Positions 1 to 64,000 of a stretch of DNA of 64,000 bases are shown here, piece after piece (within the stretch, counting starts at the first letter, position 1; every line of letters starts with the position of its first letter). Made by a program: the position numbers and the translations under genes. The DNA is from Candidatus Omnitrophota bacterium (GTDB lineage: Bacteria > Omnitrophota > Gorgyraeia > Tantalellales > Tantalellaceae), in contig JBDRBY010000081.1 of assembly GCA_043822245.1 (NCBI GenBank), positions 10,773-74,772 of the forward strand. The letters are read 5' to 3'. A model generated the notes under the pieces. The model was not told where the DNA came from and ran no database searches. It saw only the letters and a program-made list of their open reading frames with translations.

Positions 1-1515
1 GACAATGTTTTTCAGATCGTCCCGATGGAAGAGCGGATATTTAGTTCAAAGTTATTGATATCACAGGTGCTGGGCAGGGGGTTGCGTATCCCGCGCAAGG
101 TTCTTAATGTTGATATCCTTCAGACCTATCCTTGGCTAACCGTAACCAATCATGAGAAGTTTGCCGGCCATATAAAAGAGCTGATGGATGCGGTTACAAA
201 TTCTGATATATATATTTTATCCGAGCCGTTGCCGATAGTTGATAAAGATAACTGGCGAAGCAAACATCATTTCTCGCTTTTTAATCTCAATTATTTATCG
301 GGAGTTAAATTTGAAGATGTCGATGAAAAGGATCAGTTGCCTCTTCCTGTAAGAGAGCTCGTATTGACAAAGTATGACGTTGATGAAAATGTTATTATTG
401 AACGGATTAAGGGCACAGAGAAATATGCCCTTAAAAAAAAGACCATTTCAGTCGATGCTTTGGTGGACGCGCGTTACCGCCGTTTTAAAAACAGGGAATA
501 CGAGGGGATACATTTTGACTTTGGGAATGGAGACTATAAGCGTTGTCCGGAAGAGGATGAGATCCGGAGCGCTATCCTTGCCGCTATGGAAAAAGCGGAG
601 ATTCCGGATAAAGGTTTAACGGAGGATAATAAAAAGCAGATAGACCTTTTCTTTAATCAATTTCTGCCTCGAGGCAAGAAAAAACGTGTATTCGAAAACA
701 TCAAGGGCGATATTGTACCTGCCAGCACGCAAAAATTAGAGCGCGGATCAATACGGGTCGGAGAGCTGGAGCGCGATGCAACGGCTTTTATCAGCGAATC
801 GTATCAAGAGGAAGTAGATGAAAAAACAAAAGCGCTGCTCAAACACCTTGCCGGTAATAGAAAGCCGAACGCACAGCAAACTCTCTTCCCTTTTGATCCA
901 ATCGGTTTGCTCAGGACACATAAAGAGTATGTTCGAGCATTGATAGAGAACGATGACCGGCCGCCTTACATTGTCAATCCGTCAGTGTTTAAGACGCCTC
1001 AAAGCACAATTCTTGTTACCCATACGCCCGAAAAGGAGTTTGTTTTTCGATTGCTTGAACATTCGCAATATTTGAATGCTTGGATAAAATCTCCGGATAA
1101 AGGGTTTTATTCGATTGATTACGAATATTGGAGGAAAGGAAAGGATCGGGTACGTCGTGGATTTAACCCTGATTTTTTCATTAAGATTAATTTGGATGAT
1201 TATATTGCCCTTTTGAAAAAGAAAGGTGCGGTAAGACATTTAGATGCGTTAAGAGATCTGCAAGAAAAAGGCATCGAGACCATCGTCAGAGTTGTAGAAA
1301 TTAAATCTGATGAAGATGATGACGAGGCAACGCCAGCCAAGGCCGAGTGGGCAAAGGCTCATTTTGAAGCCGTTAATCAGAAGCTACAGGATCCCCTGCC
1401 GGGTAATTTTGACAGGCAGTACGTAGGAGAGATAAAGCAATTCTATACATTTGACCTTCTTAAGCCGGACGGATATGTGAGTTGGTTCGAGGGCCTGAAA
1501 GAAGGGAAAATATGA
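1..1515 (+). CDS. 5'-truncated (window edge) C-terminal portion of an SF2 helicase-nuclease; Type III restriction Res-like
   Basis: Reading frame open to position 1. Helicase motif VI QVLGRGLR lies near the N-terminus of the fragment. The C-terminal region has a PD..ExK-like pattern (NPDFF ... VVEIK), which fits a C-terminal endonuclease as in Type III Res. The downstream neighbours are defense genes. Confidence 0.45.
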   Translation, partial: DNVFQIVPMEERIFSSKLLISQVLGRGLRIPRKVLNVDILQTYPWLTVTNHEKFAGHIKELMDAVTNSDIYILSEPLPIVDKDNWRSKHHFSLFNLNYLSGVKFEDVDEKDQLPLPVRELVLTKYDVDENVIIERIKGTEKYALKKKTISVDALVDARYRRFKNREYEGIHFDFGNGDYKRCPEEDEIRSAILAAMEKAEIPDKGLTEDNKKQIDLFFNQFLPRGKKKRVFENIKGDIVPASTQKLERGSIRVGELERDATAFISESYQEEVDEKTKALLKHLAGNRKPNAQQTLFPFDPIGLLRTHKEYVRALIENDDRPPYIVNPSVFKTPQSTILVTHTPEKEFVFRLLEHSQYLNAWIKSPDKGFYSIDYEYWRKGKDRVRRGFNPDFFIKINLDDYIALLKKKGAVRHLDALRDLQEKGIETIVRVVEIKSDEDDDEATPAKAEWAKAHFEAVNQKLQDPLPGNFDRQYVGEIKQFYTFDLLKPDGYVSWFEGLKEGKI

Positions 1516-1533
1516 GGATGATGAAGAAGGATT

Positions 1534-1695
1534 ATGCCGGATGATTTATTTGATGAGTTTTTGGGATACGATTTTGTTATGGGCGCGGATGTCGTGAAAT
1601 GCCCGCATTGCGGGGCCGATGTGCCCTGTAGTTTGTTTTTCGATGACGAGGTCGAATGCCCAAAGTGTGGAAAGAAGTTTAAAAAGGATGATTGA
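1534..1695 (+). CDS. small zinc-ribbon protein (53 aa, CPHC...CPKC)
   Basis: ATG at 1534 with a purine-rich upstream stretch. Two CxxC pairs (CPHCG, CPKCG). Lies between the Res-like gene and the GHKL gene. Too short for the ORF track. Confidence 0.3.
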   Translation: MPDDLFDEFLGYDFVMGADVVKCPHCGADVPCSLFFDDEVECPKCGKKFKKDD

Positions 1696-1732
1696 AAGAT
1701 GCATAGATTAAATTTAAAGCGAGGAGAGTTGT

Positions 1733-3385
1733 ATGACTGAATCACCATTTGAAATGCGGTTTGATCCTCAGACAATAAAGCATCTTGGTGTACGAATGTA
1801 TTCTAGACTTGCGCCCGCATTGGCGGAGATTGTTTCAAATGCGTATGATGCTGACGCAACTAATGTTACAATTACTTTGATCGAAAAAGACGGAAATCCA
1901 GAGGAAATACGGATTGAAGATGATGGAATAGGAATCGCATACGATGAAATCAATAGTAAATTTCTAGTAATTGGTAGAAACAGGCGTGATGCTGAAGGAG
2001 ATAATCGTTCAGAAAAGCATAAGCGCTTGCCTACCGGTAAAAAAGGTCTTGGAAAACTCGCGCTGTTTGGACTTGCCAAAACTATTACAATTTCAACAAA
2101 ACATTCCGGAACGCAAAATGAATTTGTATTAGCATGGGATGATTTGATGATAGCAAAGGGTAGTTATCGACCTAGAGCAAATAGCATTAACGTTAGCACA
2201 AGCGATGCCGATGGGACGATAATTACGTTGACAGGATTAAAACGAAAAACACCATTTGATTTTAATGGATTAGCGGACAGTTTATCTCGAATATTTATTT
2301 TCGATGAAAGTTTTAATTTGGTTCTTGAATCACCTTCGGGAGACAGAATCTCAGTAGATAATAAGAGAAAATATAGCCTATTGGATAAGGAATTTGAGTG
2401 GGATCTTGGGTCAACATTATTGGTACCTTCAGAATCTGAATATCACGGAAAAATAAACGGGCACCTAATAACTTCGGAAAAACCGATTACACCTTCTTCT
2501 GGTCTAAGAGGGATAACTCTTTTTTCGAGAGGAAAGCTTGTAAATGCTCCTGAATTTTTCTCCAGTAGCGCTTCAAGCCACTTTTTTCAATACCTTACCG
2601 GATGGATAAGTGTAGATTTTATAGATCTCTTAGACGATGATGTTATATCAACGAATCGTCAATCCATAGATTGGGAACATCCCGATATGACTAAATTAAG
2701 AAAATTTCTTTCAGGAATAGTTTCACAAATTAATGCGGATTGGAGAAAGAAAAGAAAGGAAAAAAAAGACAAAGATTTAAAAGAGAAAACCGGAATTGAT
2801 ACTGGAAAATGGATAGATACAATGCCTGACGATGTAAAAGCGAATGCAGCACAAATTATTGAGACATTAGGTGGAGAAGATGCGCTTGAGAAATTTACTC
2901 CTATAATAAAAGCTCTACACGAAATTGTGCCTGAATATCCTCTTTTACATTGGCGTCATTTACATCCTGTTGTGCAAGAAAAATCTAAGCAGTACTATAT
3001 TAATAAAGATTATTATACTGCTTTCATCGAGGCCATTAAAAAATATGCAGATTCAGTTAAACAAAAGTCCGGTAGCACTGTAACTCCCGATATCAGTTTA
3101 ATGGGGGCTGTATTCAAAGAAGCAGCGGGTGACTTAGATGTTATAGGCAATTACAAAAAACAAGATGACGGTGAATTTACAGCAGACACTAAGAATAATA
3201 TCCAAAGTGGACAACAACATTTGTCTCAAGGTATTATAGCTGGAGGACGTAATCCATTATCACATGAGGAACATGATGAATTAAGAATATCCGGTTTGTT
3301 TTCAGAAAAAGATTGCTTAGACTTACTTAGTTTATTGTCCCATTTATTTAAAAGGCTTGATAATTCCGTAAAGAGAGAGACGTGA
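1733..3385 (+). CDS. GHKL/MORC-like ATPase (HATPase_c_3) fused to a C-terminal HEPN-like domain
   Basis: Bergerat-fold motifs are present: N-box AEIVSNAYDADAT (ExxxNxxDA), G1 box EDDGIGI (DxGxG) and G2 box GKKGLGKLALFG. Near the C-terminus GGRNPLSHEEHD fits the HEPN Rx4-6H signature. The stop codon overlaps the GTG start of dcm (GTGA). Confidence 0.6.
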   Translation: MTESPFEMRFDPQTIKHLGVRMYSRLAPALAEIVSNAYDADATNVTITLIEKDGNPEEIRIEDDGIGIAYDEINSKFLVIGRNRRDAEGDNRSEKHKRLPTGKKGLGKLALFGLAKTITISTKHSGTQNEFVLAWDDLMIAKGSYRPRANSINVSTSDADGTIITLTGLKRKTPFDFNGLADSLSRIFIFDESFNLVLESPSGDRISVDNKRKYSLLDKEFEWDLGSTLLVPSESEYHGKINGHLITSEKPITPSSGLRGITLFSRGKLVNAPEFFSSSASSHFFQYLTGWISVDFIDLLDDDVISTNRQSIDWEHPDMTKLRKFLSGIVSQINADWRKKRKEKKDKDLKEKTGIDTGKWIDTMPDDVKANAAQIIETLGGEDALEKFTPIIKALHEIVPEYPLLHWRHLHPVVQEKSKQYYINKDYYTAFIEAIKKYADSVKQKSGSTVTPDISLMGAVFKEAAGDLDVIGNYKKQDDGEFTADTKNNIQSGQQHLSQGIIAGGRNPLSHEEHDELRISGLFSEKDCLDLLSLLSHLFKRLDNSVKRET

Positions 3386-4413
3386 TTAGAAATAAATATA
3401 ATGCCATAGACTTGTTTGCCGGTTGCGGCGGATTGTCGGAAGGATTGAAGCAAGCCGGATTTTGTACAATAGCGGCTTGCGAAATTGATCCGGTTGCCGT
3501 TGCGACTTACCGGCTTAATCATCCCAGTGTTACTGTGTTTGAGAACGATATTAAGCTGGTAAATACATCCGAAGTGAAAAAACTATTGGGAGGCGAGCCG
3601 GTACATTTATTAGCCGGTTGTCCGCCTTGCCAAGGTTTTTCTTCTTTGAGAAGGCTAAATAAAAAAAGATCAGTGCGGGATGGGCGTAATTCCTTAGTCG
3701 ACGAGTATTACCGATTTATTGAAAAACTCAGACCGTTAACTATCATGATGGAGAATGTGCCGGGGTTGCAAAATTATTTCAAATTTCAAAATATGATTAA
3801 GAAATTAGAAAGAATGGGCTATCGACTTGATACTGCAGTTGTCAACGTAGCTGATTACGGAGTGCCTCAACGGAGGAAAAGATTGATTGTGGTAGGTTCT
3901 TTGCTTAATGAAATAAAAATTGCGCCCAGTGTAAATATCAAGAAAACAGTGGCAATGTGTATTGGTTCCATCGAATCTATACAAGAAACGAAAGATTCAC
4001 TCCATAAAATAGTAGCGAAACATACTGATAAAATAATGGAGATGATTAGATTGATACCTAAGGACGGCGGCAGTAGAACTGATTTACCGAAAAAATATAT
4101 TTTGAAATGTCATAAACGCGACAATGTCGGATTCAATGACATTTACGGTCGGCTTAAATGGGATGATTGTTCGTCTACGATAACCGGAGGTTGTCTTAAT
4201 CCCTCAAAAGGGCGCTTTTTACATCCGTCTGAGCATCGAGCTATTACTGCTCGTGAGGCAGCTCTACTGCAAACTTTTCCTATGAATTATGAGTTTCCGG
4301 AAAATGCAACTAAAACTAAGATTGCATTAATGATAGGGAATGCATTGCCTCCGGAATTTTGTCGTTTGCAAGCGAAAAACATATTGGATCACCTGGTTGT
4401 GAATTATGGCTGA
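3382..4413 (+). CDS. dcm: C5 cytosine-specific DNA methyltransferase
   Basis: Motif I DLFAGCGG, motif IV GCPPCQGFS, motif VI ENVPGL, motif VIII QRRKR and motif X GNALPP are all present. Confidence 0.9.
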   Translation: MIRNKYNAIDLFAGCGGLSEGLKQAGFCTIAACEIDPVAVATYRLNHPSVTVFENDIKLVNTSEVKKLLGGEPVHLLAGCPPCQGFSSLRRLNKKRSVRDGRNSLVDEYYRFIEKLRPLTIMMENVPGLQNYFKFQNMIKKLERMGYRLDTAVVNVADYGVPQRRKRLIVVGSLLNEIKIAPSVNIKKTVAMCIGSIESIQETKDSLHKIVAKHTDKIMEMIRLIPKDGGSRTDLPKKYILKCHKRDNVGFNDIYGRLKWDDCSSTITGGCLNPSKGRFLHPSEHRAITAREAALLQTFPMNYEFPENATKTKIALMIGNALPPEFCRLQAKNILDHLVVNYG

Positions 4414-4825
4414 TATCTTTTCTCCGAGCAAAAGAACTGAGATAATGAAGAAGATTCGCACTAAAGATACCGGGTGCGAATTGACGGTTAGAAAGATGAT
4501 TTATGCTATGGGGTATCGCTATCGTTTACATAAGAAAAGTTTACCTGGAAACCCGGACATAGTTTTTAATAGGCGCAAAAAGGTAATATTCGTTAACGGA
4601 TGTCTTTGGCACGGATGTAAGAAGTGTAGTCGATCTAAGTTGCCGGAATCTAACGAAAAATTTTGGAAAGATAAAATTCAAGGAAATTTTGTACGGGACA
4701 AACGAAATTATAAAGAATTAAAAAAACTCGGATGGAATTATTTTTGTGTTTGGCAATGTGAGATTAAGAAAAAGAACGAAGATAAATTGAAATCGAGAAT
4801 AGATAAATATTTGAGAAGTGAGTAA
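4406..4825 (+). CDS. vsr: very short patch repair endonuclease Vsr
   Basis: FVNGCLWHGC and ...GWNYFCVWQCE align with Vsr (FxDGCFWHxH ... GWxVxxVWEC). The start overlaps the dcm stop by 8 nt. Confidence 0.85.
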   Translation: MADIFSPSKRTEIMKKIRTKDTGCELTVRKMIYAMGYRYRLHKKSLPGNPDIVFNRRKKVIFVNGCLWHGCKKCSRSKLPESNEKFWKDKIQGNFVRDKRNYKELKKLGWNYFCVWQCEIKKKNEDKLKSRIDKYLRSE

Positions 4826-4925
4826 AAATGAACTTCTCGATATTGATTTAACAATCAATAGTACAGTTAAGGATTTCATGTAATTCCGGTGTCGTGCGGC
4901 GCAGTCCAAAATAATTAAGAGTAAA

Positions 4926-5603
4926 ATGACCAAAAAAATCATATCTGAAATTGATAACGAGCTAATTGCCGAAGAAAGTATTTTGGGAAATTCTAAATTT
5001 GTTTCACCGGATGAGTGGGGTGGATTCTGTACCTATCTTTTGAAACAGAATAGATATGTTTTGAGCAAGAAATGGAAAAGATTTATTGAAACGGTTTTGT
5101 TCACAGCTAAGAAACGGGAGCATCTTTTAAAATCAGGATCGGTATTATGCCGTGCGCGTATCGGTAGCGATGAACATGAGTATGAAGATGATCAAGGTGA
5201 ATATAGAATTGATATTAATCCGTTGCCTCCACCGGAAATAGATGCTCCACTTAGCGGAAAGGCGATAGAGGGGAGAATAAATCCTAAAGGGATTTCCTAT
5301 CTTTATTTAGCAAATAGTATCGAAACAGCTATATCGGAAGTCAGACCTTGGCTCAAACAGGAAGTTACGGTGGGACGGTTTAGCCTAGGTAAAGATGTAC
5401 TCCTTGTTGACGCATCTCAGGATAAACATAGTCGGTACGTTCTTTCAGAAAGAAAGATTGAAGAGCCATCGGAAAAATGGGAACCATTTGTCTGGAGAGA
5501 TATTAACCAATCTTTTTCTATCCCGGTTATATTCGGCGAAGAGCATATTCACTATGTTCCGACTCAATATTTATCTGAATGCTTTAAAAATGCGGTAAGT
5601 TAG
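4926..5603 (+). CDS. RES-domain protein (putative NAD+-targeting toxin of Xre-RES type), with a ~70-aa N-terminal extension
   Basis: LCRARIG ... GRINPKGISYLYLANSIETAISEV matches the RES-domain Arg, Glu and Ser conserved blocks (YRARxG ... GRxNxxGxxxLYxAxxxxTAxxE). Confidence 0.5.
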   Translation: MTKKIISEIDNELIAEESILGNSKFVSPDEWGGFCTYLLKQNRYVLSKKWKRFIETVLFTAKKREHLLKSGSVLCRARIGSDEHEYEDDQGEYRIDINPLPPPEIDAPLSGKAIEGRINPKGISYLYLANSIETAISEVRPWLKQEVTVGRFSLGKDVLLVDASQDKHSRYVLSERKIEEPSEKWEPFVWRDINQSFSIPVIFGEEHIHYVPTQYLSECFKNAVS

Positions 5604-5660
5604 GGGGACACAATACTTAATTATGGCAAACAGAGAAATGAATTAAGTATTGTTTCCCTC
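5603..5660 (+). repeat. imperfect 22-bp inverted repeat (tagggggacacaatacttaatt / aattaagtattgtttccctcta) with an 18-nt spacer, overlapping the stop codon of the RES gene
   Basis: 19/22 complementary positions. It sits at the downstream edge of the defense island. Confidence 0.6.
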
Positions 5661-5696
5661 TAACTTACTGAATTATAGAAATTTTAATTTAAAAAA

Positions 5697-5730
5697 ATAC
5701 CCCGTGGTCCTCCTTTGAAAAGGGGGAAAC
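5697..5730 (+). repeat. Repeat B-like hairpin
   Basis: cctcctttgaaaagggggaaac. Confidence 0.4.
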
Positions 5731-5747
5731 ATCACGCTGTTTATTTC

Positions 5748-5790
5748 AGGCAAAGCAGCCGTAGAGACGCGATTAATTGCGTCTCTGCCA
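5748..5790 (+). repeat. Repeat A partial copy (hairpin-1 module gtagagacgcgattaattgcgtctc)
   Basis: Shares gtagagacgcga...tcgcgtctc with copies 1 and 2, but the loop differs. Confidence 0.5.
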
Positions 5791-5856
5791 AATTTTTGTC
5801 GTCAACTATTTCTGTAGGTTGCATTTTCCGCGCCGATTAGGTATATTTGAGGTACT

Positions 5857-6225
5857 ATGGTATGGGAAGGAATGGACGAGAGAAGATTCCCCAGGGTTAA
5901 ATACACATGTTTGATTAAGGTGCATGGCGAAGATCAAGAAAAGCCGATTGAAGCCTTTACCGAAAACATTGGAACTGGAGGGGTATGCGTGATTGTGGAA
6001 AAGGAGTTTAAGCTTTTTGAGGGAATATCTCTTGAGATAGCATTAGGTGATGGAGGAGATATAATTTTATGTAAAGGAACAATAGTATGGGTGGTGAAAA
6101 AACACTGCGTAAAGAAATTAGAGAAAAACACATATGACGTTGGTGTGGAATTTTTAGATATACTGAAGGAAGATAAACAGCGCGTAGCCAATCTTGTTCA
6201 AGCGGGTTCAATTGCTAAAACTTGA
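5857..6225 (+). CDS. PilZ domain protein (c-di-GMP receptor family)
   Basis: RxxxR motif (ERRFPRV) and DxSxGG-like motif (ENIGTGGVCV). An alternative start ATG lies at 5872. Confidence 0.65.
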   Translation: MVWEGMDERRFPRVKYTCLIKVHGEDQEKPIEAFTENIGTGGVCVIVEKEFKLFEGISLEIALGDGGDIILCKGTIVWVVKKHCVKKLEKNTYDVGVEFLDILKEDKQRVANLVQAGSIAKT

Positions 6226-6302
6226 CATCCAAAAACGCGCGTGATATACTCCACGGCGATTGGATTTTTTAAGTCTATTTCGAAGAAGGAGGTGAAAAAA
6301 TT

Positions 6303-6632
6303 ATGCAGAGGATAGTAAAAACGTTATTTGTTTGTTGCGTTGTTGTATCTATGGTAGGTATGGCCGCTCAGTGTTACGCTCAGGATCCAGCGAAAAAATT
6401 AAGCAGGGGCATTGCTAATGTCTTGACGGGTTGGGTAGAGCTCCCCAAAAATATCTATGAAACAAGCGTTGAAGAAAATGTGCTCTCTGGCCTTACGATG
6501 GGTCTGGCCAAAGGTGTTGGTATGACAATAGTTAGAACGGGCGCTGGTGTCTATGAGGCAGTGACGTTTCCGTTTCCAATACCAGAAGAATATGAGCCTG
6601 TCTTAGAGCCTGAATTTGTATTTAGTGAATAA
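6303..6632 (+). CDS. small secreted protein, exosortase-system-associated TIGR04073-like
   Basis: N-terminal signal peptide, then SRGIANVLTGWVELP, resembling the TIGR04073 core. The call is from recall and not verified. An RBS (aaggaggtgaaaaaatt) precedes the ATG. Confidence 0.35.
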   Translation: MQRIVKTLFVCCVVVSMVGMAAQCYAQDPAKKLSRGIANVLTGWVELPKNIYETSVEENVLSGLTMGLAKGVGMTIVRTGAGVYEAVTFPFPIPEEYEPVLEPEFVFSE

Positions 6633-6733
6633 TTTTACGAAGATGATTAATCAATCATTTGGACGAAAAGGGAGCGATTAGACGTCGTTCCTTTTCCGTT
6701 TTAGGAGACGTTTCTACAAAAAAAGGAAAACTT

Positions 6734-7093
6734 ATGGGAGAAAAGAGAAAATACATGCGGTTTGATGTTTTGCTTGAGGCGGTATGCTATACAGGAAAAG
6801 CGTTAAAAAAGTTAAAAGTAAACAATTTTTGCAAAGAAGGAATAGGCATATTAAGCGCTTCCCCTTTTTCTCAGGGGAAAGCTCTTGAGATAGAAATGAT
6901 GATTCCCGGAGATAATGTTCCGATAGTGGTTGAGGGTGAGATTGCCTGGACAAGCGCGGCAGTTTCAGATAATATGCAATATCAGGGAGGTGTTAAGTTT
7001 AAAAAAATTAGCAACGAGGATAAGAGCAGAGTGCTTGAGTACATTTATAAAAATTGGATAAAAAACGAGGGTCCTGAAAAAAACAATGAATAA
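6734..7093 (+). CDS. PilZ domain protein
   Basis: The ATG at 6734 is preceded by aaggaaaa. It has the RxxxR motif (KRKYMRF) and the GxG motif (KEGIGI). The ORF-track start at 6659 is a TTG extension. Confidence 0.6.
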   Translation: MGEKRKYMRFDVLLEAVCYTGKALKKLKVNNFCKEGIGILSASPFSQGKALEIEMMIPGDNVPIVVEGEIAWTSAAVSDNMQYQGGVKFKKISNEDKSRVLEYIYKNWIKNEGPEKNNE

Positions 7094-7103
7094 TGGAGGA
7101 AAA

Positions 7104-7391
7104 ATGAACTTAGATGAACAGAAAAAAGATGAAATAAATGAAACTGAAAATAAGGAAGAAAAGCCGAAACAAGAGGAGTCTTCCAAACAAGAAAAGAAGA
7201 AAGAATCTCCAAAAGAAAAAAAGGGTGACGCGAACCAGCCTAAACGTACGGCCCCTCTTAAACCTGCCGAATGCGCAGGATGTAGCAAGGCGTTATTGAA
7301 GAAGCTGTGGTATTACCGCGATGACGCTTTCTATTGCAATAAAAAGTGTTATAAGCGAAAGATAGAGGCGGACAGAAAGAAAGAAAAATAA
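7104..7391 (+). CDS. Lys/Glu-rich low-complexity protein with a C-terminal CxxC...CxxxC zinc-ribbon
   Basis: The RBS ggagg lies 8 nt upstream of ATG 7104. The N-terminus is highly charged and K/E-rich, followed by ECAGC...CNKKC. Confidence 0.4.
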   Translation: MNLDEQKKDEINETENKEEKPKQEESSKQEKKKESPKEKKGDANQPKRTAPLKPAECAGCSKALLKKLWYYRDDAFYCNKKCYKRKIEADRKKEK

Positions 7392-7512
7392 ATTCGCAAG
7401 ACGCGTAGATAACCACGGGCGGGGTTTAGACCACGCCTGCGGCTTTGTCGAAGGCGGCACGCTCTACATTTGATTTTTATCTTGTTGAAAAATACAAGGC
7501 GCGTGTTATAAT

Positions 7513-7869
7513 ATGTCCATTGTGGCGGATGATTGTATTTTTTGCAAAATGGTGGAAAAGAATGTAAATGCCGAGACGGTTTACGAAGATGAAGAGGTTA
7601 TGGCGTTTAAGGATCTCAAACCGCAGGCTCCGGTTCATTTCCTTTTTATACCCAAAAAGCACATTTCTACTCTGAATGATATCTCGTGTCAAGATGTTGT
7701 TTTAATTGGTAACTTGTTTGCGAGAATTAAAGAAGTTGCCCATAAAAAGGGCTTAGATAAAGATGGATACCGTGTGGTCGTAAATTGTGGTAAAAATGCT
7801 GGGCAGGAAGTTTTTCATTTGCACGCGCATCTCCTGGGAGGCAGAGTTTTTTCATGGCCCCCGGGATAA
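7513..7869 (+). CDS. HIT family (Hint-like) nucleotide hydrolase
   Basis: Histidine triad HLHAHLLGG, plus the conserved N-terminal CIFCKM...VYEDEE...AFKD block. Confidence 0.85.
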   Translation: MSIVADDCIFCKMVEKNVNAETVYEDEEVMAFKDLKPQAPVHFLFIPKKHISTLNDISCQDVVLIGNLFARIKEVAHKKGLDKDGYRVVVNCGKNAGQEVFHLHAHLLGGRVFSWPPG

Positions 7870-7917
7870 GACGCGAACAACGAGCGACGAACGACGAGAG
7901 ACGAATAGGAGGATAAG

Positions 7918-8283
7918 ATGGAACATAAAAATGAACGCCGAAACTATCCGCGCGTGAAAGACGAAAATGTGTCTGTTAAACTGTCAGGGGAAGGCTTCAA
8001 TACTATTACACAAAGTCTGGATTTAAGCGCTTCAGGTGTTTATTGTAAGGTGGCCGAACGCATACCCTTGATGACACGAGTACAGGTTGTTCTTGTTCTT
8101 CCTGCCAAACAAAACTCATCTTCTGTAACTATGAATGTTGAAGGAGTTGTTGTAAGAGAGAATTCGCTTAAAAAAGACGGCAAGGTAGAACAGTATGATA
8201 TTGCTATTTTTTTTAGCAGCCTTTTGCCGAAAGAGAGAAAACAACTCATGCAATACATTAGCCGAAAATTAATACAGAGTTAA
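7918..8283 (+). CDS. PilZ domain protein
   Basis: ERRNYPRV (RxxxR) and DLSASGVYCKV (DxSxGG-like). RBS ggagga upstream. Confidence 0.65.
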   Translation: MEHKNERRNYPRVKDENVSVKLSGEGFNTITQSLDLSASGVYCKVAERIPLMTRVQVVLVLPAKQNSSSVTMNVEGVVVRENSLKKDGKVEQYDIAIFFSSLLPKERKQLMQYISRKLIQS

Positions 8284-8347
8284 TCGGTCCTTCCATTCCG
8301 CTTGAGCGCGAGCCAATAGCAGAGATAATAGGAGAATAATTTTTGAT

Positions 8348-8884
8348 ATGGGGATTTTGGTAAAACAAAAACCGGTCAAATTGGCAGTGAGTATAATCTT
8401 TAAAGATGAAGACTGCCGTTGGCGGGCAGAAGAGTGTTTAGTCAAAAAATATGGAAAGGTCGAGCCTGTAAATACGATACTTCCGTTTGATTTTACGGAT
8501 TATTATAGTGAGGAATTCGGCGAACCATTAAAAAGACAGCTCATGTGTTTTAAAAGATTGGTGGATAATGAAAAAATCTACAAGATAAAGCTAGAAACTA
8601 ATAAAATCGAAGATAGTTTTAAGAAAAATGGAAAAAGAGTCGTAAACATAGATCCAGGGTATGTTACGAAAGCAAAACTTGTGCTGCTCTCTACGAAAGA
8701 TTACTCTCATCGCGTGTACATAGGAGGAAAAATATTCGCGGAAATAACTCTTTTTTTTCAAGGAGGCACTTTTAAGTCCCATCCATGGACATATCCGGAT
8801 TACGCTTCTCAAGAAATAGTATCCTATTTTAATAAAGTTCGAGCAATTTACAGGGATGAAATTAAAAACAATCATGTTTATTAA
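8348..8884 (+). CDS. conserved hypothetical protein (DUF4416-like; assignment from memory, unverified)
   Basis: 178-aa ORF with RBS. It carries NIDPGYV...KLVLLSTKDYSHRVY...PWTYPDY blocks. Confidence 0.4.
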   Translation: MGILVKQKPVKLAVSIIFKDEDCRWRAEECLVKKYGKVEPVNTILPFDFTDYYSEEFGEPLKRQLMCFKRLVDNEKIYKIKLETNKIEDSFKKNGKRVVNIDPGYVTKAKLVLLSTKDYSHRVYIGGKIFAEITLFFQGGTFKSHPWTYPDYASQEIVSYFNKVRAIYRDEIKNNHVY

Positions 8885-9455
8885 ACGAAAACACCTGTCT
8901 GTTATTCTTTTTTCCTCCATTGTCATTACAGTTGTTTTTGTTTGTACACTTCTGGGTTATATGCTCTACATACAGTGGAAGAAGGACAGTTATGCTTTGA
9001 ATTATAGCGACTCGATATGTAAATTGACGGCCGAGTTATTTGAAAAAGATATAGTTTTATCTAATGTGCGGGTTAAAGTTGAAGAGAAGGAATCTTTCCC
9101 CGATGTGCCTTTTATCGAAGGAAGCATTAAGAACAATTCGAATAAAGTTGTGACTTCTATCCTGATAGAAGCATCATTTTTAAAATCTGATGGGACAGTT
9201 GTTTATAAAGACTGGTTCTGTCCTTTGGGCGAAAGGTTCGCGCGCCAGAATTTTGGCGCGCCTGTTTTATTTTCGAGCATACGAGAAACAATAAATGTCC
9301 TTATGCCGGGAGAAAGTTTGCCGTTCAGGCATGTATTGAAAAACTGTCCCCGTGAGATTATCTCTCAATTTTTTTCAAGAATGGAATTTGCCAGAAATAA
9401 TTCAGAGGGTAAGATAAAGTTGGTTTATTCAATTTCAGGTATTGGTGTTTTATGA
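8856..9455 (+). CDS. membrane-anchored hypothetical protein
   Basis: N-terminal TM helix (VILFSSIVITVVFVCTLLGYMLY). It overlaps both neighbours, which suggests an operon. Confidence 0.4.
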   Translation: MKLKTIMFIKRKHLSVILFSSIVITVVFVCTLLGYMLYIQWKKDSYALNYSDSICKLTAELFEKDIVLSNVRVKVEEKESFPDVPFIEGSIKNNSNKVVTSILIEASFLKSDGTVVYKDWFCPLGERFARQNFGAPVLFSSIRETINVLMPGESLPFRHVLKNCPREIISQFFSRMEFARNNSEGKIKLVYSISGIGVL

Positions 9456-11287
9456 AGAAGATAACTGTAGTATTTTTTCTGTCCGTTTTTTTTATGATTA
9501 CTCTTATGGGGATGACGTTTTTCTATATCGATTTGAGCGGACATAAAGGGTATAGCTATGATGTAGTGGACAACAAAGACAAAGTTTTAGGAACAGTTAA
9601 GGTGGACAGATATGTCACAGAGGATAAGATAATTTTTAAAAGTAAAGGGGCGTTTCCTTGTTTTTTAAATTATTCTAAAGTAACGGAAAGGATGTTTTTA
9701 AAAAAGAAAGACGCGTCATTTCTCAAATTTGTTAGAGAAACATACGATGAAAAATGGCAAAAGCGATTAGTTATGATTACTCAAGAAAAGGGAGAAGCCG
9801 ATTCTTTATTTTTGGAGCACCCGAGGTTCGTTAATCTGGAAAATGTTAAAATAGGGTATAAAACTATAGTTTTTTCTCCAGATGACATTATGTTATATAA
9901 AGCTTTGCTGGAGAGGTATAATTTTTGGAAAAAAGGCGCGCAGTTTTTTAAAGTTTATATCCCGATAGAGGAAATGATTCCTCCTCTAATCGATAAGATA
10001 ACAGTCAGGTTTCTCCAGGATGAATATATTCCCGTAATGGGTCGCAGGGTTGAAACGGAAAGTTACATAATCAGCTCAAAGATACTGCCAAAGGCGAAAG
10101 TATTTTTGTCAAAATATAATCACGAAATTTTGGCTTTAGAAATAAAAAAATTAGGACTGAGATTTACCCTTACAAATTGTATAAAAAATCCCGTTAATCG
10201 GATAAAAGCTATGGTAAGACAATTAACCTTCTGGTCAGATTGTGTACAGAAAATATTTCAACCGAAGACTTCCGTTGTAGAGGCAAATGTTGCAAATGAG
10301 TCTGAGGAAAAGAAGAAAAACGCGAGTGGTAGTGGAATCGGGGAAATCGCTCAGGAAGTAAAGACGCCGGAAGAAGTGTTTTTTGAAAGTGACGGCCAAA
10401 TATTGGCAGGCCGTCTGCTGCGTCCTCACGGGGGAGTGGTTTGTAATGCCGTTTTAATTGTTCCAAAAGACGGACCGATGTCAAAAGCGGAACGTTTTTT
10501 TGTTGATTCTTTAGCGGAAAAATTATCGCAACAAGGTTTCGTTGTTATGGCTTATGATAGCCAGGGATGCGGCAAGAGTCAGGGATTTTTTACGGATCTG
10601 GATGATAAAAAGAGAACACAAAACATTATTTCCGCTGTCGCGTATTTAAAGACTTGTCCATATGTTAATAAGCTTTCCATTAATATTATCGGGCACGAAG
10701 GAGGGGGCGTTATCGCGTTAAAAGCGGCTACTAATTTAGATTCTGTCGTAGGGTGTGTCATGTTGGCGGTGCCTCCGGGGTTGATAAAATCCAGTTTATT
10801 TCCAAATGCGTTAAAAGAACATATTCAGGTGGTGCTCAATACCAGGGGATTTGAGTCTTTTAATGAAGAAGACATTAACAATTTAACGGAAACAGCAAGA
10901 GCCCACTTTGCGAAGGTAGTTCAAAATAATGAAAATTTTTGTTTTTTTGAAGGAATAAAGATTCCAATGAAGGAATATAGAGAATTTCTTTTACGCGATT
11001 CCGCTGAAACAATACTTTCCTTTAACAAACCACTTTTGGCGGTTTTTGGAAGAGATGACAAATATTTTAATCTCCAAGTAGTTGATGGGATTAAAGAAAA
11101 GTTTGCTAAAAATGAATGCAAGAGAAAAGTAACGGTGTTTAAGAGACTTGAAGATTACGTGGAGAATAATGCCTATTTAACAAATGTCAGGGGATATGGT
11201 TTTGGCAGAACATTTCTGAATGAAGAGGTATTCACGTGTATCGCGAAGTGGCTTAAAGAGAACAACCGGCAGTATGACGGGATATAG
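9452..11287 (+). CDS. membrane-anchored protein with a C-terminal alpha/beta-hydrolase-like fold in which the nucleophile elbow reads GHEGGG
   Basis: N-terminal TM helix. The C-terminal region resembles a dienelactone-hydrolase/peptidase-S9-like fold (VVMAYDSQGCGKS...IIGHEGGGVIALKAA). Confidence 0.45.
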   Translation: MKKITVVFFLSVFFMITLMGMTFFYIDLSGHKGYSYDVVDNKDKVLGTVKVDRYVTEDKIIFKSKGAFPCFLNYSKVTERMFLKKKDASFLKFVRETYDEKWQKRLVMITQEKGEADSLFLEHPRFVNLENVKIGYKTIVFSPDDIMLYKALLERYNFWKKGAQFFKVYIPIEEMIPPLIDKITVRFLQDEYIPVMGRRVETESYIISSKILPKAKVFLSKYNHEILALEIKKLGLRFTLTNCIKNPVNRIKAMVRQLTFWSDCVQKIFQPKTSVVEANVANESEEKKKNASGSGIGEIAQEVKTPEEVFFESDGQILAGRLLRPHGGVVCNAVLIVPKDGPMSKAERFFVDSLAEKLSQQGFVVMAYDSQGCGKSQGFFTDLDDKKRTQNIISAVAYLKTCPYVNKLSINIIGHEGGGVIALKAATNLDSVVGCVMLAVPPGLIKSSLFPNALKEHIQVVLNTRGFESFNEEDINNLTETARAHFAKVVQNNENFCFFEGIKIPMKEYREFLLRDSAETILSFNKPLLAVFGRDDKYFNLQVVDGIKEKFAKNECKRKVTVFKRLEDYVENNAYLTNVRGYGFGRTFLNEEVFTCIAKWLKENNRQYDGI

Positions 11288-11373
11288 ACATTTTCAAAAG
11301 CCTGGGTTTAAACCGAGGCTGTGTTCGAGAGAGAAAGTGCCATAAATTGTTACGCTGGTGATGCTTAATGTAT

Positions 11374-11402
11374 TTGACGTATTTGGCGTGATGTGTTATA
11401 CT
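11374..11402 (+). promoter_or_regulatory. sigma70-like promoter TTGACG-17-TATACT upstream of the PilZ gene at 11419
   Basis: TTGACG at 11374-11379 and TATACT at 11397-11402. Confidence 0.45.
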
Positions 11403-11418
11403 TTTGCGCGGTAGAAAA

Positions 11419-11787
11419 ATGAAGCTGAAATTACCTGAAAGAAGGCGTTTTGTCAGGATAGACGTTCCTTTAAGGATAGTCGTTAAGGGTAATGGCTATA
11501 GTGAGGAAGTGCTTACTAAAAACATTTCTCCTCTGGGTTTTAATTTTGAGGCAAACCGAAAGTTTGAAGAGTCTGAAAGTCTGTCCATATTGTTGTACAT
11601 CCCGTCATTAGATGATCCTGTCTCTATTCTCGCGAAAGTTGTGTGGCAGAACAAAGTAAACCTGGAAGATAACGCGCCATATGATATGGGAGTGGAAATC
11701 GTTGAAATAGATGATACGAAAAAAGATGTTTTTTTGAAATATTTGTGCGATTTGTTATACGAATCAGTCTATGAAGAACGGGCATAA
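11419..11787 (+). CDS. PilZ domain protein
   Basis: ERRRFVRI (RxxxR) and NISPLGFNFE (xxSxxG). ATG 11419 lies downstream of the predicted promoter at 11374-11402. Confidence 0.65.
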   Translation: MKLKLPERRRFVRIDVPLRIVVKGNGYSEEVLTKNISPLGFNFEANRKFEESESLSILLYIPSLDDPVSILAKVVWQNKVNLEDNAPYDMGVEIVEIDDTKKDVFLKYLCDLLYESVYEERA

Positions 11788-11826
11788 CCGTATTATTAGG
11801 TGAAAAACAACAGGAAAGGGTAGAGA

Positions 11827-12618
11827 ATGGCACAGAAAGCGTTAAATGACATTGTAATCTCGAAAGCTATAATCGAAACATTTTCAAAGAAACTGATTAA
11901 ATGCCTTAAAATAGATGTTGCTATCGTTGGTGCCGGGCCCGCGGGGCTCACTGCCGGCTACTATTTAGCCAAATCTGGAATAAAAGTTTCCCTATTTGAA
12001 CGAAAACTCAGTATCGGGGGCGGGATGTGGGGAGGCGGCATTATGTTTAATCAAATTGTCGTTCAAAGTGCGGCGAGAGACATCTTGGAAGAATTTGGAA
12101 TTCCTTCAGAATTGTACCAAAAAGACTATTATACGGCGGACTCAGTGCAGGCTGTTTCCACGCTTTGTTCAAAGGCGTCATTAGCGGGAGTTAAGATTTT
12201 TAATCTTATGGAGGTTGAGGACCTTTTGATCAAAAATAACAAAGTGAAAGGCCTGGTTATAAACTGGTCGGCAGTTGGTTTAGCCAAACTGCATGTGGAT
12301 CCTATCAGCATTGAAACTAAATTTGTGATAGATGCCACAGGCCATCCGTGTGAAATTTCACGTTTACTTGAAACTAAGTCCAAAAAGAAATTATCCACAG
12401 AGACAGGCGGTGTTGTGGGTGAAGAGTCAATGTGGGCTGATGTGGGAGAAAGAGCGATGCATATGAACACAAGGGAAATTTTTCCCAACGTGTATGTCGC
12501 GGGTATGGCCGCGAACGCGGTTTTTGGCAGTCCTCGAATGGGCCCCATTTTTGGAGGGATGCTCATATCCGGAAAAAGAGTGGCGGAGTTGGTAAAACAG
12601 AAGATCGTTGGCCGTTAG
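11827..12618 (+). CDS. thi4: thiazole synthase Thi4 family (sulfide-dependent ADP-thiazole synthase)
   Basis: [21 protein letters not shown]-binding motif and overall Thi4 similarity (GGGMWGGG). Confidence 0.8.
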
Positions 12619-12620
12619 TC

Positions 12621-12678
12621 CGTTAACGGTCAGCAAGCTAACGATCAACGGCCTAACGATCAACGGTCAACGATCTAG
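12621..12678 (+). repeat. CAACGG/ACGATCAACGG short tandem repeat tract upstream of panD
   Basis: gctaacgatcaacggcctaacgatcaacggtcaacgatc. A related tract lies at 49151-49210. Confidence 0.6.
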
Positions 12679-12696
12679 AATTTGAAAAGGAGAAAT

Positions 12697-13050
12697 ATGT
12701 TAAGGACATTGTGTAAATCAAAAATAACTAAAGCGTATGTTACAAATAAGCAGTTACAGTACGATGGCAGCATAGGAATCGATAAAGCGATAATGGACAC
12801 GGTTGATATCATGCCGGGCGAACAAGTCCAGGTGCTTAACGTTGACAATGGAGAGAGGATTACCACATACGCGATAGAAGAAAAACAGGATTCAGGAAAG
12901 ATTGTGCTGTATGGCCCCGCGGCTAGAAAAGGCGAAGCCGGAGACCAGTTGGTAATACTGGCCTATTGCTTATTGGAAACAAAAGAAAGCCATAATTTTA
13001 AGATCCGTACAGTTAGTTTGGGAAAAAATAACCAATGCAAGAATAAATAA
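12697..13050 (+). CDS. panD: aspartate 1-decarboxylase
   Basis: MLRTLCKSKITKAYVT...YDGSIGID matches PanD, including the Gly-Ser self-cleavage site. RBS aaaggag. Confidence 0.85.
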   Translation: MLRTLCKSKITKAYVTNKQLQYDGSIGIDKAIMDTVDIMPGEQVQVLNVDNGERITTYAIEEKQDSGKIVLYGPAARKGEAGDQLVILAYCLLETKESHNFKIRTVSLGKNNQCKNK

Positions 13051-13598
13051 TGAAACGTTTAGAGGTAAAACTATATCCGGACCCTTGTTTGAGAATAAAG
13101 ACTAAAACTGTTGAAAGTTTTACGGAAGAAATAGAAGAAACTTTGCGCGTAATGGCGGATATTATGTACGAAAGGCAGGGAATTGGCCTCGCGGCTACTC
13201 AGGTTGGGCTTGGATTGAGCATGATGGTTATTGATACGGGAAGTGGCTTAAGGGCGTGCGTGAATCCTGAAATTCTTGAAAAATCAAAAGAATGTTCTCA
13301 GACGGAAGAGGGCTGTCTTAGTTTTCCAGGGCTAACTGTCAATATAGCAAGGCCGGAAAAAATAAAAATACGAGCTAAGAATGAAAAAGGTGAATTGTTT
13401 ATTCAAAAGATGGAGGGGTTGGATGCCAGGGCTTTTCAGCATGAATTGGATCATCTTCAGGCGAAATTAATCATAGATTACCTGGACCCCGTAAGACGTT
13501 GTATAGCTGTGCTTAGGCGAGGACGGATAAAAAAAATATGTGAGGTTGTGTGTAATGTTGGAAAAAACCATACAAGACGAAGTAATAAAAGCTCTTAA
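13050..13598 (+). CDS. def: peptide deformylase
   Basis: Motifs GIGLAATQVG, EGCLSFPG and HELDHL. Confidence 0.9.
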   Translation: MKRLEVKLYPDPCLRIKTKTVESFTEEIEETLRVMADIMYERQGIGLAATQVGLGLSMMVIDTGSGLRACVNPEILEKSKECSQTEEGCLSFPGLTVNIARPEKIKIRAKNEKGELFIQKMEGLDARAFQHELDHLQAKLIIDYLDPVRRCIAVLRRGRIKKICEVVCNVGKNHTRRSNKSS

Positions 13599-14010
13599 AG
13601 GCGGAGATAAAACCAGGCTGTCGATTCTCAGGATGCTTGTTGCCGAAATCAAAAATAAAAAAATCGCTGATAAGACAAAAGATTTGGACGATGAAAAGGT
13701 TTTGAGCCTTGTACAAAAAATGATTCGTCAACATAAAGAATCCATTGAAAAGTTCGCGCAAGGCAAGCGTGATGACTTAGTACGCAAAGAAGAAGAAGAG
13801 TTAAAGATACTTGAAGAATATCTGCCGGAACAAATTTCTGAAGAAGAGCTGATAAAGATAGTTAATGAAGCTGTAAAACAGGCGGGTGCTGTTTCCCCAA
13901 AGGATATGGGCAGGGTAATGGCCATAGTTATGGCGCGCGTGGGAGGCCGTGCCGACGGCAGGCTTATCAGCCAGAAGGTTAAGGAGAGTTTGTCGTCCCG
14001 CGCGGAGTAA
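13555..14010 (+). CDS. GatB/YqeY domain protein
   Basis: Similar to the YqeY family (MLEKTIQDEVIKALKGGDKTRLSILRML...). The exact start is uncertain and the ORF overlaps the 3' end of def. Confidence 0.65.
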   Translation: MLEKTIQDEVIKALKGGDKTRLSILRMLVAEIKNKKIADKTKDLDDEKVLSLVQKMIRQHKESIEKFAQGKRDDLVRKEEEELKILEEYLPEQISEEELIKIVNEAVKQAGAVSPKDMGRVMAIVMARVGGRADGRLISQKVKESLSSRAE

Positions 14011-14021
14011 ACAATCATTAG

Positions 14022-15239
14022 GTGGATATATATTTTTTCATATTATTACTAGCCGCGTCCGCGTTTTTTTCTAGTTCGGAGACTGCCTTTTTGTCTCTGG
14101 ATAAGATCAGGCTCAGGCAGTTTGAAGCGATTAATCATCCGTCCGGTAAGAGGGTAGTAAAACTCTTGTTGGACCCCCATAAGCTTCTAATCACAATCCT
14201 CATAGGCAATACATTGGTAAACATCGCCGCTAGCGCTGTTTTAGCGGATTTTTTCTACAGTATCATGGGGGAGAAGGGTATTGCTGTTTCCATCGCGGCA
14301 ATGACTGTGATGATTCTTATTTTTGGCGAGGTTACGCCTAAAATGTTCGCGTTGTCAAATAAAGAGACGGTTTCTATTTTCGCGGCATTGCCTTTGAAGG
14401 TCTTAGGGTGGTTGTTTACACCTTTCCGCCTAGTTTTGGACTATATAGCGCGTTCTATCATAAATGGGTTCGGGCTTAGGTTAACGTCCGAGAGTGAAAA
14501 AATGACGAAACAGGAAATACGGTCTTTGTTTTCGGTTAGCAAAAAAAAGGGAGTAGTTAAAGCTAAAGAAAAAGATATGATAGAAGGCATCTTAGAATTT
14601 AAGGACTCAAACGCGGCGGATATTATGACCCCACGAATAGGTATATCGGCGCTGGATCTTACAATGGAGAGGTGCGAACTAATCAAAGAAGTAAAAGAAA
14701 ACCAATTTTCCAGATATCCCGTGTATGTGCATACTCTTGATAATATTGTCGGGATAGTACATTCCAAAGATTTATTGCTAGACAAAAATCTTTCTGTCAG
14801 AGACATTGTGAAAAAACCTTTTTTTGCTCCGGAAAGCATGAAAATTGACGGCCTTCTTCAAGAACTCCAAAAAAAACGCCTGCATATGGCAATAATCACG
14901 GATGAATATGGTGTTACTTCAGGGATAGTAACTGTTGAGGATATCTTGGAGGAAGTAGTGGGAGAGATAAAAGACGAGTTTGATTTTGAACTGCCAAAAG
15001 TACGCAAGATTGACCGAAAAAGATATGAGGTTAGCGGACAGGCTCATATTGATGAAGTAAACGAAAAAATTGGGTTATCCATTGAAACGGAAGAAGTCGA
15101 TACTATCGGGGGATATGTTACTTTAAAAATAGGAAAAATTCCTCGCTCGGGAGACATGATTAAAGTAGGAAAGTTCAGTATAATCGTTAATGATGTTTCC
15201 AAAAATAGAATAACAAGCGTGACGGTGAGCAGGGAATAG
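14022..15239 (+). CDS. CNNM/CorC-family transporter (DUF21 TM domain + CBS pair + CorC_HlyC)
   Basis: N-terminal DUF21 helices (LSLDKIRLRQ), CBS domains, and a C-terminal TVEDILEEVVGEIKDEFD transporter-associated domain. GTG start. Confidence 0.8.
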   Translation: MDIYFFILLLAASAFFSSSETAFLSLDKIRLRQFEAINHPSGKRVVKLLLDPHKLLITILIGNTLVNIAASAVLADFFYSIMGEKGIAVSIAAMTVMILIFGEVTPKMFALSNKETVSIFAALPLKVLGWLFTPFRLVLDYIARSIINGFGLRLTSESEKMTKQEIRSLFSVSKKKGVVKAKEKDMIEGILEFKDSNAADIMTPRIGISALDLTMERCELIKEVKENQFSRYPVYVHTLDNIVGIVHSKDLLLDKNLSVRDIVKKPFFAPESMKIDGLLQELQKKRLHMAIITDEYGVTSGIVTVEDILEEVVGEIKDEFDFELPKVRKIDRKRYEVSGQAHIDEVNEKIGLSIETEEVDTIGGYVTLKIGKIPRSGDMIKVGKFSIIVNDVSKNRITSVTVSRE

Positions 15240-15271
15240 GTAGTGAATAGTGGGGTAGAGGGAGATTAGCT

Positions 15272-16261
15272 ATGGTAACAATTTATGCGATTTTGATTTT
15301 CGCGGCAATACTGATGCAGGCTTTTTTTACGGCTTCAGAAATGGCCTTTACAACGGTAAACAGGAATAAACTCAAAAGCCTTGTGGAATCGGGTGACCGG
15401 CGGGCGAATAAACTTTACAATTTTTTAAGGAAAGAAGGAGTTTATTTAGGGGTAACTCTTGTAGGTACCAATATGGCCGTGGTTATTTCTTCTATCTCGG
15501 CTACTCGCGTGTTTGGTGAATACTTTGGCCATAAAACCTCTCCGTTAATAACGATTCTTGTAATGGTGCCTTTAACTCTTATCTTGGCGGAAATCATTCC
15601 AAAAATGATAGCGCGGCAATTTTCTATGGGTTTGGCGCTCAACACAGTGGTGCCGGCAAGCAGTTTTTATCGGTTATTTTATCCTCTTATTTTCGTGGTT
15701 AGTTCCATAGCGCGATTTTTTCTTAAGCCTTTCGCGAAAAATAAATCTACGCGAGAGATAATGTTAACAAAAACTGACTTAAAGAAAGTATTGCTTCTAG
15801 GGTATAAAACCGGTGAAGTCGAAGAAGATGAGGTTGAACGTATTCATAAAATTTTGGATTTAGGAGCAAAAATAGTTGAAAAAATTATGGTACCTCTTTA
15901 TCGAGTGTCTTCGGTTAGCAGGATAGACACAATTAGTGATCTTAAAAAATTGGTTTCTCTTACCGGGTTTTCAAGAATCCCGGTATATAAAAACCACAAA
16001 AATAATATTTTGGGTATTGTCAATATATACGATATACTATTTTCTAGGGGAGCAGAGAATCAAGATTGGAAAGCGGGAGATTTTATGCGCGATGCGGTTT
16101 ATGTGAACAAAAAAGACAGGCTTGATATAGCACTCGCGCGCCTGCGCCACAAAAAACAGCCGATGGGGATAGTTGTGGAAGAAAAAAATATGGTTGTCGG
16201 CATAGTAACTATAGAAGATATTTTGGAAGAGATCGTCGGTGAAATTGGAGACGGAGACTAG
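15272..16261 (+). CDS. DUF21-CBS hemolysin-like protein (CNNM family paralog lacking the CorC C-terminus)
   Basis: Paralog of the preceding gene (TIEDILEEIVGEI). It has DUF21 TM helices and CBS domains. Confidence 0.75.
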   Translation: MVTIYAILIFAAILMQAFFTASEMAFTTVNRNKLKSLVESGDRRANKLYNFLRKEGVYLGVTLVGTNMAVVISSISATRVFGEYFGHKTSPLITILVMVPLTLILAEIIPKMIARQFSMGLALNTVVPASSFYRLFYPLIFVVSSIARFFLKPFAKNKSTREIMLTKTDLKKVLLLGYKTGEVEEDEVERIHKILDLGAKIVEKIMVPLYRVSSVSRIDTISDLKKLVSLTGFSRIPVYKNHKNNILGIVNIYDILFSRGAENQDWKAGDFMRDAVYVNKKDRLDIALARLRHKKQPMGIVVEEKNMVVGIVTIEDILEEIVGEIGDGD

Positions 16262-16272
16262 GAAGGAGAAGA

Positions 16273-16947
16273 ATGGCTTTTATATTTGTTATCCCGGTTA
16301 TTGTGATCATTGTAATTTCCGCTCTTATTGTGAAAATCGCGTCAGTCGCGTTAAATCTCACGGGGCTTGACGAGAAAAGAGCTTTTTTCCAGGCTCTATC
16401 AGCTTTTACCGGTACCGGTTTTACCACAAAAGAGTCGGAAGTCGTTCTCGAGGATAATGTCCGCAGAAAAATAATTATGTTTCTCATGATCCTGGGAAAC
16501 GCTGGATTGGTTTCAGTAATTACTACTCTTATGCTGTCTTTTACCAGAGGCGGATTAACCCCGATTTTGCTTAATGTTACTTTTATCCTCTTAGCCATTT
16601 TATTGATTATAAAAGTTTCCTTCAATAAAACCATTACGAGGAACTTAACGAAAAAAATACAAGAGCGTCTAATAAAAAGCGCTTCATTTACTAAACGCCC
16701 GGTTGAAGAGATATTGAGGCTCGCGGAGGGGTATGGGATAGCCGAAGTAACGTTAAACGAAGACTGCAGTGATATAGGCAAAGCTCTTTCCAATTCATCT
16801 TTTAGAGAAAAAGATATACTGATTTTAGCGATAGAACGTTCAAGCGGAGTTATCCCCGCCCCGCACGCTTCTGACCGGCTTCTAGTAAACGATACGGTTA
16901 TTTGCTACGGGAAATTGAAAAACATAGAAAAGATACATATGCGATAA
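16273..16947 (+). CDS. membrane protein with a C-terminal TrkA-C (RCK_C) domain
   Basis: Four predicted TM helices, followed by the RCK_C-like region EVTLNEDCSDIGKALSNSSFREKDILILAIERSSGVIPAPHASDRLLVNDTVICYG. Confidence 0.5.
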   Translation: MAFIFVIPVIVIIVISALIVKIASVALNLTGLDEKRAFFQALSAFTGTGFTTKESEVVLEDNVRRKIIMFLMILGNAGLVSVITTLMLSFTRGGLTPILLNVTFILLAILLIIKVSFNKTITRNLTKKIQERLIKSASFTKRPVEEILRLAEGYGIAEVTLNEDCSDIGKALSNSSFREKDILILAIERSSGVIPAPHASDRLLVNDTVICYGKLKNIEKIHMR

Positions 16948-16969
16948 AAAAGTTGAGGAGGGTGAAGAA

Positions 16970-17107
16970 ATGAGAAACCTTATGGGCATATTTTCTATTT
17001 TGATTATTGTCGTGTTTTTGGCAGGATGCGGCGAAACCATAAACGGTGTAGTTAAAGACGCCAAACGCGTCAGCGCCGGAGTCCAAAAAATTTTCATAAG
17101 AGACTAA
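16970..17107 (+). CDS. entericidin-like small lipoprotein (45 aa)
   Basis: RBS gaggagggtg upstream. The signal peptide with lipobox FLAGC, then GETINGVVKDAKRV, resembles EcnA/B. Confidence 0.35.
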   Translation: MRNLMGIFSILIIVVFLAGCGETINGVVKDAKRVSAGVQKIFIRD

Positions 17108-17137
17108 CCTCCTGCCGCCAACATTCTTCGGTGTCCA

Positions 17138-17180
17138 ATACCCCCTTTTCCAAAGTGGGGGAAAATTGTGGGCATTTAAT
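17138..17180 (+). repeat. Repeat B copy (inverted relative to 37040-37078)
   Basis: cccccttttccaaagtgggggaaaattgtgggcatttaat is the reverse complement of 37040-37078 (38/40 identity). Confidence 0.75.
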
Positions 17181-17272
17181 TTTTAGATTTGGCATAAGAT
17201 ATCATCGTGGCAAATGGGTGACGTCCCTATTTATTCCTATTTATTCCAGGGTTTGTCAAATGAGGCAGATAT

Positions 17273-18121
17273 ATGCATAAAATAATCAGAAAAGAACAGC
17301 TTAACGCGGATATTTGTTTGGTAGAGATTGAAGCGCGGGATCTCGCGCTCGCGGCAAGAGCGGGCCAGTTTGTTATTTTGCGAATTGACGAAAAAGGTGA
17401 AAGATTTCCTCTTAAGCTATATTACTGGGATGCTGACAAGGGCACAATCACGGTGGTTGTTCAGGCGGTCGGAGTAAGCACAAAAAAACTTTGCGCGCTA
17501 AATGCGGGAGACTTTATTTGTGATATAGCCGGCCCGCTGGGGCATTCCGCACGGACGGAAAAAATAGGTAAAGTAATTTGCGTTGGCGGCGGTGTCGGTA
17601 CTGCTGAAATATATCCAATCGCGAAGGCCATGAAAAACCAAGGCAATGATGTTACCGTGATAATCGGCGCCAGAACAAAAGATTTAATTATTTGTGAAGA
17701 AGCGATCCGTGAGTTTTGTGATAAGGTTTATATCACCACTGATGACGGTTCGCGTGGAAAAAAAGGATTTGTTACGGATATTTTAAAAAGTCTTTTGGAG
17801 AAAGATTCTTACGATCAGATCTTTGCCGTGGGGCCGCTGATTATGATGAAAATGGTTTCTGAGATGACGCGTTCAAAGCCTGTTAAGACGCTGGTATCTT
17901 TGAATTCAATAATGGTAGATGGTACGGGTATGTGCGGAGGATGCAGGATATTATACGATAAAAAAGCAAAGTTTACTTGTGTTGACGGGCCGGAATTTGA
18001 CGGCCATCTTGTTGATTTTGAAGACCTGATGAGGCGGCAGGGGAGATATCAGGGTAAAGAGAAAATCGCGTTGGATGCCCATGAAGGAAAATGCCGGATT
18101 GGTTTGGATAAAAAAGGGTAG
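17273..18121 (+). CDS. NfnA/SudB/PyrK-like FAD- and [2Fe-2S]-containing oxidoreductase subunit
   Basis: It has a ferredoxin-reductase-type FAD/NAD-binding fold and a C-terminal CGGC cluster (GTGMCGGCR). It is paired with the GltD-like downstream gene. Confidence 0.75.
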   Translation: MHKIIRKEQLNADICLVEIEARDLALAARAGQFVILRIDEKGERFPLKLYYWDADKGTITVVVQAVGVSTKKLCALNAGDFICDIAGPLGHSARTEKIGKVICVGGGVGTAEIYPIAKAMKNQGNDVTVIIGARTKDLIICEEAIREFCDKVYITTDDGSRGKKGFVTDILKSLLEKDSYDQIFAVGPLIMMKMVSEMTRSKPVKTLVSLNSIMVDGTGMCGGCRILYDKKAKFTCVDGPEFDGHLVDFEDLMRRQGRYQGKEKIALDAHEGKCRIGLDKKG

Positions 18122-18145
18122 AAGGTGAGATCCTCCGGTCAAGCC

Positions 18146-18216
18146 GGAGGATGACAGAGGTGTAGGAGGATGACAGAGGTGTAGGAGGATGACAGGGGTG
18201 TAGGAGGATGACAGGA
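18146..18216 (+). repeat. 19-bp tandem repeat (GGAGGATGACAGRGGTGTA) x ~3.6 in the nfnA-nfnB intergenic region, preceded by hairpin tcctccggtcaagccggagga
   Basis: Units at 18146-18164, 18165-18183, 18184-18202 and a partial fourth. Each unit carries an SD-like AGGAGGA. Confidence 0.85.
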
Positions 18217-18220
18217 GCGC

Positions 18221-19615
18221 GTGATGAGAGAACAGTATCCGAGAGAACGTATAAAAAATTTCAAAGAAGTGCCGTATGGTTATTCGGTTGAAGAGGCTGT
18301 AAATGAAGCGTCAAGGTGTCTGCAATGTAAAAACGCGCCGTGCGTGAAAGGTTGTCCCGCTGAAATAGATATCCCTTCTTTTATCAAAGCCATTAAAGAA
18401 AAAAGGTTTCAATACGCGAATCCTATCATTAAAAAGACGAATAATCTTCCCGCGGTGTGCGGCAGAGTTTGCCCCCAAGAAGACCAATGCGAAAAAATGT
18501 GCGTGCTGATGAAGGCGAAGAAGGCGATTAATATCGGAACTCTTGAACGTTTCGCGGCAGATTGGGAACGGGAAAATATCGGAAACGATTCTCCCAATGC
18601 CTCCGCTTGTCATTGCGAGCCTGTCAATGTCAGGCGAAGCAATCTCAATAAAGAAAAAGTGGCGGTTATAGGCGCGGGACCGGCGGGCCTTACCTGTGCC
18701 GCGGATCTAGCGGATAAGGGATACAGGGTAACTGTTTTTGAGGCACTGCATAAACCCGGCGGAGTTTTAACTTATGGGATTCCGGAATTCAGGCTTCCTA
18801 AAGATATAGTGTACGGCGAAGTGGACGCGATACGCGCTCTTGGCGTGGAAATTAAATATAACTATGTGATCGGCAGGATTAAAACTATTGAAAAATTACG
18901 GCAAGAAGGATATGAGGCGTTTTTTATAGCCACAGGCGCGGGCTTGCCGTATTTTCTTGAGATTGAAGGGGAGAATCTCAGTGGTGTTTATTCAGCCAAT
19001 GAGTTTTTAACACGCGTGAATCTTATGAAAGCGTATAAGTTTCCGGAATATGATACGCCCATAAATGTAGGCAGGAAAGTGGCGGTTGTAGGTGCCGGTA
19101 ATGTGGCTATGGATTCGGCAAGGTCGGCGTTGAGGCTGAACGCCGAAAAAGTTTACATTGTTTACCGGCGCAGTGAAGAAGAAATGCCCGCGCGTATTGA
19201 TGAAATTCATCACGCGAAGGAAGAGGGAATAGAATTTCATCTTTTGACAAGCCCGGTAAAGATAATCGGCGATAAAGACGGAAACGTGCGAAAAATGGTA
19301 TGCCTGAAAAATAGGCTTGCTGAACCGGACGCGAGCGGCCGGAGGCGGCCTGTGGCTATTGAAGGGTCAGAGTATGAGATGGATATTGATACTGTTATAA
19401 TCGCGGTTGGTAACGGGCCAAACCCGCTTTTACTTGAGACAATAAAGGATTTAAAACTTACCATAAAAGGAAACATCGAAGCCGACGAAAACGGCAAAAC
19501 GAACGTAAAGGATATCTTTGCCGGAGGTGACATTGTCACCGGCTCCGCGACAGTCATAGCCGCCATGGGTGCCGGCAAACAAGCCGCGAAAGCGATTGAC
19601 AATTATTTAATGTAG
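18221..19615 (+). CDS. NfnB/SudA/GltD-like NADPH-dependent oxidoreductase (glutamate synthase small-chain family)
   Basis: Two 4Fe-4S Cys motifs (CLQCKNAPCVKGCP; CGRVCPQEDQCEKMC) and two Rossmann motifs (VAVIGAGPAGL; VAVVGAGNVAMD). The start is either GTG 18221 or ATG 18224. Confidence 0.8.
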   Translation: MMREQYPRERIKNFKEVPYGYSVEEAVNEASRCLQCKNAPCVKGCPAEIDIPSFIKAIKEKRFQYANPIIKKTNNLPAVCGRVCPQEDQCEKMCVLMKAKKAINIGTLERFAADWERENIGNDSPNASACHCEPVNVRRSNLNKEKVAVIGAGPAGLTCAADLADKGYRVTVFEALHKPGGVLTYGIPEFRLPKDIVYGEVDAIRALGVEIKYNYVIGRIKTIEKLRQEGYEAFFIATGAGLPYFLEIEGENLSGVYSANEFLTRVNLMKAYKFPEYDTPINVGRKVAVVGAGNVAMDSARSALRLNAEKVYIVYRRSEEEMPARIDEIHHAKEEGIEFHLLTSPVKIIGDKDGNVRKMVCLKNRLAEPDASGRRRPVAIEGSEYEMDIDTVIIAVGNGPNPLLLETIKDLKLTIKGNIEADENGKTNVKDIFAGGDIVTGSATVIAAMGAGKQAAKAIDNYLM

Positions 19616-19670
19616 GGACAGCCCCCAGTGGCTGTTCGTTATATGCTATTTCAAAACCAAAGGGAGATTT

Positions 19671-22600
19671 ATGCCACGACGAAAAGATATCCACAAAGTT
19701 CTCATAATAGGGTCCGGCCCGATTATTATCGGGCAGGCGTGTGAGTTTGATTATTCCGGGACTCAGGCTTGTAAAGCGTTAAAGGAAGAAGGGTATGAGG
19801 TGGTTTTGGTAAATTCTAATCCGGCGACGATAATGACTGATCCCGGGACAGCTGACAGGACATACATTGAATCTTTAACCGTTGAAAGCGTGGAAAAAAT
19901 AATCGCGAAAGAACGCCCTGACGCGTTATTGCCGAACCTTGGCGGGCAGACAGGGCTCAATCTGGCGGCCAGTCTTTATAAGGCGGGAGTTTTAGAAAAG
20001 TATAATGTTGAGCTTATTGGCGTCAAAGCTGAAACTATTGAGAGGGGGGAAGACCGGATTGAGTTTAAGAATACCATGAATAAACTTGATATTCCTATGG
20101 CAAAGTCTGACCCATGCCACTCTGTCGAAGAGGCTGAACGAATAGCGGAAGAGCTTAAGTATCCGGTTGTCTTGAGGCCGGCCTACACTATGGGCGGTAC
20201 CGGAGGCGGGATAGCGTATAACGTTGAAGAGCTTAGAACTATTGTTACTCGTGGTTTGGCCGCAAGCCTTGTTCATCAGGTGCTGGTTGAGGAATCGGTT
20301 TTAGGATGGGAAGAACTCGAACTTGAAGTAGTAAGAGACCAGAAGAATCAGAAAATAACGGTATGCTTTATAGAAAATATTGATCCAATGGGTATTCACA
20401 CAGGAGATAGTTTTTGTTCCGCGCCTATGCTTACGGTTCCCGAATCTTTGCAAAAAAAACTGCAGGATTATTCTTATCGCATAGTTGACGCTATAGGAGT
20501 AATCGGAGGGACTAATGTGCAGTTCGCGCATAATCCCGCCGATGGCAGGGTGGTAGTAATAGAGATTAATCCCCGCACGTCCCGGTCGTCAGCGCTTGCT
20601 TCCAAGGCAACCGGGTTTCCTATCGCCAGAATATCCACAAAACTTGCCGCGGGGTTAACCTTAGATGAAATCCCCTATTGGAAAGAAGGAACCTTGGAGA
20701 AGTATCAGCCGAGCGGTGATTATGTCGTTATAAAATTCGCGCGCTGGGCTTTTGAAAAATTTCCCCAGGCAAAAGATGTGCTCGGCACCCAGATGAAAGC
20801 GGTAGGCGAAGTTATGAGCATAGGAAAGACTTTTAAAGAAGCTTTTCAAAAAGCTATCCGTTCGCTTGAGATAAAAAGATATGGCCTTGGAGTTGATGAA
20901 TTTAAAGAACTTACGCTGGAGAAACTCAAAGAAAAAATAGCCGCGCCTTCAAGTGAACGTATCTTTCAGATTTATGAAGCTTTGCGCAAAGGCGTCGCGG
21001 TGGAAGAGATACGCAAATTAACGCGTATAGGGCGCTGGTTTATCAATGAAATGAAGGAATTAGCGGATTTTGAAAAAGAAATAGAAAATGAAAAACTGGA
21101 AAATATCCCAGACGAAAAAATAATAAAGGCGAAAGAATGGGGATTTTCTGACAGATATTTGGCAGAGATGTGGAATGTCGCGGAATCCGAAGTGCGCCAA
21201 AAGAGAATATCTTTAGGTAAACACAGCCGGTACGAGCCTGTTCCAGTCAGCGGAGTTGAAAACGCGGTGTATTACTACTCAACTTATGTCGGAGAAGATA
21301 AGGTTCCGGTTTCTTCAGGAAAAAAAGTAATGATACTGGGAGGCGGCCCGAATAGGATAGGACAGGGAATTGAATTTGATTACACGTGCGTGCACGCGGC
21401 TTTCGCGCTCAGAGACGAGGGATATGAAACAATCATGGTTAACTGTAATCCGGAGACAGTCTCAACGGATTACGATACTTCAGATAAGCTTTATTTTGAA
21501 CCACTTACAGTAGAAGATGTCCTCTCGATTTGGGCGAAGGAAAAACCGGAAGGGGTTATAGTGCAGTTTGGAGGGCAGACACCTTTAAATATCGCTCAGG
21601 AATTGAAGGATAATGGAGTTAACATATTCGGCACATCACCGGAAAACATAGATTTAGCGGAAGACAGAGAGAACTTTAGAAAAAAAATAATTGAACTTGG
21701 TATTCCTCAGCCGGAAAGCGGAGTCGCGCGGTCTTTGGATGAAGCGCTTAAAATCGCGAGAGAGATAGGTTTCCCTCTTATGGTCAGGCCTTCCTATGTT
21801 TTGGGCGGTCGGGGAATGGAGATAGTTTACGATGAAGAACGGCTAAAAAAGTACGCGCTTGAAGCGATTAAGGTTAACAAAAAACAGCCGATGCTTATCG
21901 ACAGATTTTTGGAAAACGCAATAGAGGTGGAAGTGGACGCGCTTTGTGACGGAGAAAACACGTTTGTCGCGTCAATTATGGAACATATCGAGCTGGCAGG
22001 AGTCCATTCCGGTGATTCAGCGTGCGTGATTCCCTCCAGGACTATCAAAGAGAAACATCTGAAAATTATAGAGGAATACACGGGTAAGATCGCGAAAGAA
22101 CTTAAAGTTATCGGGCTGGTGAATATCCAATACGCGATTTGTAAAGATACGGTATACATCCTTGAAGCAAATCCTCGCGCGTCGCGCACAGTTCCGTTAG
22201 TTTCCAAGATGATAGGTGTTCCTATCGCCCGGATAGCTACTATGATGGTGTTGGGCAAAAAGATTAAAGATTTTCCGGAATTGCGAAAGAAAAAATTGCC
22301 GTATGTGGGAGTTAAAGAAGCGGTTTTTCCGTTTAACATGTTTCCGGAAGTGGATCCATTGCTGGGGCCTGAGATGAAGGCTACAGGAGAAGTTCTTGGA
22401 ATAGACGATTCGTTCGGGGGAGCTTTTTATAGGGCTCAGGAAGCGGCCGGTTCAAAACTTCCGCTAAAAGGAAATGTTTTATTAACCGTGGCGGATAAAC
22501 ATAAATCCGCTCTGCTTCCTATAGCGCGGAGGCTTAAGGGCATAGGTTTTAATATCTACGCGACGGAAGGAACAAGCCGTTTTTTAAAGGATAACGGTGT

Positions 22601-22871
22601 TGATAGTGTTGAAGTAAAAAAACTGCATGAAGGAAGGCCGAATCTCTTGGACGCCATAAAGAACAAGGAGATACACCTTATCATTAACACCCCTGTTGGC
22701 CGTGACAGCAAATATGATGACAGTTATATTCGTTTGATGGCGATACAGAATAAACTACCATATATCACGTCAATGGCCGCGGCGGAAGCAAGTGTGGAAG
22801 GTATTGAAGCAATGCAAAGCAAAACCATAGAACCTAAACCTCTGCAAGACTATTACAAGGAGTTGGAATAA
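19671..22871 (+). CDS. carB: carbamoyl-phosphate synthase large subunit
   Basis: 1066 aa with duplicated ATP-grasp halves, an MGS-like C-terminus, and the [23 protein letters not shown]-terminus. Confidence 0.95.
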
Positions 22872-22873
22872 AC

Positions 22874-24391
22874 ATGAAGAAGAATACCGGATTTGATAAT
22901 GAACTTTATCTGAAACAGCAGACCGAGGCGATACTTGAACGGGTTAATATGTTCGATAGTAAATTGTATCTTGAGTTTGGAGGGAAGATAATATTTGATT
23001 ATCACGCCTCGCGTGTTTTGCCCGGATTTGATCCCAACGTGAAGATGAAGCTCCTTCAAAAACTGAAAGATAAGGCTGATATATTGCTTTGTATTTACGC
23101 CGGCGATATAGAAAGAAGAAAAATCCGCGCGGATTTTGGCATTACTTATGACGTTGACGCGTTGAAATTGATAGATGATTTAAGAGAGTGGGAGATAGAA
23201 GTGCGAGCCGTGGTAATAACACGTTTTGATAATCAGCCTGCCGTGAAGATATTTAAAAATAAGCTTGAGAGGCGGGGCATGAAAGTATACACGCATCGTT
23301 ATACAAAGGGATACCCCACGGATGTGGACATGATTGTGAGCGACGAGGGGTACGGCGCGAATGATTATATTGAGACAAAAAATCCGCTGGTTATAGTAAC
23401 GGGCCCGGGCCCCGGAAGCGGGAAACTTGCCACGTGCCTTTCTCAGTTATACCATGACAATAAAAGGTGCCGAAAATCAGGATATGCCAAGTTTGAGACC
23501 TTTCCTATTTGGAATATTCCGTTGAAACATCCTGTGAATGTGGCCTATGAAGCGGCGACCGCCGATATAAAAGATTTCAACATGATCGATTCTTTTCATT
23601 TAGAAGCGTATAACAAAACCGCTGTTAACTACAATAGGGATATGGAAGTGTTTCCCGTATTAAAGAGAATTCTGGAAAGAATAACGGGAGCGGAATCAAG
23701 ATACAAGTCTCCCACGGATATGGGAGTTAATAAGGCAGGGTTCGCGATCCTTGATGACGAAGCGGTTCGTCAGGCGTCAAAGCAGGAAGTAATAAGAAGG
23801 TATTTTAGATTCGCGTGTGAACATGTGATGGGCCTGGCCGATAAAGACACCGTCGAGAGGGTGGAGCTTTTAATGAATGAGCTGAAAGTTACGACGGAAT
23901 GCAGGAGGGTTACCCTGCCCGCGCGTGAAGCGGCAAAAGAAGCCAAAGCAAAGGGCAAAGGCAATGAGGGTATTTTCTGTGGAGCGGCAATTGAGCTGAT
24001 GGACGGTTCTATAATTACCGGAAAAAATTCTTTTCTCATGCACGCCTCTTCAAGCCTCGTACTGAACGCGATAAAAAAATTAGCAGGGATACCTGATGAC
24101 ATACATTTATTATCACCAAAGACCATAGAGTCAGTAACCAGCCTGAAAAAGGACATTCTAAAATCCAAAACAGTAAGCCTGGATCTTGAAGAAACATTGA
24201 TAACACTGAGCATCAGCGCCTCTTCAAGCCCCGCGGCACAAACTGCCATGGAAAAGCTGAGAGAGCTTCATAGCTGTGAAGTTCATATGACACATATGCC
24301 GACTCCGGGTGATGAAGCGGGCCTGCGCAAACTAGGCGTGAATCTCACCAGCGAGCCCCAGTTTTCCAGTAAAAGTTTTTTTGTGGCGTAG
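22874..24391 (+). CDS. DUF1846/UPF0371 family protein
   Basis: ~505 aa. The N-terminus [19 protein letters not shown]...[23 protein letters not shown] matches my recollection of UPF0371. Confidence 0.55.
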
Positions 24392-24394
24392 AAA

Positions 24395-24595
24395 ATTAAA
24401 ATCCCTAAAATCCACCTAACCCACTTTTTCAAAGGGGGGATGGTTGTGTGTGGGGGTGGGGGTACTCTTAGATATAATGTCAAAAATAAAATTAGAGAAT
24501 TATGAAAAAATAATGAAGTAGTTTCCCCTCCCCCTTGAAAAAAGGAAGCCAACATTTCCCCCCTTTGAAAAAGGGGGTTAGGGGGTTTAAACAGA
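24395..24595 (+). repeat. Repeat B composite array (CCCCCTTTGAAAAAGGGGG hairpin family)
   Basis: Holds several copies of the G/C-tract hairpin. A ~115-bp module is shared with 40099-40215 (tgtcaaaaataa...agaattatgaaa...gaagtagtttccc...tttcccccctttgaaaaaggggg..agggggttt). Confidence 0.8.
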
Positions 24596-24600
24596 AAAGG

Positions 24601-24629
24601 TTGAATTTCATTATGTTACATACTATAAT
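24601..24629 (+). promoter_or_regulatory. sigma70-like promoter TTGAAT-17-TATAAT upstream of icd
   Basis: TTGAAT at 24601-24606, a 17-nt spacer, and TATAAT at 24624-24629. Confidence 0.5.
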
Positions 24630-24633
24630 GTAG

Positions 24634-24653
24634 GGCAAAGGCATGCCTTTGCC
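24634..24653 (+). promoter_or_regulatory. perfect 20-bp palindrome GGCAAAGGCATGCCTTTGCC, a candidate operator just downstream of a consensus promoter
   Basis: Lies 4 nt downstream of the TATAAT at 24624-24629. A 34-nt near-identical copy (aatgtagggcaaaggcatgcctgtgccgat) is at 51397-51430. Confidence 0.45.
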
Positions 24654-24681
24654 GATACGATAGACGGGAGGACATTTTAGA

Positions 24682-25914
24682 ATGATGAATAGAAAAGAAC
24701 TTATAGAAAAAGCTAAACAGCATTTTGGACAATTGGTGGAAGAACAATTAGACCGTGTCGAGATGATGAAAGGCCAAAAAGATTGGATTAATTACAAGAC
24801 ATTAAAACCGATAATTATTGGTATATGCTGGGGCGATGGTATCGGCAAGATTATTTCTAGGCATGCCGAAAAAGTTCTGAGGTATATGCTTAAGAAGGAA
24901 ACAGCCTCAGGCAGTGTTGAATTTCGCGATATTAGCGGGCTGACCATAGAAAACCGGGTTAAATGGAAAAAAGCTATTCCTGACGATGTGCTTTGTGAAC
25001 TGAAAAAATGTCATGTTATTCTAAAAGGGCCGACCACTACGCCGCAGGTTGGCGGCAAGTGGCTTAATATCGAAAGCGCGAATGTCGCTATGCGCCGTGA
25101 GCTAGATCTTTTCGCGAATGTTCGGCCCGTGAAAATACCGAGAGAAGGCGTTGATTGGTGTTTTTTTAGAGAAAACACGGAAGGCGCGTATATTCTGGGA
25201 TCGAGAGGTATAGACGTTAGCGAGAGTTTAAGTGTTGACTTTAAAGTTATAACCGAGGAAGGTTCTGAAAGAATAATCCGGATGGCGTTTGAATACGCTA
25301 AAACTAACGGTAAAAAAAGGGTTACTGCTGTTACAAAAGCGAATGTGGTGAAAACGACGGACGGAAGATTTTCCCGTATGGCAAAAAAAATTGCCGGAGA
25401 ATATTTAAAGTACGGCATAAAGCAGGATGAGTGGTATATTGACATTATGACCGCCAAACTTTTAGACCCGGCCCGGCGCAAAGATTTTCAGGTTATGGTT
25501 CTTCCTAATTTGTACGGAGATATACTTACGGATGAGGCGGCTCAGCTTCAGGGCGGAGTTGGTACCGCGGGCAGTGCCAATATAGGAAAAAAGTGGGCGA
25601 TGTTTGAAGCTATCCACGGCAGCGCGCCGCGTATGGTGGATGAAGGCCGCGATATTTACGCTGATCCGTCGTCAATGATCAGGGCCAGCGCGATGCTTCT
25701 CAGGCATATAGGTTTTACTGAAAGAGCCGATTGTTTAGATAAAGCGCTCGAAGTTTGCGGACAATTCGAGAAAAAGCTTGTTATAACAGGGAGAGATAAC
25801 GGAGCGACCGGAGAAGCATTTACCGAATACCTTTTAGAATGGGCCCAAAACCCCGAACTTGATAAAAAATGGCGGAACTTTGTCATTCCCGCGAAGAGAC
25901 AGTGTCATAATTGA
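24682..25914 (+). CDS. icd: NADP-dependent isocitrate dehydrogenase (prokaryotic IDH/IMDH family)
   Basis: ILKGPTTTP...NVAMRRELDLFANVRPV, FRENTEGAY and FEAIHGSAP align with E. coli Icd blocks. Confidence 0.7.
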   Translation: MMNRKELIEKAKQHFGQLVEEQLDRVEMMKGQKDWINYKTLKPIIIGICWGDGIGKIISRHAEKVLRYMLKKETASGSVEFRDISGLTIENRVKWKKAIPDDVLCELKKCHVILKGPTTTPQVGGKWLNIESANVAMRRELDLFANVRPVKIPREGVDWCFFRENTEGAYILGSRGIDVSESLSVDFKVITEEGSERIIRMAFEYAKTNGKKRVTAVTKANVVKTTDGRFSRMAKKIAGEYLKYGIKQDEWYIDIMTAKLLDPARRKDFQVMVLPNLYGDILTDEAAQLQGGVGTAGSANIGKKWAMFEAIHGSAPRMVDEGRDIYADPSSMIRASAMLLRHIGFTERADCLDKALEVCGQFEKKLVITGRDNGATGEAFTEYLLEWAQNPELDKKWRNFVIPAKRQCHN

Positions 25915-25931
25915 TGGCTATTCTTTAAAGT

Positions 25932-25999
25932 GGATTCCTGTTTTCAAAGGAATGACAAAAGTGAGGTGTCATTCCCGCGAAAGCGGGAATCTATAATAA
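25932..25999 (+). repeat. chain of three hairpins upstream of guaA, ending in the TGTCATTCC...GCGGGAATCTATAA element
   Basis: ggattcct..aggaatg; gaatgaca..tgtcattc; attcccgc-gaaa-gcgggaat. Related TGTCATYCC-hairpin-ATCTATAA elements are at 27567-27640, 32654-32692, 37300-37345 and 43618-43665. Confidence 0.55.
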
Positions 26000-26010
26000 A
26001 GAGTAAAATA

Positions 26011-27561
26011 ATGAAAACACACAAAAAACAAGGCATATTGATAATCGATTTTGGTTCGCAGTACGTCCAGCTTATCGCCAGGCGTGTTAGAGAAAATCGA
26101 GTCTATTCCGTAGTCAAGTCTCCCAAGATTTCCATTGAAGAAATCAAAACGATAAATCCGGCGGGGATTATTTTTTCAGGGGGGCCGGCGAGTGTTTATG
26201 ACAAAGGCGCTCCAAGGTTTGATGCGGCTGTGCTTGATTTAAAGATTCCTGTTTTGGGTATATGCTACGGGATGCAGGTCATGGGCGATGAACTGGGCGG
26301 GCATATTAAAAAAAGCGGGCGCCGGGAATATGGGCGCGCGTCTGTTTGGTTTCACCGCGAAAACGCGCTTTTCCAGGGAATTAAGCCGAAAAGCGTGACA
26401 TGGATGAGCCATTGTGACAAGGTAGATAAGTTTCCCGCCGGATTTAAAATAATCGCCAAAAGTGAAAATACCGCTTGCGCGGCGTTTGTTGACGAAAGGA
26501 GACAGATTTACGGAGTCCAGTTTCACCCTGAAGTTGTTCATACGGAGAATGGCCCTGAGATATTGAAGAATTTTTTGTTTAACATTTGTGGGTGCAAAAA
26601 AAATTGGACAATGAAATCCTTTATAACGAAAAAGATTGAAAATATTAAGAATGAAGTTGGAGACAAACACGTTGTTCTCGGCCTTTCAGGCGGGGTTGAT
26701 TCCGCCGTAAGCGCGGTTCTTTTGCATAAGGCCGTTGGAAAACAGCTTCATTGTATTTTTGTGAACAATGGCCTTTTAAGAAAGAACGAATCTGAAAAAG
26801 TGGAAAGATTGTTCAAAAAAAACATAAAATTGAATCTTGAAGTGGTAAACGCGGAAGAGAGGTTTTTAGAAGCCCTCAAAGGCGTGCTTGAGCCGGAAAA
26901 AAAACGTAAGATAATCGGTGAAACCTTTATTCGGGTTTTTGAAGAAAGCGCTAAAAAAATAGAAAACGCGGAATATCTCAGCCAAGGCACATTATACCCC
27001 GATGTAATAGAATCCCAGTCTTTTTTTGGCGGGCCGAGTAAAACAATAAAGTCTCATCATAATGTCGGCGGGCTTCCTGAAAAAATGGGGTTGAAATTAA
27101 TCGAACCGCTTAGGGATTTGTTTAAGGATGAAGTAAGAAAAGTAGGCAAAGAATTGGGTCTAAAGAAAGAAATTACCGGGCGCCAGCCGTTTCCCGGCCC
27201 GGGGCTTGCCGTACGAATAGTTGGTGAAGTGACAAAACAAAGGCTGGATATGCTGAAAGAAGCGGACAAGATTATCGTTGAGACGGCGAAAAAATATAAT
27301 ATCTATTACAAAACATGGCAGATCTTTGGAGTTTTTCTGCCGGTCAAAAGCGTGGGCGTAATGGGCGACTGCCGTACTTATGAGGACACTATCGCGATAC
27401 GAGCCGTAACAAGCGTTGACGGGATGACAGCCGATTGGGCGAAGGTGCCTTATGAAGTTCTAGCGGAAATGTCTAACAAAATAATCAACCAGGTTGAAGG
27501 AATTAATCGCGTAGTTTACGACATAAGTTCCAAACCGCCAAGTACTATCGAATGGGAGTAA
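26011..27561 (+). CDS. guaA: GMP synthase (glutamine-hydrolysing)
   Basis: GATase-1 domain (GICYGMQ), ATP-PPase SGGVDS motif, and a C-terminal dimerisation domain. The ATG at 26011 follows the repeat element, so the ORF-track N-terminal extension is rejected. Confidence 0.9.
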
Positions 27562-27650
27562 TCTTTTGTCATCCTCCACGGTTGTGATAATCTGTTTTGT
27601 AGGGACAAGCCTAAGGCTTGTCCGATGTAATCTATAACACAAAATAAATC

Positions 27651-30533
27651 ATGAAACACGCCAGAATAGAAGTAAAAGACAAAAAAGAAATATACGACGC
27701 GGTCGCCGAAGGCCTTAAAAAAGATATAAGAGACCTTGGAATAAAGGGCGTTGACGAAGTTGAATATGCCGTGGTATATAATTTTCACGGAGAATTTTCA
27801 AAAAAAGACTTAATCAATATCTCTGCCGATGTGCTTACCGACAAAGTGTCTCAGGAATATGAATTAACGGACGCTTCCCAGTCAGAAACTAAAAAAGGTA
27901 TCCATATCGTGGAAATCGCTTACAATCCGGGAGTTATGGATCCTGTGGAACAAAGCGCGCTAAAGGCGGTAAAAGACGCGGGTATAAACGGAATCCATTC
28001 CATTACTACTTCAAAAAAATATTCTATTCATGGAGCTCTTTCCAAAAAAGATATCCAAGAGATAACAGAGAGGCTTTTATATAACAAGGTGATTCAGCAT
28101 GTTGTCTCAAGCCGGGAGGAACAAGAAACGTCTGTCTCCTATCGGTTTCAACGGATTGAAGTTGATATCCTAAACGCCGATGACGCTCAGTTGGAGCGTG
28201 TAAGCAGGCAGGGACAGCTCTATTTGAGCCTGATCGAAATGAGGGCGGTGAAGGAGCATTTTAAAAAGCTTAAACGTAACCCCACGGATTGTGAACTTGA
28301 GGTAATAGCGCAGACTTGGAGTGAACATTGTAAACATAAAACAATGATGGGCAGTGTTGAGTTTAACGGATGCCATATCGAAAATTTATTAAAAGACACG
28401 GTAATGAAAGTAACAAAAGAACTTGATAAAACTTGGTGCGTTTCTGTTTTTAAAGACAATGCCGGAATTATTAAGTTTGACGAAGAATATAACGTGTGTT
28501 TTAAAGTAGAAACACATAATCATCCGTCCGCTCTTGAGCCGTATGGAGGCGCGGAGACAGGTGTTGGAGGCGTAATCCGTGACCCTATGGGAACCGGCAG
28601 GGGCGCCAAACCTATCATTAACACCGATATCTTTTGTTTTGGAATGCCTGAAGCGGCATTAGAGTCAATTCCTAAAGGGGTCTTGCATCCGAAGCGCGTG
28701 CTCAAAGGCGTGGTCAGCGGAGTGAGGGATTATGGTAATAAAATGGGTATTCCGACGGTTAACGGCGCGGTTTGTTTTGATGGGAGATATACGGCTAATC
28801 CGTTGGTTTTTTGCGGTAATGTCGGGATAATGCCTGCCAAATTTTCGTTCAAAAAAGTTTCTTCCGGAGATTTGATTGTCGCTGTGGGCGGGAGAACCGG
28901 CAGGGACGGCATCCATGGCGCGACATTTTCTTCCGCAGAACTTACGTCTGAATCGGAAAAGGTTTCAGGCGCGGCAGTCCAAATAGGCAATCCAATAACC
29001 GAGAAAAAAATGTTAGATGTGCTCTTAAAAGCGAGAGATTTAGAGCTTTATGAAGCTATAACCGATTGCGGCGCGGGAGGGTTTTCGAGCGCGGTGGGGG
29101 AAATGGCGGAAGAAACCGGAGCTCTTGTGCGGCTGGAAAATATTCCGTTAAAATACAAGGGGCTCAGGCCCTGGGAGATATGGGTTTCAGAAGCGCAGGA
29201 GAGAATGGTGCTCGCGGTAAAACCGGAAAAGTTAGAAAAATTAATGGAGATTTTTGAAACTGAAAATGTGGAAGCTCTTGTCATCGGAGAGTTTACCGGC
29301 ACAAAAAAACTTCAAATATATTATGAAAAAAATGAGGTAGTTGACCTGGAAATGTCTTTTATTCATGAAGGCCTTCCTAAAATAACTCGCAAAGCTTGTT
29401 GGACGGAAAAAACGCGGGATAACAATATTCTTCTTCCTGAAAAATCCGACCTTACTAATGACCTTTTGGATATACTCGCCTCATGGAATGTGTGCAGTAA
29501 AGAATGGATTATCAGGCAGTATGACCATGAGGTTCAGGGCGGAAGCGTTTTAAAGCCTTTAGTGGGAGTCCACAATGACGGGCCTTCGGACGCTTCGATA
29601 ACAAGGCCGCTATTGAATAGCAATAAGGGAATTATCCTTGCTAATGGGATAAATCCCTTTTATGGAGATATTGATCCTTATTGGATGAGTGCCAGTGTTA
29701 TCGATGAAGCCTTGCGCCAGATTGTCGCGGTTGGTGGAAGAGTCGACAAAACCGCGCTCTTAGATAACTTTTGCTGGGGGAATACGGAAAAACCGGAGCA
29801 GTTAGGCTCATTAGTACGTGCTTCTCAAGGCTGTTACGATATGGCAAAAGTGTACGGCACGCCTTTTATTTCGGGGAAAGACAGCCTTAACAATGAGTTT
29901 AACACGGGGAGGGAAACAATTTCAATACCTCCGACTTTATTGATTTCCGCCATAAGTATTATGGACGATGTTAGAAAATCTATTTCGTCTGATATAAAAA
30001 AGGCCGGTAATTTGATATATGTAATCGGCATAACTTTTCAGGAAATGGGCGCGTCAAGATATTTTTTGTCACGTGGAGAAAAAGGGGGCGCTGTCCCAAG
30101 AGTAGATCCGGGGGAGTCGTTAAAACTTATGAATACGCTTTCTTCCGCGATTGAAAAAGGTGTGGTTTTGTCCTGCCATGACTCCTCTGAAGGCGGGCTC
30201 GCGGTTTGTATCGCGGAAATGCTTTTTTCGGGAGGGTTGGGCGCGCGGATTTCTCTTAAGAATGTGCCCAGAGAAGAATGTATAACGAGAGACGATGTTA
30301 TCCTTTTTTCAGAATCAAATTCAAGGTTTGTTGTTGAAGTGTCGCCAAAAGATAAAGGCAATTTTGAAAACGCTATGAAAGAGACGCCATATGGTTTTAT
30401 CGGTGAAGTTTTAGAAAATAAAGAATTAATCATAAAAGGTTTTGATGATGAAGTAGTAATTAGCGCAGATATCGATAAACTAAAAGAAAAATGGCAAGCT
30501 CCTTTTAAAAATTTAATGCATGAAAAAAAATAA
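27651..30533 (+). CDS. purL: phosphoribosylformylglycinamidine synthase PurL with a fused N-terminal PurS-like domain
   Basis: Residues 1-~85 are PurS-like, followed by the PurM-like AIR-synthase-related duplication (GAETGVGG..., DCGAGG). Confidence 0.9.
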   Translation: MKHARIEVKDKKEIYDAVAEGLKKDIRDLGIKGVDEVEYAVVYNFHGEFSKKDLINISADVLTDKVSQEYELTDASQSETKKGIHIVEIAYNPGVMDPVEQSALKAVKDAGINGIHSITTSKKYSIHGALSKKDIQEITERLLYNKVIQHVVSSREEQETSVSYRFQRIEVDILNADDAQLERVSRQGQLYLSLIEMRAVKEHFKKLKRNPTDCELEVIAQTWSEHCKHKTMMGSVEFNGCHIENLLKDTVMKVTKELDKTWCVSVFKDNAGIIKFDEEYNVCFKVETHNHPSALEPYGGAETGVGGVIRDPMGTGRGAKPIINTDIFCFGMPEAALESIPKGVLHPKRVLKGVVSGVRDYGNKMGIPTVNGAVCFDGRYTANPLVFCGNVGIMPAKFSFKKVSSGDLIVAVGGRTGRDGIHGATFSSAELTSESEKVSGAAVQIGNPITEKKMLDVLLKARDLELYEAITDCGAGGFSSAVGEMAEETGALVRLENIPLKYKGLRPWEIWVSEAQERMVLAVKPEKLEKLMEIFETENVEALVIGEFTGTKKLQIYYEKNEVVDLEMSFIHEGLPKITRKACWTEKTRDNNILLPEKSDLTNDLLDILASWNVCSKEWIIRQYDHEVQGGSVLKPLVGVHNDGPSDASITRPLLNSNKGIILANGINPFYGDIDPYWMSASVIDEALRQIVAVGGRVDKTALLDNFCWGNTEKPEQLGSLVRASQGCYDMAKVYGTPFISGKDSLNNEFNTGRETISIPPTLLISAISIMDDVRKSISSDIKKAGNLIYVIGITFQEMGASRYFLSRGEKGGAVPRVDPGESLKLMNTLSSAIEKGVVLSCHDSSEGGLAVCIAEMLFSGGLGARISLKNVPREECITRDDVILFSESNSRFVVEVSPKDKGNFENAMKETPYGFIGEVLENKELIIKGFDDEVVISADIDKLKEKWQAPFKNLMHEKK

Positions 30534-31386
30534 AGCACTCATACTGCGAACAGCAGGCACTAACTGCGACAAAGAGACAGAGTTCGCGTTTAATTCTGTC
30601 GGCGCGGAAGCTCAGTTAGTACATGTGAAGGCGTTGATAAAAGATAAATCAATGCTTGAGGAGTATCATATCCTCGCTATCCCCGGCGGATTTACCTACG
30701 GCGACGATATCGCGAGCGGCAAAATCCTTGCCAATGAACTTAAATTTGGGCTGGGCGGCGAGCTCTCCCGTTTTATATCTCAGGGCAAGATTATTATCGG
30801 TATTTGCAACGGGTTCCAGGTGCTCGTAAAAATGGGGCTTTTGCCCAATCTAACAGCGAACGCGGCTCCCCAGATAGAAGCAACCCTCAGTTTAAACGAT
30901 TCAGGACGTTTTGATGACAGATGGGTATACCTGAGGAATGTAAAATGTAAAATTAAAAATGTAAAAATAGAAGATGCTGAGTGTAAGATTGAAAATGTAG
31001 GAATGGAAGGTGTGAAATGTATTTGGGCTAAGGGGCTTCCGGATGTTATTTATTTGCCAATCGCGCACGCGGAAGGTAAATTTATACCGAAAGATAAAAA
31101 TGTGTTGGAGTCTTTACAAAAAAATAATCAAATCGTGTTTCGTTATTCGGATAGAAGCGGTAAAGTAGGCGCGGGGTATCCGCATAATCCAAATGGCTCA
31201 GTTGATGATATAGCGGGCATTTGTGATACCACCGGAAGAGTCTTCGGCATGATGCCGCATCCTGAAAGGCACATAACATATCTTCAGCATCCGAACTGGC
31301 GCCGCGTGGGTTTAGGTGATAGAAAGAAAATGGGAATAGGATTAAAAATCTTTGAAAACGGCGTGAATTTCGTAAGAGGACATTAG
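30520..31386 (+). CDS. purQ: phosphoribosylformylglycinamidine synthase glutaminase subunit
   Basis: Class-I GATase: IPGGFTYGDD, GICNGFQ, and a C-terminal HPER. Confidence 0.85.
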   Translation: MKKNKALILRTAGTNCDKETEFAFNSVGAEAQLVHVKALIKDKSMLEEYHILAIPGGFTYGDDIASGKILANELKFGLGGELSRFISQGKIIIGICNGFQVLVKMGLLPNLTANAAPQIEATLSLNDSGRFDDRWVYLRNVKCKIKNVKIEDAECKIENVGMEGVKCIWAKGLPDVIYLPIAHAEGKFIPKDKNVLESLQKNNQIVFRYSDRSGKVGAGYPHNPNGSVDDIAGICDTTGRVFGMMPHPERHITYLQHPNWRRVGLGDRKKMGIGLKIFENGVNFVRGH

Positions 31387-31413
31387 TTCGACTAATGGTT
31401 TCAGAACGATAAA

Positions 31414-31588
31414 GGAAAAATTGAAAAAGATGTAGAGACGCGATTTATCGCGTCTCATACCGATGTTCTGGCCGTGTGGGATGTTGGGGTAAATCTTGCA
31501 AGCAATATTTCCCCCAAACGGCTCGGACATTAATTCGACTAATGGTTTCAGAACGATACCCGTTCTGAAACCAAAGTCTCATTAAGGA
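31414..31588 (+). repeat. Repeat A copy 1: ~175-bp structured intergenic element ending in an SD (aaggag)
   Basis: ~90% identical to 54655-54829. It contains hairpin 1 gagacgcga-ttta-tcgcgtctc and hairpin 2 ggtttcagaac-gataccc-gttctgaaacc. A 25-nt direct repeat ttcgactaatggtttcagaacgata flanks it (31388-31412 and 31534-31558). Confidence 0.8.
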
Positions 31589-31594
31589 GCCAAG

Positions 31595-32245
31595 ATGAAA
31601 AATGAACGTATTGTGAACGATACACCCACGCAAGACCCATGGCGTGTATTTAGAATAATGGGTGAATTTGTGGACGGGTTTGAAGCTTTGAAAGATGTAG
31701 GCAAAGCCATAAGTGTGTTTGGAGCGTCAAGGTTGAAGAGAACGCATAAATATTACGCGTTGGCTGAACACGCGGCAGCTCTTTTTGCCAAAGATGGTTA
31801 TTCTGTTATAACAGGAGCCGGAGAAGGAATAATGGAAGCTGCCAATAAGGGCGCGAAAAAAGCGGGCGGTAAATCAGTTGGCCTTAACATCCTTATCCCG
31901 CTTGAACAAAAGATCAATAAATATGTCAACCTTCCGCTTGAATTTCGGTATTTTTTTGTTAGAAAATTAATGTTTGCCAAATATAGTAAAGCCTTTTTAG
32001 TGTTCCCGGGCGGATTTGGCACCTTGGATGAATTTTTTGAAGCAGTCGCGCTTATACAAACCAAAAGGGTCAAACCTTTTCCGGTAATCCTTGTCGGAAA
32101 AGATTATTGGGAAGGTATGCTGAAATGGATAAAAGCGGCGTGCCTAAAGAACGGAACTATCAGCAAGGCTGATATGGATATTTTTAAAGTGTTGGACAAA
32201 CCGGAAGATATGGTTAAATTTGTGAATTATTTTTATGAAAGATAG
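31595..32245 (+). CDS. LOG family protein (cytokinin riboside 5'-monophosphate phosphoribohydrolase-like; TIGR00730)
   Basis: VITGAGEGIMEAANKGA and PGGFGTLDEFFE motifs. Its RBS is supplied by the Repeat-A element. Confidence 0.8.
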   Translation: MKNERIVNDTPTQDPWRVFRIMGEFVDGFEALKDVGKAISVFGASRLKRTHKYYALAEHAAALFAKDGYSVITGAGEGIMEAANKGAKKAGGKSVGLNILIPLEQKINKYVNLPLEFRYFFVRKLMFAKYSKAFLVFPGGFGTLDEFFEAVALIQTKRVKPFPVILVGKDYWEGMLKWIKAACLKNGTISKADMDIFKVLDKPEDMVKFVNYFYER

Positions 32246-32258
32246 GGGGAGGGCCAGT

Positions 32259-32648
32259 ATGAACGATAATTATAACGACGAAAAAAGAGAATTTTTAAGA
32301 ATAGAGCATGACGCGCCGTTAAATTTTAAAGTACTTAGCGGTGAAAGGCTGATTACAAAATCTGATATTTCTTCGTGTAATATCAGCGCGTCAGGCCTGC
32401 TTTTTAGAACCACGGCTGAAAGTTCGATCCCTGCGCTCTCAAGCATAGTGTGGGTAGAATTGGATGATAAGATGCTGAATGTTTGTGCCGAGATTGAAAA
32501 TGATCTTGTTATTCATAAAAACGGACTTTTTGGAAGAGTGGTTAGGATAGCTGAAGGTGAGCCCGGCAAATCCTATGACATCGGTGTGTGTTTTTTGCGA
32601 AAAAAAGATATGACCGAAGAAGAAATCCACTCGCTTGTAGGAGAGTAA
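32259..32648 (+). CDS. PilZ domain protein
   Basis: The ATG at 32259 is preceded by ggggagg. It has EKREFLRI (RxxxR) and NISASGLLFRT. Confidence 0.6.
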   Translation: MNDNYNDEKREFLRIEHDAPLNFKVLSGERLITKSDISSCNISASGLLFRTTAESSIPALSSIVWVELDDKMLNVCAEIENDLVIHKNGLFGRVVRIAEGEPGKSYDIGVCFLRKKDMTEEEIHSLVGE

Positions 32649-32712
32649 CCCATTGTCATCCCGGAATTTTGCAAAGCAAAATATCCTGGATACATCAACC
32701 AAAGGTATTATC

Positions 32713-32922
32713 ATGGAAACTCTAAAAAACTTTTTTATAGGTCTTTTTGTAATTATCGCGTCTTTCATCCTTCTCGTCGTAATATCGCTTACCTGGCCGT
32801 TTATTTTCGGTATCAGCTCAATCTTGTTGACAATACTAGCCGCGATTCTTCTTGTCGTCCTAATTTTATCAATAATAGTTTTGGTCGGCCACATCACCCG
32901 CAAACTCCTGCGCCGTTCGTAA
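32713..32922 (+). CDS. small two-TM membrane protein
   Basis: Two hydrophobic helices. The start is taken at METLKNFF, because the ORF-track extension to 32653 translates a hairpin repeat. Confidence 0.3.
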   Translation: METLKNFFIGLFVIIASFILLVVISLTWPFIFGISSILLTILAAILLVVLILSIIVLVGHITRKLLRRS

Positions 32923-33111
32923 GCAGAGCGGATAGCGAATGGTGGATAGTGGACGGTGAAGTGTAAATAAGGGGGAAGGGGGATTTCTCCACTAGCCCCT
33001 CGTTGTTAAAGAGGTGAACATAAGGTATGGCTAACCTGGTTAGATTTTTATGAAATAAAAGGTAGATTTTGTTCTGTTTTGTGATACAATGTTGTCATTC
33101 AATGTTAGTTT

Positions 33112-33153
33112 AAACCTGTTTCAGCCTTTGCCGAAGGCAAAGTGGAAACAGGT
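33112..33153 (+). promoter_or_regulatory. strong nested hairpin in the 5' leader of the giant DUF89-domain gene
   Basis: aaacctgtttc-agcctttgcc-gaa-ggcaaagt-ggaaacaggtt. The inner arms resemble the GGCAAAGG/CCTTTGCC palindrome. Confidence 0.4.
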
Positions 33154-33183
33154 TCGTTATAAAATTATGCGAGTTTGTTAATC

Positions 33184-36100
33184 ATGAAAAAGACACATCG
33201 AATAATAGCAGTCATTGTTTTAATTTGTTTCGCGGCCAGTTCTTGTCCATGTCCAGCGTTTTCAAACTCTTTACACGATAACACGCTTAGTGAGACATTA
33301 GCCGTTCCGTCAATATTTGGTAACCTTGTTGGTTTTCAGCTAAAAGATATTGGCAATATCCAACTCGAGCTTCAGGCATATCTTATGCGGACTGGCGAGA
33401 CAACACTTACCATAAAAAAACTTAAAATGGGAACTGTTGTACTGAACGAAAGTACAGTATTCAATCCATCTGACATGCACTTTATTTTTAGCGGAATCCA
33501 GGATTTTCCGGGAAATAATATCTCCGTTGAATGTAGAGTTAAACGAGAAAAGGCATGGAGCGTTCAACAAGAAAATGTATATAGAGTCCCCAAACGAAAG
33601 GTTGAACAATATTACATTGTGTTTTCAAAAACAAAGGACGAAGATAATGGTTTTCCAATTGTTGAGGTATACACGAAAAAAGAATGGGATTGGATACAAA
33701 TACAACTGGCTAAGGGGCTAATAACGGTTCCGCCTAAAAGGATTTCATACAACAAAGAAGACGCGGAAGCTATTGAGAGATACCTTCAGCATGAAAAAGG
33801 TATAGATAAAGCGATTAGTTACGCGCACTACTATAACTTTGTTGGAAAACCTTTTAAGAAAGACTATTATCAAGAACTAATCCACCAAATTTATAGCAAT
33901 CTAAATTTCAGAGTAGAAACTCCGGAAGGCCTTGTGCCAATAGACCGCAGAGATTTTTTTCTGATTAAATGTACCCCTCAAATAAAAAAAATGATGAGAG
34001 ATTTTCCCAAAACTAAGGTTATTGATGAAAACGGCACAGAACATGAAATTATGTATGGAAGCCATTCCAGTAACCATGCTGTACACATCTTTGTTGAAGA
34101 AGAGGTTTTCAACGTGCTTGTAAATGGAAATGTGGGAGAAACTCCGGGTATGTTATCCCTGATCAGAGAAATGAATGGTATCTGGGTAGAATCTTTTTTA
34201 ACAGAAAAGATTGTCCATGAAATAGGTGTTATGGCGGGCTATCCTGTTTTGGAAGTAGACGCGAGCGGCAGACCGATTAATTTGATGGACAAAAGATGGC
34301 AGGAGTATTTCGAGACACACATGACCCCGTCCACAACGTTAGAAGTGAAAGCTGTTGATTTGGATATAACCATTCACAAAAGAGACTATGCGGGAGGTTT
34401 TTCTGAGGAAAAAGAGGTAGCTGTTCTTAGCGGCGAACCTTTGCTAGGGGTAGAAGCGTTACATGCGAAGCAACAAGAATTAAAAAAAGAAGGATGTCTT
34501 CCGTGGGAAAAGGGGGTCAATACAGACGAATATTGGAACGAATTACCCAGGGAGTTAGATACCGGAGTTCCGCCAGAGGTTACGGTAGATGATGTTAGAT
34601 TTGTATTTCCTGATTTTATTCAGCAGATGTGGATTGTTGTACAGGAAATAATTGAAAGTAAGGAATTTGAAGAAAAGGTAAAAGCCGCGTGGGACAACGC
34701 CGGGCATGAAGATGAAACGACGTATTATGAAAGCATTATAGGAAAGTTAAGAGCGCTGAGAGTAAATATTCTTTCAAACTCGCCTATAGAGGCATTGGGG
34801 GAAGGTGTTGATTTTGAGATAAAACAGCGATGGGATGTGGTAATGGGTAAGTACATAGGCAAAAGATGGTTTATGGCGTCAGGCGAAGAATTTGGTCTTT
34901 TTGAGAAGATAATTGAGGATAAGGTGGGAGATAATCCGAAGGAAAAAGAAGATTATGAATTATGTAAAGAAAACTTCAGAAAAACACAAGGATTAGATGA
35001 GGCCAGTGGGAACATTCCATGGCTGTTGGCCGCGGATTACAGGTATGTTAAGATATTAGAGGCTACAGGATATTGGGAAAATGGGGTTGATCCGTTTATT
35101 GAGAAAAAATCCAAAACTTGCGAAAAAGGATGCGAGCTGTTTCAGGAAAAAGTAAACATTAAATCTCTCAAAAAGTGTGAAGAAGCGCATAATTGCGGGG
35201 GTGTTACAGTAGGAATGAGATATTTGTTGGATATCTTGCTTTTAGGTAATATGCTAAGCGATTCTCTACACAAGACAACAGAAAAGAAAAATGAGGTTTA
35301 TCTAATTGATGACAGGAAAAAAGCCCTGAATTATCTGATACATCTAAAAGAATTGACAAACAAAGGAGAAAAAACAGAACTGCATATTCTTCATGACAAC
35401 GTGGGGCTTGAATTAGTTACACTTTTTTGGATTATGGACTATTGCGTAAGGCACAACATTGTCAGCAAGGTTGTATTGCATACAAAAAATTATCCTTATT
35501 GTGTATCTGATGTCGCGGGAGAAAAAGATATTTATTTGCAATTGGATCAGATGACGAAATTTGGAGGTGAACTTAATGAGCTTTCCTTGAGGGTAAAGCG
35601 TTGTATCGAAACAGATAAAAACATAGAGATACTTGAACCTCACTGGTTTTCAACATTGGGCCAGAATTTTGTTGATATGCCAAAAGAGTATTATTCAAAA
35701 CTCGGGAAAGCGGATCTCGTTATGGTTGTAGGGGATAAATGGTATAGAAAACTTTTCGCGAATCGAAATTGGCCGCACACTGAGTCTGCTGAAAAAATTT
35801 TAAGCTATTTGCCAGCGCCTACCCTTATCGTGCGTATGGGAAAATGCCCAATATTAGTTGGAATAGGAATGAAAGGCGCGAAGTTTCTCAGGGATATTGG
35901 TAAATGGTGGGAACCACCCAAATATGGATTAATAGAATTTGTTCTAGGGTACAAGAAAAAAATAGAAAACATGAAACTTTTGGCAAAAGAAATCGGCACT
36001 GAGATTGCCCAGCCGGTACTGGATAGGCCCTATACGTTGTTTACCTGTGGTGACTTTTACGCGGAGAGAAAAGAATATGAAAGTGATTTAGAAAACTATG

Positions 36101-36633
36101 GCAGTATATTTCGCCCGTGTTGGATAGAGTCAGATAAGCCGGATGCGATTATTCGAAACATAGAGGATGCGATAGAAAACAGCCTTGATCCTAACAGTGT
36201 GACAGTTCAACTCCCGAAGGTGTTTTTCGAAGAATCCGGAGCAGGATATATGAGTGAGTTGTGTGCCTTAAGGAAACAGGGTGTCAAGTTTATGGTTATA
36301 AATACGCAAGGCATGAATGGTGAGGGAAGCAAAGAAAAACGAGCTGAATATCGTTTGAGTATATACGCGATGATGCTTTTGGCCAGAAGAATAAACGCGA
36401 AAAAAACAGAGGAGAATAGAAAAATTTACGAACTACTAGAGTTTTTTATAATGAGCCGTCTTGAAGAGAGCCGTAAAATAGATAATATTCAGAATTACAT
36501 AGAGGTTTTAAAACAAGAAAACCTTAACGAAGGTGATATGTTCGTGATAATGAACACAATGCTTTTTTATAAACCGGCAGAAAGATTCGCACTGGATTAC
36601 AACACAATCGCGCCGGCGCTTATTTCAGCATAA
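33184..36633 (+). CDS. large (1149 aa) secreted/lipid-anchored protein with a C-terminal DUF89/ARMT1-like (damage-control phosphatase) domain
   Basis: Signal peptide MKKTHRIIAVIVLICFAASSC. The C-terminal region has HDNVGLELVTLF (cf. DNxGxE of DUF89) and VGDKWYRKLFANRNW (cf. GDxNYRKL...RxW). Confidence 0.6.
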   Translation: MKKTHRIIAVIVLICFAASSCPCPAFSNSLHDNTLSETLAVPSIFGNLVGFQLKDIGNIQLELQAYLMRTGETTLTIKKLKMGTVVLNESTVFNPSDMHFIFSGIQDFPGNNISVECRVKREKAWSVQQENVYRVPKRKVEQYYIVFSKTKDEDNGFPIVEVYTKKEWDWIQIQLAKGLITVPPKRISYNKEDAEAIERYLQHEKGIDKAISYAHYYNFVGKPFKKDYYQELIHQIYSNLNFRVETPEGLVPIDRRDFFLIKCTPQIKKMMRDFPKTKVIDENGTEHEIMYGSHSSNHAVHIFVEEEVFNVLVNGNVGETPGMLSLIREMNGIWVESFLTEKIVHEIGVMAGYPVLEVDASGRPINLMDKRWQEYFETHMTPSTTLEVKAVDLDITIHKRDYAGGFSEEKEVAVLSGEPLLGVEALHAKQQELKKEGCLPWEKGVNTDEYWNELPRELDTGVPPEVTVDDVRFVFPDFIQQMWIVVQEIIESKEFEEKVKAAWDNAGHEDETTYYESIIGKLRALRVNILSNSPIEALGEGVDFEIKQRWDVVMGKYIGKRWFMASGEEFGLFEKIIEDKVGDNPKEKEDYELCKENFRKTQGLDEASGNIPWLLAADYRYVKILEATGYWENGVDPFIEKKSKTCEKGCELFQEKVNIKSLKKCEEAHNCGGVTVGMRYLLDILLLGNMLSDSLHKTTEKKNEVYLIDDRKKALNYLIHLKELTNKGEKTELHILHDNVGLELVTLFWIMDYCVRHNIVSKVVLHTKNYPYCVSDVAGEKDIYLQLDQMTKFGGELNELSLRVKRCIETDKNIEILEPHWFSTLGQNFVDMPKEYYSKLGKADLVMVVGDKWYRKLFANRNWPHTESAEKILSYLPAPTLIVRMGKCPILVGIGMKGAKFLRDIGKWWEPPKYGLIEFVLGYKKKIENMKLLAKEIGTEIAQPVLDRPYTLFTCGDFYAERKEYESDLENYGSIFRPCWIESDKPDAIIRNIEDAIENSLDPNSVTVQLPKVFFEESGAGYMSELCALRKQGVKFMVINTQGMNGEGSKEKRAEYRLSIYAMMLLARRINAKKTEENRKIYELLEFFIMSRLEESRKIDNIQNYIEVLKQENLNEGDMFVIMNTMLFYKPAERFALDYNTIAPALISA

Positions 36634-36760
36634 CATTTTACTCTCCGGAAGCGCGTATTTTTTTGTACCGTTTGCGAATTTTTTACTTTTTATAATTGAA
36701 CTATTACAAAAAAAAAGTACACTTGCAAAGCTAAAACTGCAAACGGTACAAATTGACAAA

Positions 36761-37036
36761 ATGGACCTTAAAAAATACTCACAATACACAAAAGAAAAAG
36801 AGAACAAATTTGAAGCTGTTTGCGCAAGGTGCGGCCAGTGTTGCGGCGCGTTGGATGACCCGTGTCAAAATCTCGCGAAAGATGAAAGCGGCAGATATTT
36901 TTGCAAAGATTACAAAAACCGTCTTGGCCCGCAAAAAACCGCCTCAGGCAATTTTTTCAACTGTGTCCCTATTCGCGAACACATTTCACACTCAACTCTC
37001 AGGCCAGCCTGCGCGTACAAATTATACCAACTCTAA
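36761..37036 (+). CDS. YkgJ-family cysteine-cluster (putative Zn/Fe-chelating) protein
   Basis: CARCGQCC (CxxCxxCC) is the hallmark of PF03692, and the C-terminus carries RPACAY. Confidence 0.45.
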   Translation: MDLKKYSQYTKEKENKFEAVCARCGQCCGALDDPCQNLAKDESGRYFCKDYKNRLGPQKTASGNFFNCVPIREHISHSTLRPACAYKLYQL

Positions 37037-37270
37037 AAATTAAATGCCCACAATTTTCCCCCACTTTGGAAAAGGAGGCAGGTGGATTTTTTGTAAATCC
37101 GGAATAAAATCTTCCCTATCCCCTCTTTGTCAAAGAGGGGGAAGACATATGAATGGTTGTTTTTTGGTGGTATAGTCGCGAATGTACATTTATTTTCTGT
37201 ATTTGGTATAACAGCATGAATCCCCACTCTGAAAAGGAAATAAAGTCGTCACCCCTTTGAAAAATGGATA
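37028..37270 (+). repeat. Repeat B composite array
   Basis: ttcccccactttggaaaagg, cccctctttgtcaaagaggggg and cacccctttgaaaaatgg hairpins. Positions 37040-37078 are the reverse complement of 17140-17180. Confidence 0.7.
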
Positions 37271-37608
37271 GTGTAACATATTATGGGTACTTTCAAGATT
37301 GTCATCCCGGAATTTCGCGGAGCGAAATATCCGGGATCTATAAGATTTAATCATTTTTAGATTACTGATCCCCGCTTCCCCCCTTCGGGGACTTCGCGCG
37401 GGGATGACACCAGGTCAAAGTGTCCATAACTCTTGACACTATGTTTTATAAAAAAATCCATCATATTAAACAAAAATATGGTACTATATTAAATCCTGAT
37501 GTTGCACTAGACCATGGCGAATGACACTAATCTTTTAGCTCAAAAATCTTAGCATTCTTCATCCATGGTCTAATTCAATATCCGGGTTACAAAAAAAGGG
37601 AGGGCAAT

Positions 37609-38844
37609 GTGTCCCAACAGAATCATTTACAAATAACAAAGGAAGAGATTTTTGAATATCATCTTGGCGGAAAGATTGGCCTGGCGCTTTTAAAAAAGCT
37701 TACCAGCCAGAGAGACCTTAGCATGGCTTACACTCCGGGTGTGTCTAAGGTTTGCGAAGCGATTCAGGAAGATCCCTCGAAAGTTTATTCCCTAACTTCT
37801 AAAGGCAATCTTGTTGCCGTGGTGACTGACGGCACAGCGGTTTTAGGGCTGGGAAACATAGGAGCGAAGGCTTCTATCCCGGTTATGGAAGGTAAGGCGG
37901 TTCTTTTTAAGGTATTCGCGGGTGTTGACGCGTGGCCTGTGCCTCTAGAAGGCGTGCTTAATGAGAATGGCCGCACAGATATTGACAAATTTATTGAAAC
38001 TGTCGTAAGAATCGCGCCGATGTACGGAGGAATCAATCTTGAAGATATTGCCGCGCCTGAATGTTTTGAAATAGAAGATCAGCTGGATAAAATTTTAGAT
38101 ATCCCGGTATTTCATGATGACCAGTGGGGGACAGCCATAATTACGCTTGCCGCGTTAACGAATTATTGTGTGATCGCCGGAAAAAAGCCTAAAGATCTTT
38201 ATGTCGTAATAAACGGCGCCGGTGCCGCGGGCCTGCGTATAGCGGAAATGATCAAAGAAGAAGGTGTGCGAAATTGTGTTATGTGTGATTCAAAGGGTGT
38301 GATTCATACCGAAAGAAAAGATCTTAATAAGTATAAAAAAGTGTACGCTGTTGAAACTTCTAAGAGAACCCTGCTGGATGCCGCAAAAGGCGCGGATGTT
38401 CTTATAGGGGTGTCTAAGGCAGGATGCGTGACAGGTGAGATGGTGAGTTCCATGGTCGAGTACCCTGCAATTTTTGCCATGGCAAATCCGGTTCCTGAGA
38501 TTCAGCCTGAGGATGTCGCGAAATATATGAAAGGCCGAAAGTATGTTATGGCAACCGGCCGGTCGGATTACGCGAACCAGGTTAATAATGTTTTAGGTTT
38601 TCCTTTTATATTTCGCGGCGCGCTTGACGCCGGAGCGAAGAGTATTACCATGGATATGAAGCGCGCGGCGGCTCGGGCCCTGGCGGATTTAGCCAGAGAG
38701 GGGAACATCCCGGAAGAGGTAAAGAAAGCGTATGGCCGTGATTTTGAGTTTGGCGCGGATTATCTCATTCCAACGCCATTTGATCCAAGAATATGGGCTT
38801 GGGAAGCAAAGGCCGTGGCGAAGGCTTGGAAGGAAAAAGCATAG
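37609..38844 (+). CDS. NAD(P)-dependent malic enzyme, short (~410 aa) form
   Basis: The N-terminus matches the malic-enzyme family (YTPGV...VVTDGTAVLGLGNIG...), with an NAD-binding GAGAAG motif. Confidence 0.8.
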   Translation: MSQQNHLQITKEEIFEYHLGGKIGLALLKKLTSQRDLSMAYTPGVSKVCEAIQEDPSKVYSLTSKGNLVAVVTDGTAVLGLGNIGAKASIPVMEGKAVLFKVFAGVDAWPVPLEGVLNENGRTDIDKFIETVVRIAPMYGGINLEDIAAPECFEIEDQLDKILDIPVFHDDQWGTAIITLAALTNYCVIAGKKPKDLYVVINGAGAAGLRIAEMIKEEGVRNCVMCDSKGVIHTERKDLNKYKKVYAVETSKRTLLDAAKGADVLIGVSKAGCVTGEMVSSMVEYPAIFAMANPVPEIQPEDVAKYMKGRKYVMATGRSDYANQVNNVLGFPFIFRGALDAGAKSITMDMKRAAARALADLAREGNIPEEVKKAYGRDFEFGADYLIPTPFDPRIWAWEAKAVAKAWKEKA

Positions 38845-39152
38845 TGAAGGCGTGCCCTTATTGCGCTGAACAAATACAGGACGGAGCGGTGTATTGCAGG
38901 TATTGTCGCAGGAAGGTGCGTGGTATTTTATTCCGGCGCGTCGTTCTGGTTGTTCTTGTTTTAGCGTGTATGATTTTTATTTTATTTTATCGGGACGAGT
39001 TTAATAAGCTGTTATATAACACAAAAATCTTTCTTGGCGAGCTTAACGATATGTGGAAGCTCACCAAGAGTTTATTAGAAAATTTTAAGAATGGTATAAA
39101 CGGTATCAATTCCCTCCATACCCGCGTGGAAATGATCAACAATATTAAATAG
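38844..39152 (+). CDS. small zinc-ribbon + TM-helix protein
   Basis: CPYC...CRYC zinc ribbon followed by a hydrophobic helix. A GTG start at 38844 overlaps the malic-enzyme stop. Low support. Confidence 0.3.
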   Translation: MKACPYCAEQIQDGAVYCRYCRRKVRGILFRRVVLVVLVLACMIFILFYRDEFNKLLYNTKIFLGELNDMWKLTKSLLENFKNGINGINSLHTRVEMINNIK

Positions 39153-39181
39153 AAAAGAATGACAACTATCCAGTAAATTGG

Positions 39182-39216
39182 AACAGAGCGGTTTAGAACG
39201 CTCTGTTATAATTTCT
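39182..39216 (+). terminator. putative intrinsic terminator after the zinc-ribbon/malic-enzyme unit
   Basis: Stem aacagagcg / cgctctgtt, loop gtttagaa, then ataatttct. Confidence 0.4.
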
Positions 39217-39379
39217 CGTAGCGTAGTAAAAGAATGTGGCCATCCGCCTCTGGGTTGCCCAAATACTTATTCTGTACAGCTAAACAGATTTGTTTCTACC
39301 ACATAGTGTACCCTCTCTTATTTCTATTACCATATAGAGTGTATCCATAAAACATGTCAAAACAGCTAAAAATAGTGGT

Positions 39380-39408
39380 TTGACAAGCAGGGTATTTTTA
39401 GGTATACT
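39380..39408 (+). promoter_or_regulatory. sigma70 promoter of the dcw cluster (TTGACA-17-TATACT)
   Basis: TTGACA at 39380-39385, a 17-nt spacer, and TATACT at 39403-39408, ~35 nt upstream of the mraZ ATG. Confidence 0.6.
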
Positions 39409-39418
39409 CCTATTGTAG

Positions 39419-39444
39419 GTGGAGCAAAGTGGAGGTAAGTGGAA
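39419..39444 (+). promoter_or_regulatory. MraZ-box-like direct repeats: GTGGAG-N4-GTGGAG-N4-GTGGAA with 10-bp phase
   Basis: Three GTGGA[G/A] hexamers at 39419, 39429 and 39439. They lie between the promoter and the mraZ start and resemble published MraZ operator repeats (GTGG[G/N] with 10-bp periodicity). Confidence 0.5.
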
Positions 39445-39893
39445 TGTTCTATGGCGAATATAATCATACATTAGACAAGAAAAACCGGATGATACTTCCG
39501 TCGCGGTTCCGTGTTCCTATTAAAGAAATGGGTATCGAAAAACTGTACATAACACGGGGTTTAGACGAATGTCTTTTTGTGTTCGCGGAAGATGAATGGA
39601 AGGCGCAGGAAAATAAATTCAAAGCAATGCCTTTTACTAAAAAAGAAGTAAGAAAGTTTAAACGGTTGTTTTTTTCAGGAGCTGTTGAAGCCGTGCCGGA
39701 TAAACAGTGGCGCATACTAATTCCGGATTATTTAAAAGAATACGCGTGTTTGTCAAAAAATATAATGATAATCGGGATTTCCAATCGAATAGAGATATGG
39801 GACAAAAAGAAATGGGAAGATTTTTATAAAACTTCAAAAGAGAATTATGAAGATATTGCTGAGAATCTAATAGAGTTAGACCCTAAAGAATAA
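39444..39893 (+). CDS. mraZ: transcriptional regulator MraZ
   Basis: MFYGEYNHTLDKKNRMILPSRFR, with the duplicated DxxxR SpoVT/AbrB-like halves. First gene of the dcw cluster. Confidence 0.9.
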   Translation: MFYGEYNHTLDKKNRMILPSRFRVPIKEMGIEKLYITRGLDECLFVFAEDEWKAQENKFKAMPFTKKEVRKFKRLFFSGAVEAVPDKQWRILIPDYLKEYACLSKNIMIIGISNRIEIWDKKKWEDFYKTSKENYEDIAENLIELDPKE

Positions 39894-40098
39894 GGGAAGG
39901 AGGTTTGCCATGTATAGGCGTTATGCGGTCAAATTACACGAAAAGCAGGTAGAGTTTGTTAATTGCGTGAACATAACAGAGAGGATTAAAAAGGCTAGAG
40001 CGCTTCCTTCAGGAACTTCGCATTTGGGGGTAGAACGATATGTAGTTTCTTCAGTTAATTCCAATATGATGAAATATGTATCGATGAAAAATTGTTGA

Positions 40099-40330
40099 TA
40101 GTGTCAAAAATAACATGAAAGAATTATGAAAGAAAGAGTGAAGTAGTTTCCCTTCTCTTTTTTGAAAAAAGGGCAGATCTTTCCCCCCTTTGAAAAAGGG
40201 GGACAGGGGGATTTGATACAAGATGAACTGTAAAATGAATCTAAAATCAAATGCATATCGATTGTGGAGAGAAATGACAAAATCCCCCTAACCCCCTTTT
40301 TCAAAGGGGGAATTTTAAGGGGGAGGGAAG
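40099..40330 (+). repeat. Repeat B composite array with ~30-bp inverted terminal copies
   Basis: cccctttgaaaaagggggacagggggattt at 40180-40215 and its reverse complement aaatccccctaaccccctttttcaaaggggg at 40277-40310 flank a ~60-bp core. The architecture is MITE-like. Confidence 0.8.
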
Positions 40331-40616
40331 TTAATCTTAGATAACTGCTTTAAATGCAAAGGATTAAGAAAAATTTGGATACAAACTTTTGACAATACCA
40401 AATTGTTTATAAGGGAGGAGTAATGAAAAAGTATTTGCAGGCGTGTGAATTAGGCGGATCGATTTATGGAAGAAAACGTACGGCCGCCAGGTCCGGCAGA
40501 TCAAGTAAAAGCTCCACAAGGAAAAAAACTAATCTTTTGAATGACTATGACAATCTTTATAAAAATCAATTTAGCCTTATGAGCAGGATTTTTCGGCGCG
40601 CGAAATAATTTATTTT

Positions 40617-41513
40617 ATGAACTCTGAACTAAAACACATTCCGGTTCTTTGCCAGGAAATTATGGGGTATCTGAAGCTAAATCAGGGGGACACTGTTTTT
40701 GACGCGACCCTTGGCGGCGGCGGACACGCGGGGGAAATATTAAAAAAGATAATTCCCGAAGGTATTCTTATAGCCGTTGATAGAGATATAGAAGCGATCG
40801 AAAGAGTTAAGTTTGGATTAAAGCAGTATGAGGGAAGTATTATTTACGCGAATGACAGTTTTAGAAATATTGACCAGATTTTAAGACGAGAGCGTATAAC
40901 AGAGCTTGACTCAGCCGTGTTTGACTTGGGGATGTCGTCTTTCCAGATAGATGACGCTGAGAGAGGTTTTAGCTTTTTAAAAGACGGCCCTTTGGATATG
41001 AGATTTGATAAATCTCAAGAGCTCTCAGCCGTGGAAGTTGTAAACAAGTTTGGCATGGAAAAACTCGCGGATATCATAAAAGAGTACGGCGAAGAGAGGC
41101 ACGCGAAACTTATAGCGTCCGCTGTAGCGGTAGCCCGGAAGAAAAAACGGATAAGTACTACCGGCGAGTTGAAAGAAGTAATTTATCAGGCGGTGGGAAG
41201 GAAATATTCAAGACAAAAATTGAATCCGGCGGCGAGGACTTTTCAGGCGCTCAGGATTTATGTGAATGACGAACTTGAGGCTATAGAGGATGCTGTGGCC
41301 AAAACAATTTCTTATTTAAAGCCAAATGGCAGAATTTGTGTGATATCGTTTCATTCTTTGGAAGACAGGATAGTAAAAAACATTTTTCGAAATAAACAAA
41401 GAGAAAAGGAGATTTCTGTTATAACGAAGAAACCGATTTATCCGTCTCGTGAAGAGATAGCGGTAAATCACAGATCGAGGAGCGCGAAATTGCGCGTAGC
41501 AGAAAAACTGTAA
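40617..41513 (+). CDS. rsmH: 16S rRNA (cytosine1402-N4)-methyltransferase
   Basis: HIPVL, DATLGGGGHA, and the conserved C-terminus. Confidence 0.9.
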   Translation: MNSELKHIPVLCQEIMGYLKLNQGDTVFDATLGGGGHAGEILKKIIPEGILIAVDRDIEAIERVKFGLKQYEGSIIYANDSFRNIDQILRRERITELDSAVFDLGMSSFQIDDAERGFSFLKDGPLDMRFDKSQELSAVEVVNKFGMEKLADIIKEYGEERHAKLIASAVAVARKKKRISTTGELKEVIYQAVGRKYSRQKLNPAARTFQALRIYVNDELEAIEDAVAKTISYLKPNGRICVISFHSLEDRIVKNIFRNKQREKEISVITKKPIYPSREEIAVNHRSRSAKLRVAEKL

Positions 41514-41875
41514 TGAGATTATACAAGATTGTATTCACAGGTATTTTTGTAACAATAATCGCGATGGTTCTGGTGCATCAGCGTGTCGAAATAGTTAAAC
41601 AAGGCTACGTGTCGCAGAAAAATGGGAACGTTTTATCCTCTTTAATTGACCAAAATAAAGGCCTAACATACAACCTGTCCAAGATAGAGTCGCCTTCTCA
41701 TCTTTTGGCCTCGCTTGGCGCGGAAGAGATAGAATTCGCGAAATACAGGACACGACAAACAAATATTTGCCCGTCTCGTCGCCTCAATCCCGATATTGGT
41801 GGTACCAGCGGGGGTTTTATGGGAAAGTTGCTTGATGTTTTCACATTAAACGCTGAAGCAAGACCCCAAGATTAA
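41513..41875 (+). CDS. FtsL-like cell-division protein
   Basis: Single N-terminal TM helix. Its position between rsmH and ftsI supports the call. Confidence 0.5.
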   Translation: MRLYKIVFTGIFVTIIAMVLVHQRVEIVKQGYVSQKNGNVLSSLIDQNKGLTYNLSKIESPSHLLASLGAEEIEFAKYRTRQTNICPSRRLNPDIGGTSGGFMGKLLDVFTLNAEARPQD

Positions 41876-41898
41876 ACTAAAACATAGCGAGAGGATAA

Positions 41899-43605
41899 AT
41901 GTTTAAGTTACGCCAATGTCTGGCATTTCTCTTTTTTATATCTTTTCTTTTTTTCTTGCTTATCAGGTTGTTTTATTTACAGATTCTCAAATCTGAGAAA
42001 TTCTCGGAAATGGCCGCGGATCAGCACAATAAGATTGATAGAATAGAGCCCATTAGAGGAATAATATTTGACCGGTATAGGGATTCAGTAGCCGTAAATC
42101 TTGATGTGCCAAGTGTGTGTTGTAATCCTAGAGTTGTAAAAGACAAAAATCAGCTCAGCAATGTTTTAAAGGAAAAGTTGAATGTTGAAAAAAATGTAAT
42201 TCTCGAAAAGTTACATAAGGATAAGGCTTTTATCTGGATAAAAAGAAAAGTTACTCCTGAAGAAGCGGAAAAAATAAAAGCCCTAAAGATTGCTGGTGTT
42301 GAAATTGTCGCCGAAAGTGAAAGGCATTATCCGAATGACAGTTTAGCCGCGCATGTTATAGGTTTCGTAGGGCTGGATAATCAGGGGCTGGAAGGACTGG
42401 AGCTGTTGTTCAATAAAGAACTTACGGGAAAACCAGGATGGAGGCATGTAATTCGTGACGCTTGGCAAAGGCCGGTTATTTTTAATGAAGAGCAGTCTAT
42501 CCCTCCGCGAAATGGTTATTACCTTGTGTTAACGATAGACAGTGTAATACAATATATCGTGGAGCAGGAGTTAGAATGCATGGCCAAGGCGCATAATGTT
42601 TCGAGCGCGTCTTGTGTTGTTATGGATCCATCTTCCGGTGAAATTCTGGCAATGGCGAACTATCCGGCCTATAACCTCAACTTATTTTCTAAGACGCCGC
42701 AAAAGGTGATGAAAAATACAGCCGTTACTGATGTATATGAGCCCGGCAGTGTATTTAAAATAGTTGCCGCGAGCGCGATTTTAAATGAAGGAAAGGCTAG
42801 CCTTGACACGCGTTTTTATTGTGAAAACGGAAGTTATAATGTGGCAGGCCGTGTTTTACACGATTATCACAGGTATGGGGATCTCTCGTTTAGAGATGTA
42901 ATTGCCAGATCAAGTAATATTGGTGTGGTTAAGGCCAGCCAGAGAATAGACAAAAAAAAGCTTTGCGAATATATCTTCAGGTTTGGATTTGGGGAAAAAA
43001 CAGGAATTGATTTACCCGGAGAATCAAGCGGCATAGTCCGGCGGGCTGAAGAGTGGTCCAAGAGTGACATAAGCACAATTCCCATTGGCCAAGGGATAGC
43101 GGTTACCCCTCTGCAGTTAGTTTGTGCCGTAAGCGTTATCGCTAACGGAGGGTATTTGATGCGGCCTTACATTGTTGATTGCGTTATCTCAGAAGAAGAG
43201 GATGTGTATAGACAAAATAAGCGTGAGTTAAGACGCAAGGTTTTGGAAGTAAAAACATGTGAAGATATGAAAGACGCGTTGCAATGTGTAATGACTTTGG
43301 GAACGGGCAAAAAAGCGTACTCGAAGCTTTATGAAGCGTGCGGAAAGACAGGCACAGCTCAAATGGTGAATCCGGCGGGAGGATATTATTCAAATAAGTA
43401 CGACGCGAGCTTTATTGGATTCGCGCCGAAAGAAAAACCTGTTATTAGTGTTGCTATTGTAGCGAGGAATCCTCATCCGGTATATTTTGGCGGCAGTGTT
43501 GCCGGGCCTGTTTTTAAAAAAATAGTAGAACGCACGCTTCAGTATTTGGAATTGAATTCGGCACAGCTAACCGGTAGTAGTTCTTCCAGTGAGACTGTGT
43601 CGTAA
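41899..43605 (+). CDS. ftsI: peptidoglycan D,D-transpeptidase (class B PBP, FtsI)
   Basis: PBP dimerisation and transpeptidase domains, with the SxN and KTG triad (KTGTA). Confidence 0.85.
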   Translation: MFKLRQCLAFLFFISFLFFLLIRLFYLQILKSEKFSEMAADQHNKIDRIEPIRGIIFDRYRDSVAVNLDVPSVCCNPRVVKDKNQLSNVLKEKLNVEKNVILEKLHKDKAFIWIKRKVTPEEAEKIKALKIAGVEIVAESERHYPNDSLAAHVIGFVGLDNQGLEGLELLFNKELTGKPGWRHVIRDAWQRPVIFNEEQSIPPRNGYYLVLTIDSVIQYIVEQELECMAKAHNVSSASCVVMDPSSGEILAMANYPAYNLNLFSKTPQKVMKNTAVTDVYEPGSVFKIVAASAILNEGKASLDTRFYCENGSYNVAGRVLHDYHRYGDLSFRDVIARSSNIGVVKASQRIDKKKLCEYIFRFGFGEKTGIDLPGESSGIVRRAEEWSKSDISTIPIGQGIAVTPLQLVCAVSVIANGGYLMRPYIVDCVISEEEDVYRQNKRELRRKVLEVKTCEDMKDALQCVMTLGTGKKAYSKLYEACGKTGTAQMVNPAGGYYSNKYDASFIGFAPKEKPVISVAIVARNPHPVYFGGSVAGPVFKKIVERTLQYLELNSAQLTGSSSSSETVS

Positions 43606-43680
43606 TCAATGGCCGGAATTCCCGCGCAAAATCCCCGAAGGGGGAAAGCGGGAATCTATGATATGAAATGAAGCGCAAAT

Positions 43681-45132
43681 ATGAAAAATTCAGATTTATT
43701 TAAAAAAGTACCGTTTTTAAAAGAAAACGTTAAAACAGATTCAAGGTTGGTTACACAGGGAGATATCTTTGTTGCCATAAAAGGGCCGCTTCAGGACGGA
43801 CATAAGTACATCCCTGAGGTTTTCAGAAAAGGTGCCGGGTATGTTTTGAGTGAAGTTCAAATACCGGATTTGACAAAAGAACAAACGAAAAAGCTTATAA
43901 TTGTTAAAGATACCCGGAAAACGTTGGGAAGGGTAGCGGCATATATTTTTAATAATCCGTCAGAATCTCTTTTAGTGTATGGCGTTACTGGAACAAATGG
44001 AAAAACAACCACGGTATTTTTAATAGACAAAATTTTAAATACCGCTGGTTTATCAGCAGGCTTCATAAGTACGGTTTTTACAAAAAGCAAAAAAGATTTA
44101 TTATGTCCATCCTCTATGACAACTCCGGATGTAATAACACTTAACAGTCTTTTGTCGGAAATGGTTATGGATGGCAAGAAAGCGGCTGTTATTGAAATAT
44201 CAAGCCACGCTCTAAGCCAGAAAAGAACGTATGGAATTAGATTAGACAGCGCGGTTTTTACAAATATATCGCCTGAGCATCTTGATTATCATAAGAATAT
44301 GAAGGCCTACTTAAAGGATAAATCAAAGATTTTTCAATATTTGAAACCAGGCGGGTTGGCAGTAATAAACGTGGATAATCCTATGTGTTGTGAATTAAAA
44401 AAAAGCATAAAGGCCCCGAATCTTGTAACTTTTGGAATTAATAATAAGTCAGATGTTAGCGCGAAAAATATCAAGATGAGCAAGAATAAGACAGAGTTTA
44501 TTTTGACTTTAAAACAAATTGGGTCGATAGAAATCCGCAGTAAACTTATTGGGAAACACAATGTTTACAATATGCTCTCAGCCGCGGCCGCGCTCATAAC
44601 AAGCGGACTCGATTTAAAGCGAATAAAGGACGGGTTAGAAGCCAGTTTCGGCGTACCGGGCCGATTAGAAAAGATTTCCGGGAATTTTCCTTTTAGAGTT
44701 TTTGTGGATTATGCTCATACTCCAAACGCGTTGGAAAATGTTTTGAGCGCTTTACGGCCTTTAACGGAGAAGAGGCTTATTTGCGTGTTTGGATGCGGGG
44801 GCAATCGTGATAAAACAAAAAGGGAAATAATGGGACAAGTCGCGTCTAAAATGTGCGATTATGCTATCCTGACAAATGATAATCCCAGATTCGAGGACCC
44901 TCGAAGCATATTGGATCAGATTGAAAAAGGCATGTCTTGTAAGGGCCATTATAGTATAATACCGGAGAGAAGAGGCGCGATTAAAGAAGCTTTGCGTATC
45001 GCGCGTAAAAATGATGTGGTAGTAATAGCGGGCAAAGGTCATGAAAATTATCAGATTATAAAAGATGAAACAAATCCTTTTAGTGATAAGATGACCGCGG
45101 AAGAACTTCTTAGAGAGATGGGATATGAGTAG
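43681..45132 (+). CDS. murE: UDP-N-acetylmuramoyl-tripeptide synthetase (diamino acid-adding)
   Basis: Mur ligase motifs (GVTGTNGKTT), and conserved dcw gene order. Confidence 0.85.
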   Translation: MKNSDLFKKVPFLKENVKTDSRLVTQGDIFVAIKGPLQDGHKYIPEVFRKGAGYVLSEVQIPDLTKEQTKKLIIVKDTRKTLGRVAAYIFNNPSESLLVYGVTGTNGKTTTVFLIDKILNTAGLSAGFISTVFTKSKKDLLCPSSMTTPDVITLNSLLSEMVMDGKKAAVIEISSHALSQKRTYGIRLDSAVFTNISPEHLDYHKNMKAYLKDKSKIFQYLKPGGLAVINVDNPMCCELKKSIKAPNLVTFGINNKSDVSAKNIKMSKNKTEFILTLKQIGSIEIRSKLIGKHNVYNMLSAAAALITSGLDLKRIKDGLEASFGVPGRLEKISGNFPFRVFVDYAHTPNALENVLSALRPLTEKRLICVFGCGGNRDKTKREIMGQVASKMCDYAILTNDNPRFEDPRSILDQIEKGMSCKGHYSIIPERRGAIKEALRIARKNDVVVIAGKGHENYQIIKDETNPFSDKMTAEELLREMGYE

Positions 45133-46513
45133 AGTCACAATAAAACAAATTGCTAAAATAACAGATGGAGAGCTTTTTTCAAAAAATCCTTTAGAAATTT
45201 TAGTAAAAAGTTTTTCCATAGATTCAAGAACTATCGAGCCTGGTCAGTTTTTTATAGCGGTAAAAGGAGAAAATTTTGACGGGCATAATTTTGTTGAGGA
45301 AGCCGCGGCAAAGGGCGCGGCGGGTTTTATTATTGAAGGCCCGGCCGGGGCGGGGTTAGCTAAGAAAGCTGTTCATATCATTCAAGTAAAGAATACCCTG
45401 AAGGCTATGGGCGACATCGCGTCTGAGATAAGATCTTGCGCGGAATTACCGGTAATATGTGTAATCGGAAGTAATGGAAAAACCACAGTAAAGGATATGC
45501 TCTCCGGTATGCTTTCTTCCAAGTACAAAGTGTTAGCGAGTAAACGCTCGTATAACAATCTAATAGGGCTAAGCTTAACCTTATTTGGAATGAATCCTTC
45601 GTGTGAAGCGGTGGTTTTAGAATTGGGAACCAATTCTCCGGGAGAGATTTTGAATCTGTCGCGAATTGCCAGGCCGGATGTCGTGGTTGTTACTAATATC
45701 GGAAGCGCTCATTTAGGCGCTTTTGGCAGTAAAGGAAAAATTTTTGAAGAAAAGATAAGTATTCTAAATTCTTTGTCTTCAAAAGGGGCATTTTTTTTTA
45801 ACAAGGATGATTCTTTGTTATCCGCCATCAGATCCCGGCAATATAATTTTTTGACACAGTGTTATGGAAGAACCTCAGGCAGTGATTTTTTGATTTCCCG
45901 GATTTTACAAAAAAAAGAGGGATCTGAATTTTTTCTTGGGAAAAACAAGTTTTATGTTCCTTTTCCCGGACTGCATAATGTTTACAACGCGTCGGCGGCA
46001 ATAGCATCAGCCCTGTATATGGGAGTTCAAATTCGAGAGATACAAAAGGCTTTAAAATGTGTCAAGCTTCCTGATATGCGTATGGCCAACGCGCGGGTTG
46101 ATAAGGTAAGGTTTATCAATGATTCTTACAACGCCAGCCCTGAGTCTTTTGAATGCGCTCTTAATGTTTTGCAAGAGAATCAAAAAGGTTTTTTGAAAGG
46201 TGTTGTCACAGGCGGAATGCTGGAGTTGGGCCCCAAAACAAAAGAGTTTCATAGAAAAATCGGACAGAGTATCGCGGCCAGAGGTATAAACTTTCTCATA
46301 GTGGTAGGAGATTTGGCAAAAGATATCGCGTCCGGCGCGCTCCGGAAAGGAATGTCAAAAAAACAGGTTTTTTACGCGGACAGCCATATGGACGCGGCTC
46401 GAAAAATTCAAAACCTGGAAGAAGGGCGGGAAAAAGTAGTTCTGTTAAAAGGTTCGCGCGAAACAAGAATGGAGGAAGTTCTCAAATGTTTTACCATGTT
46501 TTATACCCGCTGA
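45125..46513 (+). CDS. murF: UDP-MurNAc-pentapeptide synthetase
   Basis: Mur ligase P-loop GSNGKTT, and conserved order. Confidence 0.85.
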   Translation: MSRVTIKQIAKITDGELFSKNPLEILVKSFSIDSRTIEPGQFFIAVKGENFDGHNFVEEAAAKGAAGFIIEGPAGAGLAKKAVHIIQVKNTLKAMGDIASEIRSCAELPVICVIGSNGKTTVKDMLSGMLSSKYKVLASKRSYNNLIGLSLTLFGMNPSCEAVVLELGTNSPGEILNLSRIARPDVVVVTNIGSAHLGAFGSKGKIFEEKISILNSLSSKGAFFFNKDDSLLSAIRSRQYNFLTQCYGRTSGSDFLISRILQKKEGSEFFLGKNKFYVPFPGLHNVYNASAAIASALYMGVQIREIQKALKCVKLPDMRMANARVDKVRFINDSYNASPESFECALNVLQENQKGFLKGVVTGGMLELGPKTKEFHRKIGQSIAARGINFLIVVGDLAKDIASGALRKGMSKKQVFYADSHMDAARKIQNLEEGREKVVLLKGSRETRMEEVLKCFTMFYTR

Positions 46514-47574
46514 AGGAGTTTTGGTTTGGATTTAACGTGTTTAAGTACATTACGTTTCGTGCCAGTATGGCGGCGATTACATCTTTTGCCGTATGTGTTA
46601 TTTTCGGCCCTATTCTCATAAAATGGCTGAAAAAAGCAGACGCAAAACAGTACGTCAGAAAAGAGCATGTGAGAAATCTATATGACCTTCATAAACATAA
46701 AGAAGGAACACCAACCATGGGAGGGCTTTTAATTATTTTTGCCGTTGCTGTAAGCAGTTTGTTATGGTGCCGCCTGGATAATGATTACGTCCTGCTTGTG
46801 CTTAGCGGTATGATTTGGCTGGGTATTGTTGGCTGTGTAGATGATATGCTGAAGATACGGAATAAAAGCTCTAAAGGTCTGCAGGCTATAACAAAGTTAG
46901 TTGGACAAATAACTTTGGCCTTAATTGTAGGACTTTTTGTGATAAACAATGAACACATAGGACCGGGTTTATATCTGCCCTTTGTTAAAAACGCTATCGC
47001 GAATTTGGGTATATTTTACCTATTGTTTGTTCTGGTGGTTATCGTAGGCACGTCCAACGCGGTAAATCTTACGGATGGCCTTGACGGCCTGGCAATCGGA
47101 TGTGTTGTTTTTATAACCATGACATACGCTCTTATAAGCTACATTACTGGACATGTGGAAATGAGCAAATATTTGCAGGTTTTTTATCTCGCGGGCGCGG
47201 GCGAAATAACCGTTTTTTGCGCGGCATTAACCGGCGCGGGGTTAGGATTTTTGTGGTTTAATTCATATCCCGCGAGTATTTTTATGGGAGACACCGGATC
47301 TCTTTCTTTGGGTGGGGTTATCGCGATCATAAGCGTTTTATTGAAAAAAGAGGTTTTATTGCTCATTGTTGGAGGAGTTCTTACGTTGGAAGCAGTGTCG
47401 GTTATTTTGCAGGTAGGTTCGTACAAATTGAGGAAGAAAAGAATATTTCTTATGGCGCCTATTCATCACCATTTCCAGCTAAAAGGATGGCACGAAGCTA
47501 AAGTTACCATAAGGTTTTTGATTGTAGCCGCCATTCTCGCCGTTTTGAGTATGGCAACACTAAAAGTCCGATAA
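46486..47574 (+). CDS. mraY: phospho-N-acetylmuramoyl-pentapeptide transferase
   Basis: FNVFKYITFR N-terminus and multiple TM helices. The start overlaps the murF end. Confidence 0.9.
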   Translation: MFYHVLYPLKEFWFGFNVFKYITFRASMAAITSFAVCVIFGPILIKWLKKADAKQYVRKEHVRNLYDLHKHKEGTPTMGGLLIIFAVAVSSLLWCRLDNDYVLLVLSGMIWLGIVGCVDDMLKIRNKSSKGLQAITKLVGQITLALIVGLFVINNEHIGPGLYLPFVKNAIANLGIFYLLFVLVVIVGTSNAVNLTDGLDGLAIGCVVFITMTYALISYITGHVEMSKYLQVFYLAGAGEITVFCAALTGAGLGFLWFNSYPASIFMGDTGSLSLGGVIAIISVLLKKEVLLLIVGGVLTLEAVSVILQVGSYKLRKKRIFLMAPIHHHFQLKGWHEAKVTIRFLIVAAILAVLSMATLKVR

Positions 47575-47579
47575 GCAAA

Positions 47580-47665
47580 ACCAATTCCCTCCTTTTTTTC
47601 AATGGAGGAATTGGTATGAAATTCCCCCCTTTGAAAAAGGGGGACAGGGGGATTTTATCCACGAA
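47580..47665 (+). repeat. Repeat B copy upstream of murD
   Basis: ttcccccctttgaaaaagggggacagggggatttt is nearly identical to 40166-40203. Confidence 0.75.
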
Positions 47666-47669
47666 AAAA

Positions 47670-48983
47670 ATGAACATAATTAACGTAAAAAACAAAAAGG
47701 TTCTTGTGCTTGGGCTTGGCGTGAGCGGGTATGCCGCGGCAAAACTTTTGACTGAGAGGGGAGCAAAGGTAAAGGTAAGTGAGGCTTCTGATAACGGCGC
47801 GGTTCAAGATTATTCTGGAAAATTACAACAATACTCAATTCCGTGTGAAATGGGCGGACATACCAAAGGTTTTTGCGAAGACGCGGAAATTGTCGTTATA
47901 AGCCCCGGTATTTCTTTGTCCAAGGTAGAGTTGTCCAAGATACTTCATAGAAATGCCGCCATAATGGGAGAATTAGAATTAGGTTTTCTGTTTTGCCGCG
48001 CGCCGATAATCGCGATAACAGGAACTAATGGCAAGAGCACGGTAACAAAGCTTATCGGTAATATTCTTTCTGTCGGCGGTAGGCACACGGTAGTTAGCGG
48101 AAATATTGGTAATCCGCTAAGCGGTGAAGTAGATTTGCTTACAGAAACAAGCCTGGCAGTGGTAGAAGTAAGTTCTTTTCAGCTGGAAACTATAAAACAT
48201 TTTAAACCGTATATTGCCGTTCTTTTAAATGTTACCGAAGACCACTATGAAAGACACACGAATTATGATGAGTACAAGGCCGTGAAATTCAAAATCTTTG
48301 AAAACCAAACGTCAGATGATTGGGCGGTTTTGCATCCTTGTTTTCGGGGCGATGAGTTGCTGAGCGAGATAAAATGCCGGTGCTTATTTTACGAAGCGCG
48401 CCAGGACAAAATTATAGAAGATATCATAAAATCCGGTGAAATGCCTCTTAAAGGCGTGCACAACATAGATAATGCCGCCTGTGCCGCGGTTGTCGCGAGA
48501 ATCGCTGGTATAGACGACAACGCGATACGTGATGGCATAAAAAACTTTACGGCTTTAGATCATCGTTTTGAAACAATAAAAGAATTTAACGGAATAGAGT
48601 TTATTGATGATTCAAAAGCTACGAATATTGACGCCGCGTATCAAGCGCTTAAATCAATGGACAAAAAAACTATTCTTATTGCAGGCGGCAGGGATAAAGG
48701 AGGCGATTATCTCTCGATTTTGCCTATGGTAAAAGAAAAAGTAAGAGTCATGGTTGTTATGGGCGAGAGCGCTTCAAAAATAAAGAACGCCTTTAAAGAT
48801 GTTCTTGTCGTGCGTACGGCAAAAGACATGAAAGAAGCAGTTACTATCGCCTACAGCGAAGCAAAAAAAGGCGAAGCCGTCATCCTCTCCCCCATGTGCT
48901 CAAGTTTCGATATGTTTTCAAGCTACAAAGAGAGGGGACAAGTTTTTAGAAAAGAAGTTAATTCGTTGACGGTTGACTGTTGA
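47670..48983 (+). CDS. murD: UDP-N-acetylmuramoylalanine--D-glutamate ligase
   Basis: KKVLVLGLGVSG Rossmann motif and GTNGKST. The ATG at 47670 follows the repeat element, so the ORF-track extension to 47616 is rejected. Confidence 0.85.
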   Translation: MNIINVKNKKVLVLGLGVSGYAAAKLLTERGAKVKVSEASDNGAVQDYSGKLQQYSIPCEMGGHTKGFCEDAEIVVISPGISLSKVELSKILHRNAAIMGELELGFLFCRAPIIAITGTNGKSTVTKLIGNILSVGGRHTVVSGNIGNPLSGEVDLLTETSLAVVEVSSFQLETIKHFKPYIAVLLNVTEDHYERHTNYDEYKAVKFKIFENQTSDDWAVLHPCFRGDELLSEIKCRCLFYEARQDKIIEDIIKSGEMPLKGVHNIDNAACAAVVARIAGIDDNAIRDGIKNFTALDHRFETIKEFNGIEFIDDSKATNIDAAYQALKSMDKKTILIAGGRDKGGDYLSILPMVKEKVRVMVVMGESASKIKNAFKDVLVVRTAKDMKEAVTIAYSEAKKGEAVILSPMCSSFDMFSSYKERGQVFRKEVNSLTVDC

Positions 48984-49150
48984 TTTGTTGTATTTGTTTA
49001 GTTGTACAGAATAAGCTTTTACGCGAACCAGAGGCGAATGGCCGCATTCCGCGCGCTTCACGATTTGCCTGTTATTTTTTAAGATTGCTTCGTCGCGAAA
49101 AGCGCTCCTCGCAATGACACTTTTCGTGGTGAGACGGTCATCTTAACGAA

Positions 49151-49210
49151 ACTTGTTGCAACGGATCAACGGCCAACAGCCAACGGACAAACGAACTAAC
49201 GGTCAACGAC
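49151..49210 (+). repeat. CAACGG-rich repeat tract upstream of ftsW
   Basis: caacggatcaacggccaacagccaacggacaaacgaactaacggtcaacgac. Shares aacggtcaacga with 12621-12678. Confidence 0.55.
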
Positions 49211-49212
49211 TT

Positions 49213-50301
49213 ATGAATAGAGACGGGAAAATAGTTTTATTAGCGGTGTTTATTTTAACTATGATAGGGATAGTTATGATCTATTCCTCAAGCGCGGTGT
49301 ATGCCCACAAGACATATGCCGATAGCATGTATTTTACCAAGAGGCATTTGGAGTATCTTGCCGCCGGTTTATTGTGCGCTGTATTTTGCATGGCTATTTC
49401 CGTTGAAAGGGTAAAAGATAACGCGAAATGGATAATGCTGTTTACCCTACTTCTTCTAACGGCTGTGCTAATTCCAGGGATAGGCACGGAAGCTTCGGGG
49501 GCTCGCAGATGGATACGTTTTTTCGGCCATGGTTTTCAGCCGTCAGAAGTGGCGAAGCTCGCGTTGATTATTTATCTTGCTGATTTCACTTCGCGGAAAA
49601 AATATATTATGCGTAGTTTTAGGCACGGCTTTTTACCCGCGCTTGCTGTCATAGGGTTTACCGGCGCGATAATTTTAATGGAACCGGATATGGGAACTTT
49701 TGTTTCAGTATTAAGTATAGGTCTGGTTATGTTGTTTTCTTCAGGCGTGCGTTTAAGACATTTGTTTTTTACCGGCCTGGCGGCCTTGCCGGTATTGGCG
49801 GCCGCTGTCGCTTTGGAACCGTACCGCGTAATGCGTGTTCTAACGGTTTTTAACCCTTGGAAAGACGCGAAAGGCGCCGGGTTTCAGCTCATACAGTCTT
49901 TTATAGCTTTAGGTTCTGGCGGTTTTTTTGGAGTAGGGCTTGGAGCGTCACAACAGAAACTTTTCTATTTGCCGGAATCGCACACTGATTTTATTTTTTC
50001 AATTATTGGAGAAGAATTGGGTTTTTTGGGTACAGGGTCCGTTCTCGCGTTATTCGCCGTGCTCATATGTTTTTGTTTTAAGATAGCGTTCAAGCTTAGG
50101 GATAAGTTTTCTTCAAGTGTTGTTTTTGGGGTGGGATCAATGATCGCGTTTGAAGTTGTTGTGAATGTGGGGGTATCTACGGGTGTTCTCCCAACCAAGG
50201 GGCTGCCGCTGCCCTTTATAAGCTACGGCGGAAGTTCTTTGGTATGCCATTTAGCGGCCATAGGGCTTGTGCTTAATATGTCTAGAAGGACGGAGCAGTA
50301 G
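49213..50301 (+). CDS. ftsW: peptidoglycan glycosyltransferase FtsW (SEDS family)
   Basis: Ten-TM SEDS protein. The ATG at 49213 follows the CAACGG-rich repeat tract. Confidence 0.85.
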   Translation: MNRDGKIVLLAVFILTMIGIVMIYSSSAVYAHKTYADSMYFTKRHLEYLAAGLLCAVFCMAISVERVKDNAKWIMLFTLLLLTAVLIPGIGTEASGARRWIRFFGHGFQPSEVAKLALIIYLADFTSRKKYIMRSFRHGFLPALAVIGFTGAIILMEPDMGTFVSVLSIGLVMLFSSGVRLRHLFFTGLAALPVLAAAVALEPYRVMRVLTVFNPWKDAKGAGFQLIQSFIALGSGGFFGVGLGASQQKLFYLPESHTDFIFSIIGEELGFLGTGSVLALFAVLICFCFKIAFKLRDKFSSSVVFGVGSMIAFEVVVNVGVSTGVLPTKGLPLPFISYGGSSLVCHLAAIGLVLNMSRRTEQ

Positions 50302-50304
50302 TTT

Positions 50305-51435
50305 ATGAAAATTATACTTGCCGCAGGCGGAAGCGGAGGGCATATTTTCCCTGCCGTGGCTTTAGCCGCGGAACTTAAAAAACGCGGGATTAAAGATATT
50401 TTTTTTGTTTCAAGCAAAAGGCGTTTAGATAAAAGCATCTTGGATGCTCAGAAGCATAGATGTTTTTTTCTTTCCGTGAATCCCTTGCCCGGAGGGTTTA
50501 AGCCGTTGGGTTTTTTTGTTTTCGCGATAAAGTTTTTCGTTGATATGGTAAGAGCTGGTGGGATTGTATTGAAGATACGGCCGGATGTTGTGGTAGGGTT
50601 CGGCGGATATTCTTCCTGCGCCATAGCGGTAACGGCATGGATTTTTAAAATTCCGGTTATGGTTCATGAGCAGAACATCGAGCCGGGAATCGCGAACAAA
50701 ATGTTGAGCCGTCTCGCCAAACGTATCGCGATTAGTTTTAGGGGGGCTGAAGGGTGTTTTGGTTACGTGAAAGAAAAAATTTTTTATTCAGGAAATCCTT
50801 TGAGGATGGATATTTTGTTTAATGATAGAAAAAAATCTGCTGAGAAATTAGGTATTGCTTCTGACAAATTTACCGTTTTAGTAATAGGGGGCAGTCAGGG
50901 GGCCTCGTTTTTGAATAAGATAGCCTCAGAATGCGCGTTAGTGATAAAAGAGCGAATGGGTGATATGGCGCAATTTATTCACATTACAGGACGCCAAAAT
51001 GACGAAAGAATAAGAGAGTTTTACCGTGTAAATAAAATTAACGGCAAAGTTTACGCGTTTTTGGAAAACATAGCCGACGCGTACGCGGCAAGTGATGTAG
51101 CCGTGAGCCGCTCCGGCGCGGCCGCGATATTTGAACTGGCGTTTTATGGGAAGCCCATGATTTTGGTGCCATATCCAAATCCGAAAAATAGTCAAAAACA
51201 TAACGCTGTGTATTTTTCGAAAAACGGAGCCGCGCTCCTTCGAGAAGAAAAGGAACTTGATTGTAACGGCTTAGCCTCTGATGTCATCAAATTTTTAAAC
51301 AATGAATCTTATCGAGCCGACATGGCAAAAGCCGCGTTAAAACTTGCTGTTCCCGAAGCAGGAAGTGTTTTAGCGGAGGAAGTGATAAAAATGGCAAAAT
51401 GTAGGGCAAAGGCATGCCTGTGCCGATGTGAATGA
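50305..51435 (+). CDS. murG: UDP-GlcNAc:undecaprenyl-PP-MurNAc-pentapeptide GlcNAc transferase
   Basis: GGSGGHIFPA N-terminal motif. The last ~12 codons run through the palindromic repeat, so the C-terminus is uncertain. Confidence 0.85.
   Translation: MKIILAAGGSGGHIFPAVALAAELKKRGIKDIFFVSSKRRLDKSILDAQKHRCFFLSVNPLPGGFKPLGFFVFAIKFFVDMVRAGGIVLKIRPDVVVGFGGYSSCAIAVTAWIFKIPVMVHEQNIEPGIANKMLSRLAKRIAISFRGAEGCFGYVKEKIFYSGNPLRMDILFNDRKKSAEKLGIASDKFTVLVIGGSQGASFLNKIASECALVIKERMGDMAQFIHITGRQNDERIREFYRVNKINGKVYAFLENIADAYAASDVAVSRSGAAAIFELAFYGKPMILVPYPNPKNSQKHNAVYFSKNGAALLREEKELDCNGLASDVIKFLNNESYRADMAKAALKLAVPEAGSVLAEEVIKMAKCRAKACLCRCE
51397..51430 (+). repeat. second copy of the GGCAAAGGCATGCCTNTGCC palindromic element, at the murG/murC junction
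   Basis: aatgtagggcaaaggcatgcctgtgccgatgtga matches 24627-24660 with 3 mismatches. Confidence 0.6.
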
Positions 51436-51444
51436 AGGAGACCA

Positions 51445-52848
51445 ATGCGGAAAATACATTTTATAGGGATTGGCGGGATAGGGATGAGCGCTTTGGCGAG
51501 TATATATTTGTCTTGGGGGCATAGAGTGGCGGGGTCGGACCTTAAACTTAATAATTTGACGGAAAAGTTGTCCCAAGGTGGCGCTTTGATATTTGAAGGC
51601 CATTCCGCGGGTAATGTGAAAAGTGATTTTGATATTGTGGTGCGCTCCGCTTGTATAAGAGAAAATAACCCTGAGGTTATCGCGGCGCGGAAATTGAACA
51701 TACCTGTTATTTCAAGAAGCGAACTGTTAAGAAAAGTTTTACATGAATTCAATTTTTCTTTGGTGGTTACCGGAACGCACGGGAAAACAACTACAAGTTC
51801 TTTGATCGCGTGTATCATGGAGCGTATCGGAAAAAATCCCACGGTTGTTGTCGGCGGAGAGACCGAGCTTTTTGACGGCAATGCCAAACAGGGCGAGGGC
51901 GGCATGATTGTCGCTGAACTTGATGAAAGCGACGGTTATTTTCGAAACGTCAGTTCCACATGCGCGGTAGTAACTAATGTGGAAGAAGAACATATGGAAA
52001 ATTACGGTTCTTTTGAAAATCTAAAAAAAGCTTATGGAGAGCTTATTGGAAAAATTTGTCCGGATGGTTTTTTTGTTTTTAATGGAGAAGACGCGCAACT
52101 TAACAGTCTAAAGTCAAAAACCAAGGCAAAAAAAATTAGTTTTGGCATTAACGGTGATTTCGATGTAACCTGTCAAAATTATTCATGGAAAGATTCCATA
52201 GCTTTCGATTTGATTATATCTGGGAAAAATTACGCCAGGATAGAAAGCCCCCTCATAGGGCGTCATAATATGATGAATATTTTAGCGGCCGTGGCCGCTT
52301 GTACAGCTTCCGGAACTCTCGCCCCGGGAGCTGTTTTGTTGACTGAAGCACTCAAGTCTTTTAAGGGAGTTAAAAGGCGGTTTGAGTTGATGGGTAAGGT
52401 AGGCGGGATAAGGGTAATAGAGGATTACGCGCATCACCCGACAGAATTAAAGGCAGTTATTACCGCGGCGGCGGCCTCAGCACCGGCGAGGCTCATATGC
52501 GTGTTCCAGCCGCATCGTTATACTCGTACTCGTGATTTAATGAATGAGTTTTCAAAATGTTTTGACATGACGGATGTTTTAGTGTTAACTCCTATATATC
52601 CCGCGGGAGAAGAGAAGATTGAGGGAATAAGCTCTCGGGTTCTTTGTGATAAAATTGACTCTGCTTTGTTTGAAAAACTAACGGTTATGGAGAAAAAGAA
52701 TGTCTCTGATTTTCTCGCGGGTTTTGTTAAAGAAAATGATACTATTCTAATTCTAGGCGCCGGTGATATCAGGGAAATAAGCAAAGAGGTAATTAGTTCA
52801 TTGGCTGACGAACTAACGGCCGGCAGAAAAGGAGTTTTCTTATGTTAG
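51445..52848 (+). CDS. murC: UDP-N-acetylmuramate--L-alanine ligase
   Basis: IHFIGIGGIGMS and GTHGKTTT. Confidence 0.85.
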   Translation: MRKIHFIGIGGIGMSALASIYLSWGHRVAGSDLKLNNLTEKLSQGGALIFEGHSAGNVKSDFDIVVRSACIRENNPEVIAARKLNIPVISRSELLRKVLHEFNFSLVVTGTHGKTTTSSLIACIMERIGKNPTVVVGGETELFDGNAKQGEGGMIVAELDESDGYFRNVSSTCAVVTNVEEEHMENYGSFENLKKAYGELIGKICPDGFFVFNGEDAQLNSLKSKTKAKKISFGINGDFDVTCQNYSWKDSIAFDLIISGKNYARIESPLIGRHNMMNILAAVAACTASGTLAPGAVLLTEALKSFKGVKRRFELMGKVGGIRVIEDYAHHPTELKAVITAAAASAPARLICVFQPHRYTRTRDLMNEFSKCFDMTDVLVLTPIYPAGEEKIEGISSRVLCDKIDSALFEKLTVMEKKNVSDFLAGFVKENDTILILGAGDIREISKEVISSLADELTAGRKGVFLC

Positions 52849-53756
52849 ACAGTAATATCCTGGATAAAATTGAGAAAATATGCCGCGGCCATGGTGGAGA
52901 GATAATTTTTAATTATCCTCTCGAGAAACACAGCACAATAGGTATTGGAGGCAGCGCCGGAGTTTTGTATAAACCTGCCGGGGTTGAAGAATTAAAAGAA
53001 GTGAAGTTTCTTCTTGATAACCTCCGAATTGTATCAGTTGTTATTGGTAGAGGCAGTAATGTGCTGATACCCGATGATGGGGTAGATAATTTTGTTATCA
53101 ACCTTTCGAATGCTTCTTTTCGTGAAATAGTAATTGAAGATGATATGGTTTTCGCGGGTTCCGGTGTGTTTTTGGAAAGACTTATCGCTGATTGCTGTAC
53201 GCGCGGGCTTTCCGGATTGGAAGGCCTCTCTGGTATTCCCGCGACAGTCGGAGGGGCGCTCAGGATGAACGCTTCACACAAAACTGAAATAAGCAGGCAC
53301 CTGGTTAAGGTTTTGGTTATGGACTCTAAAGGGAAAGTTGAGTGGAAAGACAAAGATGAATTAAAGTTTCATTATCGGGGTTCTTCATTTAATAAAAATG
53401 ACATAATTCTTCAGGCGGTTTTCGGCCTCGGGAAAGATAAAGCGGATGATATAAAAAAAAGGATGAAGGAGTATTTTTCGGAAAAAGTCAGGAATCAGCC
53501 GATTGGCCAGAAGACTTTAGGATGTGTGTTTAAAAATCCCAAAGATTGTCAATATTCCGCCGGTGAATTAATTGACAGGCTGGGACTAAAAGGGCGTAAG
53601 AAGGGTGGCGCTGAAATATCGCAAAGGCACGCGAATTTTATCGTGAACACGGGAAAAGCGGTGTCTAATGACGTGCGGCAGCTTATGGCAGTTATGGAAA
53701 AAGCAGTGCGAGAGAATTTTTCAATTAAATTAGAGTCTGAGATTGAAATATGGTAG
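52842..53756 (+). CDS. murB: UDP-N-acetylenolpyruvoylglucosamine reductase
   Basis: FAD-binding IGRGSNVL and conserved gene order. Confidence 0.8.
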   Translation: MLDSNILDKIEKICRGHGGEIIFNYPLEKHSTIGIGGSAGVLYKPAGVEELKEVKFLLDNLRIVSVVIGRGSNVLIPDDGVDNFVINLSNASFREIVIEDDMVFAGSGVFLERLIADCCTRGLSGLEGLSGIPATVGGALRMNASHKTEISRHLVKVLVMDSKGKVEWKDKDELKFHYRGSSFNKNDIILQAVFGLGKDKADDIKKRMKEYFSEKVRNQPIGQKTLGCVFKNPKDCQYSAGELIDRLGLKGRKKGGAEISQRHANFIVNTGKAVSNDVRQLMAVMEKAVRENFSIKLESEIEIW

Positions 53757-54724
53757 AAAATTATCGAATTGGAGTCCTTGCCGGCGGGTCGTCCAGCGAA
53801 AGACAAATAAGCCTTCGAAGCGGCAAAGCGGTTTTTAACGCGTTGAAGGGGAATGGGTTTGATGTTCTCTTTCTTGATGTTGATGAAAATAATTTTTTAA
53901 AGCGGATAAAAGAAAATAAGGTTGACATTGCTTTTATCGCTTTACACGGCAAATTCGGAGAAGACGGGACTGTTCAAAAAATACTTGAGGAGGAGGGAAT
54001 TTCTTATACCGGTTCATCTGTTGAAGCCTCTCGGTTAGCTATTGATAAATTATTGACAAAGGATATTTTAAGGAAGAACGGCATACCTGTTCCCGGATAC
54101 AAAATTGTTCACAAAGGTATGGATATTTCTTGTTTGGATTTAGTTTATCCCTGTGTGGTCAAGCCCCGATATGAAGGTTCAAGTGTAGGGCTTTCTGTTC
54201 TTCATTCCAAAGAAAATTTATACGAAGCTGTAAAAACTGCTATGCGGTATAGCGATGATGTTATTATTGAGGATTTTATTTCGGGTAGAGAAGTAACGGT
54301 TGGTATACTTGAGCGAAAGGCTCTTCCTGTTGTGGAAATAATTGCTGAGACGGGAGTTTATGATTTTGACGCGAAATATGAGTCATCCAAGACAAAGTAT
54401 ATCGTGCCGGCGGAATTAGATAAGGACGTTTTTTGTCTATGCCAGGAGATTTCTTTAAAAGCGCATAACGCTCTTGGATGTGGAGATTTTTCACGAGTAG
54501 ATTTAAGACTGAGGGCAAAAAATGAGGTTTTTGTGTTGGAGATTAATACCATACCGGGCCTTACTGAGCGTAGTCTTCTTCCTATGGCCGCGAAAGCGTG
54601 TGGATTGGATTTTTTACAAGTTTGTGTTAAGATGATGGGGGGGGGTATGCGAAGTAAAGGAAAAATTGAAAAAGACGTAGAGACGCGATTTATCGCGTCT
54701 CATACCGATGTTCCGGCCGTGTAG
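53750..54724 (+). CDS. ddl: D-alanine--D-alanine ligase
   Basis: ATP-grasp Ddl motifs. The C-terminal ~25 codons are encoded by the Repeat-A element, so the C-terminus may be remodelled. Confidence 0.85.
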   Translation: MVENYRIGVLAGGSSSERQISLRSGKAVFNALKGNGFDVLFLDVDENNFLKRIKENKVDIAFIALHGKFGEDGTVQKILEEEGISYTGSSVEASRLAIDKLLTKDILRKNGIPVPGYKIVHKGMDISCLDLVYPCVVKPRYEGSSVGLSVLHSKENLYEAVKTAMRYSDDVIIEDFISGREVTVGILERKALPVVEIIAETGVYDFDAKYESSKTKYIVPAELDKDVFCLCQEISLKAHNALGCGDFSRVDLRLRAKNEVFVLEINTIPGLTERSLLPMAAKACGLDFLQVCVKMMGGGMRSKGKIEKDVETRFIASHTDVPAV

Positions 54725-54829
54725 GATGCTGGGGTAAATCTTCTACGCATATTTCCCCCAAACGGCACGGACATTAATTCGACTAATGGTTTCAGAACAA
54801 TGCTTGTTCTGAAACCAAAGTCTCTTTAA
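54655..54829 (+). repeat. Repeat A copy 2
   Basis: Aligns to copy 1 with a few substitutions. Overlaps the 3' end of ddl and supplies the SD of ftsQ. Confidence 0.8.
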
Positions 54830-54835
54830 GGAGAT

Positions 54836-55633
54836 ATGGTGGCAAGAAAGGGTGAATCGCGAAGAAGAAAGAGAAAAGTTGGAAAGAATGTTTCTCTTGT
54901 GAGGACAAGGATAACAAAGTTTGTTTTGACTATTCTTTTTTGTGGGGCGGTATCCGCCGGGGTTTTTTATGGCCTCCGGCATTTTTTTGTTAATAACCCG
55001 CTTTTTGACGTAAAAGATGTAACCGTAACCACGAGCAAAGGCTATTTTTTTGAACAGGGCGAGCAAAACATAAAAAATTTGTACAGGGGAAGAAATATTT
55101 TTTCCATTAATCTTAAACAAGTCCAACTATTATTTGAGAATGAATTTCCGCAGGTAAAAGAGGTTGAGGTAAAGAGAATTTTACCTGATAAGATAGAGAT
55201 TGATGTTATAGGAAGAGAGCCGCGGGCTTTAATAAATTTTGGAGGGGGAATTATCATTGATAAGGACGCGGTTGTTCTTGCTATAGGGGCAAAGGCTGAA
55301 AATTTGGTGCAAATACAGGGAATTACGTTTTTTATGAATATGCCAAGGAAAGGTGAAACTATAAAAAATGAGTTTTTGGATAAGGCGTTGCTTTTGTGTG
55401 AAGGCCTGTACGAAAACATGAAGATGTACCGCAAAGAAGTAAAATATATCGATATTTCGGACAGAAATAGTATTGTTTTAGGATTTTGTGATGTAGAAAT
55501 AAAGATGGGGGCAAGCGGTTTTTCTAAAAAGATTGCTAAATTAAAAGAGATAAGAGAAGACCCGAATATGCGTATGGGAGATATAAGATATGTAGATCTT
55601 CGATTTGAAGATTCAGTTATATCGTTGAAGTAG
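54836..55633 (+). CDS. ftsQ: cell-division protein FtsQ/DivIB-like (POTRA)
   Basis: Basic N-terminus, one TM helix, then a POTRA-like domain. Sits between ddl and ftsA. Confidence 0.6.
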   Translation: MVARKGESRRRKRKVGKNVSLVRTRITKFVLTILFCGAVSAGVFYGLRHFFVNNPLFDVKDVTVTTSKGYFFEQGEQNIKNLYRGRNIFSINLKQVQLLFENEFPQVKEVEVKRILPDKIEIDVIGREPRALINFGGGIIIDKDAVVLAIGAKAENLVQIQGITFFMNMPRKGETIKNEFLDKALLLCEGLYENMKMYRKEVKYIDISDRNSIVLGFCDVEIKMGASGFSKKIAKLKEIREDPNMRMGDIRYVDLRFEDSVISLK

Positions 55634-55644
55634 TCCGCGCTGTT

Positions 55645-56724
55645 ATGAACTACGAACCAGATAGGAGTAAAATGGACCGCTGTTTTGCCGTACTTAATGC
55701 CTCAGATGAAAGAATCACAGCTCTTGCCGCGAGCTGGCACAATAACAGTAATGGCTGGAAAATAGAAGATTTTTGTTACGCGAACGCGAAAGGTTTTGAA
55801 AAAGGCAGGGTTTTGGATGTTGCTTTAGCCGCGGATTCTATTTGTGATGTAGTGGACAAATTGAAAACTAAATCCGGAAAAAATATTCAACAGGTGTATG
55901 CCGGAGTAAGTTCTTCTTCAATTGATGTGATTTCATCCAGAGGAGTGATAATACTATCCAGGTACGGTGGAGAGGTTTCGAAAAGGGGCATAGCCAGATG
56001 TATGGACATAGCTGCTACTATTAAGATTCCCCTCAATAGAGAAATCTTACACAAAATGACATGTGCTTTTTTTATAGACGGAGAAAAAGTAAATAATCCT
56101 ATGGGATTGGAGGCTACAAAGTTGGGGATTGAGTTAAATATTTTTACCATTCCTTCTTCTGTGGTAAACAATATGGCCAAAGCCATTTCCCAGGCGGGAT
56201 TTGTTCCAAAGGGGTTCGTTTTTTCAGGAATCGCTTCAGCCCATAGGGTTTTAACTGAAGGAGACAAAGAAAAAGGTACGGTATTGTTGGATATGGGCAG
56301 AGACATGACAGAGGCCTTGTTTTTTTCCCGAGGCAACTTAATGGGGTGTAAAATTTTGCCAATAGGTGTAAATGAAATTTGGCAGAATCAAGGGAAAATG
56401 GATATTAATAACTTAAAACATTTGGTTTCAGAAGTCAATACGTTATCCAAAGGGGAGAAACTGAATAAGGTTGTAATTGTGGGAGATGACGCGGAGATAG
56501 AAAATTTGGTTGAACTGCTGGAAGTGAATTTTAGATGTCCTGTTAAGATTGGATCTTGCCTTACGAGGCCGCTTGAAGAACTGCCGGTAGATAGAGACGG
56601 CTACATAAGAAACTTGGGAATTTTAGACCACCTCATGGAAGAGAGAAAAAAGGAAGATTTGGGAGGAAATATCGTTTCATCCGTTTTTAAAAAAATCTTA
56701 AATTTTTGCGACTCTTATTTTTGA
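55645..56724 (+). CDS. ftsA: cell-division protein FtsA
   Basis: Actin-like ATPase fold with a C-terminal amphipathic helix (VFKKILNF). Confidence 0.75.
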   Translation: MNYEPDRSKMDRCFAVLNASDERITALAASWHNNSNGWKIEDFCYANAKGFEKGRVLDVALAADSICDVVDKLKTKSGKNIQQVYAGVSSSSIDVISSRGVIILSRYGGEVSKRGIARCMDIAATIKIPLNREILHKMTCAFFIDGEKVNNPMGLEATKLGIELNIFTIPSSVVNNMAKAISQAGFVPKGFVFSGIASAHRVLTEGDKEKGTVLLDMGRDMTEALFFSRGNLMGCKILPIGVNEIWQNQGKMDINNLKHLVSEVNTLSKGEKLNKVVIVGDDAEIENLVELLEVNFRCPVKIGSCLTRPLEELPVDRDGYIRNLGILDHLMEERKKEDLGGNIVSSVFKKILNFCDSYF

Positions 56725-56815
56725 AATAAACCACCGGATGCCTACCGAATTATTGACTTTGGCGTTAAAGTATGGTACTTTTAACCATCGCGAAGGGTAC
56801 TGCGAGGCGTAATAT

Positions 56816-57625
56816 ATGAAAAGTATTGTCGAAAGTATAGGTATCATAGGGTGCGGGAATATGGGAAGCGCTATAGCGAGCGCGCTTGCCGAAAAGGGTA
56901 CGATTTCTCTTCGAGACATGTCTTTGTACGATAAAGACACACGCAAACGGGATATTCTTGCCGAGAAAACCGGTTGCCGGAAGAGGGATTTATTTGATTT
57001 AGTAAAATCTTCTGAAATTTTAATCGTCGCGATTAAGCCGCGGGATTTTGACGAACTTGCTGAGAGTATCGCGCGAAATATAAGAACAACTCAAACAATT
57101 GTGTCTGTAATGGCGGGGATAAAAATACATGCCATAGCTGAAAAATTAGGGAAAGATCTCGCGATAGCCAGGGCGATGCCTAATATGTCCGCGTTTGTTC
57201 GGGAGAGTATGACCTGTGTTTCATTTAACGCGAAGGTTCAGAATGAAAATGGAATACTGAGTATTTTTGCCAGTATAGGCAGGGTTTTAGAAATAGAAGA
57301 GTGTTTTATGGACGCGGTAACCGCGCTTTCAGGGAGCGGGCCCGCTTATTTTTTTTATTTAGCGGACGCTATGATAAAAGCGGGCAGAGAAACAGGTCTT
57401 GATAAGAAAATCGCGGAGGAGTTAGTTATCCAGACTTTTTACGGTTCTGCCGCGCTTATGCGGGATTCCGGCGGTACGCCTGAAGATTTAATAGAAAAAG
57501 TAGCTTCTAAGGGCGGAACCACGGAAACAGCTTTAAAGGTATTTGATGAGAAAAGGGTAAAAGATGCCGTTAAAGAGGCTGTGGCGAAGGCAAAAAAAAG
57601 AGCGGAAGAATTATCACGGGGGTGA
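56816..57625 (+). CDS. proC: pyrroline-5-carboxylate reductase
   Basis: IGIIGCGNMGSAI Rossmann motif and a conserved C-terminus (KGGTTE). Confidence 0.85.
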   Translation: MKSIVESIGIIGCGNMGSAIASALAEKGTISLRDMSLYDKDTRKRDILAEKTGCRKRDLFDLVKSSEILIVAIKPRDFDELAESIARNIRTTQTIVSVMAGIKIHAIAEKLGKDLAIARAMPNMSAFVRESMTCVSFNAKVQNENGILSIFASIGRVLEIEECFMDAVTALSGSGPAYFFYLADAMIKAGRETGLDKKIAEELVIQTFYGSAALMRDSGGTPEDLIEKVASKGGTTETALKVFDEKRVKDAVKEAVAKAKKRAEELSRG

Positions 57626-57634
57626 TTTAGAATA

Positions 57635-57931
57635 ATGTTTATTATCGCTGAATTTGTTCGAAGCTTCGCGCTTTTAATATCGCTTCTTTTTAACATTATC
57701 TACTTTCTACTCATTATCCGAATCATTCTTTCATGGGTTAGCCCGGATCCATATAATGAAATTGTGCGAATTATTTACAAGATTACCGATCCTGTTTTAG
57801 TGCCGTTTAAAAGGCTTCCGCTAAACGTGGGAGCTATAGATTTTTCACCGATTGTCGCGTTTTTAACGCTGAGTGTCGCGAAAAGTTTTATAGTTAGTAT
57901 TTTGTACCAAATTGCGTCACGTCTGGGGTAA
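57635..57931 (+). CDS. YggT family membrane protein
   Basis: Two TM helices, conserved pairing with yggU, and location after proC. Confidence 0.65.
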   Translation: MFIIAEFVRSFALLISLLFNIIYFLLIIRIILSWVSPDPYNEIVRIIYKITDPVLVPFKRLPLNVGAIDFSPIVAFLTLSVAKSFIVSILYQIASRLG

Positions 57932-57967
57932 CAAAAATAGGCAACGTACAGATACGGTTAATCGTGT

Positions 57968-58216
57968 ATGTACGTTGATTTATACCAAATGGCTGAACGA
58001 ATTGAAGTAAAAGTATTTCCAAAATCCTCACGCGAGGAGATTGTCGAAACAGACGGAATTATCAAAATTTATGTCAAGGCGGCTCCGGATAAAGGGAAAG
58101 CGAACGCGGCTGTGTTAAAAATTATAGCGAAAAAATATAAAACGAAAAAAAACAAAATTAAAATAATCGCGGGGCTTACAAACAAAAGAAAGGTAGTGGA
58201 GATATCAAAAGAATGA
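57968..58216 (+). CDS. DUF167 (YggU) family protein
   Basis: ~80 aa, with IKIYVKAAPDKGKAN typical of DUF167. Confidence 0.6.
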   Translation: MYVDLYQMAERIEVKVFPKSSREEIVETDGIIKIYVKAAPDKGKANAAVLKIIAKKYKTKKNKIKIIAGLTNKRKVVEISKE

Positions 58217-59076
58217 AAAAAATAGGGATTATCGGGGGAAGCGCGCTTTACAATATAGAAGGGCTTAAGATTTCGAAGAAGAAGCGAATCAAGACTCCAT
58301 TTGGCGATCCGTCGGATGAATTTGTTTTTGGTGAATTGGCAGGAAAACAAGTAATTTTTTTGCCCAGGCACGGCAGTTCTCATAGCTTGTTGCCGACAGA
58401 AATAAATAACAAGGCGAATATTTACGCGTTCAAAATTTTAGATGTTGACCGCGTTATCTCTGTCTCGGCTGTCGGCAGTTTAAAGGAAGAGATTCTTCCA
58501 CTGGATGTGGTTCTTGTTGATCAATTTGTGGACAGGACTAATCAGGCTAGATTAACAACCTTTTTTGGTGAGGGGATTGTCGCTCATATCCCGTTCGCTG
58601 AACCTATATGCGCTAAGTTAAAAAAGGCCGTGTATGAGAATAATCAAAATCTTGGTGTTAAAATCCATGGCAAAGGCACATATTTGAACATGGAAGGCCC
58701 CGCGTTTTCAACAAAAGCGGAATCTCATCTCTATAGAAGTTGGGGTATGGATATCATAGGCATGACCAATATGCCTGAAGCGAGATTGGCCCGTGAAGCT
58801 GGAATTTGTTACGCTACAATGGCTATGGTAACGGATTATGACTGCTGGCGCGCCATGGGGGAAGAAGAGACGGTTTCGGTTGAAATGGTTATGGAAAATC
58901 TCAGGAAGAATGTGGATACGGCCAAGAAAATGCTGAGTAATACCATTAGGAATATGGCGGACGATTGGTCTTGCCCATGCGGACAAACTTTAAAACACGC
59001 GATTGTTACCCCAAAAGCCGCGGTTCCAAAAGCGACATTGAAGAAATTAAAACCTTTGATTGAAGGAGTTGTCTAA
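58213..59076 (+). CDS. mtnP: S-methyl-5'-thioadenosine phosphorylase (PNP/MTAP family)
   Basis: IGIIGGS...LPRHG motif and the PNP-family fold. Confidence 0.75.
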   Translation: MKKIGIIGGSALYNIEGLKISKKKRIKTPFGDPSDEFVFGELAGKQVIFLPRHGSSHSLLPTEINNKANIYAFKILDVDRVISVSAVGSLKEEILPLDVVLVDQFVDRTNQARLTTFFGEGIVAHIPFAEPICAKLKKAVYENNQNLGVKIHGKGTYLNMEGPAFSTKAESHLYRSWGMDIIGMTNMPEARLAREAGICYATMAMVTDYDCWRAMGEEETVSVEMVMENLRKNVDTAKKMLSNTIRNMADDWSCPCGQTLKHAIVTPKAAVPKATLKKLKPLIEGVV

Positions 59077-59094
59077 AATACGTTACACAAAACA

Positions 59095-61902
59095 ATGGAT
59101 AAGATAGGGTATAAAGACACACTTAATCTTCCGCGCGCCTCATTTTCAATGAAGGCGAATCTTCCTCAGAAGGAGCCTGAGATGCTAAGGGAGTGGGGGG
59201 AACGTGATATTTACGGACAGATACTTAAAAAACGTAAAAACGCGCGTAAAAATTTTATTTTACATGACGGCCCGCCATACGCGAATGGACATATACATAT
59301 GGGCCATGTGCTTAACAAAATACTAAAGGATATGAGTGTTAAGTATTTCACGATGAAGGGTTTTTTCACTCCATTTGTACCGGGTTGGGATTGTCATGGC
59401 CTGCCGGTGGAACATCAGCTTTTTAAGGAACTAAACATAACTAAGCACGAGATTGACCAGGCTACGTTTAGAAAAAAGGCGCGTAAGTACGCCATGAAGT
59501 ATGTAGGCATACAGTCTAAAGAATTTGAACGCTTAGGTATTTTTGGAGATTGGAAAAAACCGTATTTAACGATTGACCGCGCGTATGAAGCGGAGATACT
59601 TGCCGGGTTGGCGGATCTTTACGAAAAAGGATACATCTATAAGGATTTAAAACCCGTTAATTGGTGCAGAAAATGTGAAACAGCGCTCGCGGAGGCTGAA
59701 GTTGAATATGAGGATAAGGCGTCTCCGTCCGTGTATGTAAAATTCAAAGTGGATGGCGATAAGAAAGAGGGGAGCACATATTTTGTCATATGGACAACTA
59801 CGCCATGGACGCTTTTGGCAAACACTGCCGTCGCTCTGCATCCGGAGTTTATGTATTCCGTCCTTACTTCAGGGAGCGAAAATTGGATTATGGCAGAGGA
59901 ATTGGCGGAGCCTCTTATGAAAAAATTTGGTGTAAAAAATTATAAAGAAACCCGAAAAATTAGTGGAAAAACTCTCTCAGAGAAAATACAAAAGGTAAAA
60001 CATCCGTTTTTAGAAAGAGAGTCACGTGTTGTACTGGCTGATTATGTCACAAAAGAAGAGGGCACAGGGTGTGTGCATACAGCTCCCGGCCATGGACAGG
60101 AAGATTATCTAACGGGGAAAAAATACGGCCTTCCTATGATTATGCAGGTGGCACCGAATGGAAATTTTACGGGTGAAGCGGGTGAGTTTTCCGGACAAAA
60201 TGTACTAGAGGCTAATGGTGCTATAATTCAAAAAATGCGGGATAATGGAAGCCTTATTTTGGATGAAGAAGTGATTCACTCTTATCCGCACTGCTGGAGG
60301 TGCAAAGAACCTATAATTTTTCGCGCTACGCGGCAATGGTTTATGAATATAGGCCACCAAGGGCTTAGAGAAAAGATGCTTTCTTCGATTTGCAAAGATG
60401 TGGAATGGATTCCCCGCGTGGCAGAAGAGAGAATAGGTTCCATGATCGAGACCAGGCCGGATTGGTGCCTTTCACGGCAGAGGTATTGGGGAGTGCCTAT
60501 TCCCGCCTTTCGGTGTGTTTCGTGTGAAGAGAGTTTTACGACTAGCGATGTGATCCGAAAAGTATCAAATCTTACCAGGGATTTTGGCGCGGATGTCTGG
60601 TTTGAAAAACCGGCTGGTGAGTTTCTTCCAAAAAATGCTATATGCGGCAAATGCGGCGGGAAAGAGTTTGAGAAAGAAGAGGACATTCTTGATGTATGGT
60701 TTGATTCAGGGGTAAGCCATAAGGCTGTTTTAGAAACGAGAGAAGGTCTTAGTTTTCCCGCGGATTTGTATTTAGAGGGTTCGGACCAGCACAGAGGATG
60801 GTTTCAGTCTTCTCTTATTACGTCAATGGCGATAAAGGGACGCGCGCCTTATAAAAAAGTTCTGACCCATGGATTTGTGGTTGACGGTGAAGGCAAGAAG
60901 ATGTCTAAATCTGAAGGTAACGTTATCGGCCCTCAAGACGTAATGAAGAAATACGGGGCGGATATTCTGCGCCTGTGGGTTTCTTCAAGTGATTATGAGG
61001 GCGACATAAAACTGTCTCCGGAAATATTGGAACGCTTAGCGGATGGATATCGTAAGATACGCAATACTTTTAAATTTTTATTGAGCAACCTATATGATTT
61101 TGACATTTCCAGTAATTCAAGGCCAGTCAAAGGCCTTGAAGAGACGGACAAGTGGATGCTCAGCCGGCTTTATGGGATGGTTCAGGAAATAAATGGTTAT
61201 TATGAGAAATGGGAATTTCATAAAGTGTACAGGGCAGTGTATAATTTTTGTGTCTATGAGATAAGCGCGTTTTATCTTGATGTTGCTAAAGATGTTTTAT
61301 ACGTGGAGTCTTCCGATTCAAGCCAGAGAAGGTCCGCTCAAACAGTTATTTTTAACATACTAGATGTATTAGTCCGGATAACCGCGCCAATACTTTCCTT
61401 TACAGCGGAGGAAGCGTGGGGGTTTATTGAATACAAGGGTAAAGAGACAAGTGTTCATATGGCAGACTGGCCGGATGTCACGGGAGATCTGAAACTTTGG
61501 AAGAATGAGGCGCTTGACGCTAAATGGAAAACTATTTTAGCCTTAAGAGATAATGTGATGAAATTTTTAGAATTAAAACGCTCAGAAGGGCTTATCAAGA
61601 GTTCACTTGAGTCAGCCGTTGAATTTTATTCTGACAAAGAGGACATAAGAACTTTTATCAGGGAAAATATAAAACTTTTCCCAGGGCTTTTTAAGGTTTC
61701 ACAAGCATCTTTGATGGACACCTCTGATAACGAATTTAAGGATATTCCTGAACTTTGTATTAAGATAAAAATAACAAAAGCCGCGGGAAAAAAATGCCAG
61801 AGGTGCTGGAATTTCAGTGAAAATGTTGGGAAAGACAAAGATTTTCCTGATATATGCGAGCGGTGTTTCAGTGTGATACAAGAAAGGAGCCGTCATGGTT
61901 AA
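59095..61902 (+). CDS. ileS: isoleucine--tRNA ligase
   Basis: HMGH and KMSKS motifs, and a C-terminal zinc finger (CQRCW...CERC). Confidence 0.95.
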   Translation: MDKIGYKDTLNLPRASFSMKANLPQKEPEMLREWGERDIYGQILKKRKNARKNFILHDGPPYANGHIHMGHVLNKILKDMSVKYFTMKGFFTPFVPGWDCHGLPVEHQLFKELNITKHEIDQATFRKKARKYAMKYVGIQSKEFERLGIFGDWKKPYLTIDRAYEAEILAGLADLYEKGYIYKDLKPVNWCRKCETALAEAEVEYEDKASPSVYVKFKVDGDKKEGSTYFVIWTTTPWTLLANTAVALHPEFMYSVLTSGSENWIMAEELAEPLMKKFGVKNYKETRKISGKTLSEKIQKVKHPFLERESRVVLADYVTKEEGTGCVHTAPGHGQEDYLTGKKYGLPMIMQVAPNGNFTGEAGEFSGQNVLEANGAIIQKMRDNGSLILDEEVIHSYPHCWRCKEPIIFRATRQWFMNIGHQGLREKMLSSICKDVEWIPRVAEERIGSMIETRPDWCLSRQRYWGVPIPAFRCVSCEESFTTSDVIRKVSNLTRDFGADVWFEKPAGEFLPKNAICGKCGGKEFEKEEDILDVWFDSGVSHKAVLETREGLSFPADLYLEGSDQHRGWFQSSLITSMAIKGRAPYKKVLTHGFVVDGEGKKMSKSEGNVIGPQDVMKKYGADILRLWVSSSDYEGDIKLSPEILERLADGYRKIRNTFKFLLSNLYDFDISSNSRPVKGLEETDKWMLSRLYGMVQEINGYYEKWEFHKVYRAVYNFCVYEISAFYLDVAKDVLYVESSDSSQRRSAQTVIFNILDVLVRITAPILSFTAEEAWGFIEYKGKETSVHMADWPDVTGDLKLWKNEALDAKWKTILALRDNVMKFLELKRSEGLIKSSLESAVEFYSDKEDIRTFIRENIKLFPGLFKVSQASLMDTSDNEFKDIPELCIKIKITKAAGKKCQRCWNFSENVGKDKDFPDICERCFSVIQERSRHG

Positions 61903-62311
61903 CAAAAAAAAGAAGACAGCGGGAAAACCTTATACTAAGAAAGAACTTGAGGCTATAAGAAAGTCTCTGGTGAAGGATAAGGCAAAAATTCTTAAAGATA
62001 TTATCGCTCTCAAAGGGTCGTCTCTGAATAAATCCCTTAAAGACGCCGCGGGAGATCTTTCAGGTTATTCGTTTCATATGGCAGATATGGCAACAGATCT
62101 CTACGATAGGGAGTTTTCTCTTGAATTGGCTGAGGGTGAAAGAGAAAGGCTTTACGCGTTAGATGATGCCCTAACTCGTATTAGGGAAAATAGTTACGGT
62201 AAATGCAGTGTATGCGGCAAGGCTATTCCACGTCAGCGGTTAAAAGCTATGCCACAGGCGGAATACTGTATTGAGTGTCAACAAGATCAGGAAAAGCCCA
62301 CGGATAGATAG
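61895..62311 (+). CDS. DksA/TraR-family C4 zinc-finger protein
   Basis: C-terminal CSVCG...CIEC. The start overlaps the ileS stop. Confidence 0.7.
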   Translation: MVNKKKKTAGKPYTKKELEAIRKSLVKDKAKILKDIIALKGSSLNKSLKDAAGDLSGYSFHMADMATDLYDREFSLELAEGERERLYALDDALTRIRENSYGKCSVCGKAIPRQRLKAMPQAEYCIECQQDQEKPTDR

Positions 62312-62313
62312 CA

Positions 62314-62745
62314 TTGAAGTATATCATCACGGTAGTTATATGCTTTTTAGATCAGTTGTCGAAATTTTTTATTGGCAAATTGATTGTCAGAGGGGACAGT
62401 GTTCCCATAGTCAAAAATATCTTTCACGTAACGCTTGTACATAACACGGGCGCGGCTTTTGGCATATTCAAGTCTTATCCTCATCTGTTTATAGTGATTG
62501 CTTTTTTAGCAGTCGGGTTTATTCTTTATCACTTAAGAAAAGCTCATACAATTAGTATCCTGGAGAGAACGGCTTTTTGTTTTATTCTGGGAGGAATTTT
62601 TGGTAATCTTATAGACAGGATAAGGTTCGGGTATGTGGTAGACTTCATCGATTTTAGAATCTGGCCTGTGTTTAATGTGGCGGACAGTTTTATTACTATG
62701 GGCGCGATTATGTTGTTGTGGTTGATTCTTGAGAGAAAAAGATAA
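62314..62745 (+). CDS. lspA: lipoprotein signal peptidase II
   Basis: Four TM helices with the conserved N and D motifs (FNVADSFI). Confidence 0.85.
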   Translation: MKYIITVVICFLDQLSKFFIGKLIVRGDSVPIVKNIFHVTLVHNTGAAFGIFKSYPHLFIVIAFLAVGFILYHLRKAHTISILERTAFCFILGGIFGNLIDRIRFGYVVDFIDFRIWPVFNVADSFITMGAIMLLWLILERKR

Positions 62746-62769
62746 AAGAGAGAGGGTAGAAAATACAAT

Positions 62770-63528
62770 ATGCATAGAGTTGTTTTTCAAATAGGATCAT
62801 TCACATTATATTCTTACGGAGTATTTGTGGCATTTGGCTTTTTGCTTGGCTCGAGTTTGATCTTGCGGCAAGCAAAAAAAAAGGGTTTTGATTCAGGCAG
62901 CATTTCAGATTGTTTAACTGCCGTTCTTATTGGCGGACTCTTAGGCGGCAGGCTTTTATTTGTGCTTATCAATTGGCAGCAATATTCTCAAAATATTTTG
63001 AGAATATTTATGATTTATGAAGGCGGGTTAGCGGTGCAGGGAGCGGTTGTAATGGGAATTTTGTCCGTAGCGCTGATTTCTCATATTAGAAAACTATCTT
63101 TTTGGAAAGTCAGTGATTTAATAGCTCCATATGTCGCTCTTGGCCAGGCCATGGGGAGGATTGGTTGTTTTTTGAATGGATGCTGTTACGGCAAACCGAT
63201 TGAGTCAGGCATAGGAGTTACTTTACGGGGAGAAAGCTTTAGGAGGATACCTACGCAAATTTATTCAAGTATCGGCCTTTTTTTTATATTCATTTTGCTA
63301 TTGTGGATTAGAAAAAAACATTCCTTTGACGGCCGGATTTTTATTGTATACATAATGCTATATTCTGGTTTTAGATTTTTTATGGATTTTCTCAGGGGGG
63401 ATGAATTAGCCCTTATTTATGGCGTAAAGTTGTCCCAGGCTATAGGTGCCCTGATGTTTGCCGCCGCGGCGGGGCTATACGCGATTCTGCGAAGGCGAGG
63501 TCAAGGTGTCACTAATGAAAAAACTTAA
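62770..63528 (+). CDS. lgt: prolipoprotein diacylglyceryl transferase
   Basis: Signature G(R)xGxFxNxE-like GRIGCFLNGCCYG. Confidence 0.85.
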   Translation: MHRVVFQIGSFTLYSYGVFVAFGFLLGSSLILRQAKKKGFDSGSISDCLTAVLIGGLLGGRLLFVLINWQQYSQNILRIFMIYEGGLAVQGAVVMGILSVALISHIRKLSFWKVSDLIAPYVALGQAMGRIGCFLNGCCYGKPIESGIGVTLRGESFRRIPTQIYSSIGLFFIFILLLWIRKKHSFDGRIFIVYIMLYSGFRFFMDFLRGDELALIYGVKLSQAIGALMFAAAAGLYAILRRRGQGVTNEKT

Positions 63529-64000
63529 ATTCACTGCCGAACTTGCTGACGCGCGAACACGTCTGGATAAGTTTATTACGCTTAACTTGGGTGAAGAATA
63601 TTCCAGGAATTATGTTAAATTTTTAATAGAAAACGGGTTTGTTCATCTCGCGGGAAAGGAAATGAAACCTAGTTATCTTTTACGTAAAGGCGACGAAATC
63701 TCTCTGGAACTAGTGCCTTTGGAAGAGCCAAAATTAGCGGAACCGGAAAATATACCGCTAGACATTCTGTACGAGGATAAGAGCCTTTTGATAGTAAACA
63801 AGCCCGCTGGCATGGTTGTCCATCCGGCCTCGGGCAACAGAACGGGCACTTTTGTTAACGCGTTGCTCTACCATTGTAAAAATCTCGCGGATACAGGCAA
63901 CGGTTTACGGCCTGGTATAGTGCATAGATTGGATAAAGACACGACAGGTGTTATAGCGGCGGTAAAAAATGAAAGAGCTTTAAGGTCACTGGCAAAACAG
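63515..64000 (+). CDS. rluD: RluA-family 23S rRNA pseudouridine synthase (RluD-like), 3'-truncated by window edge
   Basis: S4-like N-terminus (RLDKFIT) and the catalytic HRLDKDTTG motif. The ORF runs off the window. Confidence 0.75.
   Translation, partial: MKKLKFTAELADARTRLDKFITLNLGEEYSRNYVKFLIENGFVHLAGKEMKPSYLLRKGDEISLELVPLEEPKLAEPENIPLDILYEDKSLLIVNKPAGMVVHPASGNRTGTFVNALLYHCKNLADTGNGLRPGIVHRLDKDTTGVIAAVKNERALRSLAKQ

Follow-up and report, generated by a model that had tools for sequence, protein, structure and literature searches.

A GHKL-HEPN, Dcm and Vsr module at the right-hand end of a probable defence island in a Candidatus Omnitrophota genome

BbrUII and HgiDII are SalI isoschizomers that cut DNA; proteins of their Type II family (NF050001) contain a GHKL+S5+linker module and are paired with a C5-methyltransferase. 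The 'R.NmeAIP' subfamily has an N-terminal GHKL domain and a C-terminal Hypoth_Ymh domain (PMC2441816). It is named after the NmeAI system of Neisseria, which consists of M.NmeAI (methylating CCGG), the putative R.NmeAIP and V.NmeAI, and these M, R and patch-repair genes have a mosaic evolution (PMC3787668). Fusions of paraMORC and Ymh domains in R-M operons have been proposed as analogues of PrrC and RloC (PMC3710099, PMC2292703), and Iyer et al. suggested in 2008 that the components of MORC/paraMORC operons work jointly (PMC2292703). The architecture of GHKL-Ymh, Dcm and Vsr was already described between 2008 and 2013; the literature searched contains no experimental report of activity for any GHKL-Ymh protein. 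VcSduA, a member of paraMORC3 (Shedu type I-D), combines GHKL with a nuclease, and its anti-phage defence needs both the ATPase and the nuclease residues (PMC12137116).

Here we describe a locus with a module of this kind at positions 1-5660 of a 64,000-nucleotide stretch (the whole of which is called the window) from a Candidatus Omnitrophota MAG. ORF calling yields six ORFs on one strand, g1 to g6 (Table 1). Domain matches of g2 to g6 are to a Zn-ribbon, HATPase_c_3 plus Hypoth_Ymh (HEPN), DNA_methylase, Vsr and RES, and the core side downstream has the ordinary genes PilZ, HIT, Thi4, CorC, GltD-like and CarB. The initial annotation had placed six defence-type genes ahead of housekeeping genes, and all six ORFs were recovered at those places. 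Taken as a whole, the locus is likely to be the right-hand end of a bacterial defence island of ordinary type, built from independent modules. The data directly support which genes and domains are present, the conservation of catalytic motifs, the mobility of the cassette and the truncation of the last gene. The GHKL-HEPN, dcm and vsr genes had been listed as separate signatures; they are all present, but together g3-g5 (1733-4825) are one known unit, an NmeAI-like GHKL-HEPN + Dcm + Vsr module.

Table 1. Coordinates of the features at the island end (positions in the window).
Feature	Position	Strand	Description
g1	1-1515	+	last 504 aa of a Type III-like Res (SF2 helicase + putative PD-(D/E)xK-fold tail); cut by window edge
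Helicase motif VI QVLGRGLR, g1	64-87	+	Q22, V23, G25, R26, R29 invariant across 28 members of the family
Putative nuclease motif NPD(391)...E433-I-K435, g1	1165-1305	+	conserved across the g1 family
g2	1534-1695	+	53-aa CxxC...CxxC zinc-ribbon protein
g3	1733-3385	+	paraMORC-type GHKL+S5 ATPase fused to Ymh-family HEPN; 'R' component of NmeAI-like module
GHKL ATP-binding motifs, g3: E32xxxN36xxD39xD41, D63xG65xG67, G102KKGLGK108	1826-2059	+	invariant in 26 homologs
HWRHLH motif, g3	2948-2965	+	HEPN-variant swap junction; invariant; DNA identity lost past 2964
HEPN catalytic dyad R506-N-P-L-S-H511 (Rx4H), g3	3248-3265	+	R506, H511 invariant in 26 homologs, both HEPN variants
g4	3382-4413	+	C5-cytosine DNA methyltransferase (Dcm); motifs I, IV, VI, VIII, X; 4-nt overlap with g3 stop
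g5	4406-4825	+	Vsr very-short-patch repair endonuclease; 8-nt overlap with dcm stop
g6	4926-5603	+	3'-truncated RES-domain gene (remnant) without its last 55 codons
Hairpin	5595-5668		28-bp arms 5595-5622 / 5641-5668, 26/28 paired, 18-nt loop
Terminator-like palindrome + T-run	5761-5788	+	candidate transcription-unit end

The g3 protein matches PF13589 (2e-23, aa 26-138) and PF09509 (7.5e-19, aa 408-542), with weak MutL matches of its GHKL domain in NCBIfam. Foldseek with the predicted structure (AF2 pLDDT 80) retrieves MORC2, MORC3, MORC4 and Hsp90 at E about 1e-12 over ~400 columns. The BbrUII/HgiDII profile NF050001 matches aa 6-379 only (1.6e-66, profile positions 1-398 of 659); membership of g3 was rejected at 225 bits against a 550-bit cut-off and partial profile coverage, and a genuine family member, L127, reaches 800 bits across the full profile (positions 1-659). 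True relatives of BbrUII/HgiDII share aa 1-380 of g3 and the acidic segment DFIDxxDxxxISTNR (aa 295-309), and then continue into an RRxDFL...IIELK C-terminus without HEPN. In g3, HEPN takes the place of this domain of ~260 residues, whose reading as D..ExK-type is drawn from three sequences together with one NucS_C match below threshold. At the DNA level g3 is 80-85% identical to loci from Cloacimonadota, Aminicenantes and Parcubacteria up to position 2964, where identity is lost. The two parts of the gene differ accordingly in L010-L012, L022 and L027: 81-85% identity for the N-terminal part against 34-35% for the C-terminal part.

The methyltransferase g4 matches PF00145 (4.5e-61), TIGR00675 and PADLOC MTase_II (1.7e-87), and contains the motif sequences FAGCGG, PPCQGFS, ENVPG, QRRKR and GNALPP. 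For g5 the matches are PF03852 (1e-28) and TIGR00632 (3.5e-40, 137 bits against a cut-off of 97.85). Of 88 loci surveyed, 82 have dcm directly beside GHKL-HEPN. Vsr is an accessory of the module, since only 24 of 42 well-flanked loci have it (22 immediately adjacent); the other 18 have dcm + GHKL-HEPN and no Vsr within 3 kb. The Dcm-linked GHKL-HEPN module is very widespread, with thousands of members across phyla. It is located in defence islands, beside many different neighbours, and is autonomous in most loci. Another Omnitrophota MAG (L007) has a cassette that is ~99% identical over 1701-4400 and 96.8% over the whole match (1651-4812), with flanks that differ from those here on both sides. 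The 3' half of g5 differs from the L007 copy, which points to a recombination breakpoint near 4600. Given the L007 copy, the cross-phylum identity of the g3 N-terminal part and the outlying GC3 of g3 (see below), we regard g3-g5 as horizontally mobile.

Compared with NmeAI, g3 has the same R architecture of N-terminal GHKL and C-terminal Hypoth_Ymh (PMC2441816) and g3-g5 form the same trio of C5-MTase, R and Vsr, with mosaic evolution of the three genes in both (PMC3787668 for NmeAI). Furthermore, g3 aligns over its full length (aa 1-548, 39.5% identity, E 3.5e-121, tblastn) to an N. gonorrhoeae ORF between dcm and vsr, a copy (L125) interrupted by two stop codons. The differences are the gene order (R-M-V here, M-R-V in Neisseria), an identity of only about 40%, and the Type III-like res gene that adjoins the cassette here. 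With VcSduA and other paraMORC proteins g3 shares, according to the structural model, a MORC-like GHKL+S5 fold followed by a C-terminal nuclease-type effector. However, the effector is HEPN in g3 and the PD-(D/E)xK domain DUF4263 in VcSduA, and VcSduA acts alone whereas GHKL-HEPN is paired with a methyltransferase (82/88 loci). The anticodon nuclease gene prrC sits inside the EcoprrI locus, and the cassette of L010 and L011 lies much like it between Type III mod and res genes. PrrC and RloC also resemble g3 as R-M-linked fusions of an NTPase to a HEPN-type domain, and the Ymh-paraMORC fusion was noted in R-M neighbourhoods earlier (PMC3710099). Their ATPase is of the ABC class, in contrast to GHKL in g3, and the g3 module brings its own Dcm and Vsr.

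Judging from its sequence, g1 would be a res gene of a non-canonical Type III-like R-M family, of which the window contains the 3' two-thirds. The gene had been described as cut by the window edge, and indeed 504 of ~850 aa lie in the window, including motif VI as the sole part of the helicase core. The QVLGRGLR and PD...EIK patterns named at the outset are both conserved across the family: N389, P390 and D391 (within NPDFF, 1165-1179) are invariant, and E433, I434 and K435 (within VEIK, 1294-1305) are at least 90% conserved. Homologs of full length (54-76% identity) have the domains PF04851 (ResIII) and PF18766 (SWI2_SNF2). A PF01555 Mod-type methylase precedes them directly in three of four contexts (L003/L004, L100 and L101) and is absent upstream in the fourth (L006). 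The Mod partner of g1 would be expected just upstream, beyond the window. Two modification-based systems thus probably stand side by side, as was proposed: the homologs of g1 follow a Mod-type methylase, and g3-g5 are an autonomous dcm-linked module.

With regard to the Type III Res layout, the order of helicase and then putative nuclease was retained, but canonical EcoP15I-type membership was not. Like EcoP15I/EcoPI Res, the g1 family has an SF2 ResIII helicase followed by a C-terminal putative PD..ExK nuclease in ~850 aa, and directly follows a PF01555 methylase (640-730 aa). It differs in having no PF19778 match and no sequence match in the PDB, its profile misses the canonical Res proteins found in L010 and L011, and g1 has no assignment in either NCBIfam or PADLOC. 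The g1 family is a distinct one, with a C-terminal domain that lacks an existing model. The small g2 matches Pfam Zn_ribbon_3 and Zn_Ribbon_1 just above the cut-offs, and 46 proteins, chiefly from Omnitrophota MAGs, make up its 90% cluster. Its L007 copy is 85% identical and preceded by a different gene; g2 is missing from all other GHKL-HEPN loci surveyed.

The sixth gene had been called a RES toxin, a label that does not hold: g6 is a truncated remnant and has no Xre partner. Its match to PF08808 (3.4e-8) covers only profile positions 11-111 of 157. All 90 RES homologs of sufficient length are 255-300 aa long, and one of 91% identity (P0332) runs 55 aa past the break. The conserved C-terminal YKSS...GYNVVLFD segment is missing, homology stops at nt 5594, directly before the hairpin start, and no 3' remnant was found elsewhere in the window. 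No Xre/ParS antitoxin gene adjoins g6 (vsr lies upstream across a 100-nt gap, and there is no ORF between g6 and PilZ), nor do full-length homologs have such a neighbour. An intact RES-Xre toxin-antitoxin pair was rejected on the incomplete RES domain, the missing antitoxin gene and an NF049844 score of 16 bits, where the cut-off is 110. The g6 gene shares with ParST-type RES-Xre systems the RES domain PF08808 with conserved R117 and E138 regions. Its family differs by an extra N-terminal domain of ~100 aa and by its occurrence as solo genes in defence islands and ICE-like elements.

The substitute stop codon of g6 (5601-5603) lies inside a stable hairpin (dG -40 kcal/mol, z -9.3). An imperfect 22-bp inverted repeat had been reported here at 5603-5660; it does overlap the RES stop, but the arms are longer and span 5595-5668. 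The suggestion that this repeat bounds the island was not borne out, as it is one local hairpin, confined to the right end and single-copy in the window; a second copy was likewise not found in the comparison loci or IMG/VR. Rfam returned only generic hairpin models, every match below the gathering score. In our reading g6 is a non-functional RES gene that was cut short at a recombination scar; the hairpin marks this scar, which is probably also the junction of island and core. The palindrome further downstream probably ends the transcription unit. Related palindromes occur at 31432-31456 and 54676-54701.

Base composition sets g3 apart: its GC3 of 0.254 is the lowest among the 59 window genes (z about -3.9; core 0.405, sd 0.039), and its GC of 0.364 compares with 0.445 for carB, in line with the earlier impression of an AT-rich GHKL gene. 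The same check across the island gives a mixed result. Mildly atypical values are seen for g6 (GC3 0.319) and g5 (GC 0.343), but g1 is typical (GC3 0.43) and g4, like g5, has a GC3 of about 0.36, within roughly 1.2 sd of the core. Horizontal acquisition, suggested for the island as a whole, is supported for g3-g5 and is not reflected in the composition of g1. One could suppose that the region is simply ancestral DNA in which the composition of g3 is gene-specific. The typical GC and GC3 of g1 fit this, as does an equally high overall AT content in several core genes at 8.3-11.3 kb. Moreover, no integrase was found among the ORFs of 1-9000, no tRNA in the window and no flanking direct repeats around the island, whose left border lies beyond the window. 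Nonetheless we consider ancestral DNA very improbable. The genomic context varies, given that the cassette is nearly identical in L007 between unrelated flanks and that the closest g1 homolog is followed by an entirely different set of genes; the 80-85% identity of the g3 N-terminal part in other phyla and the truncated RES gene, a mark of the junction, also argue against it. Another possibility is that g1 and g3-g5 form one composite system, in which a paraMORC ATPase acts with an SF2 helicase-nuclease, Dcm and Vsr. Neighbourhoods of paraMORC, SFII helicase, DCM and Vsr recur (PMC2292703), Type III mod and res genes enclose the cassette in both L010 and L011, and six further loci have ResIII- or Mod-type neighbours. 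We judge such a composite improbable, and keep to an island of independent modules.

How the module would work can be outlined from its components. Dcm would mark the host sites, and Vsr would repair the T:G mismatches that arise from 5mC deamination. GHKL-HEPN would be the effector that methylation restrains: on binding ATP it may dimerise and clamp DNA, as do MORC, MutL and the paraMORC3 protein VcSduA. On DNA that Dcm has not marked, the HEPN domains at the two C-termini would then meet and form an active Rx4H site. All enzymatic activities, the methylation gating and the RNA target are predictions in this outline. HEPN nucleases that have been characterised cleave RNA without metal, by way of its 2'-OH (reviewed in PMC3710099). 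Because HEPN, an RNase fold in its characterised members, replaces the D..ExK-type domain of the BbrUII/HgiDII scaffold, we favour RNA cleavage with growth arrest, resembling abortive infection, as the output, although our confidence in it is about evenly balanced. The fuller reading is more tentative: a methylation-gated RNase that reads DNA methylation status and cuts RNA in abortive infection, with effector domains (HEPN variant A, HEPN variant B and D..ExK) swapped at HWRHLH on a constant MORC-like scaffold.

The main alternative, that GHKL-HEPN is a conventional DNA restriction endonuclease cutting unmethylated Dcm sites through HEPN or a hidden metal site, seems to us rather unlikely but deserves weight. 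REBASE-style naming (R.NmeAIP) treats the GHKL-Ymh protein as a DNA restriction enzyme, the N-terminal 380 aa are homologous to the DNA-cutting BbrUII/HgiDII (E 1.6e-66), and pairing with dcm fits classic R-M logic. The acidic segment common to both (DFIDxxD...ISTNR) could be a DNase site that has escaped recognition; this and the naming count against RNA cleavage. On the other hand, the protein lacks the D..ExK-like C-terminus of the BbrUII type and has HEPN in its place, and characterised members of that fold cleave RNA independently of metal. The near constancy of the R protein (80-85% identity over the N-terminal 410 aa of g3), while Dcm partners diverge to ~60%, counts against both readings. 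Yet another role would be that g3-g5 are no defence system at all but a self-contained Dcm and patch-repair module in which a MutL-like GHKL protein aids Vsr. In E. coli MutL stimulates Vsr, and the functional interaction of the two is cited in PMC2292703; the weak MutL matches of the GHKL domain and the adjacency of Vsr in 22/42 loci agree with this. We find it very unlikely, since the 18/42 loci without Vsr have the same dcm + GHKL-HEPN pair, the invariant Rx4H site would have no role, and the module sits in defence islands. Also, the R gene is interrupted by an IS element in L014 and carries stop codons in N. gonorrhoeae (L125), the kind of decay that toxic R genes show (PMC3787668). Were the methylation-gated RNase reading true, this widespread Dcm module would be R-M-like in sensing the methylation of incoming DNA, but would cut RNA.

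ORF calling of the window recovered all six same-strand genes that the initial annotation had combined into a defence island (positions 1-5660), and the families matched in profile searches are listed in the table. Exact protein matches link the window proteins to GenBank accessions MFH1799115.1 to MFH1799119.1. The genes beyond the island are indeed housekeeping genes (two PilZ genes, HIT, DUF4416, Thi4, CorC/CNNM, a GltD-like oxidoreductase and CarB). The initial observation was largely right. Its interpretation, a defence island that combines two modification-based systems and bears signs of horizontal transfer, was right in outline. As a locus the island is routine, and every component is of an already-described kind.

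Positions of the island genes and of neighbouring features in the window
Feature	Window position	Profile match	Remarks
g1	1-1515	no family matched	Type III-like res fragment, open at window edge
g2	1534-1695	zinc-ribbon models	
g3	1733-3385	HATPase_c_3 (aa 26-138) and Hypoth_Ymh, a HEPN family (aa 408-542)	GHKL-HEPN gene
g4	3382-4413	DNA_methylase (4.5e-61)	dcm
g5	4406-4825	Vsr	vsr
g6	4926-5603	RES domain, partial	
Hairpin arms	5595-5622 / 5641-5668		26/28 paired, 18-nt loop
Palindrome with T-run	5761-5788		terminator-like
PilZ flank	5857		
180-bp direct repeat	31410-31589, 54655-54833		two copies, 92% identical
Other short dispersed repeats, direct and inverted	24474-24588 / 40098-40213, 17141-17197 / 37078-37022, 39232-39289 / 49049-48992		81-95% identical

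The AT-richness reported for the GHKL gene relative to the core is evident: g3 has a GC of 0.364 (carB 0.445) and, at 0.254, the lowest GC3 among the 59 window genes (core mean 0.405, sd 0.039). The block as a whole does not stand out, however. Composition is mildly low for g6 (GC3 0.319) and g5 (GC 0.343), g4 deviates at most about 1.2 sd from the core, g1 is typical (GC3 0.43), and several core genes at 8.3-11.3 kb equal the island genes in overall AT-richness. Composition alone therefore flags g3, not the whole block, as foreign.

Two elements had been over-read: the RES toxin gene is dead, and the inverted repeat thought to bound the island is not a border. All g6 homologs of sufficient length have 255-300 aa and run on past '...SECFKNA' with GYxGIxYKSS...GYNVVLFD, a segment missing from g6; a 91%-identical relative is 55 residues longer. 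Homology to every homolog ends at nt 5594, directly before the hairpin (dG -40 kcal/mol, z -9.3), whose left arm gives g6 two foreign codons and its stop codon. Given this homology stop, the missing 3' part and the position of the hairpin, g6 is a dead, 3'-truncated remnant and the hairpin marks a deletion or recombination junction, coincident with the island/core boundary. The displaced RES 3' end expected from an insertion was not found anywhere else in the window. The hairpin is a single-copy local structure and not half of a repeat pair: no copies were found elsewhere in the window or in the homolog loci, nor an exact match in IMG/VR, and its candidacy as the terminal repeat of a MITE or mobile element was dropped for these reasons. 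A known ncRNA was likewise rejected, since Rfam returned only generic hairpin microRNA models below the gathering score. The terminator-like palindrome just past the island is separate from the hairpin. It is related to the palindrome GAGACGCGATTTATCGCGTCTC with which both copies of the 180-bp repeat start; this repeat is possibly an intergenic element of REP-like or terminator-associated type.

The published HEPN/RES-NTD1 domain was also considered for the N-terminus of g6 but found no support, as RES was the only Pfam match of g6 at E <=0.01. Two settings are seen for full-length g6 homologs, which are solo genes: an ICE-like element, and a defence island where they lie beside a Gabija-like pair. 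Since an Xre antitoxin is never adjacent at those two loci, the family does not qualify as a classical RES-Xre toxin even when intact.

The g1 fragment begins shortly before helicase motif VI (QVLGRGLR, nt 64-87). It has 2,491 database relatives, many labelled 'type III restriction enzyme' by JGI, and the full-length ones (820-875 aa) contain ResIII and SWI2_SNF2 domains. The PD...EIK residues pointed out in the initial annotation are well conserved among 28 homologs (N389-P390-D391 invariant, E433-I434-K435 at least 90%). The post-helicase region of ~500 aa matched no model in Pfam and no sequence in the PDB, even with a 22-sequence profile. A PF01555 methylase (Mod, 640-730 aa) in the same orientation lies upstream of g1 homologs in three of four independent contexts: L003/L004, L100 and L101, the latter with an MNT-HEPN toxin-antitoxin pair inserted between mod and res. 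Mod is absent at the g1-homolog locus L006. Type III Res proteins of the canonical kind (PF04851 + PF19778), as encoded in loci L010 and L011, are not matched by the g1 family profile. Judged from sequence, g1 would resemble Type III Res in its working while belonging to a distinct family, with a C-terminal domain for which there is no model.

GHKL-HEPN, dcm and vsr are present as claimed, but they form one known module rather than separate signatures. The genes overlap by 4 nt (g3/g4) and 8 nt (g4/g5) in an operon-like fashion; g4 carries the full set of C5-MTase motifs and g5 the PD and CxWHxC elements of Vsr. Residues 6-379 of g3 align to positions 1-398 of the 659-position NCBIfam BbrUII/HgiDII model (1.6e-66) with 225 bits, which is below the cut-off of 550 bits, and PADLOC type II REase models also match this N-terminal part. 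Because the AlphaFold model of g3 (pLDDT 80) resembles MORC2, MORC3, MORC4 and Hsp90 over ~400 residues (E ~1e-12), the N-terminal region can be identified as a GHKL + S5 'paraMORC' module. Among 26 homologs the ATP-binding residues (E32, N36, D39, D41, D63xGxG67, G102KKGLGK108), the HWRHLH motif (aa 406-411; window 2948-2965) and the HEPN dyad R506x4H511 are invariant.

This arrangement has already been described in the literature. Orlowski and Bujnicki (PMC2441816) listed 'R.NmeAIP' as a putative REase subfamily that has GHKL at the N-terminus and Hypoth_Ymh at the C-terminus, and the methylation target of M.NmeAI is CCGG (PMC4676702). The R-M operons in which paraMORCs were defined also contain cytosine methylases, Vsr and SF2 helicases (Iyer et al., PMC2292703). 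Anantharaman et al. (PMC3710099) assigned Ymh to HEPN; they noted that it is fused to paraMORCs in R-M neighbourhoods and suggested a role like that of PrrC/RloC. In line with the NmeAI type of Neisseria, g3 matches over its full length an N. gonorrhoeae gene located between dcm and vsr (39.5% identity, E 3.5e-121). GHKL-Ymh proteins paired with Dcm yield >2,400 matches in Omnitrophota, Nitrospirota, Planctomycetota, CPR bacteria, Neisseria and Burkholderia.

Horizontal transfer, as initially suggested, is apparent from a near-identical cassette (g3-g5) in L007, a locus of a second Omnitrophota MAG. DNA identity is 96.8% over window 1651-4812; most 100-nt windows within 1701-4400 reach 98-100%, with a drop within vsr from about 4600. 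The flanks are unrelated to those of g3-g5 in the window: a PLD-SNF2 helicase, an Eco57I-type methylase, SMODS and a SLATT-like gene lie upstream, and genes for hemerythrin, cupin and DsrE follow downstream. Over its N-terminal 1.2 kb, g3 shows 80-85% DNA identity to copies in three other phyla, whereas the HEPN part and dcm of these copies are only about 65% identical. Protein identity is 81-85% for the N-terminal 411 aa against 34-35% for the HEPN domain, and the Dcm partners are only ~60% identical although the GHKL part is nearly constant. The breakpoint falls at HWRHLH (mosaics L010-L013, L022 and L027), and two HEPN variants occur (GGRNPLSHEE and GFRNPISHGP), which show no clear pattern of co-variation with Dcm type of the kind that would bear on the C-terminus as target reader. 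The GHKL-HEPN proteins are thus mosaics. Together, the near-identity in unrelated flanks, the cross-phylum identity and the breakpoint argue for a recombining module that has spread horizontally. Viral contigs rarely carry it: IMG/VR yielded three full-length matches.

Some further observations concern these loci. In L007 (7953-8114 and 9735-9781) the SMODS cyclase and SLATT-like gene lie between the zinc-ribbon gene and GHKL-HEPN, flanked by a ~45-nt direct repeat that corresponds to the zinc-ribbon gene's 3' end; this suggests cassette insertion or recombination via that gene. An IS3-like element interrupts the GHKL-HEPN gene of a betaproteobacterial MAG (L014 10001-12866) and two in-frame stops are present in that of an N. 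gonorrhoeae strain (L125 4001-5623), an inactivation that fits a gene which is costly or toxic. These islands probably hold a further R-M-like system, a PLD-SNF2 helicase paired with an Eco57I/MmeI-type methylase: in L099 (1-10482) it adjoins the RES family, followed by a Gabija-like OLD-TOPRIM + UvrD pair, and in L007 (1287-7949) the zinc-ribbon/GHKL cassette.

The neighbourhoods of 88 loci encoding g3 relatives help to decide whether the island holds one system or two. The GHKL-HEPN gene adjoins dcm in 82 of them. In close relatives, with 69% identity or more, the genes run GHKL-dcm-vsr; in the more distant ones dcm precedes GHKL, and vsr can lie to the left or right. Among the 42 loci flanked on each side by 1 kb or more, 24 have Vsr within 3 kb; a role of the GHKL protein as Vsr helper is weakened by the 18 loci without Vsr. 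A 41-locus neighbourhood count ruled out g1 as obligatory partner of g3. A copy of the 53-aa zinc-ribbon gene g2, with 85% identity, lies in L007 behind a different upstream gene, and the 90%-identity cluster of g2 (46 members) stems mostly from Omnitrophota MAGs. Being absent from every other GHKL-HEPN locus surveyed, it was rejected as a general part and is no core component of the module. Two stacked modification systems, as originally proposed, is the better reading compared to a Res helicase that forms part of the g3-g5 system. In two loci, L010 (Cloacimonadota; 7146-15753) and L011 (Aminicenantes; 353-8656), a canonical Type III mod and res enclose the GHKL-HEPN/dcm/vsr cassette, and in L101 (3661-9529) the MNT-HEPN toxin-antitoxin pair likewise lies between mod and res of a Type III-type system. 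The prrC gene is placed in a comparable way inside EcoprrI.

BbrUII and HgiDII are DNA-cutting enzymes. Their true relatives (L127 2965-4995, 800 bits; L128 3138-4880; L129 2932-4875) have the GHKL-S5-linker in common with g3, including the acidic DFIDxxD...ISTxR segment, but end in a ~260-aa domain with RRxDFL...IIELK (D...(E/D)xK-like) where g3 has HEPN. This domain was labelled 'unassigned' in 2008; the motif, together with a sub-threshold NucS_C match in one of the three relatives, hints at a PD-(D/E)xK nuclease. DUF4263/Shedu was rejected here, as there was no Pfam match and just the weak NucS_C. The comparison points to effector displacement, in which the scaffold would be kept and the nuclease exchanged for HEPN. 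In VcSduA (paraMORC3), defence requires the GHKL ATPase and the C-terminal PD-(D/E)xK nuclease alike (PMC12137116). By analogy, g3 may form a dimeric clamp, driven by ATP, through which its C-terminal effector is controlled, with DNA without the Dcm mark as the trigger. Since characterised HEPN enzymes are metal-independent RNases (PMC3710099), RNA cleavage upon this trigger is favoured, with roughly an even chance of being correct; direct DNA cleavage by g3 seems less likely. Our literature search found no measured activity for GHKL-Ymh proteins, though their listing as putative restriction enzymes goes back to 2008.

Summarizing, the locus provides examples of defence-cassette shuffling: insertion between mod and res, recombination within vsr and a domain swap at a conserved motif. 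Its value lies in the g3-g5 module with its abundant GHKL-Ymh/Dcm proteins. The shared scaffold and the exchange of the nuclease for HEPN lead to the prediction of a methylation-based self/non-self system acting via RNA cleavage. If true, the effector of a very common Dcm-linked module would act on RNA.

Follow-up and report, generated by a model that had tools for sequence, protein, structure and literature searches.

The 64,000-nucleotide stretch of DNA analyzed here, referred to as the window, carries a cassette that we assign with high confidence to the 3.2-kb, horizontally mobile restriction–modification (R-M)-like units of the NmeAI/NgoAXIV kind. The gene in its “R” slot encodes a 550-aa protein that combines a MORC-like GHKL and S5 ATPase module with a predicted HEPN nuclease domain, and is followed by genes for a Dcm-type C5-cytosine methyltransferase and a Vsr repair endonuclease. 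The best explanation of the cassette, to which we give a probability of about one half, is an R-M-like module in which an HEPN nuclease under ATP control, likely an RNase, serves as the “R” arm. The gene type has been known computationally since 2008–2013, and the window adds just one further member to a catalogued class.

The cassette and its boundaries

Three overlapping genes on the + strand occupy positions 1733–4825 of the window, as given by the ORF list. The features considered in this study are as follows.

1651..1732, + strand: leader 5′ of the cassette genes; 1651 is the left edge of the block in common with a second contig (L001)
1733..3385, + strand: GHKL-HEPN gene (“R” slot), 550 aa, ATG start (ORF; Pfam, NCBIfam, PADLOC, AlphaFold)
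1808..2146, + strand: GHKL (Bergerat) ATP-binding domain, aa 26–138 (Pfam HATPase_c_3)
2300..2677, + strand: S5-fold transducer domain, approximately aa 190–315 (Foldseek, AlphaFold secondary structure; SRGKLVN and STNRQS motifs)
2681..2926, + strand: long basic helix (aa 317–353, DWRKKRKEKKDKDLKEK), then a small helical linker (aa 357–398) (AlphaFold)
2954..3358, + strand: HEPN domain of the Ymh family, aa 408–542 (Pfam PF09509)
3248..3265, + strand: predicted HEPN catalytic motif R506-N-P-L-S-H511 (Rx4H) (motif in translation)
3382..4413, + strand: C5-cytosine methyltransferase (Dcm type), 343 aa, GTG start (ORF; PF00145, TIGR00675)
[quoted passage not shown]

The first-pass annotation had described three genes joined by a GTGA overlap and an 8-nt overlap with Vsr, and the ORF list and junction sequences reproduce this arrangement exactly. 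At the first junction, GAC-GTGA-TTAG, the TGA stop of the GHKL-HEPN gene (3383–3385) and the GTG start of Dcm (3382–3384) give a gene overlap of 4 nt; a later Dcm start is ruled out because motif I (LFAGCGG) already begins at residue 11. At the second junction, ATGGCTGA, Dcm and Vsr share 8 nt, from the start of Vsr to the stop of Dcm. The leader contains a GAGGAG ribosome-binding site located 6–11 nt 5′ of the GHKL-HEPN ATG; no strong sigma-70-like site was found between 1651 and 1732, nor any terminator-like site within the three cassette genes.

The two downstream products proved to be the bona fide C5-cytosine methyltransferase and Vsr that they had been taken for. Dcm matches DNA_methylase (PF00145) with 207 bits (E 4.5e-61) and TIGR00675 with 161 bits, and its translation shows the FxGxG, PC, ENV, and QRR motifs. 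Vsr matches PF03852 with 99.5 bits (cut-off 27) and TIGR00632 with 137 bits (cut-off 97.85). These matches, like those of the GHKL and HEPN domains given below, greatly exceed what chance would produce.

Positions 1651–4812 of the window are 96.8% identical to positions 5919–9080 of L001, a second Omnitrophota contig, and beyond this block the sole other match between the two is a short zinc-ribbon ORF (87%). The common block holds the three genes only, with no separate nuclease gene in the cassette, and the R-M-V cassette behaves as a single unit. Further defense genes lie around the cassette in the window.

Domain organization of the 550-aa protein

The GHKL domain matches HATPase_c_3 with 83 bits (E 2e-23, cut-off 25) and contains motif I, EIVSNAYDA (aa 32–40, with E32, N36, and D39), motif II, DDGIGI (aa 63–68, with D63, G65, and G67), and the ATP lid GKKGLGK (aa 102–108, G102 to K108), with G161-T162 forming the fourth Bergerat motif (GT). 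These motifs are kept in 120 of 121 relatives, the lone exception being a gap in one sequence. R309, part of the STNRQS motif of the S5 domain, is kept in all 121; from the resemblance of the motifs, we take its position to be that of the ATP-contacting lysine of MORC proteins, and we infer that R309 contacts ATP. The AlphaFold model (mean pLDDT 86.6) comprises GHKL, S5, helices, and HEPN only. Its top Foldseek matches, with alignments of approximately 400 columns, are the ATPase modules of MORC2/3/4, Hsp90, and SMCHD1, in agreement with the initial description of a MORC-like Bergerat ATPase. The N-terminal module is of the paraMORC type, GHKL plus S5, and its sequence motifs predict ATP hydrolysis and ATP-dependent dimerization. 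No DNA-methylation-reading domain was identified in the 550-aa protein.

The basic helix and linker, with 10 K/R residues between aa 330 and 356, form the end of the region common with BbrUII/HgiDII-type enzymes. The C-terminal domain that follows matches Hypoth_Ymh (PF09509) with 68.2 bits (E 7.5e-19, cut-off 25) and TIGR02391 with 66 bits (cut-off 39.45), and adopts the all-alpha fold expected of HEPN. Its segment GGRNPLSHEEHD (aa 504–515) spans R506-x4-H511, so that the Rx4H block proposed earlier indeed belongs to a domain of the HEPN type. Of the 121 relatives, 110 keep R, 107 keep N, and 119 keep H, and the predicted catalytic motif is invariant in all 57 closer relatives. Alignment of the 121 relatives, which reach down to ~33% identity, indicates that the GHKL and HEPN centers are both under purifying selection. 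Searches of the 550 aa with Pfam, NCBIfam, and PADLOC gave no match to PD-(D/E)xK, HNH, GIY-YIG, PLD, or half-pipe nucleases. Of the features that define a Type II R-M system, a methyltransferase gene next to R is present here and conserved in relatives, and a recognized DNA endonuclease domain in R is absent.

The family and its methyltransferase partners

Among the candidates scored, 2479 homologues of the 550-aa protein were found at E ≤ 0.001, and the GHKL-HEPN family comprises 481 loci in 185,579 species genomes, spanning bacteria and archaea. The best 120 homologues listed are ~450–560 aa long, nearly all with both Pfam domains. Within the 80 best loci, a Dcm gene was found in 76 by tblastn, and Vsr in 37, so that Dcm is almost always present and Vsr is absent from 43. 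By ORF calling, Dcm adjoins R on the same strand in 63 of these loci (36 overlap R and 20 lie 0–20 nt from it), is adjacent but convergent in 3, and lies elsewhere within 6 kb in 8; the tight coupling and methyltransferase synteny reported for the window therefore extend to its relatives. No real neighbors within 3 kb recur widely other than Dcm (73 loci) and Vsr (34 loci), and Vsr accompanies all nine close R-M-V relatives (L001–L008 and L010). Four loci from four phyla (L002, L006, L007, and L008) carry the cassette between the mod and res genes of a Type III system, an arrangement seen in one sub-lineage only, and in L024 a Dcm-HpaII REase fusion lies immediately upstream of the GHKL-HEPN gene. 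Databases label GHKL-HEPN relatives as restriction enzyme or ‘TIGR02391 family protein’.

Of 1953 pairs, 81% show stronger conservation of R than of the methyltransferase (mean identity 0.495 vs 0.430), and R proteins that are 75–79% identical can adjoin Dcm proteins only ~30% identical; such divergent Dcm partners could share one target sequence. The R sequences compared contain no hypervariable or otherwise variable recognition segment. In L017, a 122-aa remnant is all that is left of the original Dcm; a different Dcm has replaced it, and R is intact. Together, the higher conservation of R, its lack of a hypervariable segment, and this Dcm swap set R apart from Type II REases that read sequence. 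R may still co-evolve with the specificity of M, since their identities are positively correlated overall (Spearman 0.55–0.61). Broken R genes are found beside a whole Dcm in L019, L063, L077, and N. gonorrhoeae, as would be expected if R is costly.

Proposed mechanism and comparison with known systems

In the cassette as assigned above, Dcm places its methyl mark on host DNA at a short target sequence, and Vsr repairs the T:G mismatches that arise from 5mC deamination. We hypothesize that GHKL and S5 form an ATP-driven dimerizing clamp or switch of the kind known from MORC, MutL, and Hsp90, which, in a purely conjectural step, would read the state of the DNA directly or via the translationally coupled Dcm partner. 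The trigger would be DNA without the cognate methylation, whether an incoming phage or plasmid or the host's own after cassette loss. ATP-dependent dimerization would then pair two HEPN domains into an active nuclease, and the output would be cleavage of RNA (tRNA, rRNA, or mRNA) that arrests growth or aborts the infection, in place of classical double-strand DNA restriction. RNA cleavage appears the most probable output because the Rx4H motif (R-N-x3-H) fits that of HEPN domains, most of which are inferred to be RNases (Anantharaman et al. 2013, PMC3710099). Counting against this explanation are the treatment of relatives as restriction enzymes by REBASE and NCBI and the lack of any identified domain for reading DNA methylation. 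The initial guess of methylation-linked restriction or abortive infection with Vsr repair is reasonable and fits the published hypothesis, as a prediction only. In a possible, more tentative reading, the cassette is an R-M/abortive-infection hybrid in which the MORC-like clamp senses missing 5mC, perhaps with Dcm as sequence reader, and switches on a translation-stopping HEPN RNase without DNA cutting. Dcm as the reader would fit both the greater conservation of R than of M and the survival of R through a methyltransferase swap, and host methylation would, if this is true, control a suicide or dormancy response directed at RNA.

We know of no HEPN domain that cuts DNA, and such activity would to our knowledge be new chemistry for the superfamily; an ATP-dependent Type II-like DNA endonuclease, with GHKL-HEPN cutting the unmethylated target (HEPN as DNase or nickase, or a cryptic site) and Dcm protecting the host, seems rather unlikely to us. 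[quoted passage not shown] A 2026 preprint (10.64898/2026.01.10.698803) ascribes cuts that occur in vivo at unmethylated CCGG in gonococci (N. gonorrhoeae) to the NgoAXIV and NgoAXIII modules, which would point to DNA cleavage. These cuts, however, were assayed solely in a double-operon deletion, in vivo and without purified protein, which leaves the two modules unseparated, and the gonococcal R gene is split. HEPN domains are mostly RNases, predicted or shown (Anantharaman 2013, PMC3710099), the 550 aa contain no PD-(D/E)xK, HNH, GIY-YIG, or PLD match, and R, more conserved than M and free of a variable recognition segment, was left intact by the in-situ Dcm replacement in L017.

Anantharaman et al. 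2013 (PMC3710099) proposed a PrrC/RloC-like role for Ymh-HEPN/paraMORC fusions. In this reading, binding to the methyltransferase or to a neighboring R-M complex would silence the HEPN RNase, which only a phage anti-restriction factor would free by inhibiting that partner, the trigger being lost partner function and not unmethylated DNA. Tight translational coupling to Dcm, the four cassettes inside Type III mod/res, the Dcm-HpaII REase fusion in L024, and the other defense genes surrounding the window cassette are all consistent with such a guard. We nonetheless consider it improbable, as the mobile unit common to the window and L001 offers no REase that it could guard, Type III nesting has been seen in one sub-lineage only, and no phage trigger is known. 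Alternatively, a MutL-like GHKL and S5 module might activate the co-encoded Vsr at Dcm sites, with HEPN regulatory or binding: MutL with ATP stimulates Vsr enzymes, including V.NgoAXIV, by 73–110% (PMC6116569), Iyer et al. drew a MutL–Vsr parallel (PMC2292703), and all nine close R-M-V relatives have Vsr. Such a repair accessory is very hard to reconcile with the lack of Vsr from 43 of 80 loci where Dcm is nearly constant, with a HEPN R/N/H triad kept as in active nucleases, and with a sister family on the same chassis that consists of restriction enzymes, and we regard it as highly improbable. If the R arm is a methylation-gated RNase, as we favor, many annotated ‘Type II R-M systems’ would be abortive-infection devices, and MORC-type ATPases that read cytosine methylation would have a precedent in prokaryotes. 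The family is common, and the pathogens N. meningitidis and N. gonorrhoeae are among the species that carry its loci.

MORC and MutL are ATP-driven dimerizing DNA clamps. MORC2/3/4 are the best structural matches over residues 1 to ~400 (Foldseek E ~1e-12 to 1e-13; TM ~0.42–0.57, target), and MutL sequence matches fall on motifs I–II. Identity to MORC/MutL is 13–16%, and the 550-aa protein has neither a CW/coiled-coil chromatin module nor the C-terminal endonuclease/dimerization domain of MutL. The BbrUII/HgiDII model NF050001 matches aa 6–379 over positions 1–398 of 659 (225 bits, E 1.6e-66); membership was rejected, as the score lies below the cut-off of 550 bits and the C-terminal domain is HEPN instead. 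The first ~380–400 residues (GHKL, S5, and helix) are homologous, whereas the C-terminal ~250 residues of BbrUII/HgiDII differ and HEPN takes their place, which suggests an ATPase chassis acting as sensor with an interchangeable C-terminal effector. Relatives of ~630 aa match NF050001 end to end (296–325 bits), some with weak PD-(D/E)xK-type C-terminal matches (SduA_C, HSDR_N_2). The BbrUII/HgiDII C-terminal domain, without assignment in 2008 (PMC2441816), is probably a PD-(D/E)xK nuclease. BbrUII/HgiDII relatives also occur in a Dcm-R(-Vsr) layout, with Vsr in one case, and the cognate methyltransferases are m5C enzymes.

The paraMORC R-M ATPases (Iyer, Abhiman & Aravind 2008) share with the window protein intact GHKL ATP motifs in the N-terminal part, S5, and a C-terminal effector, as well as neighborhoods rich in Dcm and Vsr and a patchy, laterally mobile distribution. 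The effector here is HEPN and not a PD-(D/E)xK/DUF4263 or TIR domain, and VcSduA, a GHKL-nuclease fusion of the paraMORC3/Shedu type, acts alone, without a methyltransferase. PrrC/RloC also combine an NTPase/ATPase regulatory module with a C-terminal HEPN nuclease in an R-M context, and PMC3710099 drew this analogy of function. Membership in PrrC/RloC was rejected: their ATPase is of the ABC/Rad50 type and that of the window protein is GHKL, so that homology is confined to HEPN and the likeness is architectural only. PrrC goes with a complete Type I system, whereas the minimal unit here has a methyltransferase only; the four Type III-nested cassettes resemble prrC inside the hsd operon.

The first-pass annotation regarded the configuration as unnamed and possibly novel, a view that largely falls because the architecture was already described and the Neisseria systems belong to the family. 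Orlowski & Bujnicki 2008 (PMC2441816) reported the putative REBASE enzyme R.NmeAIP as GHKL plus Hypoth_Ymh, and Anantharaman et al. 2013 (PMC3710099), building on PMC2292703, reported fusions of Ymh-HEPN with paraMORC ATPases from R-M neighborhoods. As for a named defense system, PADLOC has no dedicated model and matched its generic REase_II/MTase_II models only; the match that stands is to the NmeAI/NgoAXIV kind. We show that the R genes of these Neisseria systems belong to the GHKL-HEPN family: full-length homologues are 548–554 aa, carry HATPase_c_3 and Hypoth_Ymh, and are 39–45% identical to the window protein. One cluster (P0292) unites 548-aa proteins of N. meningitidis with fragments from N. 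gonorrhoeae, where two ORFs, a 297-aa GHKL fragment and a 198-aa HEPN fragment, make up the split R gene. As in the window, Dcm, GHKL-HEPN, and Vsr are tightly packed in NmeAI/NgoAXIV (PMC3787668). The gene order there is M-R-V (Dcm-R-Vsr in L081), in contrast to R-M-V in the window, and the Neisseria Dcm (C5mCGG) is only ~31% identical to that of the window, so the target sequence is probably different.

Organization of the cassette and architecture of R

The cassette comprises three genes on the forward strand, whose coordinates and two overlaps, as determined by ORF listing and junction reading, are exactly those of the first-pass annotation.

Genes of the cassette (window coordinates) and sequence elements of R (residue numbers)
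1733..3385, + strand: R gene, 550 aa, ATG start
3382..4413, + strand: Dcm gene, 343 aa, GTG start
4406..4825, + strand: Vsr gene, 139 aa, ATG start
R aa 32-40: EIVSNAYDA
R aa 63-68: DDGIGI
R aa 102-108: GKKGLGK
R aa 317-353: basic helix of 37 residues, with a small helical linker next
R aa 504-515: GGRNPLSHEEHD

At the first junction, GAC-GTGA-TTAG, the TGA stop of the R gene overlaps the GTG start of the Dcm gene; at the second, ATGGCTGA, Dcm and Vsr overlap by 8 nt. A ribosome-binding site, GAGGAG, precedes the ATG of the R gene, and no terminator-like hairpin was found within the three genes. The second protein is a C5-cytosine methyltransferase (PF00145, 207 bits; TIGR00675, 161 bits), and the third is Vsr (PF03852, 99.5 bits; TIGR00632, 137 bits). 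The matches of Dcm to PDB sequences are generic (DNMT1, M.HaeIII, M.HhaI) and cover only its catalytic half, and are therefore uninformative on specificity. Palindrome avoidance in the 64-kb window revealed no C-methylation-type site that stands out as the Dcm target; GATC and CTAG, the most depleted 4-mer palindromes (ratios ~0.5), are the only ones clearly depleted.

The HMM search proposed in the first-pass annotation returned both expected domains in R, namely HATPase_c_3 (aa 26-138, E 2e-23) and the HEPN-family Hypoth_Ymh (PF09509, aa 408-542, E 7.5e-19), the C-terminus being matched by NCBIfam TIGR02391 as well, and all the motifs it had read in R were located. Using Foldseek, we aligned an AlphaFold2 model of R (mean pLDDT 86.6, from a 57-sequence alignment) from aa 1 to ~400 to the ATPase modules of MORC2, MORC3, MORC4, Hsp90/TRAP1, and SMCHD1, with E-values of ~1e-12 to 1e-13 over ~400 columns. 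These matches identify the modeled N-terminal module as a GHKL ATPase with an S5-type transducer, in the style of MORC and MutL. Among 121 family members, aligned down to ~33% identity, the GHKL motifs are kept in 120, the sole exception being a gap in one sequence, and the S5 arginine R309 in 121/121, while the HEPN residues R506, N507, and H511 are kept in 110, 107, and 119, respectively. Such conservation indicates that both predicted enzymatic centers, GHKL and HEPN, are under selection.

The HEPN domain occurs in two distinct sequence versions, ...GGRNPLSHEE... and ...GFRNPISHxP... (columns ~425-560 of the family alignment A1; window aa ~412-545). Both retain the arginine and histidine and are joined to N-terminal parts that are still 65-90% identical, which suggests recombination inside the R gene.

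Linkage to Dcm and mobility of the cassette

Of the candidates scored in a word-indexed search, 2479 are R homologues at E<=0.001, and the named ones represent many phyla; the best 120 listed are ~450-560 aa long, with both Pfam domains in nearly every one. An exhaustive representative search gave 4873 clusters at E<=0.001, of which 300 reach E<=1e-30. Taking one genome per species, we found R relatives encoded at 481 loci, the best 80 of which come from bacteria and archaea. A Dcm homologue is present at 76 of these 80 by tblastn, and Vsr at 37. According to ORF calling, Dcm is adjacent on the same strand at 63 loci (36 overlapping, 20 with a gap of 0-20 nt), adjacent but convergent at 3, and elsewhere within 6 kb at 8. 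The six loci for which no adjacent Dcm ORF was called include L042 and L044, where tblastn places Dcm directly upstream, and L073 and L074, which lie on short contigs; L013 and L059 have no Dcm within the flanks searched (~6 kb either side). After clustering of neighboring ORFs, Dcm (73 loci) and Vsr (34) were the sole widely recurrent real partners. The first-pass annotation had made its case depend on synteny with a methyltransferase; the relatives clearly display it, and the R-Dcm linkage is therefore real. A Type IV (modification-dependent) reading was discarded because R is hardly ever encoded without a Dcm of its own. The window's gene order, R-M-V (M, methyltransferase; V, Vsr), is common to the closest relatives (L001-L008 and L010), and the remaining loci are mostly M-R or M-R-V.

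The window derives from a metagenome-assembled Candidatus Omnitrophota genome, and its segment 1651-4812 is 96.8% identical to a second Omnitrophota contig (L001), which beyond this block matches the window only in a short zinc-ribbon ORF (L001 4135-4296, 87% identical). As the shared block holds the three genes and an 82-nt leader, these behave as a single mobile unit with no additional gene, and no other nuclease gene was found within it. Chance proximity of the three genes was rejected, given the synteny statistics and the 3.16-kb block in common with L001.

Features flanking the cassette (window coordinates)
1-1515, + strand: upstream ORF, C-terminal 504 aa, truncated by the window start
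1534-1698, + strand: 53-aa zinc-ribbon ORF with two CxxC pairs, directly 5' of the cassette
4926-5603, + strand: RES-domain protein, 225 aa (PF08808, E 3e-8), just 3' of Vsr

The upstream ORF has no Pfam match and weakly matches the Type III REase (REase_III) and BPTD_3080 restriction-enzyme models; it is probably a further restriction gene in the cassette's defense island. A stretch at its C-terminus, NPDF...VVEIKSD, resembles a PD-ExK nuclease motif. In L001, a CBASS-like SMODS + SLATT_4 pair sits between the zinc-ribbon ORF and the GHKL-HEPN gene, bracketed by a direct repeat of ~45 nt (about 4244-4290 and about 5911-5957), and looks like an insertion or a deletion via repeat recombination. 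The RES-domain protein is extended by ~100 aa at its N-terminus. Its gene, beside which no Xre-type antitoxin gene was observed, is missing from the otherwise identical cassette context of L001. L001 also carries an Eco57I/MmeI-like Type IIG enzyme, and both contexts are defense islands. Strand asymmetry is strong over the whole window (+ strand G 15812 vs C 10539), and all substantial ORFs of its first 9.5 kb lie on the + strand.

Divergence of R and Dcm and a proposed mechanism

In 81% of the 1953 comparisons among 63 R/M pairs, R shows the higher conservation, with mean identities of 0.495 for R and 0.430 for M. R proteins that are 75-79% identical (e.g. L009 and L011) can be found beside Dcm proteins that share ~30% identity; in such pairs, R identity is even along the whole protein, with no swapped segment seen. 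At 45% identity, at least six lineages can be distinguished among the Dcm partners. At L017 (1971-7626; also L011, L019, and L020), only a 122-aa C-terminal remnant is left of the original Dcm, whose place is taken by a different Dcm of 386 aa; the latter came in together with an 827-aa second GHKL-like protein (motifs EIITNGIDA and DAGDG; no Pfam match), and the GHKL-HEPN gene is intact. Such patterns are not typical of a Type II REase that reads sequence. They are suggestive rather than conclusive: R identity is correlated with M identity overall (Spearman 0.55-0.61), and Dcm enzymes that have diverged could still have one target in common. Occasionally, the R gene is disrupted and Dcm is whole (L019, L063, L077, and N. 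gonorrhoeae), as usually happens to R genes that carry a cost.

We propose that the GHKL + S5 module would act as an ATP-driven dimerizing clamp responding, directly or via Dcm, to DNA without cognate methylation. Dimerization would assemble the active HEPN site, and Vsr would limit C-to-T mutation at methylated sites. RNA is the predicted HEPN substrate, because the motif has the form R-N-x3-H and because most HEPN domains are RNases, whether by prediction or by demonstration (Anantharaman et al. 2013, PMC3710099). The domain composition of R, its two conserved active sites, its tight Dcm linkage, and the homology of its chassis to real restriction enzymes are direct observations; to the mechanism as a whole we assign a probability of roughly 0.45-0.5. 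The first-pass observation stands and was well read, and its interpretation, a methylation-sensing effector accompanied by a protective Vsr, is supported in part.

That R is a true DNA endonuclease seems rather unlikely. Database practice names its relatives restriction enzymes, and a 2026 preprint (10.64898/2026.01.10.698803) describes in vivo cuts at unmethylated CCGG, but the support from this source is limited, as the cuts were assayed in a double-operon deletion only, and the gonococcal R gene is split. At L024 (4043-5941), a 632-aa ORF combining the N-terminal half of a Dcm with a complete HpaII-family REase (PF09561, E 1.9e-84) lies 53 nt 5' of the GHKL-HEPN gene, so that here the GHKL-HEPN protein is found alongside a conventional REase, not in its place. 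In L006 (3146-11753) and likewise in L002, L007, and L008, loci from four different phyla, Type III mod (N6_N4_Mtase) and res (ResIII + RE_endonuc) genes enclose the cassette on the same strand; in L006, an extra 194-aa ORF precedes the cassette. This nesting recalls prrC inside an hsd operon, and a PrrC-like guard, released upon inhibition of its partner, is an improbable reading of R. A MutL-like helper of Vsr is more doubtful still, given that Vsr is missing from 43 of the 80 loci.

Relation to known restriction-modification systems

The BbrUII/HgiDII restriction-enzyme model, NF050001, matches R at aa 6-379 (model positions 1-398 of 659) and scores 225 bits, whereas its cut-off is 550 bits. 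Proteins of ~630 aa from the representative search match it end to end (296-325 bits) and are located in Dcm-R or Dcm-R-Vsr loci; two have weak C-terminal matches to SduA_C and/or HSDR_N_2, which are PD-(D/E)xK-type. HgiDII is counted among Type II REases (PMC2441816); GTCGAC is the target of its methyltransferase. In B. breve, the BbrUII system is one contributor to the barrier against transformation, which is overcome by pre-methylation with M.BbrUII + M.BbrUIII. R and this sister family share the ATPase chassis and the genomic slot, whereas the C-terminus is HEPN in R and another domain, probably a DNase, in BbrUII/HgiDII. One chassis in one slot with either C-terminus points to a conserved sensor or regulator with an interchangeable effector.

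The first-pass annotation regarded the configuration as unnamed. This does not hold, because both architecture and R-M context were published between 2008 and 2013, and the Neisseria systems NmeAI and NgoAXIV are members. Orlowski & Bujnicki 2008 (PMC2441816) listed putative REases containing GHKL, among them R.NmeAIP, with GHKL at the N-terminus and Pfam "Hypoth_Ymh" at the C-terminus. The paraMORC GHKL+S5 ATPases were defined in R-M operons where cytosine methylases and Vsr abound (Iyer, Abhiman & Aravind 2008, PMC2292703), and Ymh was assigned to the HEPN families (Anantharaman et al. 2013, PMC3710099). Our literature search on Ymh/TIGR02391/PF09509 and on HEPN+GHKL+defense found no experimental paper on the GHKL-HEPN family. 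PADLOC has no dedicated model for the cassette; its matches to R are only generic REase_II profiles at the N-terminus and PD-Lambda-3_B and Aga_HEPN at the C-terminus. Two V. cholerae candidates for a named relative were rejected: WonAB is an ABC ATPase with a PD-(D/E)xK nuclease, and VcSduA is GHKL + DUF4263.

In N. gonorrhoeae, the chromosomal R gene of NgoAXIV exists as two separate ORFs, one GHKL/half-S5 (297 aa) and one HEPN (198 aa; L083 2107-5072), between which the STNRQ part of S5 is missing; the methyltransferase region of this strain likewise consists of two overlapping ORFs. The split fits the NgoAXIV "R1/R2" ORFs of the 2026 preprint (10.64898/2026.01.10.698803). A search of one N. 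gonorrhoeae chromosome record for the "RM2R" enzyme, which bears on the CCGG cuts of the preprint, detected no second GHKL homologue and no HpaII-family gene. Two gonococcal chromosomes of 2.17 Mb, including the source of L083, are filed as plasmids in PLSDB.

A 90%-identity protein cluster (P0292) unites 548-aa N. meningitidis proteins with 198-aa N. gonorrhoeae C-terminal fragments, and its contig encodes Dcm (351 aa), GHKL-Ymh (554 aa), and Vsr (140 aa) in succession. This row agrees with NmeAI, published as a three-gene system (PMC3787668), whose methyltransferase product is C5mCGG. The cassette is very probably R-M-like and of the NmeAI/NgoAXIV kind. The window instance is nothing categorically new; to this known, biochemically uncharacterized kind, the window contributes the R-M-V order and an Omnitrophota host.

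Follow-up and report, generated by a model that had tools for sequence, protein, structure and literature searches.

E. coli has been known since the 1990s to carry repeats of the BoxC/PIT/TMECO class, for which no function, partner protein or route of spread has been found (PMC4666352). Three blocks follow one another on one strand (Y-R-R'), with TTA or CCG linkers, and triplex formation has been demonstrated by CD and NMR on TMECO oligonucleotides; DMS footprinting of E. coli in vivo revealed no stable triplex (PMC4666352). Class II purine-motif intrastrand triplex motifs were described in E. coli and other proteobacteria by Hoyne et al. (2000, as cited in PMC4666352) and Holder et al. (2015; PMC4666352). 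As summarized in PMC4666352, PIT elements block DNA polymerase in vitro, and the literature cited there reports that they have no promoter or terminator activity and that purine-motif triplexes do not form in RNA. The TMECO authors found no mobility genes near TMECOs (PMC4666352). A second relevant system is I-Bth0305I, a member of the Vsr-like EDxHD family of free-standing and intron-borne homing endonucleases (PMC3239194).

Here we consider Repeat B, a family of G/C-tract hairpins that a first-pass annotation recognized in a 64-kb stretch of DNA (the window) and interpreted as MITE-like. Our preferred explanation, to which we assign a probability of about 0.6, is that Repeat B consists of units of triplex architecture that serve as the end-repeats of DUF559 gene cassettes. 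To our knowledge, the DUF559 family, which has a solved structure and counts E. coli YcjD among its members, has no known function, and we know of no report of nuclease activity on Repeat B or on class II units.

The repeated entity is a unit of ~33 nt, composed on one strand of a 5'-pyrimidine arm (Y, CCCCC(C)TTT), a loop of 1-3 nt, a purine arm (R, AAAGGGGG(G)), a linker of 2-5 nt and a tail (R', GGGGG(G)ATTT), for example CCCCCTTT-gaa-AAAGGGGG-aca-GGGGGATTT. The tail mirrors the purine arm, with A or T opposite A. The unit can be represented as 5'-TTCCCCCCTTTGAAAAAGGGGGACAGGGGGATTT, and a sub-type as CCCCTCTTTG-N-CAAAGAGGGG-TTA-GGGGAGATTT. Following Hoyne (2000) and Holder (2015), we took a class II motif to be a Y arm, a complementary purine arm and a reverse-Hoogsteen block that is the antiparallel mirror of the purine arm (G opposite G, A or T opposite A), with stems of 6-15 nt and loops of 1-6 nt, and scanned for it with a home-made program. 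The window units show this block order and the mirror third block, and they exceed chance, with 8 motifs where 20 dinucleotide shuffles average 0.25. In those at 24558-24589, 40182-40214, 40280-40310, 47623-47655 and 37108-37141 the stems measure 9-10 nt, and there is no more than one Watson-Crick and one third-strand mismatch; in a relaxed scan, the copies at 24409-24438, 37060-37088, 5.7 kb, 17.1 kb and 37.22-37.27 kb are degenerate (Table 1).

Table 1. Repeat B features of the window, in order of position. Unit sequences are written Y arm-loop-R arm-linker-mirror tail; WC and TS are Watson-Crick and third-strand mismatches.
Position	Strand	Feature	Sequence	Remarks
5697..5727	-	degenerate unit	TCCCCCTTT-tc-AAAGGAGGA-cc-ACGGGGTAT	1 WC, 2 TS
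17141..17175	+	degenerate unit, in 54-bp repeat 17144-17197	CCCCCTTT-tcc-AAAGTGGG-ggaaaatt-GTGGGCAT	1 WC, 3 TS
24409..24438	-	degenerate unit, opposite orientation	CCCCCTTT-gaa-AAAGTGGG-tta-GGTGGATT	1 WC, 2 TS; 94% identical to 40279-40310
24474..24555	+	leader module 5' of unit, AT-rich with relic hairpin 24525-24550		common to 40098-40180; 82% over 115 bp including unit; families D4, D5, D16
24558..24589	+	intact unit	CCCCCCTTT-ga-AAAAGGGGG-tta-GGGGGTTTA	1 WC, 0 TS; exact core
37060..37088	+	degenerate unit	CCCACTTT-gga-AAAGGAGG-ca-GGTGGATT	within 37022-37098; 2 WC, 0 TS
37108..37141	-	second sub-type unit	CCCCCTCTTT-gac-AAAGAGGGGA-t-AGGGAAGATT	class II scan; gene-less pair with 37060-37088
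37221..37270	+	two relic hairpins	CCCCACTCTGAAAAGG and CACCCCTTTGAAAAATGG	family D4; sequence reading
40098..40180	+	leader module, second copy; relic hairpin 40151-40176		self-BLAST, repeat families, relaxed scan
40182..40214	+	intact unit, upstream end-repeat of apparent decayed cassette	TCCCCCCTTT-ga-AAAAGGGGGA-c-AGGGGGATTT	class II scan; 100% identical to 47622-47655
40223..40280	+	apparent relic of DUF559 5' end	translation MNCKMNLKSNAYRLWREMT	ATG 8 nt past tail
40280..40310	-	intact unit, opposite orientation, downstream end-repeat of apparent decayed cassette	CCCCCTTTG-a-AAAAGGGGG-tta-GGGGGATTT	class II scan; 94% complementary to 40184-40214; hairpin has an additional weaker plus-strand tail (40291-40325)
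47623..47655	+	intact solo unit, mraY-murD spacer		class II scan

Covariation makes it very probable that the family has the architecture of a class II purine-motif intrastrand triplex. We compared 156 instances of the exact core, from genome loci of other phyla together with the window's own copies. The flank that distinguishes a family from generic hairpins, ...(A/G)GGGGGATTT, is present in the window and, as a G-run followed by ATT, in 124 of the 156 instances. The run lengths of the three blocks vary together, (5,5,5) being found 53 times and (6,6,6) 25 times. Among variant stems, mirror tails match 35 distinct purine arms (e.g., AAAGAGGGG/GGGGAGATT, AAAGGGAGG/GGAGGGATT and GGGGGAGAGGG/GGGTGAGGGGG), and the mirror rule is obeyed by 42 instances, compared with 13.9 (maximum 22) in 1000 permutations. 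Where the arm is mirror-asymmetric, the tail is its mirror in 23 of 32 cases and its direct copy in 8. Two other readings of the tail were rejected: pairing with the pyrimidine arm in Watson-Crick fashion, because interrupted variants keep the mirror order and not the complementary one, and a protein-binding site in direct repeat (GGGGGATT twice), which fits only the 8 asymmetric arms against the 23 of the mirror. From the covariation and the TMECO precedent we infer triplex formation: once the strand is single-stranded, Y and R would form a hairpin, and R' would fold back in the major groove, antiparallel to R, through G*G:C, A*A:T and T*A:T triplets.

Judged by its sequence, Repeat B is a separate family within the known BoxC/PIT/TMECO class. 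The TMECO consensus, 5'-CCCTCNCCC N3-6 GGGNGAGGG N3 GGGNGAGGG-3', has no match in the window; the Repeat B sequence is absent from PMC4666352 and from parts of its supplement; and a literature search with core sequence strings returned no paper with the core. Units of the two types occur together in some loci (L023, L025, L054, L075 and L096). The family is dispersed and intergenic, as had been proposed, and it extends beyond the window: the exact core with the same tail is found in more than 119 loci of many phyla, including Omnitrophota, Desulfobacterota, Chloroflexota, Ignavibacteriota, Gamma- and Betaproteobacteria, Myxococcota, Acidobacteriota, Nitrospirota and Brocadiia, and cultured carriers include Lysobacter, Iodobacter, Thiothrix, Chromatium and Muribacter. 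The solo 33-nt unit is the most frequent form, and outside the ~35-nt unit the window has no homology with the other unit-bearing loci. The spacers of inverted pairs in other genomes are unrelated to one another, and the GAGACGCGATTNATCGCGTCTC hairpin has no intact copy in the fetched loci. A plasmid BLAST with the unit gave nothing meaningful, possibly owing to the low-complexity filter, and viral contigs gave 13 unit matches only.

Of the copies in the window, some are solo units, others form gene-less pairs, and one pair delimits an apparently decayed cassette (40182-40310); as annotated, units stand alone, in inverted pairs or within composite arrays. All of the listed copies, and all of the pairings between them, are present: the core CCCCCTTTGAAAAAGGGGG has 13 matches with at most 3 mismatches, against 0.01 in shuffles, with positions at 5709, 17141, 24420, 24559, 37060, 37121, 40184, 40292 and 47625. 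Self-BLAST of the window recovers the ~115-bp module common to the 24.4-kb and 40.1-kb arrays (24474-24585 with 40098-40210, 82% over 115 bp) and the reverse complementarity noted between 17140-17180 and 37040-37078 (17144-17197 with 37075-37022, 96% over 54 bp); it also aligns 40181-40214 with 47622-47655 at 100% over 34 bp. Every copy sits between plus-strand genes, some inside operons, and the units lie in both orientations although the flanking genes are all on the plus strand. The unit at 37108-37141 matches copies from Methylococcaceae (L066, L092) at 95% identity over 40 bp, and its sub-type is the one seen downstream of DUF559 genes. The window's own MraY is a 100% match to a Candidatus Omnitrophota MAG. 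At the mraY-murD site, a degenerate trace is present in a relative with 87% identical MraY and none in a 77% relative; a clean empty site was sought in relatives and not found, the 87% relative retaining its trace. The 40.1-kb array had been placed upstream of mraZ/rsmH. It is situated within the dcw cluster, with mraZ on one side and rsmH on the other, and not upstream of mraZ.

The same array had been described as two inverted ~30-bp copies, in the manner of terminal inverted repeats, around a ~60-bp core. The inverted pair is real (40184-40214 with 40310-40280, 94%), but it appears to consist of the end-repeats of a gene cassette that is intact in other genomes, and the core is, as far as alignment can tell, the relic 5' end of a DUF559 gene, ~19 codons long. 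A tblastn search of the window with the Omnitrophota DUF559 protein of locus L029 aligned KMNLKSNAYRLWREMT to KVNLKHNARRLRKEMT (E 0.01), and DNA alignment of the spacer with the 5' end of the L029 gene scored 36, against 22 +/- 2.6 for a shuffled spacer, none of 300 shuffles reaching it. The profile HMM alone gave no significant DUF559 match in the window (E 2.9, rank 2 of 2874), and the 64 kb hold no intact DUF559 gene.

The intact form is seen elsewhere. A PF04480 gene is present in 4 of the 119 exact-core loci (E 1e-31 to 1e-35), and all 4 genes are bracketed by units. When 80 metagenomic DUF559 loci were collected solely on protein similarity, a unit lay within 200 nt of the gene in 70 of them; 52 have units on both sides and 10 have none. 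Units number 6.27 per kb close to the gene and 0.23 per kb farther out, the latter control DNA being mostly coding, and 177 units were counted in the DUF559 flanks, compared with 1.8 after dinucleotide shuffling. The arrangement is stereotyped over 42 loci, in which the upstream unit is on the gene strand at a median gap of 14 nt and the downstream unit on the opposite strand at a median gap of 12 nt; the orientation is reversed in Deinococcus. Unit type tracks the protein clade, one clade having 55 AT-foot units and 1 GC-only unit and the other, which includes YcjD, 0 and 10, and lineage-specific class II units adjoin DUF559 in 7 of 8 isolate replicons. Clustering of the genes neighboring units returned, besides DUF559, only generic paralogue families. 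The protein matches PDB 3hrl (E 1e-32) and the catalytic domain of I-Bth0305I (3r3p, E 1e-3). The G-run of the tail is placed 3-9 nt ahead of the start codon in many cassettes, which we read as the position of a ribosome-binding site. We are confident of the association itself: the units form the ends of compact cassettes, each with a ~120-codon gene whose start and stop are directly adjoined by two units in inverted orientation and which encodes DUF559, a Vsr-like PD-(D/E)XK nuclease. The association could equally arise from DUF559 genes homing into pre-existing unit pairs, or from units regulating the gene.

E. coli offers a parallel. Its sole DUF559 gene, ycjD, is single-copy at a fixed locus and is present in 3378 of 5426 genomes. 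TMECO no. 9 lies ~170 nt past the ycjD stop codon, which is itself overlain by a relic hairpin, and the 3' end of ycjD is partially duplicated beside TMECO 9. In a spread sample, ycjD-positive genomes have 15-28 TMECO-matching places (median 21, n=37) and ycjD-negative ones 1-21 (median 11, n=21), a contrast that is confounded by phylogeny; some ycjD-negative genomes retain 17-21. The counts by ycjD status agree with the published counts and phylogroup distribution.

How the units move can be proposed only tentatively, by analogy. The DUF559 nuclease may recognize or nick the folded or the duplex unit, and nick-primed repair or recombination would then place copies in further intergenic regions, be they of a unit, of a pair or of the entire cassette, in a mode analogous to that of REP elements and their RAYT enzyme or of homing endonuclease genes. 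The flanking host genes would be left essentially unaffected by the copies. A bolder proposal, which we hold with somewhat greater doubt, is that two inverted triplex-forming units and a DUF559 gene constitute a previously unrecognized autonomous selfish element, whose Vsr-like nicking nuclease recognizes the three-stranded hairpin or its duplex and drives the copying of units, of gene-less pairs and of itself.

A different role for the gene, which we consider unlikely, is that DUF559 is a host housekeeping nuclease by which hairpin or triplex obstacles are resolved or repaired. The adjoining units would then be autoregulatory or a landing pad, and units would spread by slippage, gene conversion or hitch-hiking, the gene having no part in it. 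The fixed single-copy locus of ycjD, the ycjD-negative genomes with 17-21 TMECOs, the tail G-run before the start codon and the block that PIT elements pose to DNA polymerase all suit such a nuclease. However, inverted units abut start and stop in many phyla with co-varying sequence, more in the manner of mobile-element ends than of an operator; decayed cassettes and gene-less pairs of both sub-types exist; and a partial duplicate of the 3' end of ycjD lies beside TMECO 9.

As a classical MITE, Repeat B would have its inverted ~30-bp copies as terminal inverted repeats for a DDE transposase encoded elsewhere, and its arrays would be nested insertions. Inverted pairs do exist, and in Methylococcaceae and Competibacteraceae the unit pair lies in ~105-bp elements with outer repeats GTAAG(T/C)(A/G)TTCA and duplications of 8-9 bp (matching 8/8 in L113, 9/9 in L111 and 7/8 in L020); in L139 and L145 the outer repeats are GGGCATAAGCGxTAACTTA. 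MITE-like carriers therefore exist elsewhere. In the window, though, no direct repeats are present at unit or pair boundaries, no outer terminal repeat is common to the copies, and what recurs is the single unit. Clustering of ORFs around units gave no recurrent transposase, solo units predominate, pair spacers are unrelated between genomes, the 40.1-kb core is apparently a gene relic, and the mirror covariation of tail and arm is not what transposase ends lead one to expect. The MITE interpretation, with its terminal inverted repeats, is as a whole partly supported, and for the window copies we find it improbable.

An action at the RNA level, as terminator or attenuator, mRNA-stabilizing hairpin or small RNA, is more improbable still. 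The units are intergenic and lie inside operons, the 8-bp hairpin of a single unit is stable (-7.8 kcal/mol as DNA), and the 40.1-kb pair folds into one long hairpin (-33.8 kcal/mol, z -7.2, in a folding model limited to Watson-Crick pairs). Yet the single unit folds no better than shuffles (z -0.5), and hairpin stability by itself is thus not the signal. Against an RNA role are also the two orientations among genes of one strand and the third block, which covaries as a mirror and not as a Watson-Crick partner. There is no T-run: scans of 24350-24700 and 39880-40640 found nothing promoter-like inside the units and 0 sites with the form of an intrinsic terminator (a GC-rich hairpin with a T-run directly after it, read in the direction of transcription). 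Rfam gave 0 gathering-level matches in the window, with only chance-level miRNA and snoRNA matches in a permissive search of 40050-40400, and a tRNA scan of the window gave none. The reports summarized in PMC4666352, on purine-motif triplexes in RNA and on promoter and terminator activity of PIT, point the same way. A TTGAAT-17-TATAAT site is present at 24601-24629, outside the repeat.

REP elements, alone or as BIMEs, carry a GT(A/G)G tetranucleotide 5' of the palindrome, and their Y1 (RAYT) gene is flanked by repeats. That Repeat B is of this type and is moved by a RAYT, a Y1 HUH transposase, is highly improbable: short imperfect palindromes, intergenic and solo or in inverted pairs, and one gene between inverted copies recall the REP-RAYT arrangement, but the conserved 5' GTAG is absent from the consensus, the flanked gene is PF04480, of the PD-(D/E)XK fold, and not a Y1 transposase, and general ORF clustering gave no other recurrent neighbor. 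Independent origin of generic G/C-tract hairpins, to which the low-complexity, near-palindromic core and the single-unit fold lend themselves, deserves virtually no credence given the 13 core matches, the tail kept across phyla and the two identical window copies, the shared flank having already refuted it.

If the selfish-element proposal holds, it would account for where BoxC/PIT/TMECO-type repeats come from and how they have spread among Bacteria, the large DUF559 family, of which E. coli YcjD is a member, would gain a function, and a structure-based pair of repeat and nuclease would join REP-RAYT. The hypothesis that joins BoxC/PIT to DUF559 draws on the stereotyped flanking in 70 of 80 loci, the covariation of unit with clade, the position of ycjD beside a TMECO and the difference in TMECO counts. 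It ties unexplained triplex repeats to DUF559 in a single proposition and makes an old question testable. There is also a consequence for annotation, in that the units are a frequent source of spurious ORFs and of extended N-termini in genomes assembled from metagenomes, recognizable by peptides such as ..PPFSKGG.. or ..SPLNPPL... The first-pass annotation had rightly suspected such artefacts in the window: the minus-strand ORFs 24283-24555 and 40104-40304 are translations of the repeat (PPLKKW, PPFSKGG), and the murD ORF starts at 47616, inside a unit, whereas, on our reading of the sequence, the ATG at 47670 gives a typical MurD N-terminus.

Several known systems resemble Repeat B in part. 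It resembles REP/BIME/REPIN-RAYT in outline: the repeats are short, structured and intergenic and occur alone or as inverted pairs, a single-copy nuclease-type gene stands between inverted copies, and the repeat sequence co-varies with the protein clade. It differs in having no GTAG, a Vsr-like PD-(D/E)XK nuclease instead of a Y1 HUH transposase, and a three-block structure with a mirror tail instead of a plain palindrome. DUF559 and the Vsr-like EDxHD homing endonucleases have homologous catalytic domains, and both are small, selfish-looking nuclease genes with decayed copies; unlike these endonucleases, the DUF559 proteins have no NUMOD/HTH DNA-binding region, and their genes are flanked by structured repeats instead of being housed in introns or inteins. 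The likeness to homing endonuclease genes consists in this homology and in the existence of gene-less unit pairs. MITEs are likewise small, intergenic and non-coding with inverted ends, and some Gammaproteobacteria carry the unit pair in a true MITE-like element with duplications, whereas the window shows neither duplications nor a conserved internal core nor a transposase.

H-DNA requires only a mirror repeat in duplex DNA. R-linker-R' is such a mirror repeat and obeys the purine-motif rules, but Repeat B has in addition a complementary Y arm on the same strand, and a self-contained single-strand fold is therefore possible. BoxC/PIT/TMECO elements agree with Repeat B in the order of blocks on one strand (Y/loop/R/linker/mirror R'), in triplet rules, in linker lengths and even in the linkers themselves (TTA, CCG, CTA); both are intergenic, lie in both orientations, solo or as inverted pairs of two sub-types, and differ in copy number among relatives. 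Unlike TMECO (CCCTCNCCC/GGGNGAGGG/GGGNGAGGG), which was described from Proteobacteria, Repeat B has an A/T "foot" on its stem (CCCCCTTT/AAAGGGGG/GGGGGATTT) and occurs in many phyla, and the link to DUF559 is not reported in the TMECO paper (PMC4666352). The cassette proper, in which DUF559 is preceded by a unit on its own strand and succeeded by one in inverted orientation, is found in other genomes, and the window holds an apparent ~19-codon relic of the gene between the units of 40182-40310.

The core CCCCCTTTGAAAAAGGGGG, allowing up to three mismatches, gives 13 matches in the window, against 0.01 expected. The matches fall where the first-pass annotation had placed its dispersed, MITE-like hairpin family (Repeat B), and self-BLAST bears out the relationships it had drawn: the 17.1-kb copy is the reverse complement of one at 37 kb (17144-17197 vs. 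37075-37022, 96% over 54 bp), the 24.4-kb and 40.1-kb arrays have a common module (24474-24585 vs. 40098-40210, 82% over 115 bp), and the 40.1-kb copies form an inverted pair (40184-40214 and 40310-40280). In addition, 40181-40214 and 47622-47655 are identical. The copies share a unit of about 34 nt, TTCCCCCCTTTGAAAAAGGGGG-ACA-GGGGGATTT. All long ORFs assigned to known families read on the plus strand, with the repeat copies between them; the minus-strand ORFs previously suspected of being artefacts are present and are translated repeats.

The family was expected to extend beyond the window, and it does: a scan for the exact 19-mer, with one genome per species, found at least 119 loci in many phyla, cultured isolates among them. 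Outside the unit, the listed loci have no similarity to the window. The window belongs to a Candidatus Omnitrophota MAG: its MraY matches a protein of an NCBI MAG at 100% identity, and the close relatives are all from Omnitrophota. A run of at least four G and then ATT, 2-5 nt (at times longer) past the hairpin, is found in 124 of 156 oriented instances; this is the shared flank that had been proposed to set the family apart from generic hairpins. The units lie within long open frames in 21% of cases, compared to 72% for random positions. A contig binned as archaeal (L108, Methanobacteriota; mis-binning is possible) also carries exact units, as do 13 IMG/VR contigs predicted to be viral or prophage (L122-L134; these may be host flanks).

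Enumeration of all perfect pyrimidine/purine hairpins in the listed loci revealed many stem variants, the tail of each mirroring its own purine arm (arm/tail: AAAGAGGGG/GGGGAGATT, AAAGGGAGG/GGAGGGATT, AAAGGAGGG/GGGAGGATT, GGGGGAGAGGG/GGGTGAGGGGG, GGGGGAGGA/AGGTGGGGG and GGGGGAAGG/GGATGGGGG). The 273 hairpin sites gave 238 strand-instances with a mirror tail (at most one mismatch), covering 35 distinct arms. Where the arm has no mirror symmetry, the tail is mirrored in 23 of 32 cases and direct in 8. The mirror rule holds for 42 instances, vs. a mean of 13.9 and a maximum of 22 in permutations of tails among arms. The C-run and the two G-runs also have coupled lengths, with (5,5,5) seen 53 times and (6,6,6) 25 times. 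A mirror tail in which G faces G, and A or T faces A, has no Watson-Crick partner in either arm; this is precisely the arrangement that an antiparallel (reverse-Hoogsteen) third strand needs. Judged by sequence, the three covarying blocks make the unit a predicted class II purine-motif intrastrand triplex motif. Our purpose-written scanner finds 8 such motifs in the window vs. 0.25 in shuffles, and degenerate copies still partly obey the class II rules.

When all ORFs of the at least 119 listed loci were clustered, only one specific recurrent neighbor emerged, a protein of about 120 aa found at four of them (Omnitrophota L029, Thalassocella L018, Sulfuricella L099 and Bdellovibrionales L102). 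All four proteins match PF04480 (DUF559; E 1e-31 to 1e-35), and all four genes are bracketed by one unit just before the start and another just past the stop. For an unbiased sample, 80 metagenomic loci were fetched by DUF559 protein alignment alone (the best 80 of at least 573 matches, without taxonomy). A class II motif lies within 200 nt of the gene in 70 of these best 80: upstream in 61, downstream in 61 and on both sides in 52. Motif density is 6.27/kb near the gene vs. 0.23/kb elsewhere in the same loci, where the control DNA is mostly coding, and the flanks hold 177 motifs vs. 1.8 after dinucleotide shuffling. The geometry is stereotyped. The upstream unit shares the strand of the gene, with a median of 14 nt between its end and the match; the downstream unit lies on the other strand, beginning a median of 12 nt past the match (42 loci show this arrangement). 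The two are often of different sub-types, G6-type and GGGGAG-type, which also form gene-less pairs in Methylococcaceae and at 37 kb in the window. Unit type covaries with protein clade: in one clade, A/T-foot units occur at 55 loci and GC-only units at 1, and in a second clade, which includes E. coli YcjD, 10 loci are GC-only and none has an A/T foot. Among eight isolate replicons with an annotated DUF559 gene (Synechocystis, Deinococcus, Neisseria, Azospirillum, Pseudanabaena, Picosynechococcus, Sinorhizobium and Photobacterium), seven carry lineage-specific class II motifs beside it. In many cassettes the G-run of the tail is 3-9 nt ahead of the start codon, and may thus double as a ribosome-binding site. 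Two metagenomic cassettes (L139 and L145) have extra inverted repeats of about 20 bp outside both units, GGGCATAAGCG(G/C)TAACTTA, so some cassettes have a further outer layer of ends.

Repeat copies and other small features of the window
Feature	Position	Remarks
Putative decayed DUF559 cassette	40182-40310	Inverted units 40182-40214 and 40280-40310 around a 64-bp spacer; between mraZ and rsmH
Gene-less pair of both sub-types	37060-37141	Upstream of malic-enzyme gene
Rearranged array	24409-24589	Common 115-bp leader; between DUF1846-type gene and icd
Solo copy	47623-47655	Decay varies among solo copies; between mraY and murD
Solo copy	17141-17175	
Solo copy	5697-5727	
Sigma-70-like site	24601-24629	TTGAAT, 17 nt, TATAAT (10/12 matches); outside the repeat, just downstream of unit 24558-24589, upstream of icd
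Second repeat family	31410-31589 and 54655-54833	180-bp module, 92% identity
Second repeat family, also at	5757-5785 and 31378-31411	
Tandem repeat	18146-18214	19 bp, GGAGGATGACAGAGGTGTA, ~3.6 copies, 97-100% identity; between genes 17273-18121 and 18221-19615
Repeat pair	32652-32691 and 37298-37337	
Repeat pair	24627-24656 and 51398-51427	
Repeat pair	39232-39286 and 48995-49049	Inverted
Repeat pair	37367-37402 and 43621-43656	Inverted
Small ORF	39910-40098 (+)	Immediately 3' of mraZ; MYRRYAVKLHEKQVEFVNCVN...

The 40.1-kb spacer opens with ATG 8 nt past the tail, like intact cassettes, and its translation (MNCKMNLKSNAYRLWREMT) is the window's best tblastn match to the Omnitrophota DUF559 of L029 (E 0.01). 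The DNA is about 74% identical to the 5' end of that gene, and the alignment score of 36 was reached by none of 300 shuffled spacers (22 ± 2.6). The family-wide DUF559 profile alone gave a non-significant E of 2.9 on this spacer, as expected of 20 residues. From the ATG placement and both alignments, we read the pair as a probable decayed cassette. At mraY-murD, the unit is reduced to a degenerate trace in a relative with 87% identical MraY and is missing from the 27-bp spacer of a 77% relative, so turnover is real; neither of the two provides a clean empty site. No terminator or promoter was called within the window units, which are probably inert leftovers with little effect on adjacent genes.

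The window's genome is rich in small structured repeats. The second family includes hairpins GTAGAGACGCGATTTATCGCGTCTC and GGACATTAATTCGACTAATGGTTTCAGAAC, three copies each. Four more short intergenic pairs are 84-97% identical, and two of them are hairpins (ATTGTCATCCCGGAATTT...AAATATCCGGGAT and AATGTAGGGCAAAGGCATGCCTTTGCC). The GAGACGCGATTTATCGCGTCTC hairpin of the second family is also found in a Methylococcaceae MAG (L113), where a triplex-unit MITE, with an 8-bp duplication, interrupts its loop; hence this hairpin crosses phyla too. The small ORF after mraZ is kept in the 77% relative (L121, 1991-2182, MYKHYAIKFHKKQVEFINCVN...) and probably represents a genuine small gene in the mraZ-rsmH gap, which is unusually long.

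How might the units spread? DUF559 belongs to the Vsr-like branch of the PD-(D/E)XK nucleases (PMC3424549, PMC1189080); its profile matches the solved structure 3hrl and, more distantly, the catalytic domain of the homing endonuclease I-Bth0305I. Class II strands fold into triplexes in vitro (PMC4666352). We suggest that the nuclease would act on the unit, folded or duplex, and that nick-primed repair or recombination would spread units, pairs and cassettes. The MITE reading of the first-pass annotation holds for certain composites and does not fit the window copies. In Methylococcaceae (L020, L066, L092 and L113) and Competibacteraceae (L070 and L111), a type 1 unit forward and, about 10 nt on, a type 2 unit in reverse lie within outer inverted repeats, GTAAG(T/C)(A/G)TTCA...TGAAT(A/G)(A/G)TTAC, flanked by duplications of 8-9 bp (L113 8/8, L111 9/9, L020 7/8, L066 and L070 6/8, L092 none). 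Such a combination is a true MITE-like carrier, with ends that we take to resemble those of the IS66 family. Alternatively, and with low probability, DUF559 could be a host guardian that resolves triplex obstacles, the units regulating its gene. PIT elements, which are of the same motif class, block DNA polymerase in vitro, and promoter or terminator activity was absent in earlier work (PMC4666352). An RNA-level role (the same paper states that purine-motif triplexes do not form in RNA), REP-RAYT membership and chance origin are disfavored by the orientation, mirror covariation, flanked-gene identity and shared flank.

Spread of units by the nuclease can be set against E. coli, where the class II motif was described as BoxC, later as PIT elements, and then as TMECO (Holder et al., 2015, PMC4666352). 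K-12 has a single DUF559 gene, ycjD (1351407-1351760, minus strand). About 170 nt past its stop codon, across which there is a relic hairpin, CCCTCTCCCtgaaagagcGAGGGGG, lies TMECO no. 9 (1351204-1351239; Table 1 of PMC4666352). Between the stop and this TMECO (L135; NC_000913.3, 1351200-1351420), the last ~50 nt of ycjD are partly duplicated and a relic tail, GGGTTAGGGG, comes next; this suggests repeated copying of the cassette 3' end. Of 5426 complete genomes, 3378 carry the gene. We take K-12, BL21, HS, 55989, IAI1, W, E24377A and APEC O78 to be of phylogroups A, B1 or C, CFT073, UTI89, IHE3034, S88, APEC O1, UM146 and JJ1886 of B2, and 042, UMN026, IAI39 and Xuzhou21 of D, F or E. In the PMC4666352 supplement, TMECOs number 19-30 per genome in the first set, 1-2 in the second and 6-15 in the third; ycjD is reported from A, B1 and C, the eef operon taking its position elsewhere (PMC12817139, a 2026 paper). 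When the ycjD and TMECO region was compared with all complete genomes and rows were sampled across the ranking, ycjD-positive chromosomes had 15-28 matching places (median 21, n = 37) vs. 1-21 (median 11, n = 21) in ycjD-negative ones (Mann-Whitney p 6e-9, without phylogenetic correction). The trend, which is not absolute and is confounded by descent, fits a role of ycjD in maintaining or spreading units.

TMECO is 5'-CCCTCNCCC N3-6 GGGNGAGGG N3 GGGNGAGGG, the second loop being TTA or CCG; the isolated strand forms a stable triplex by CD and NMR, undetected by in vivo footprinting (PMC4666352). TMECOs are intergenic, in both orientations, and often in inverted pairs of both loop types; the authors found no mobility genes nearby (PMC4666352). 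The window stems differ: the TMECO pattern has no match in the window, and the strings CCCCCTTT, AAAGGGGG and GGGGGATT are absent from PMC4666352 and the searched part of its supplement. TMECO-like units nevertheless co-occur with window-type units in several loci. The core matches nothing in the literature searched and no Rfam family. The structural kind of the repeat is thus a known one, and its sequence family is new within the literature searched and very widespread.
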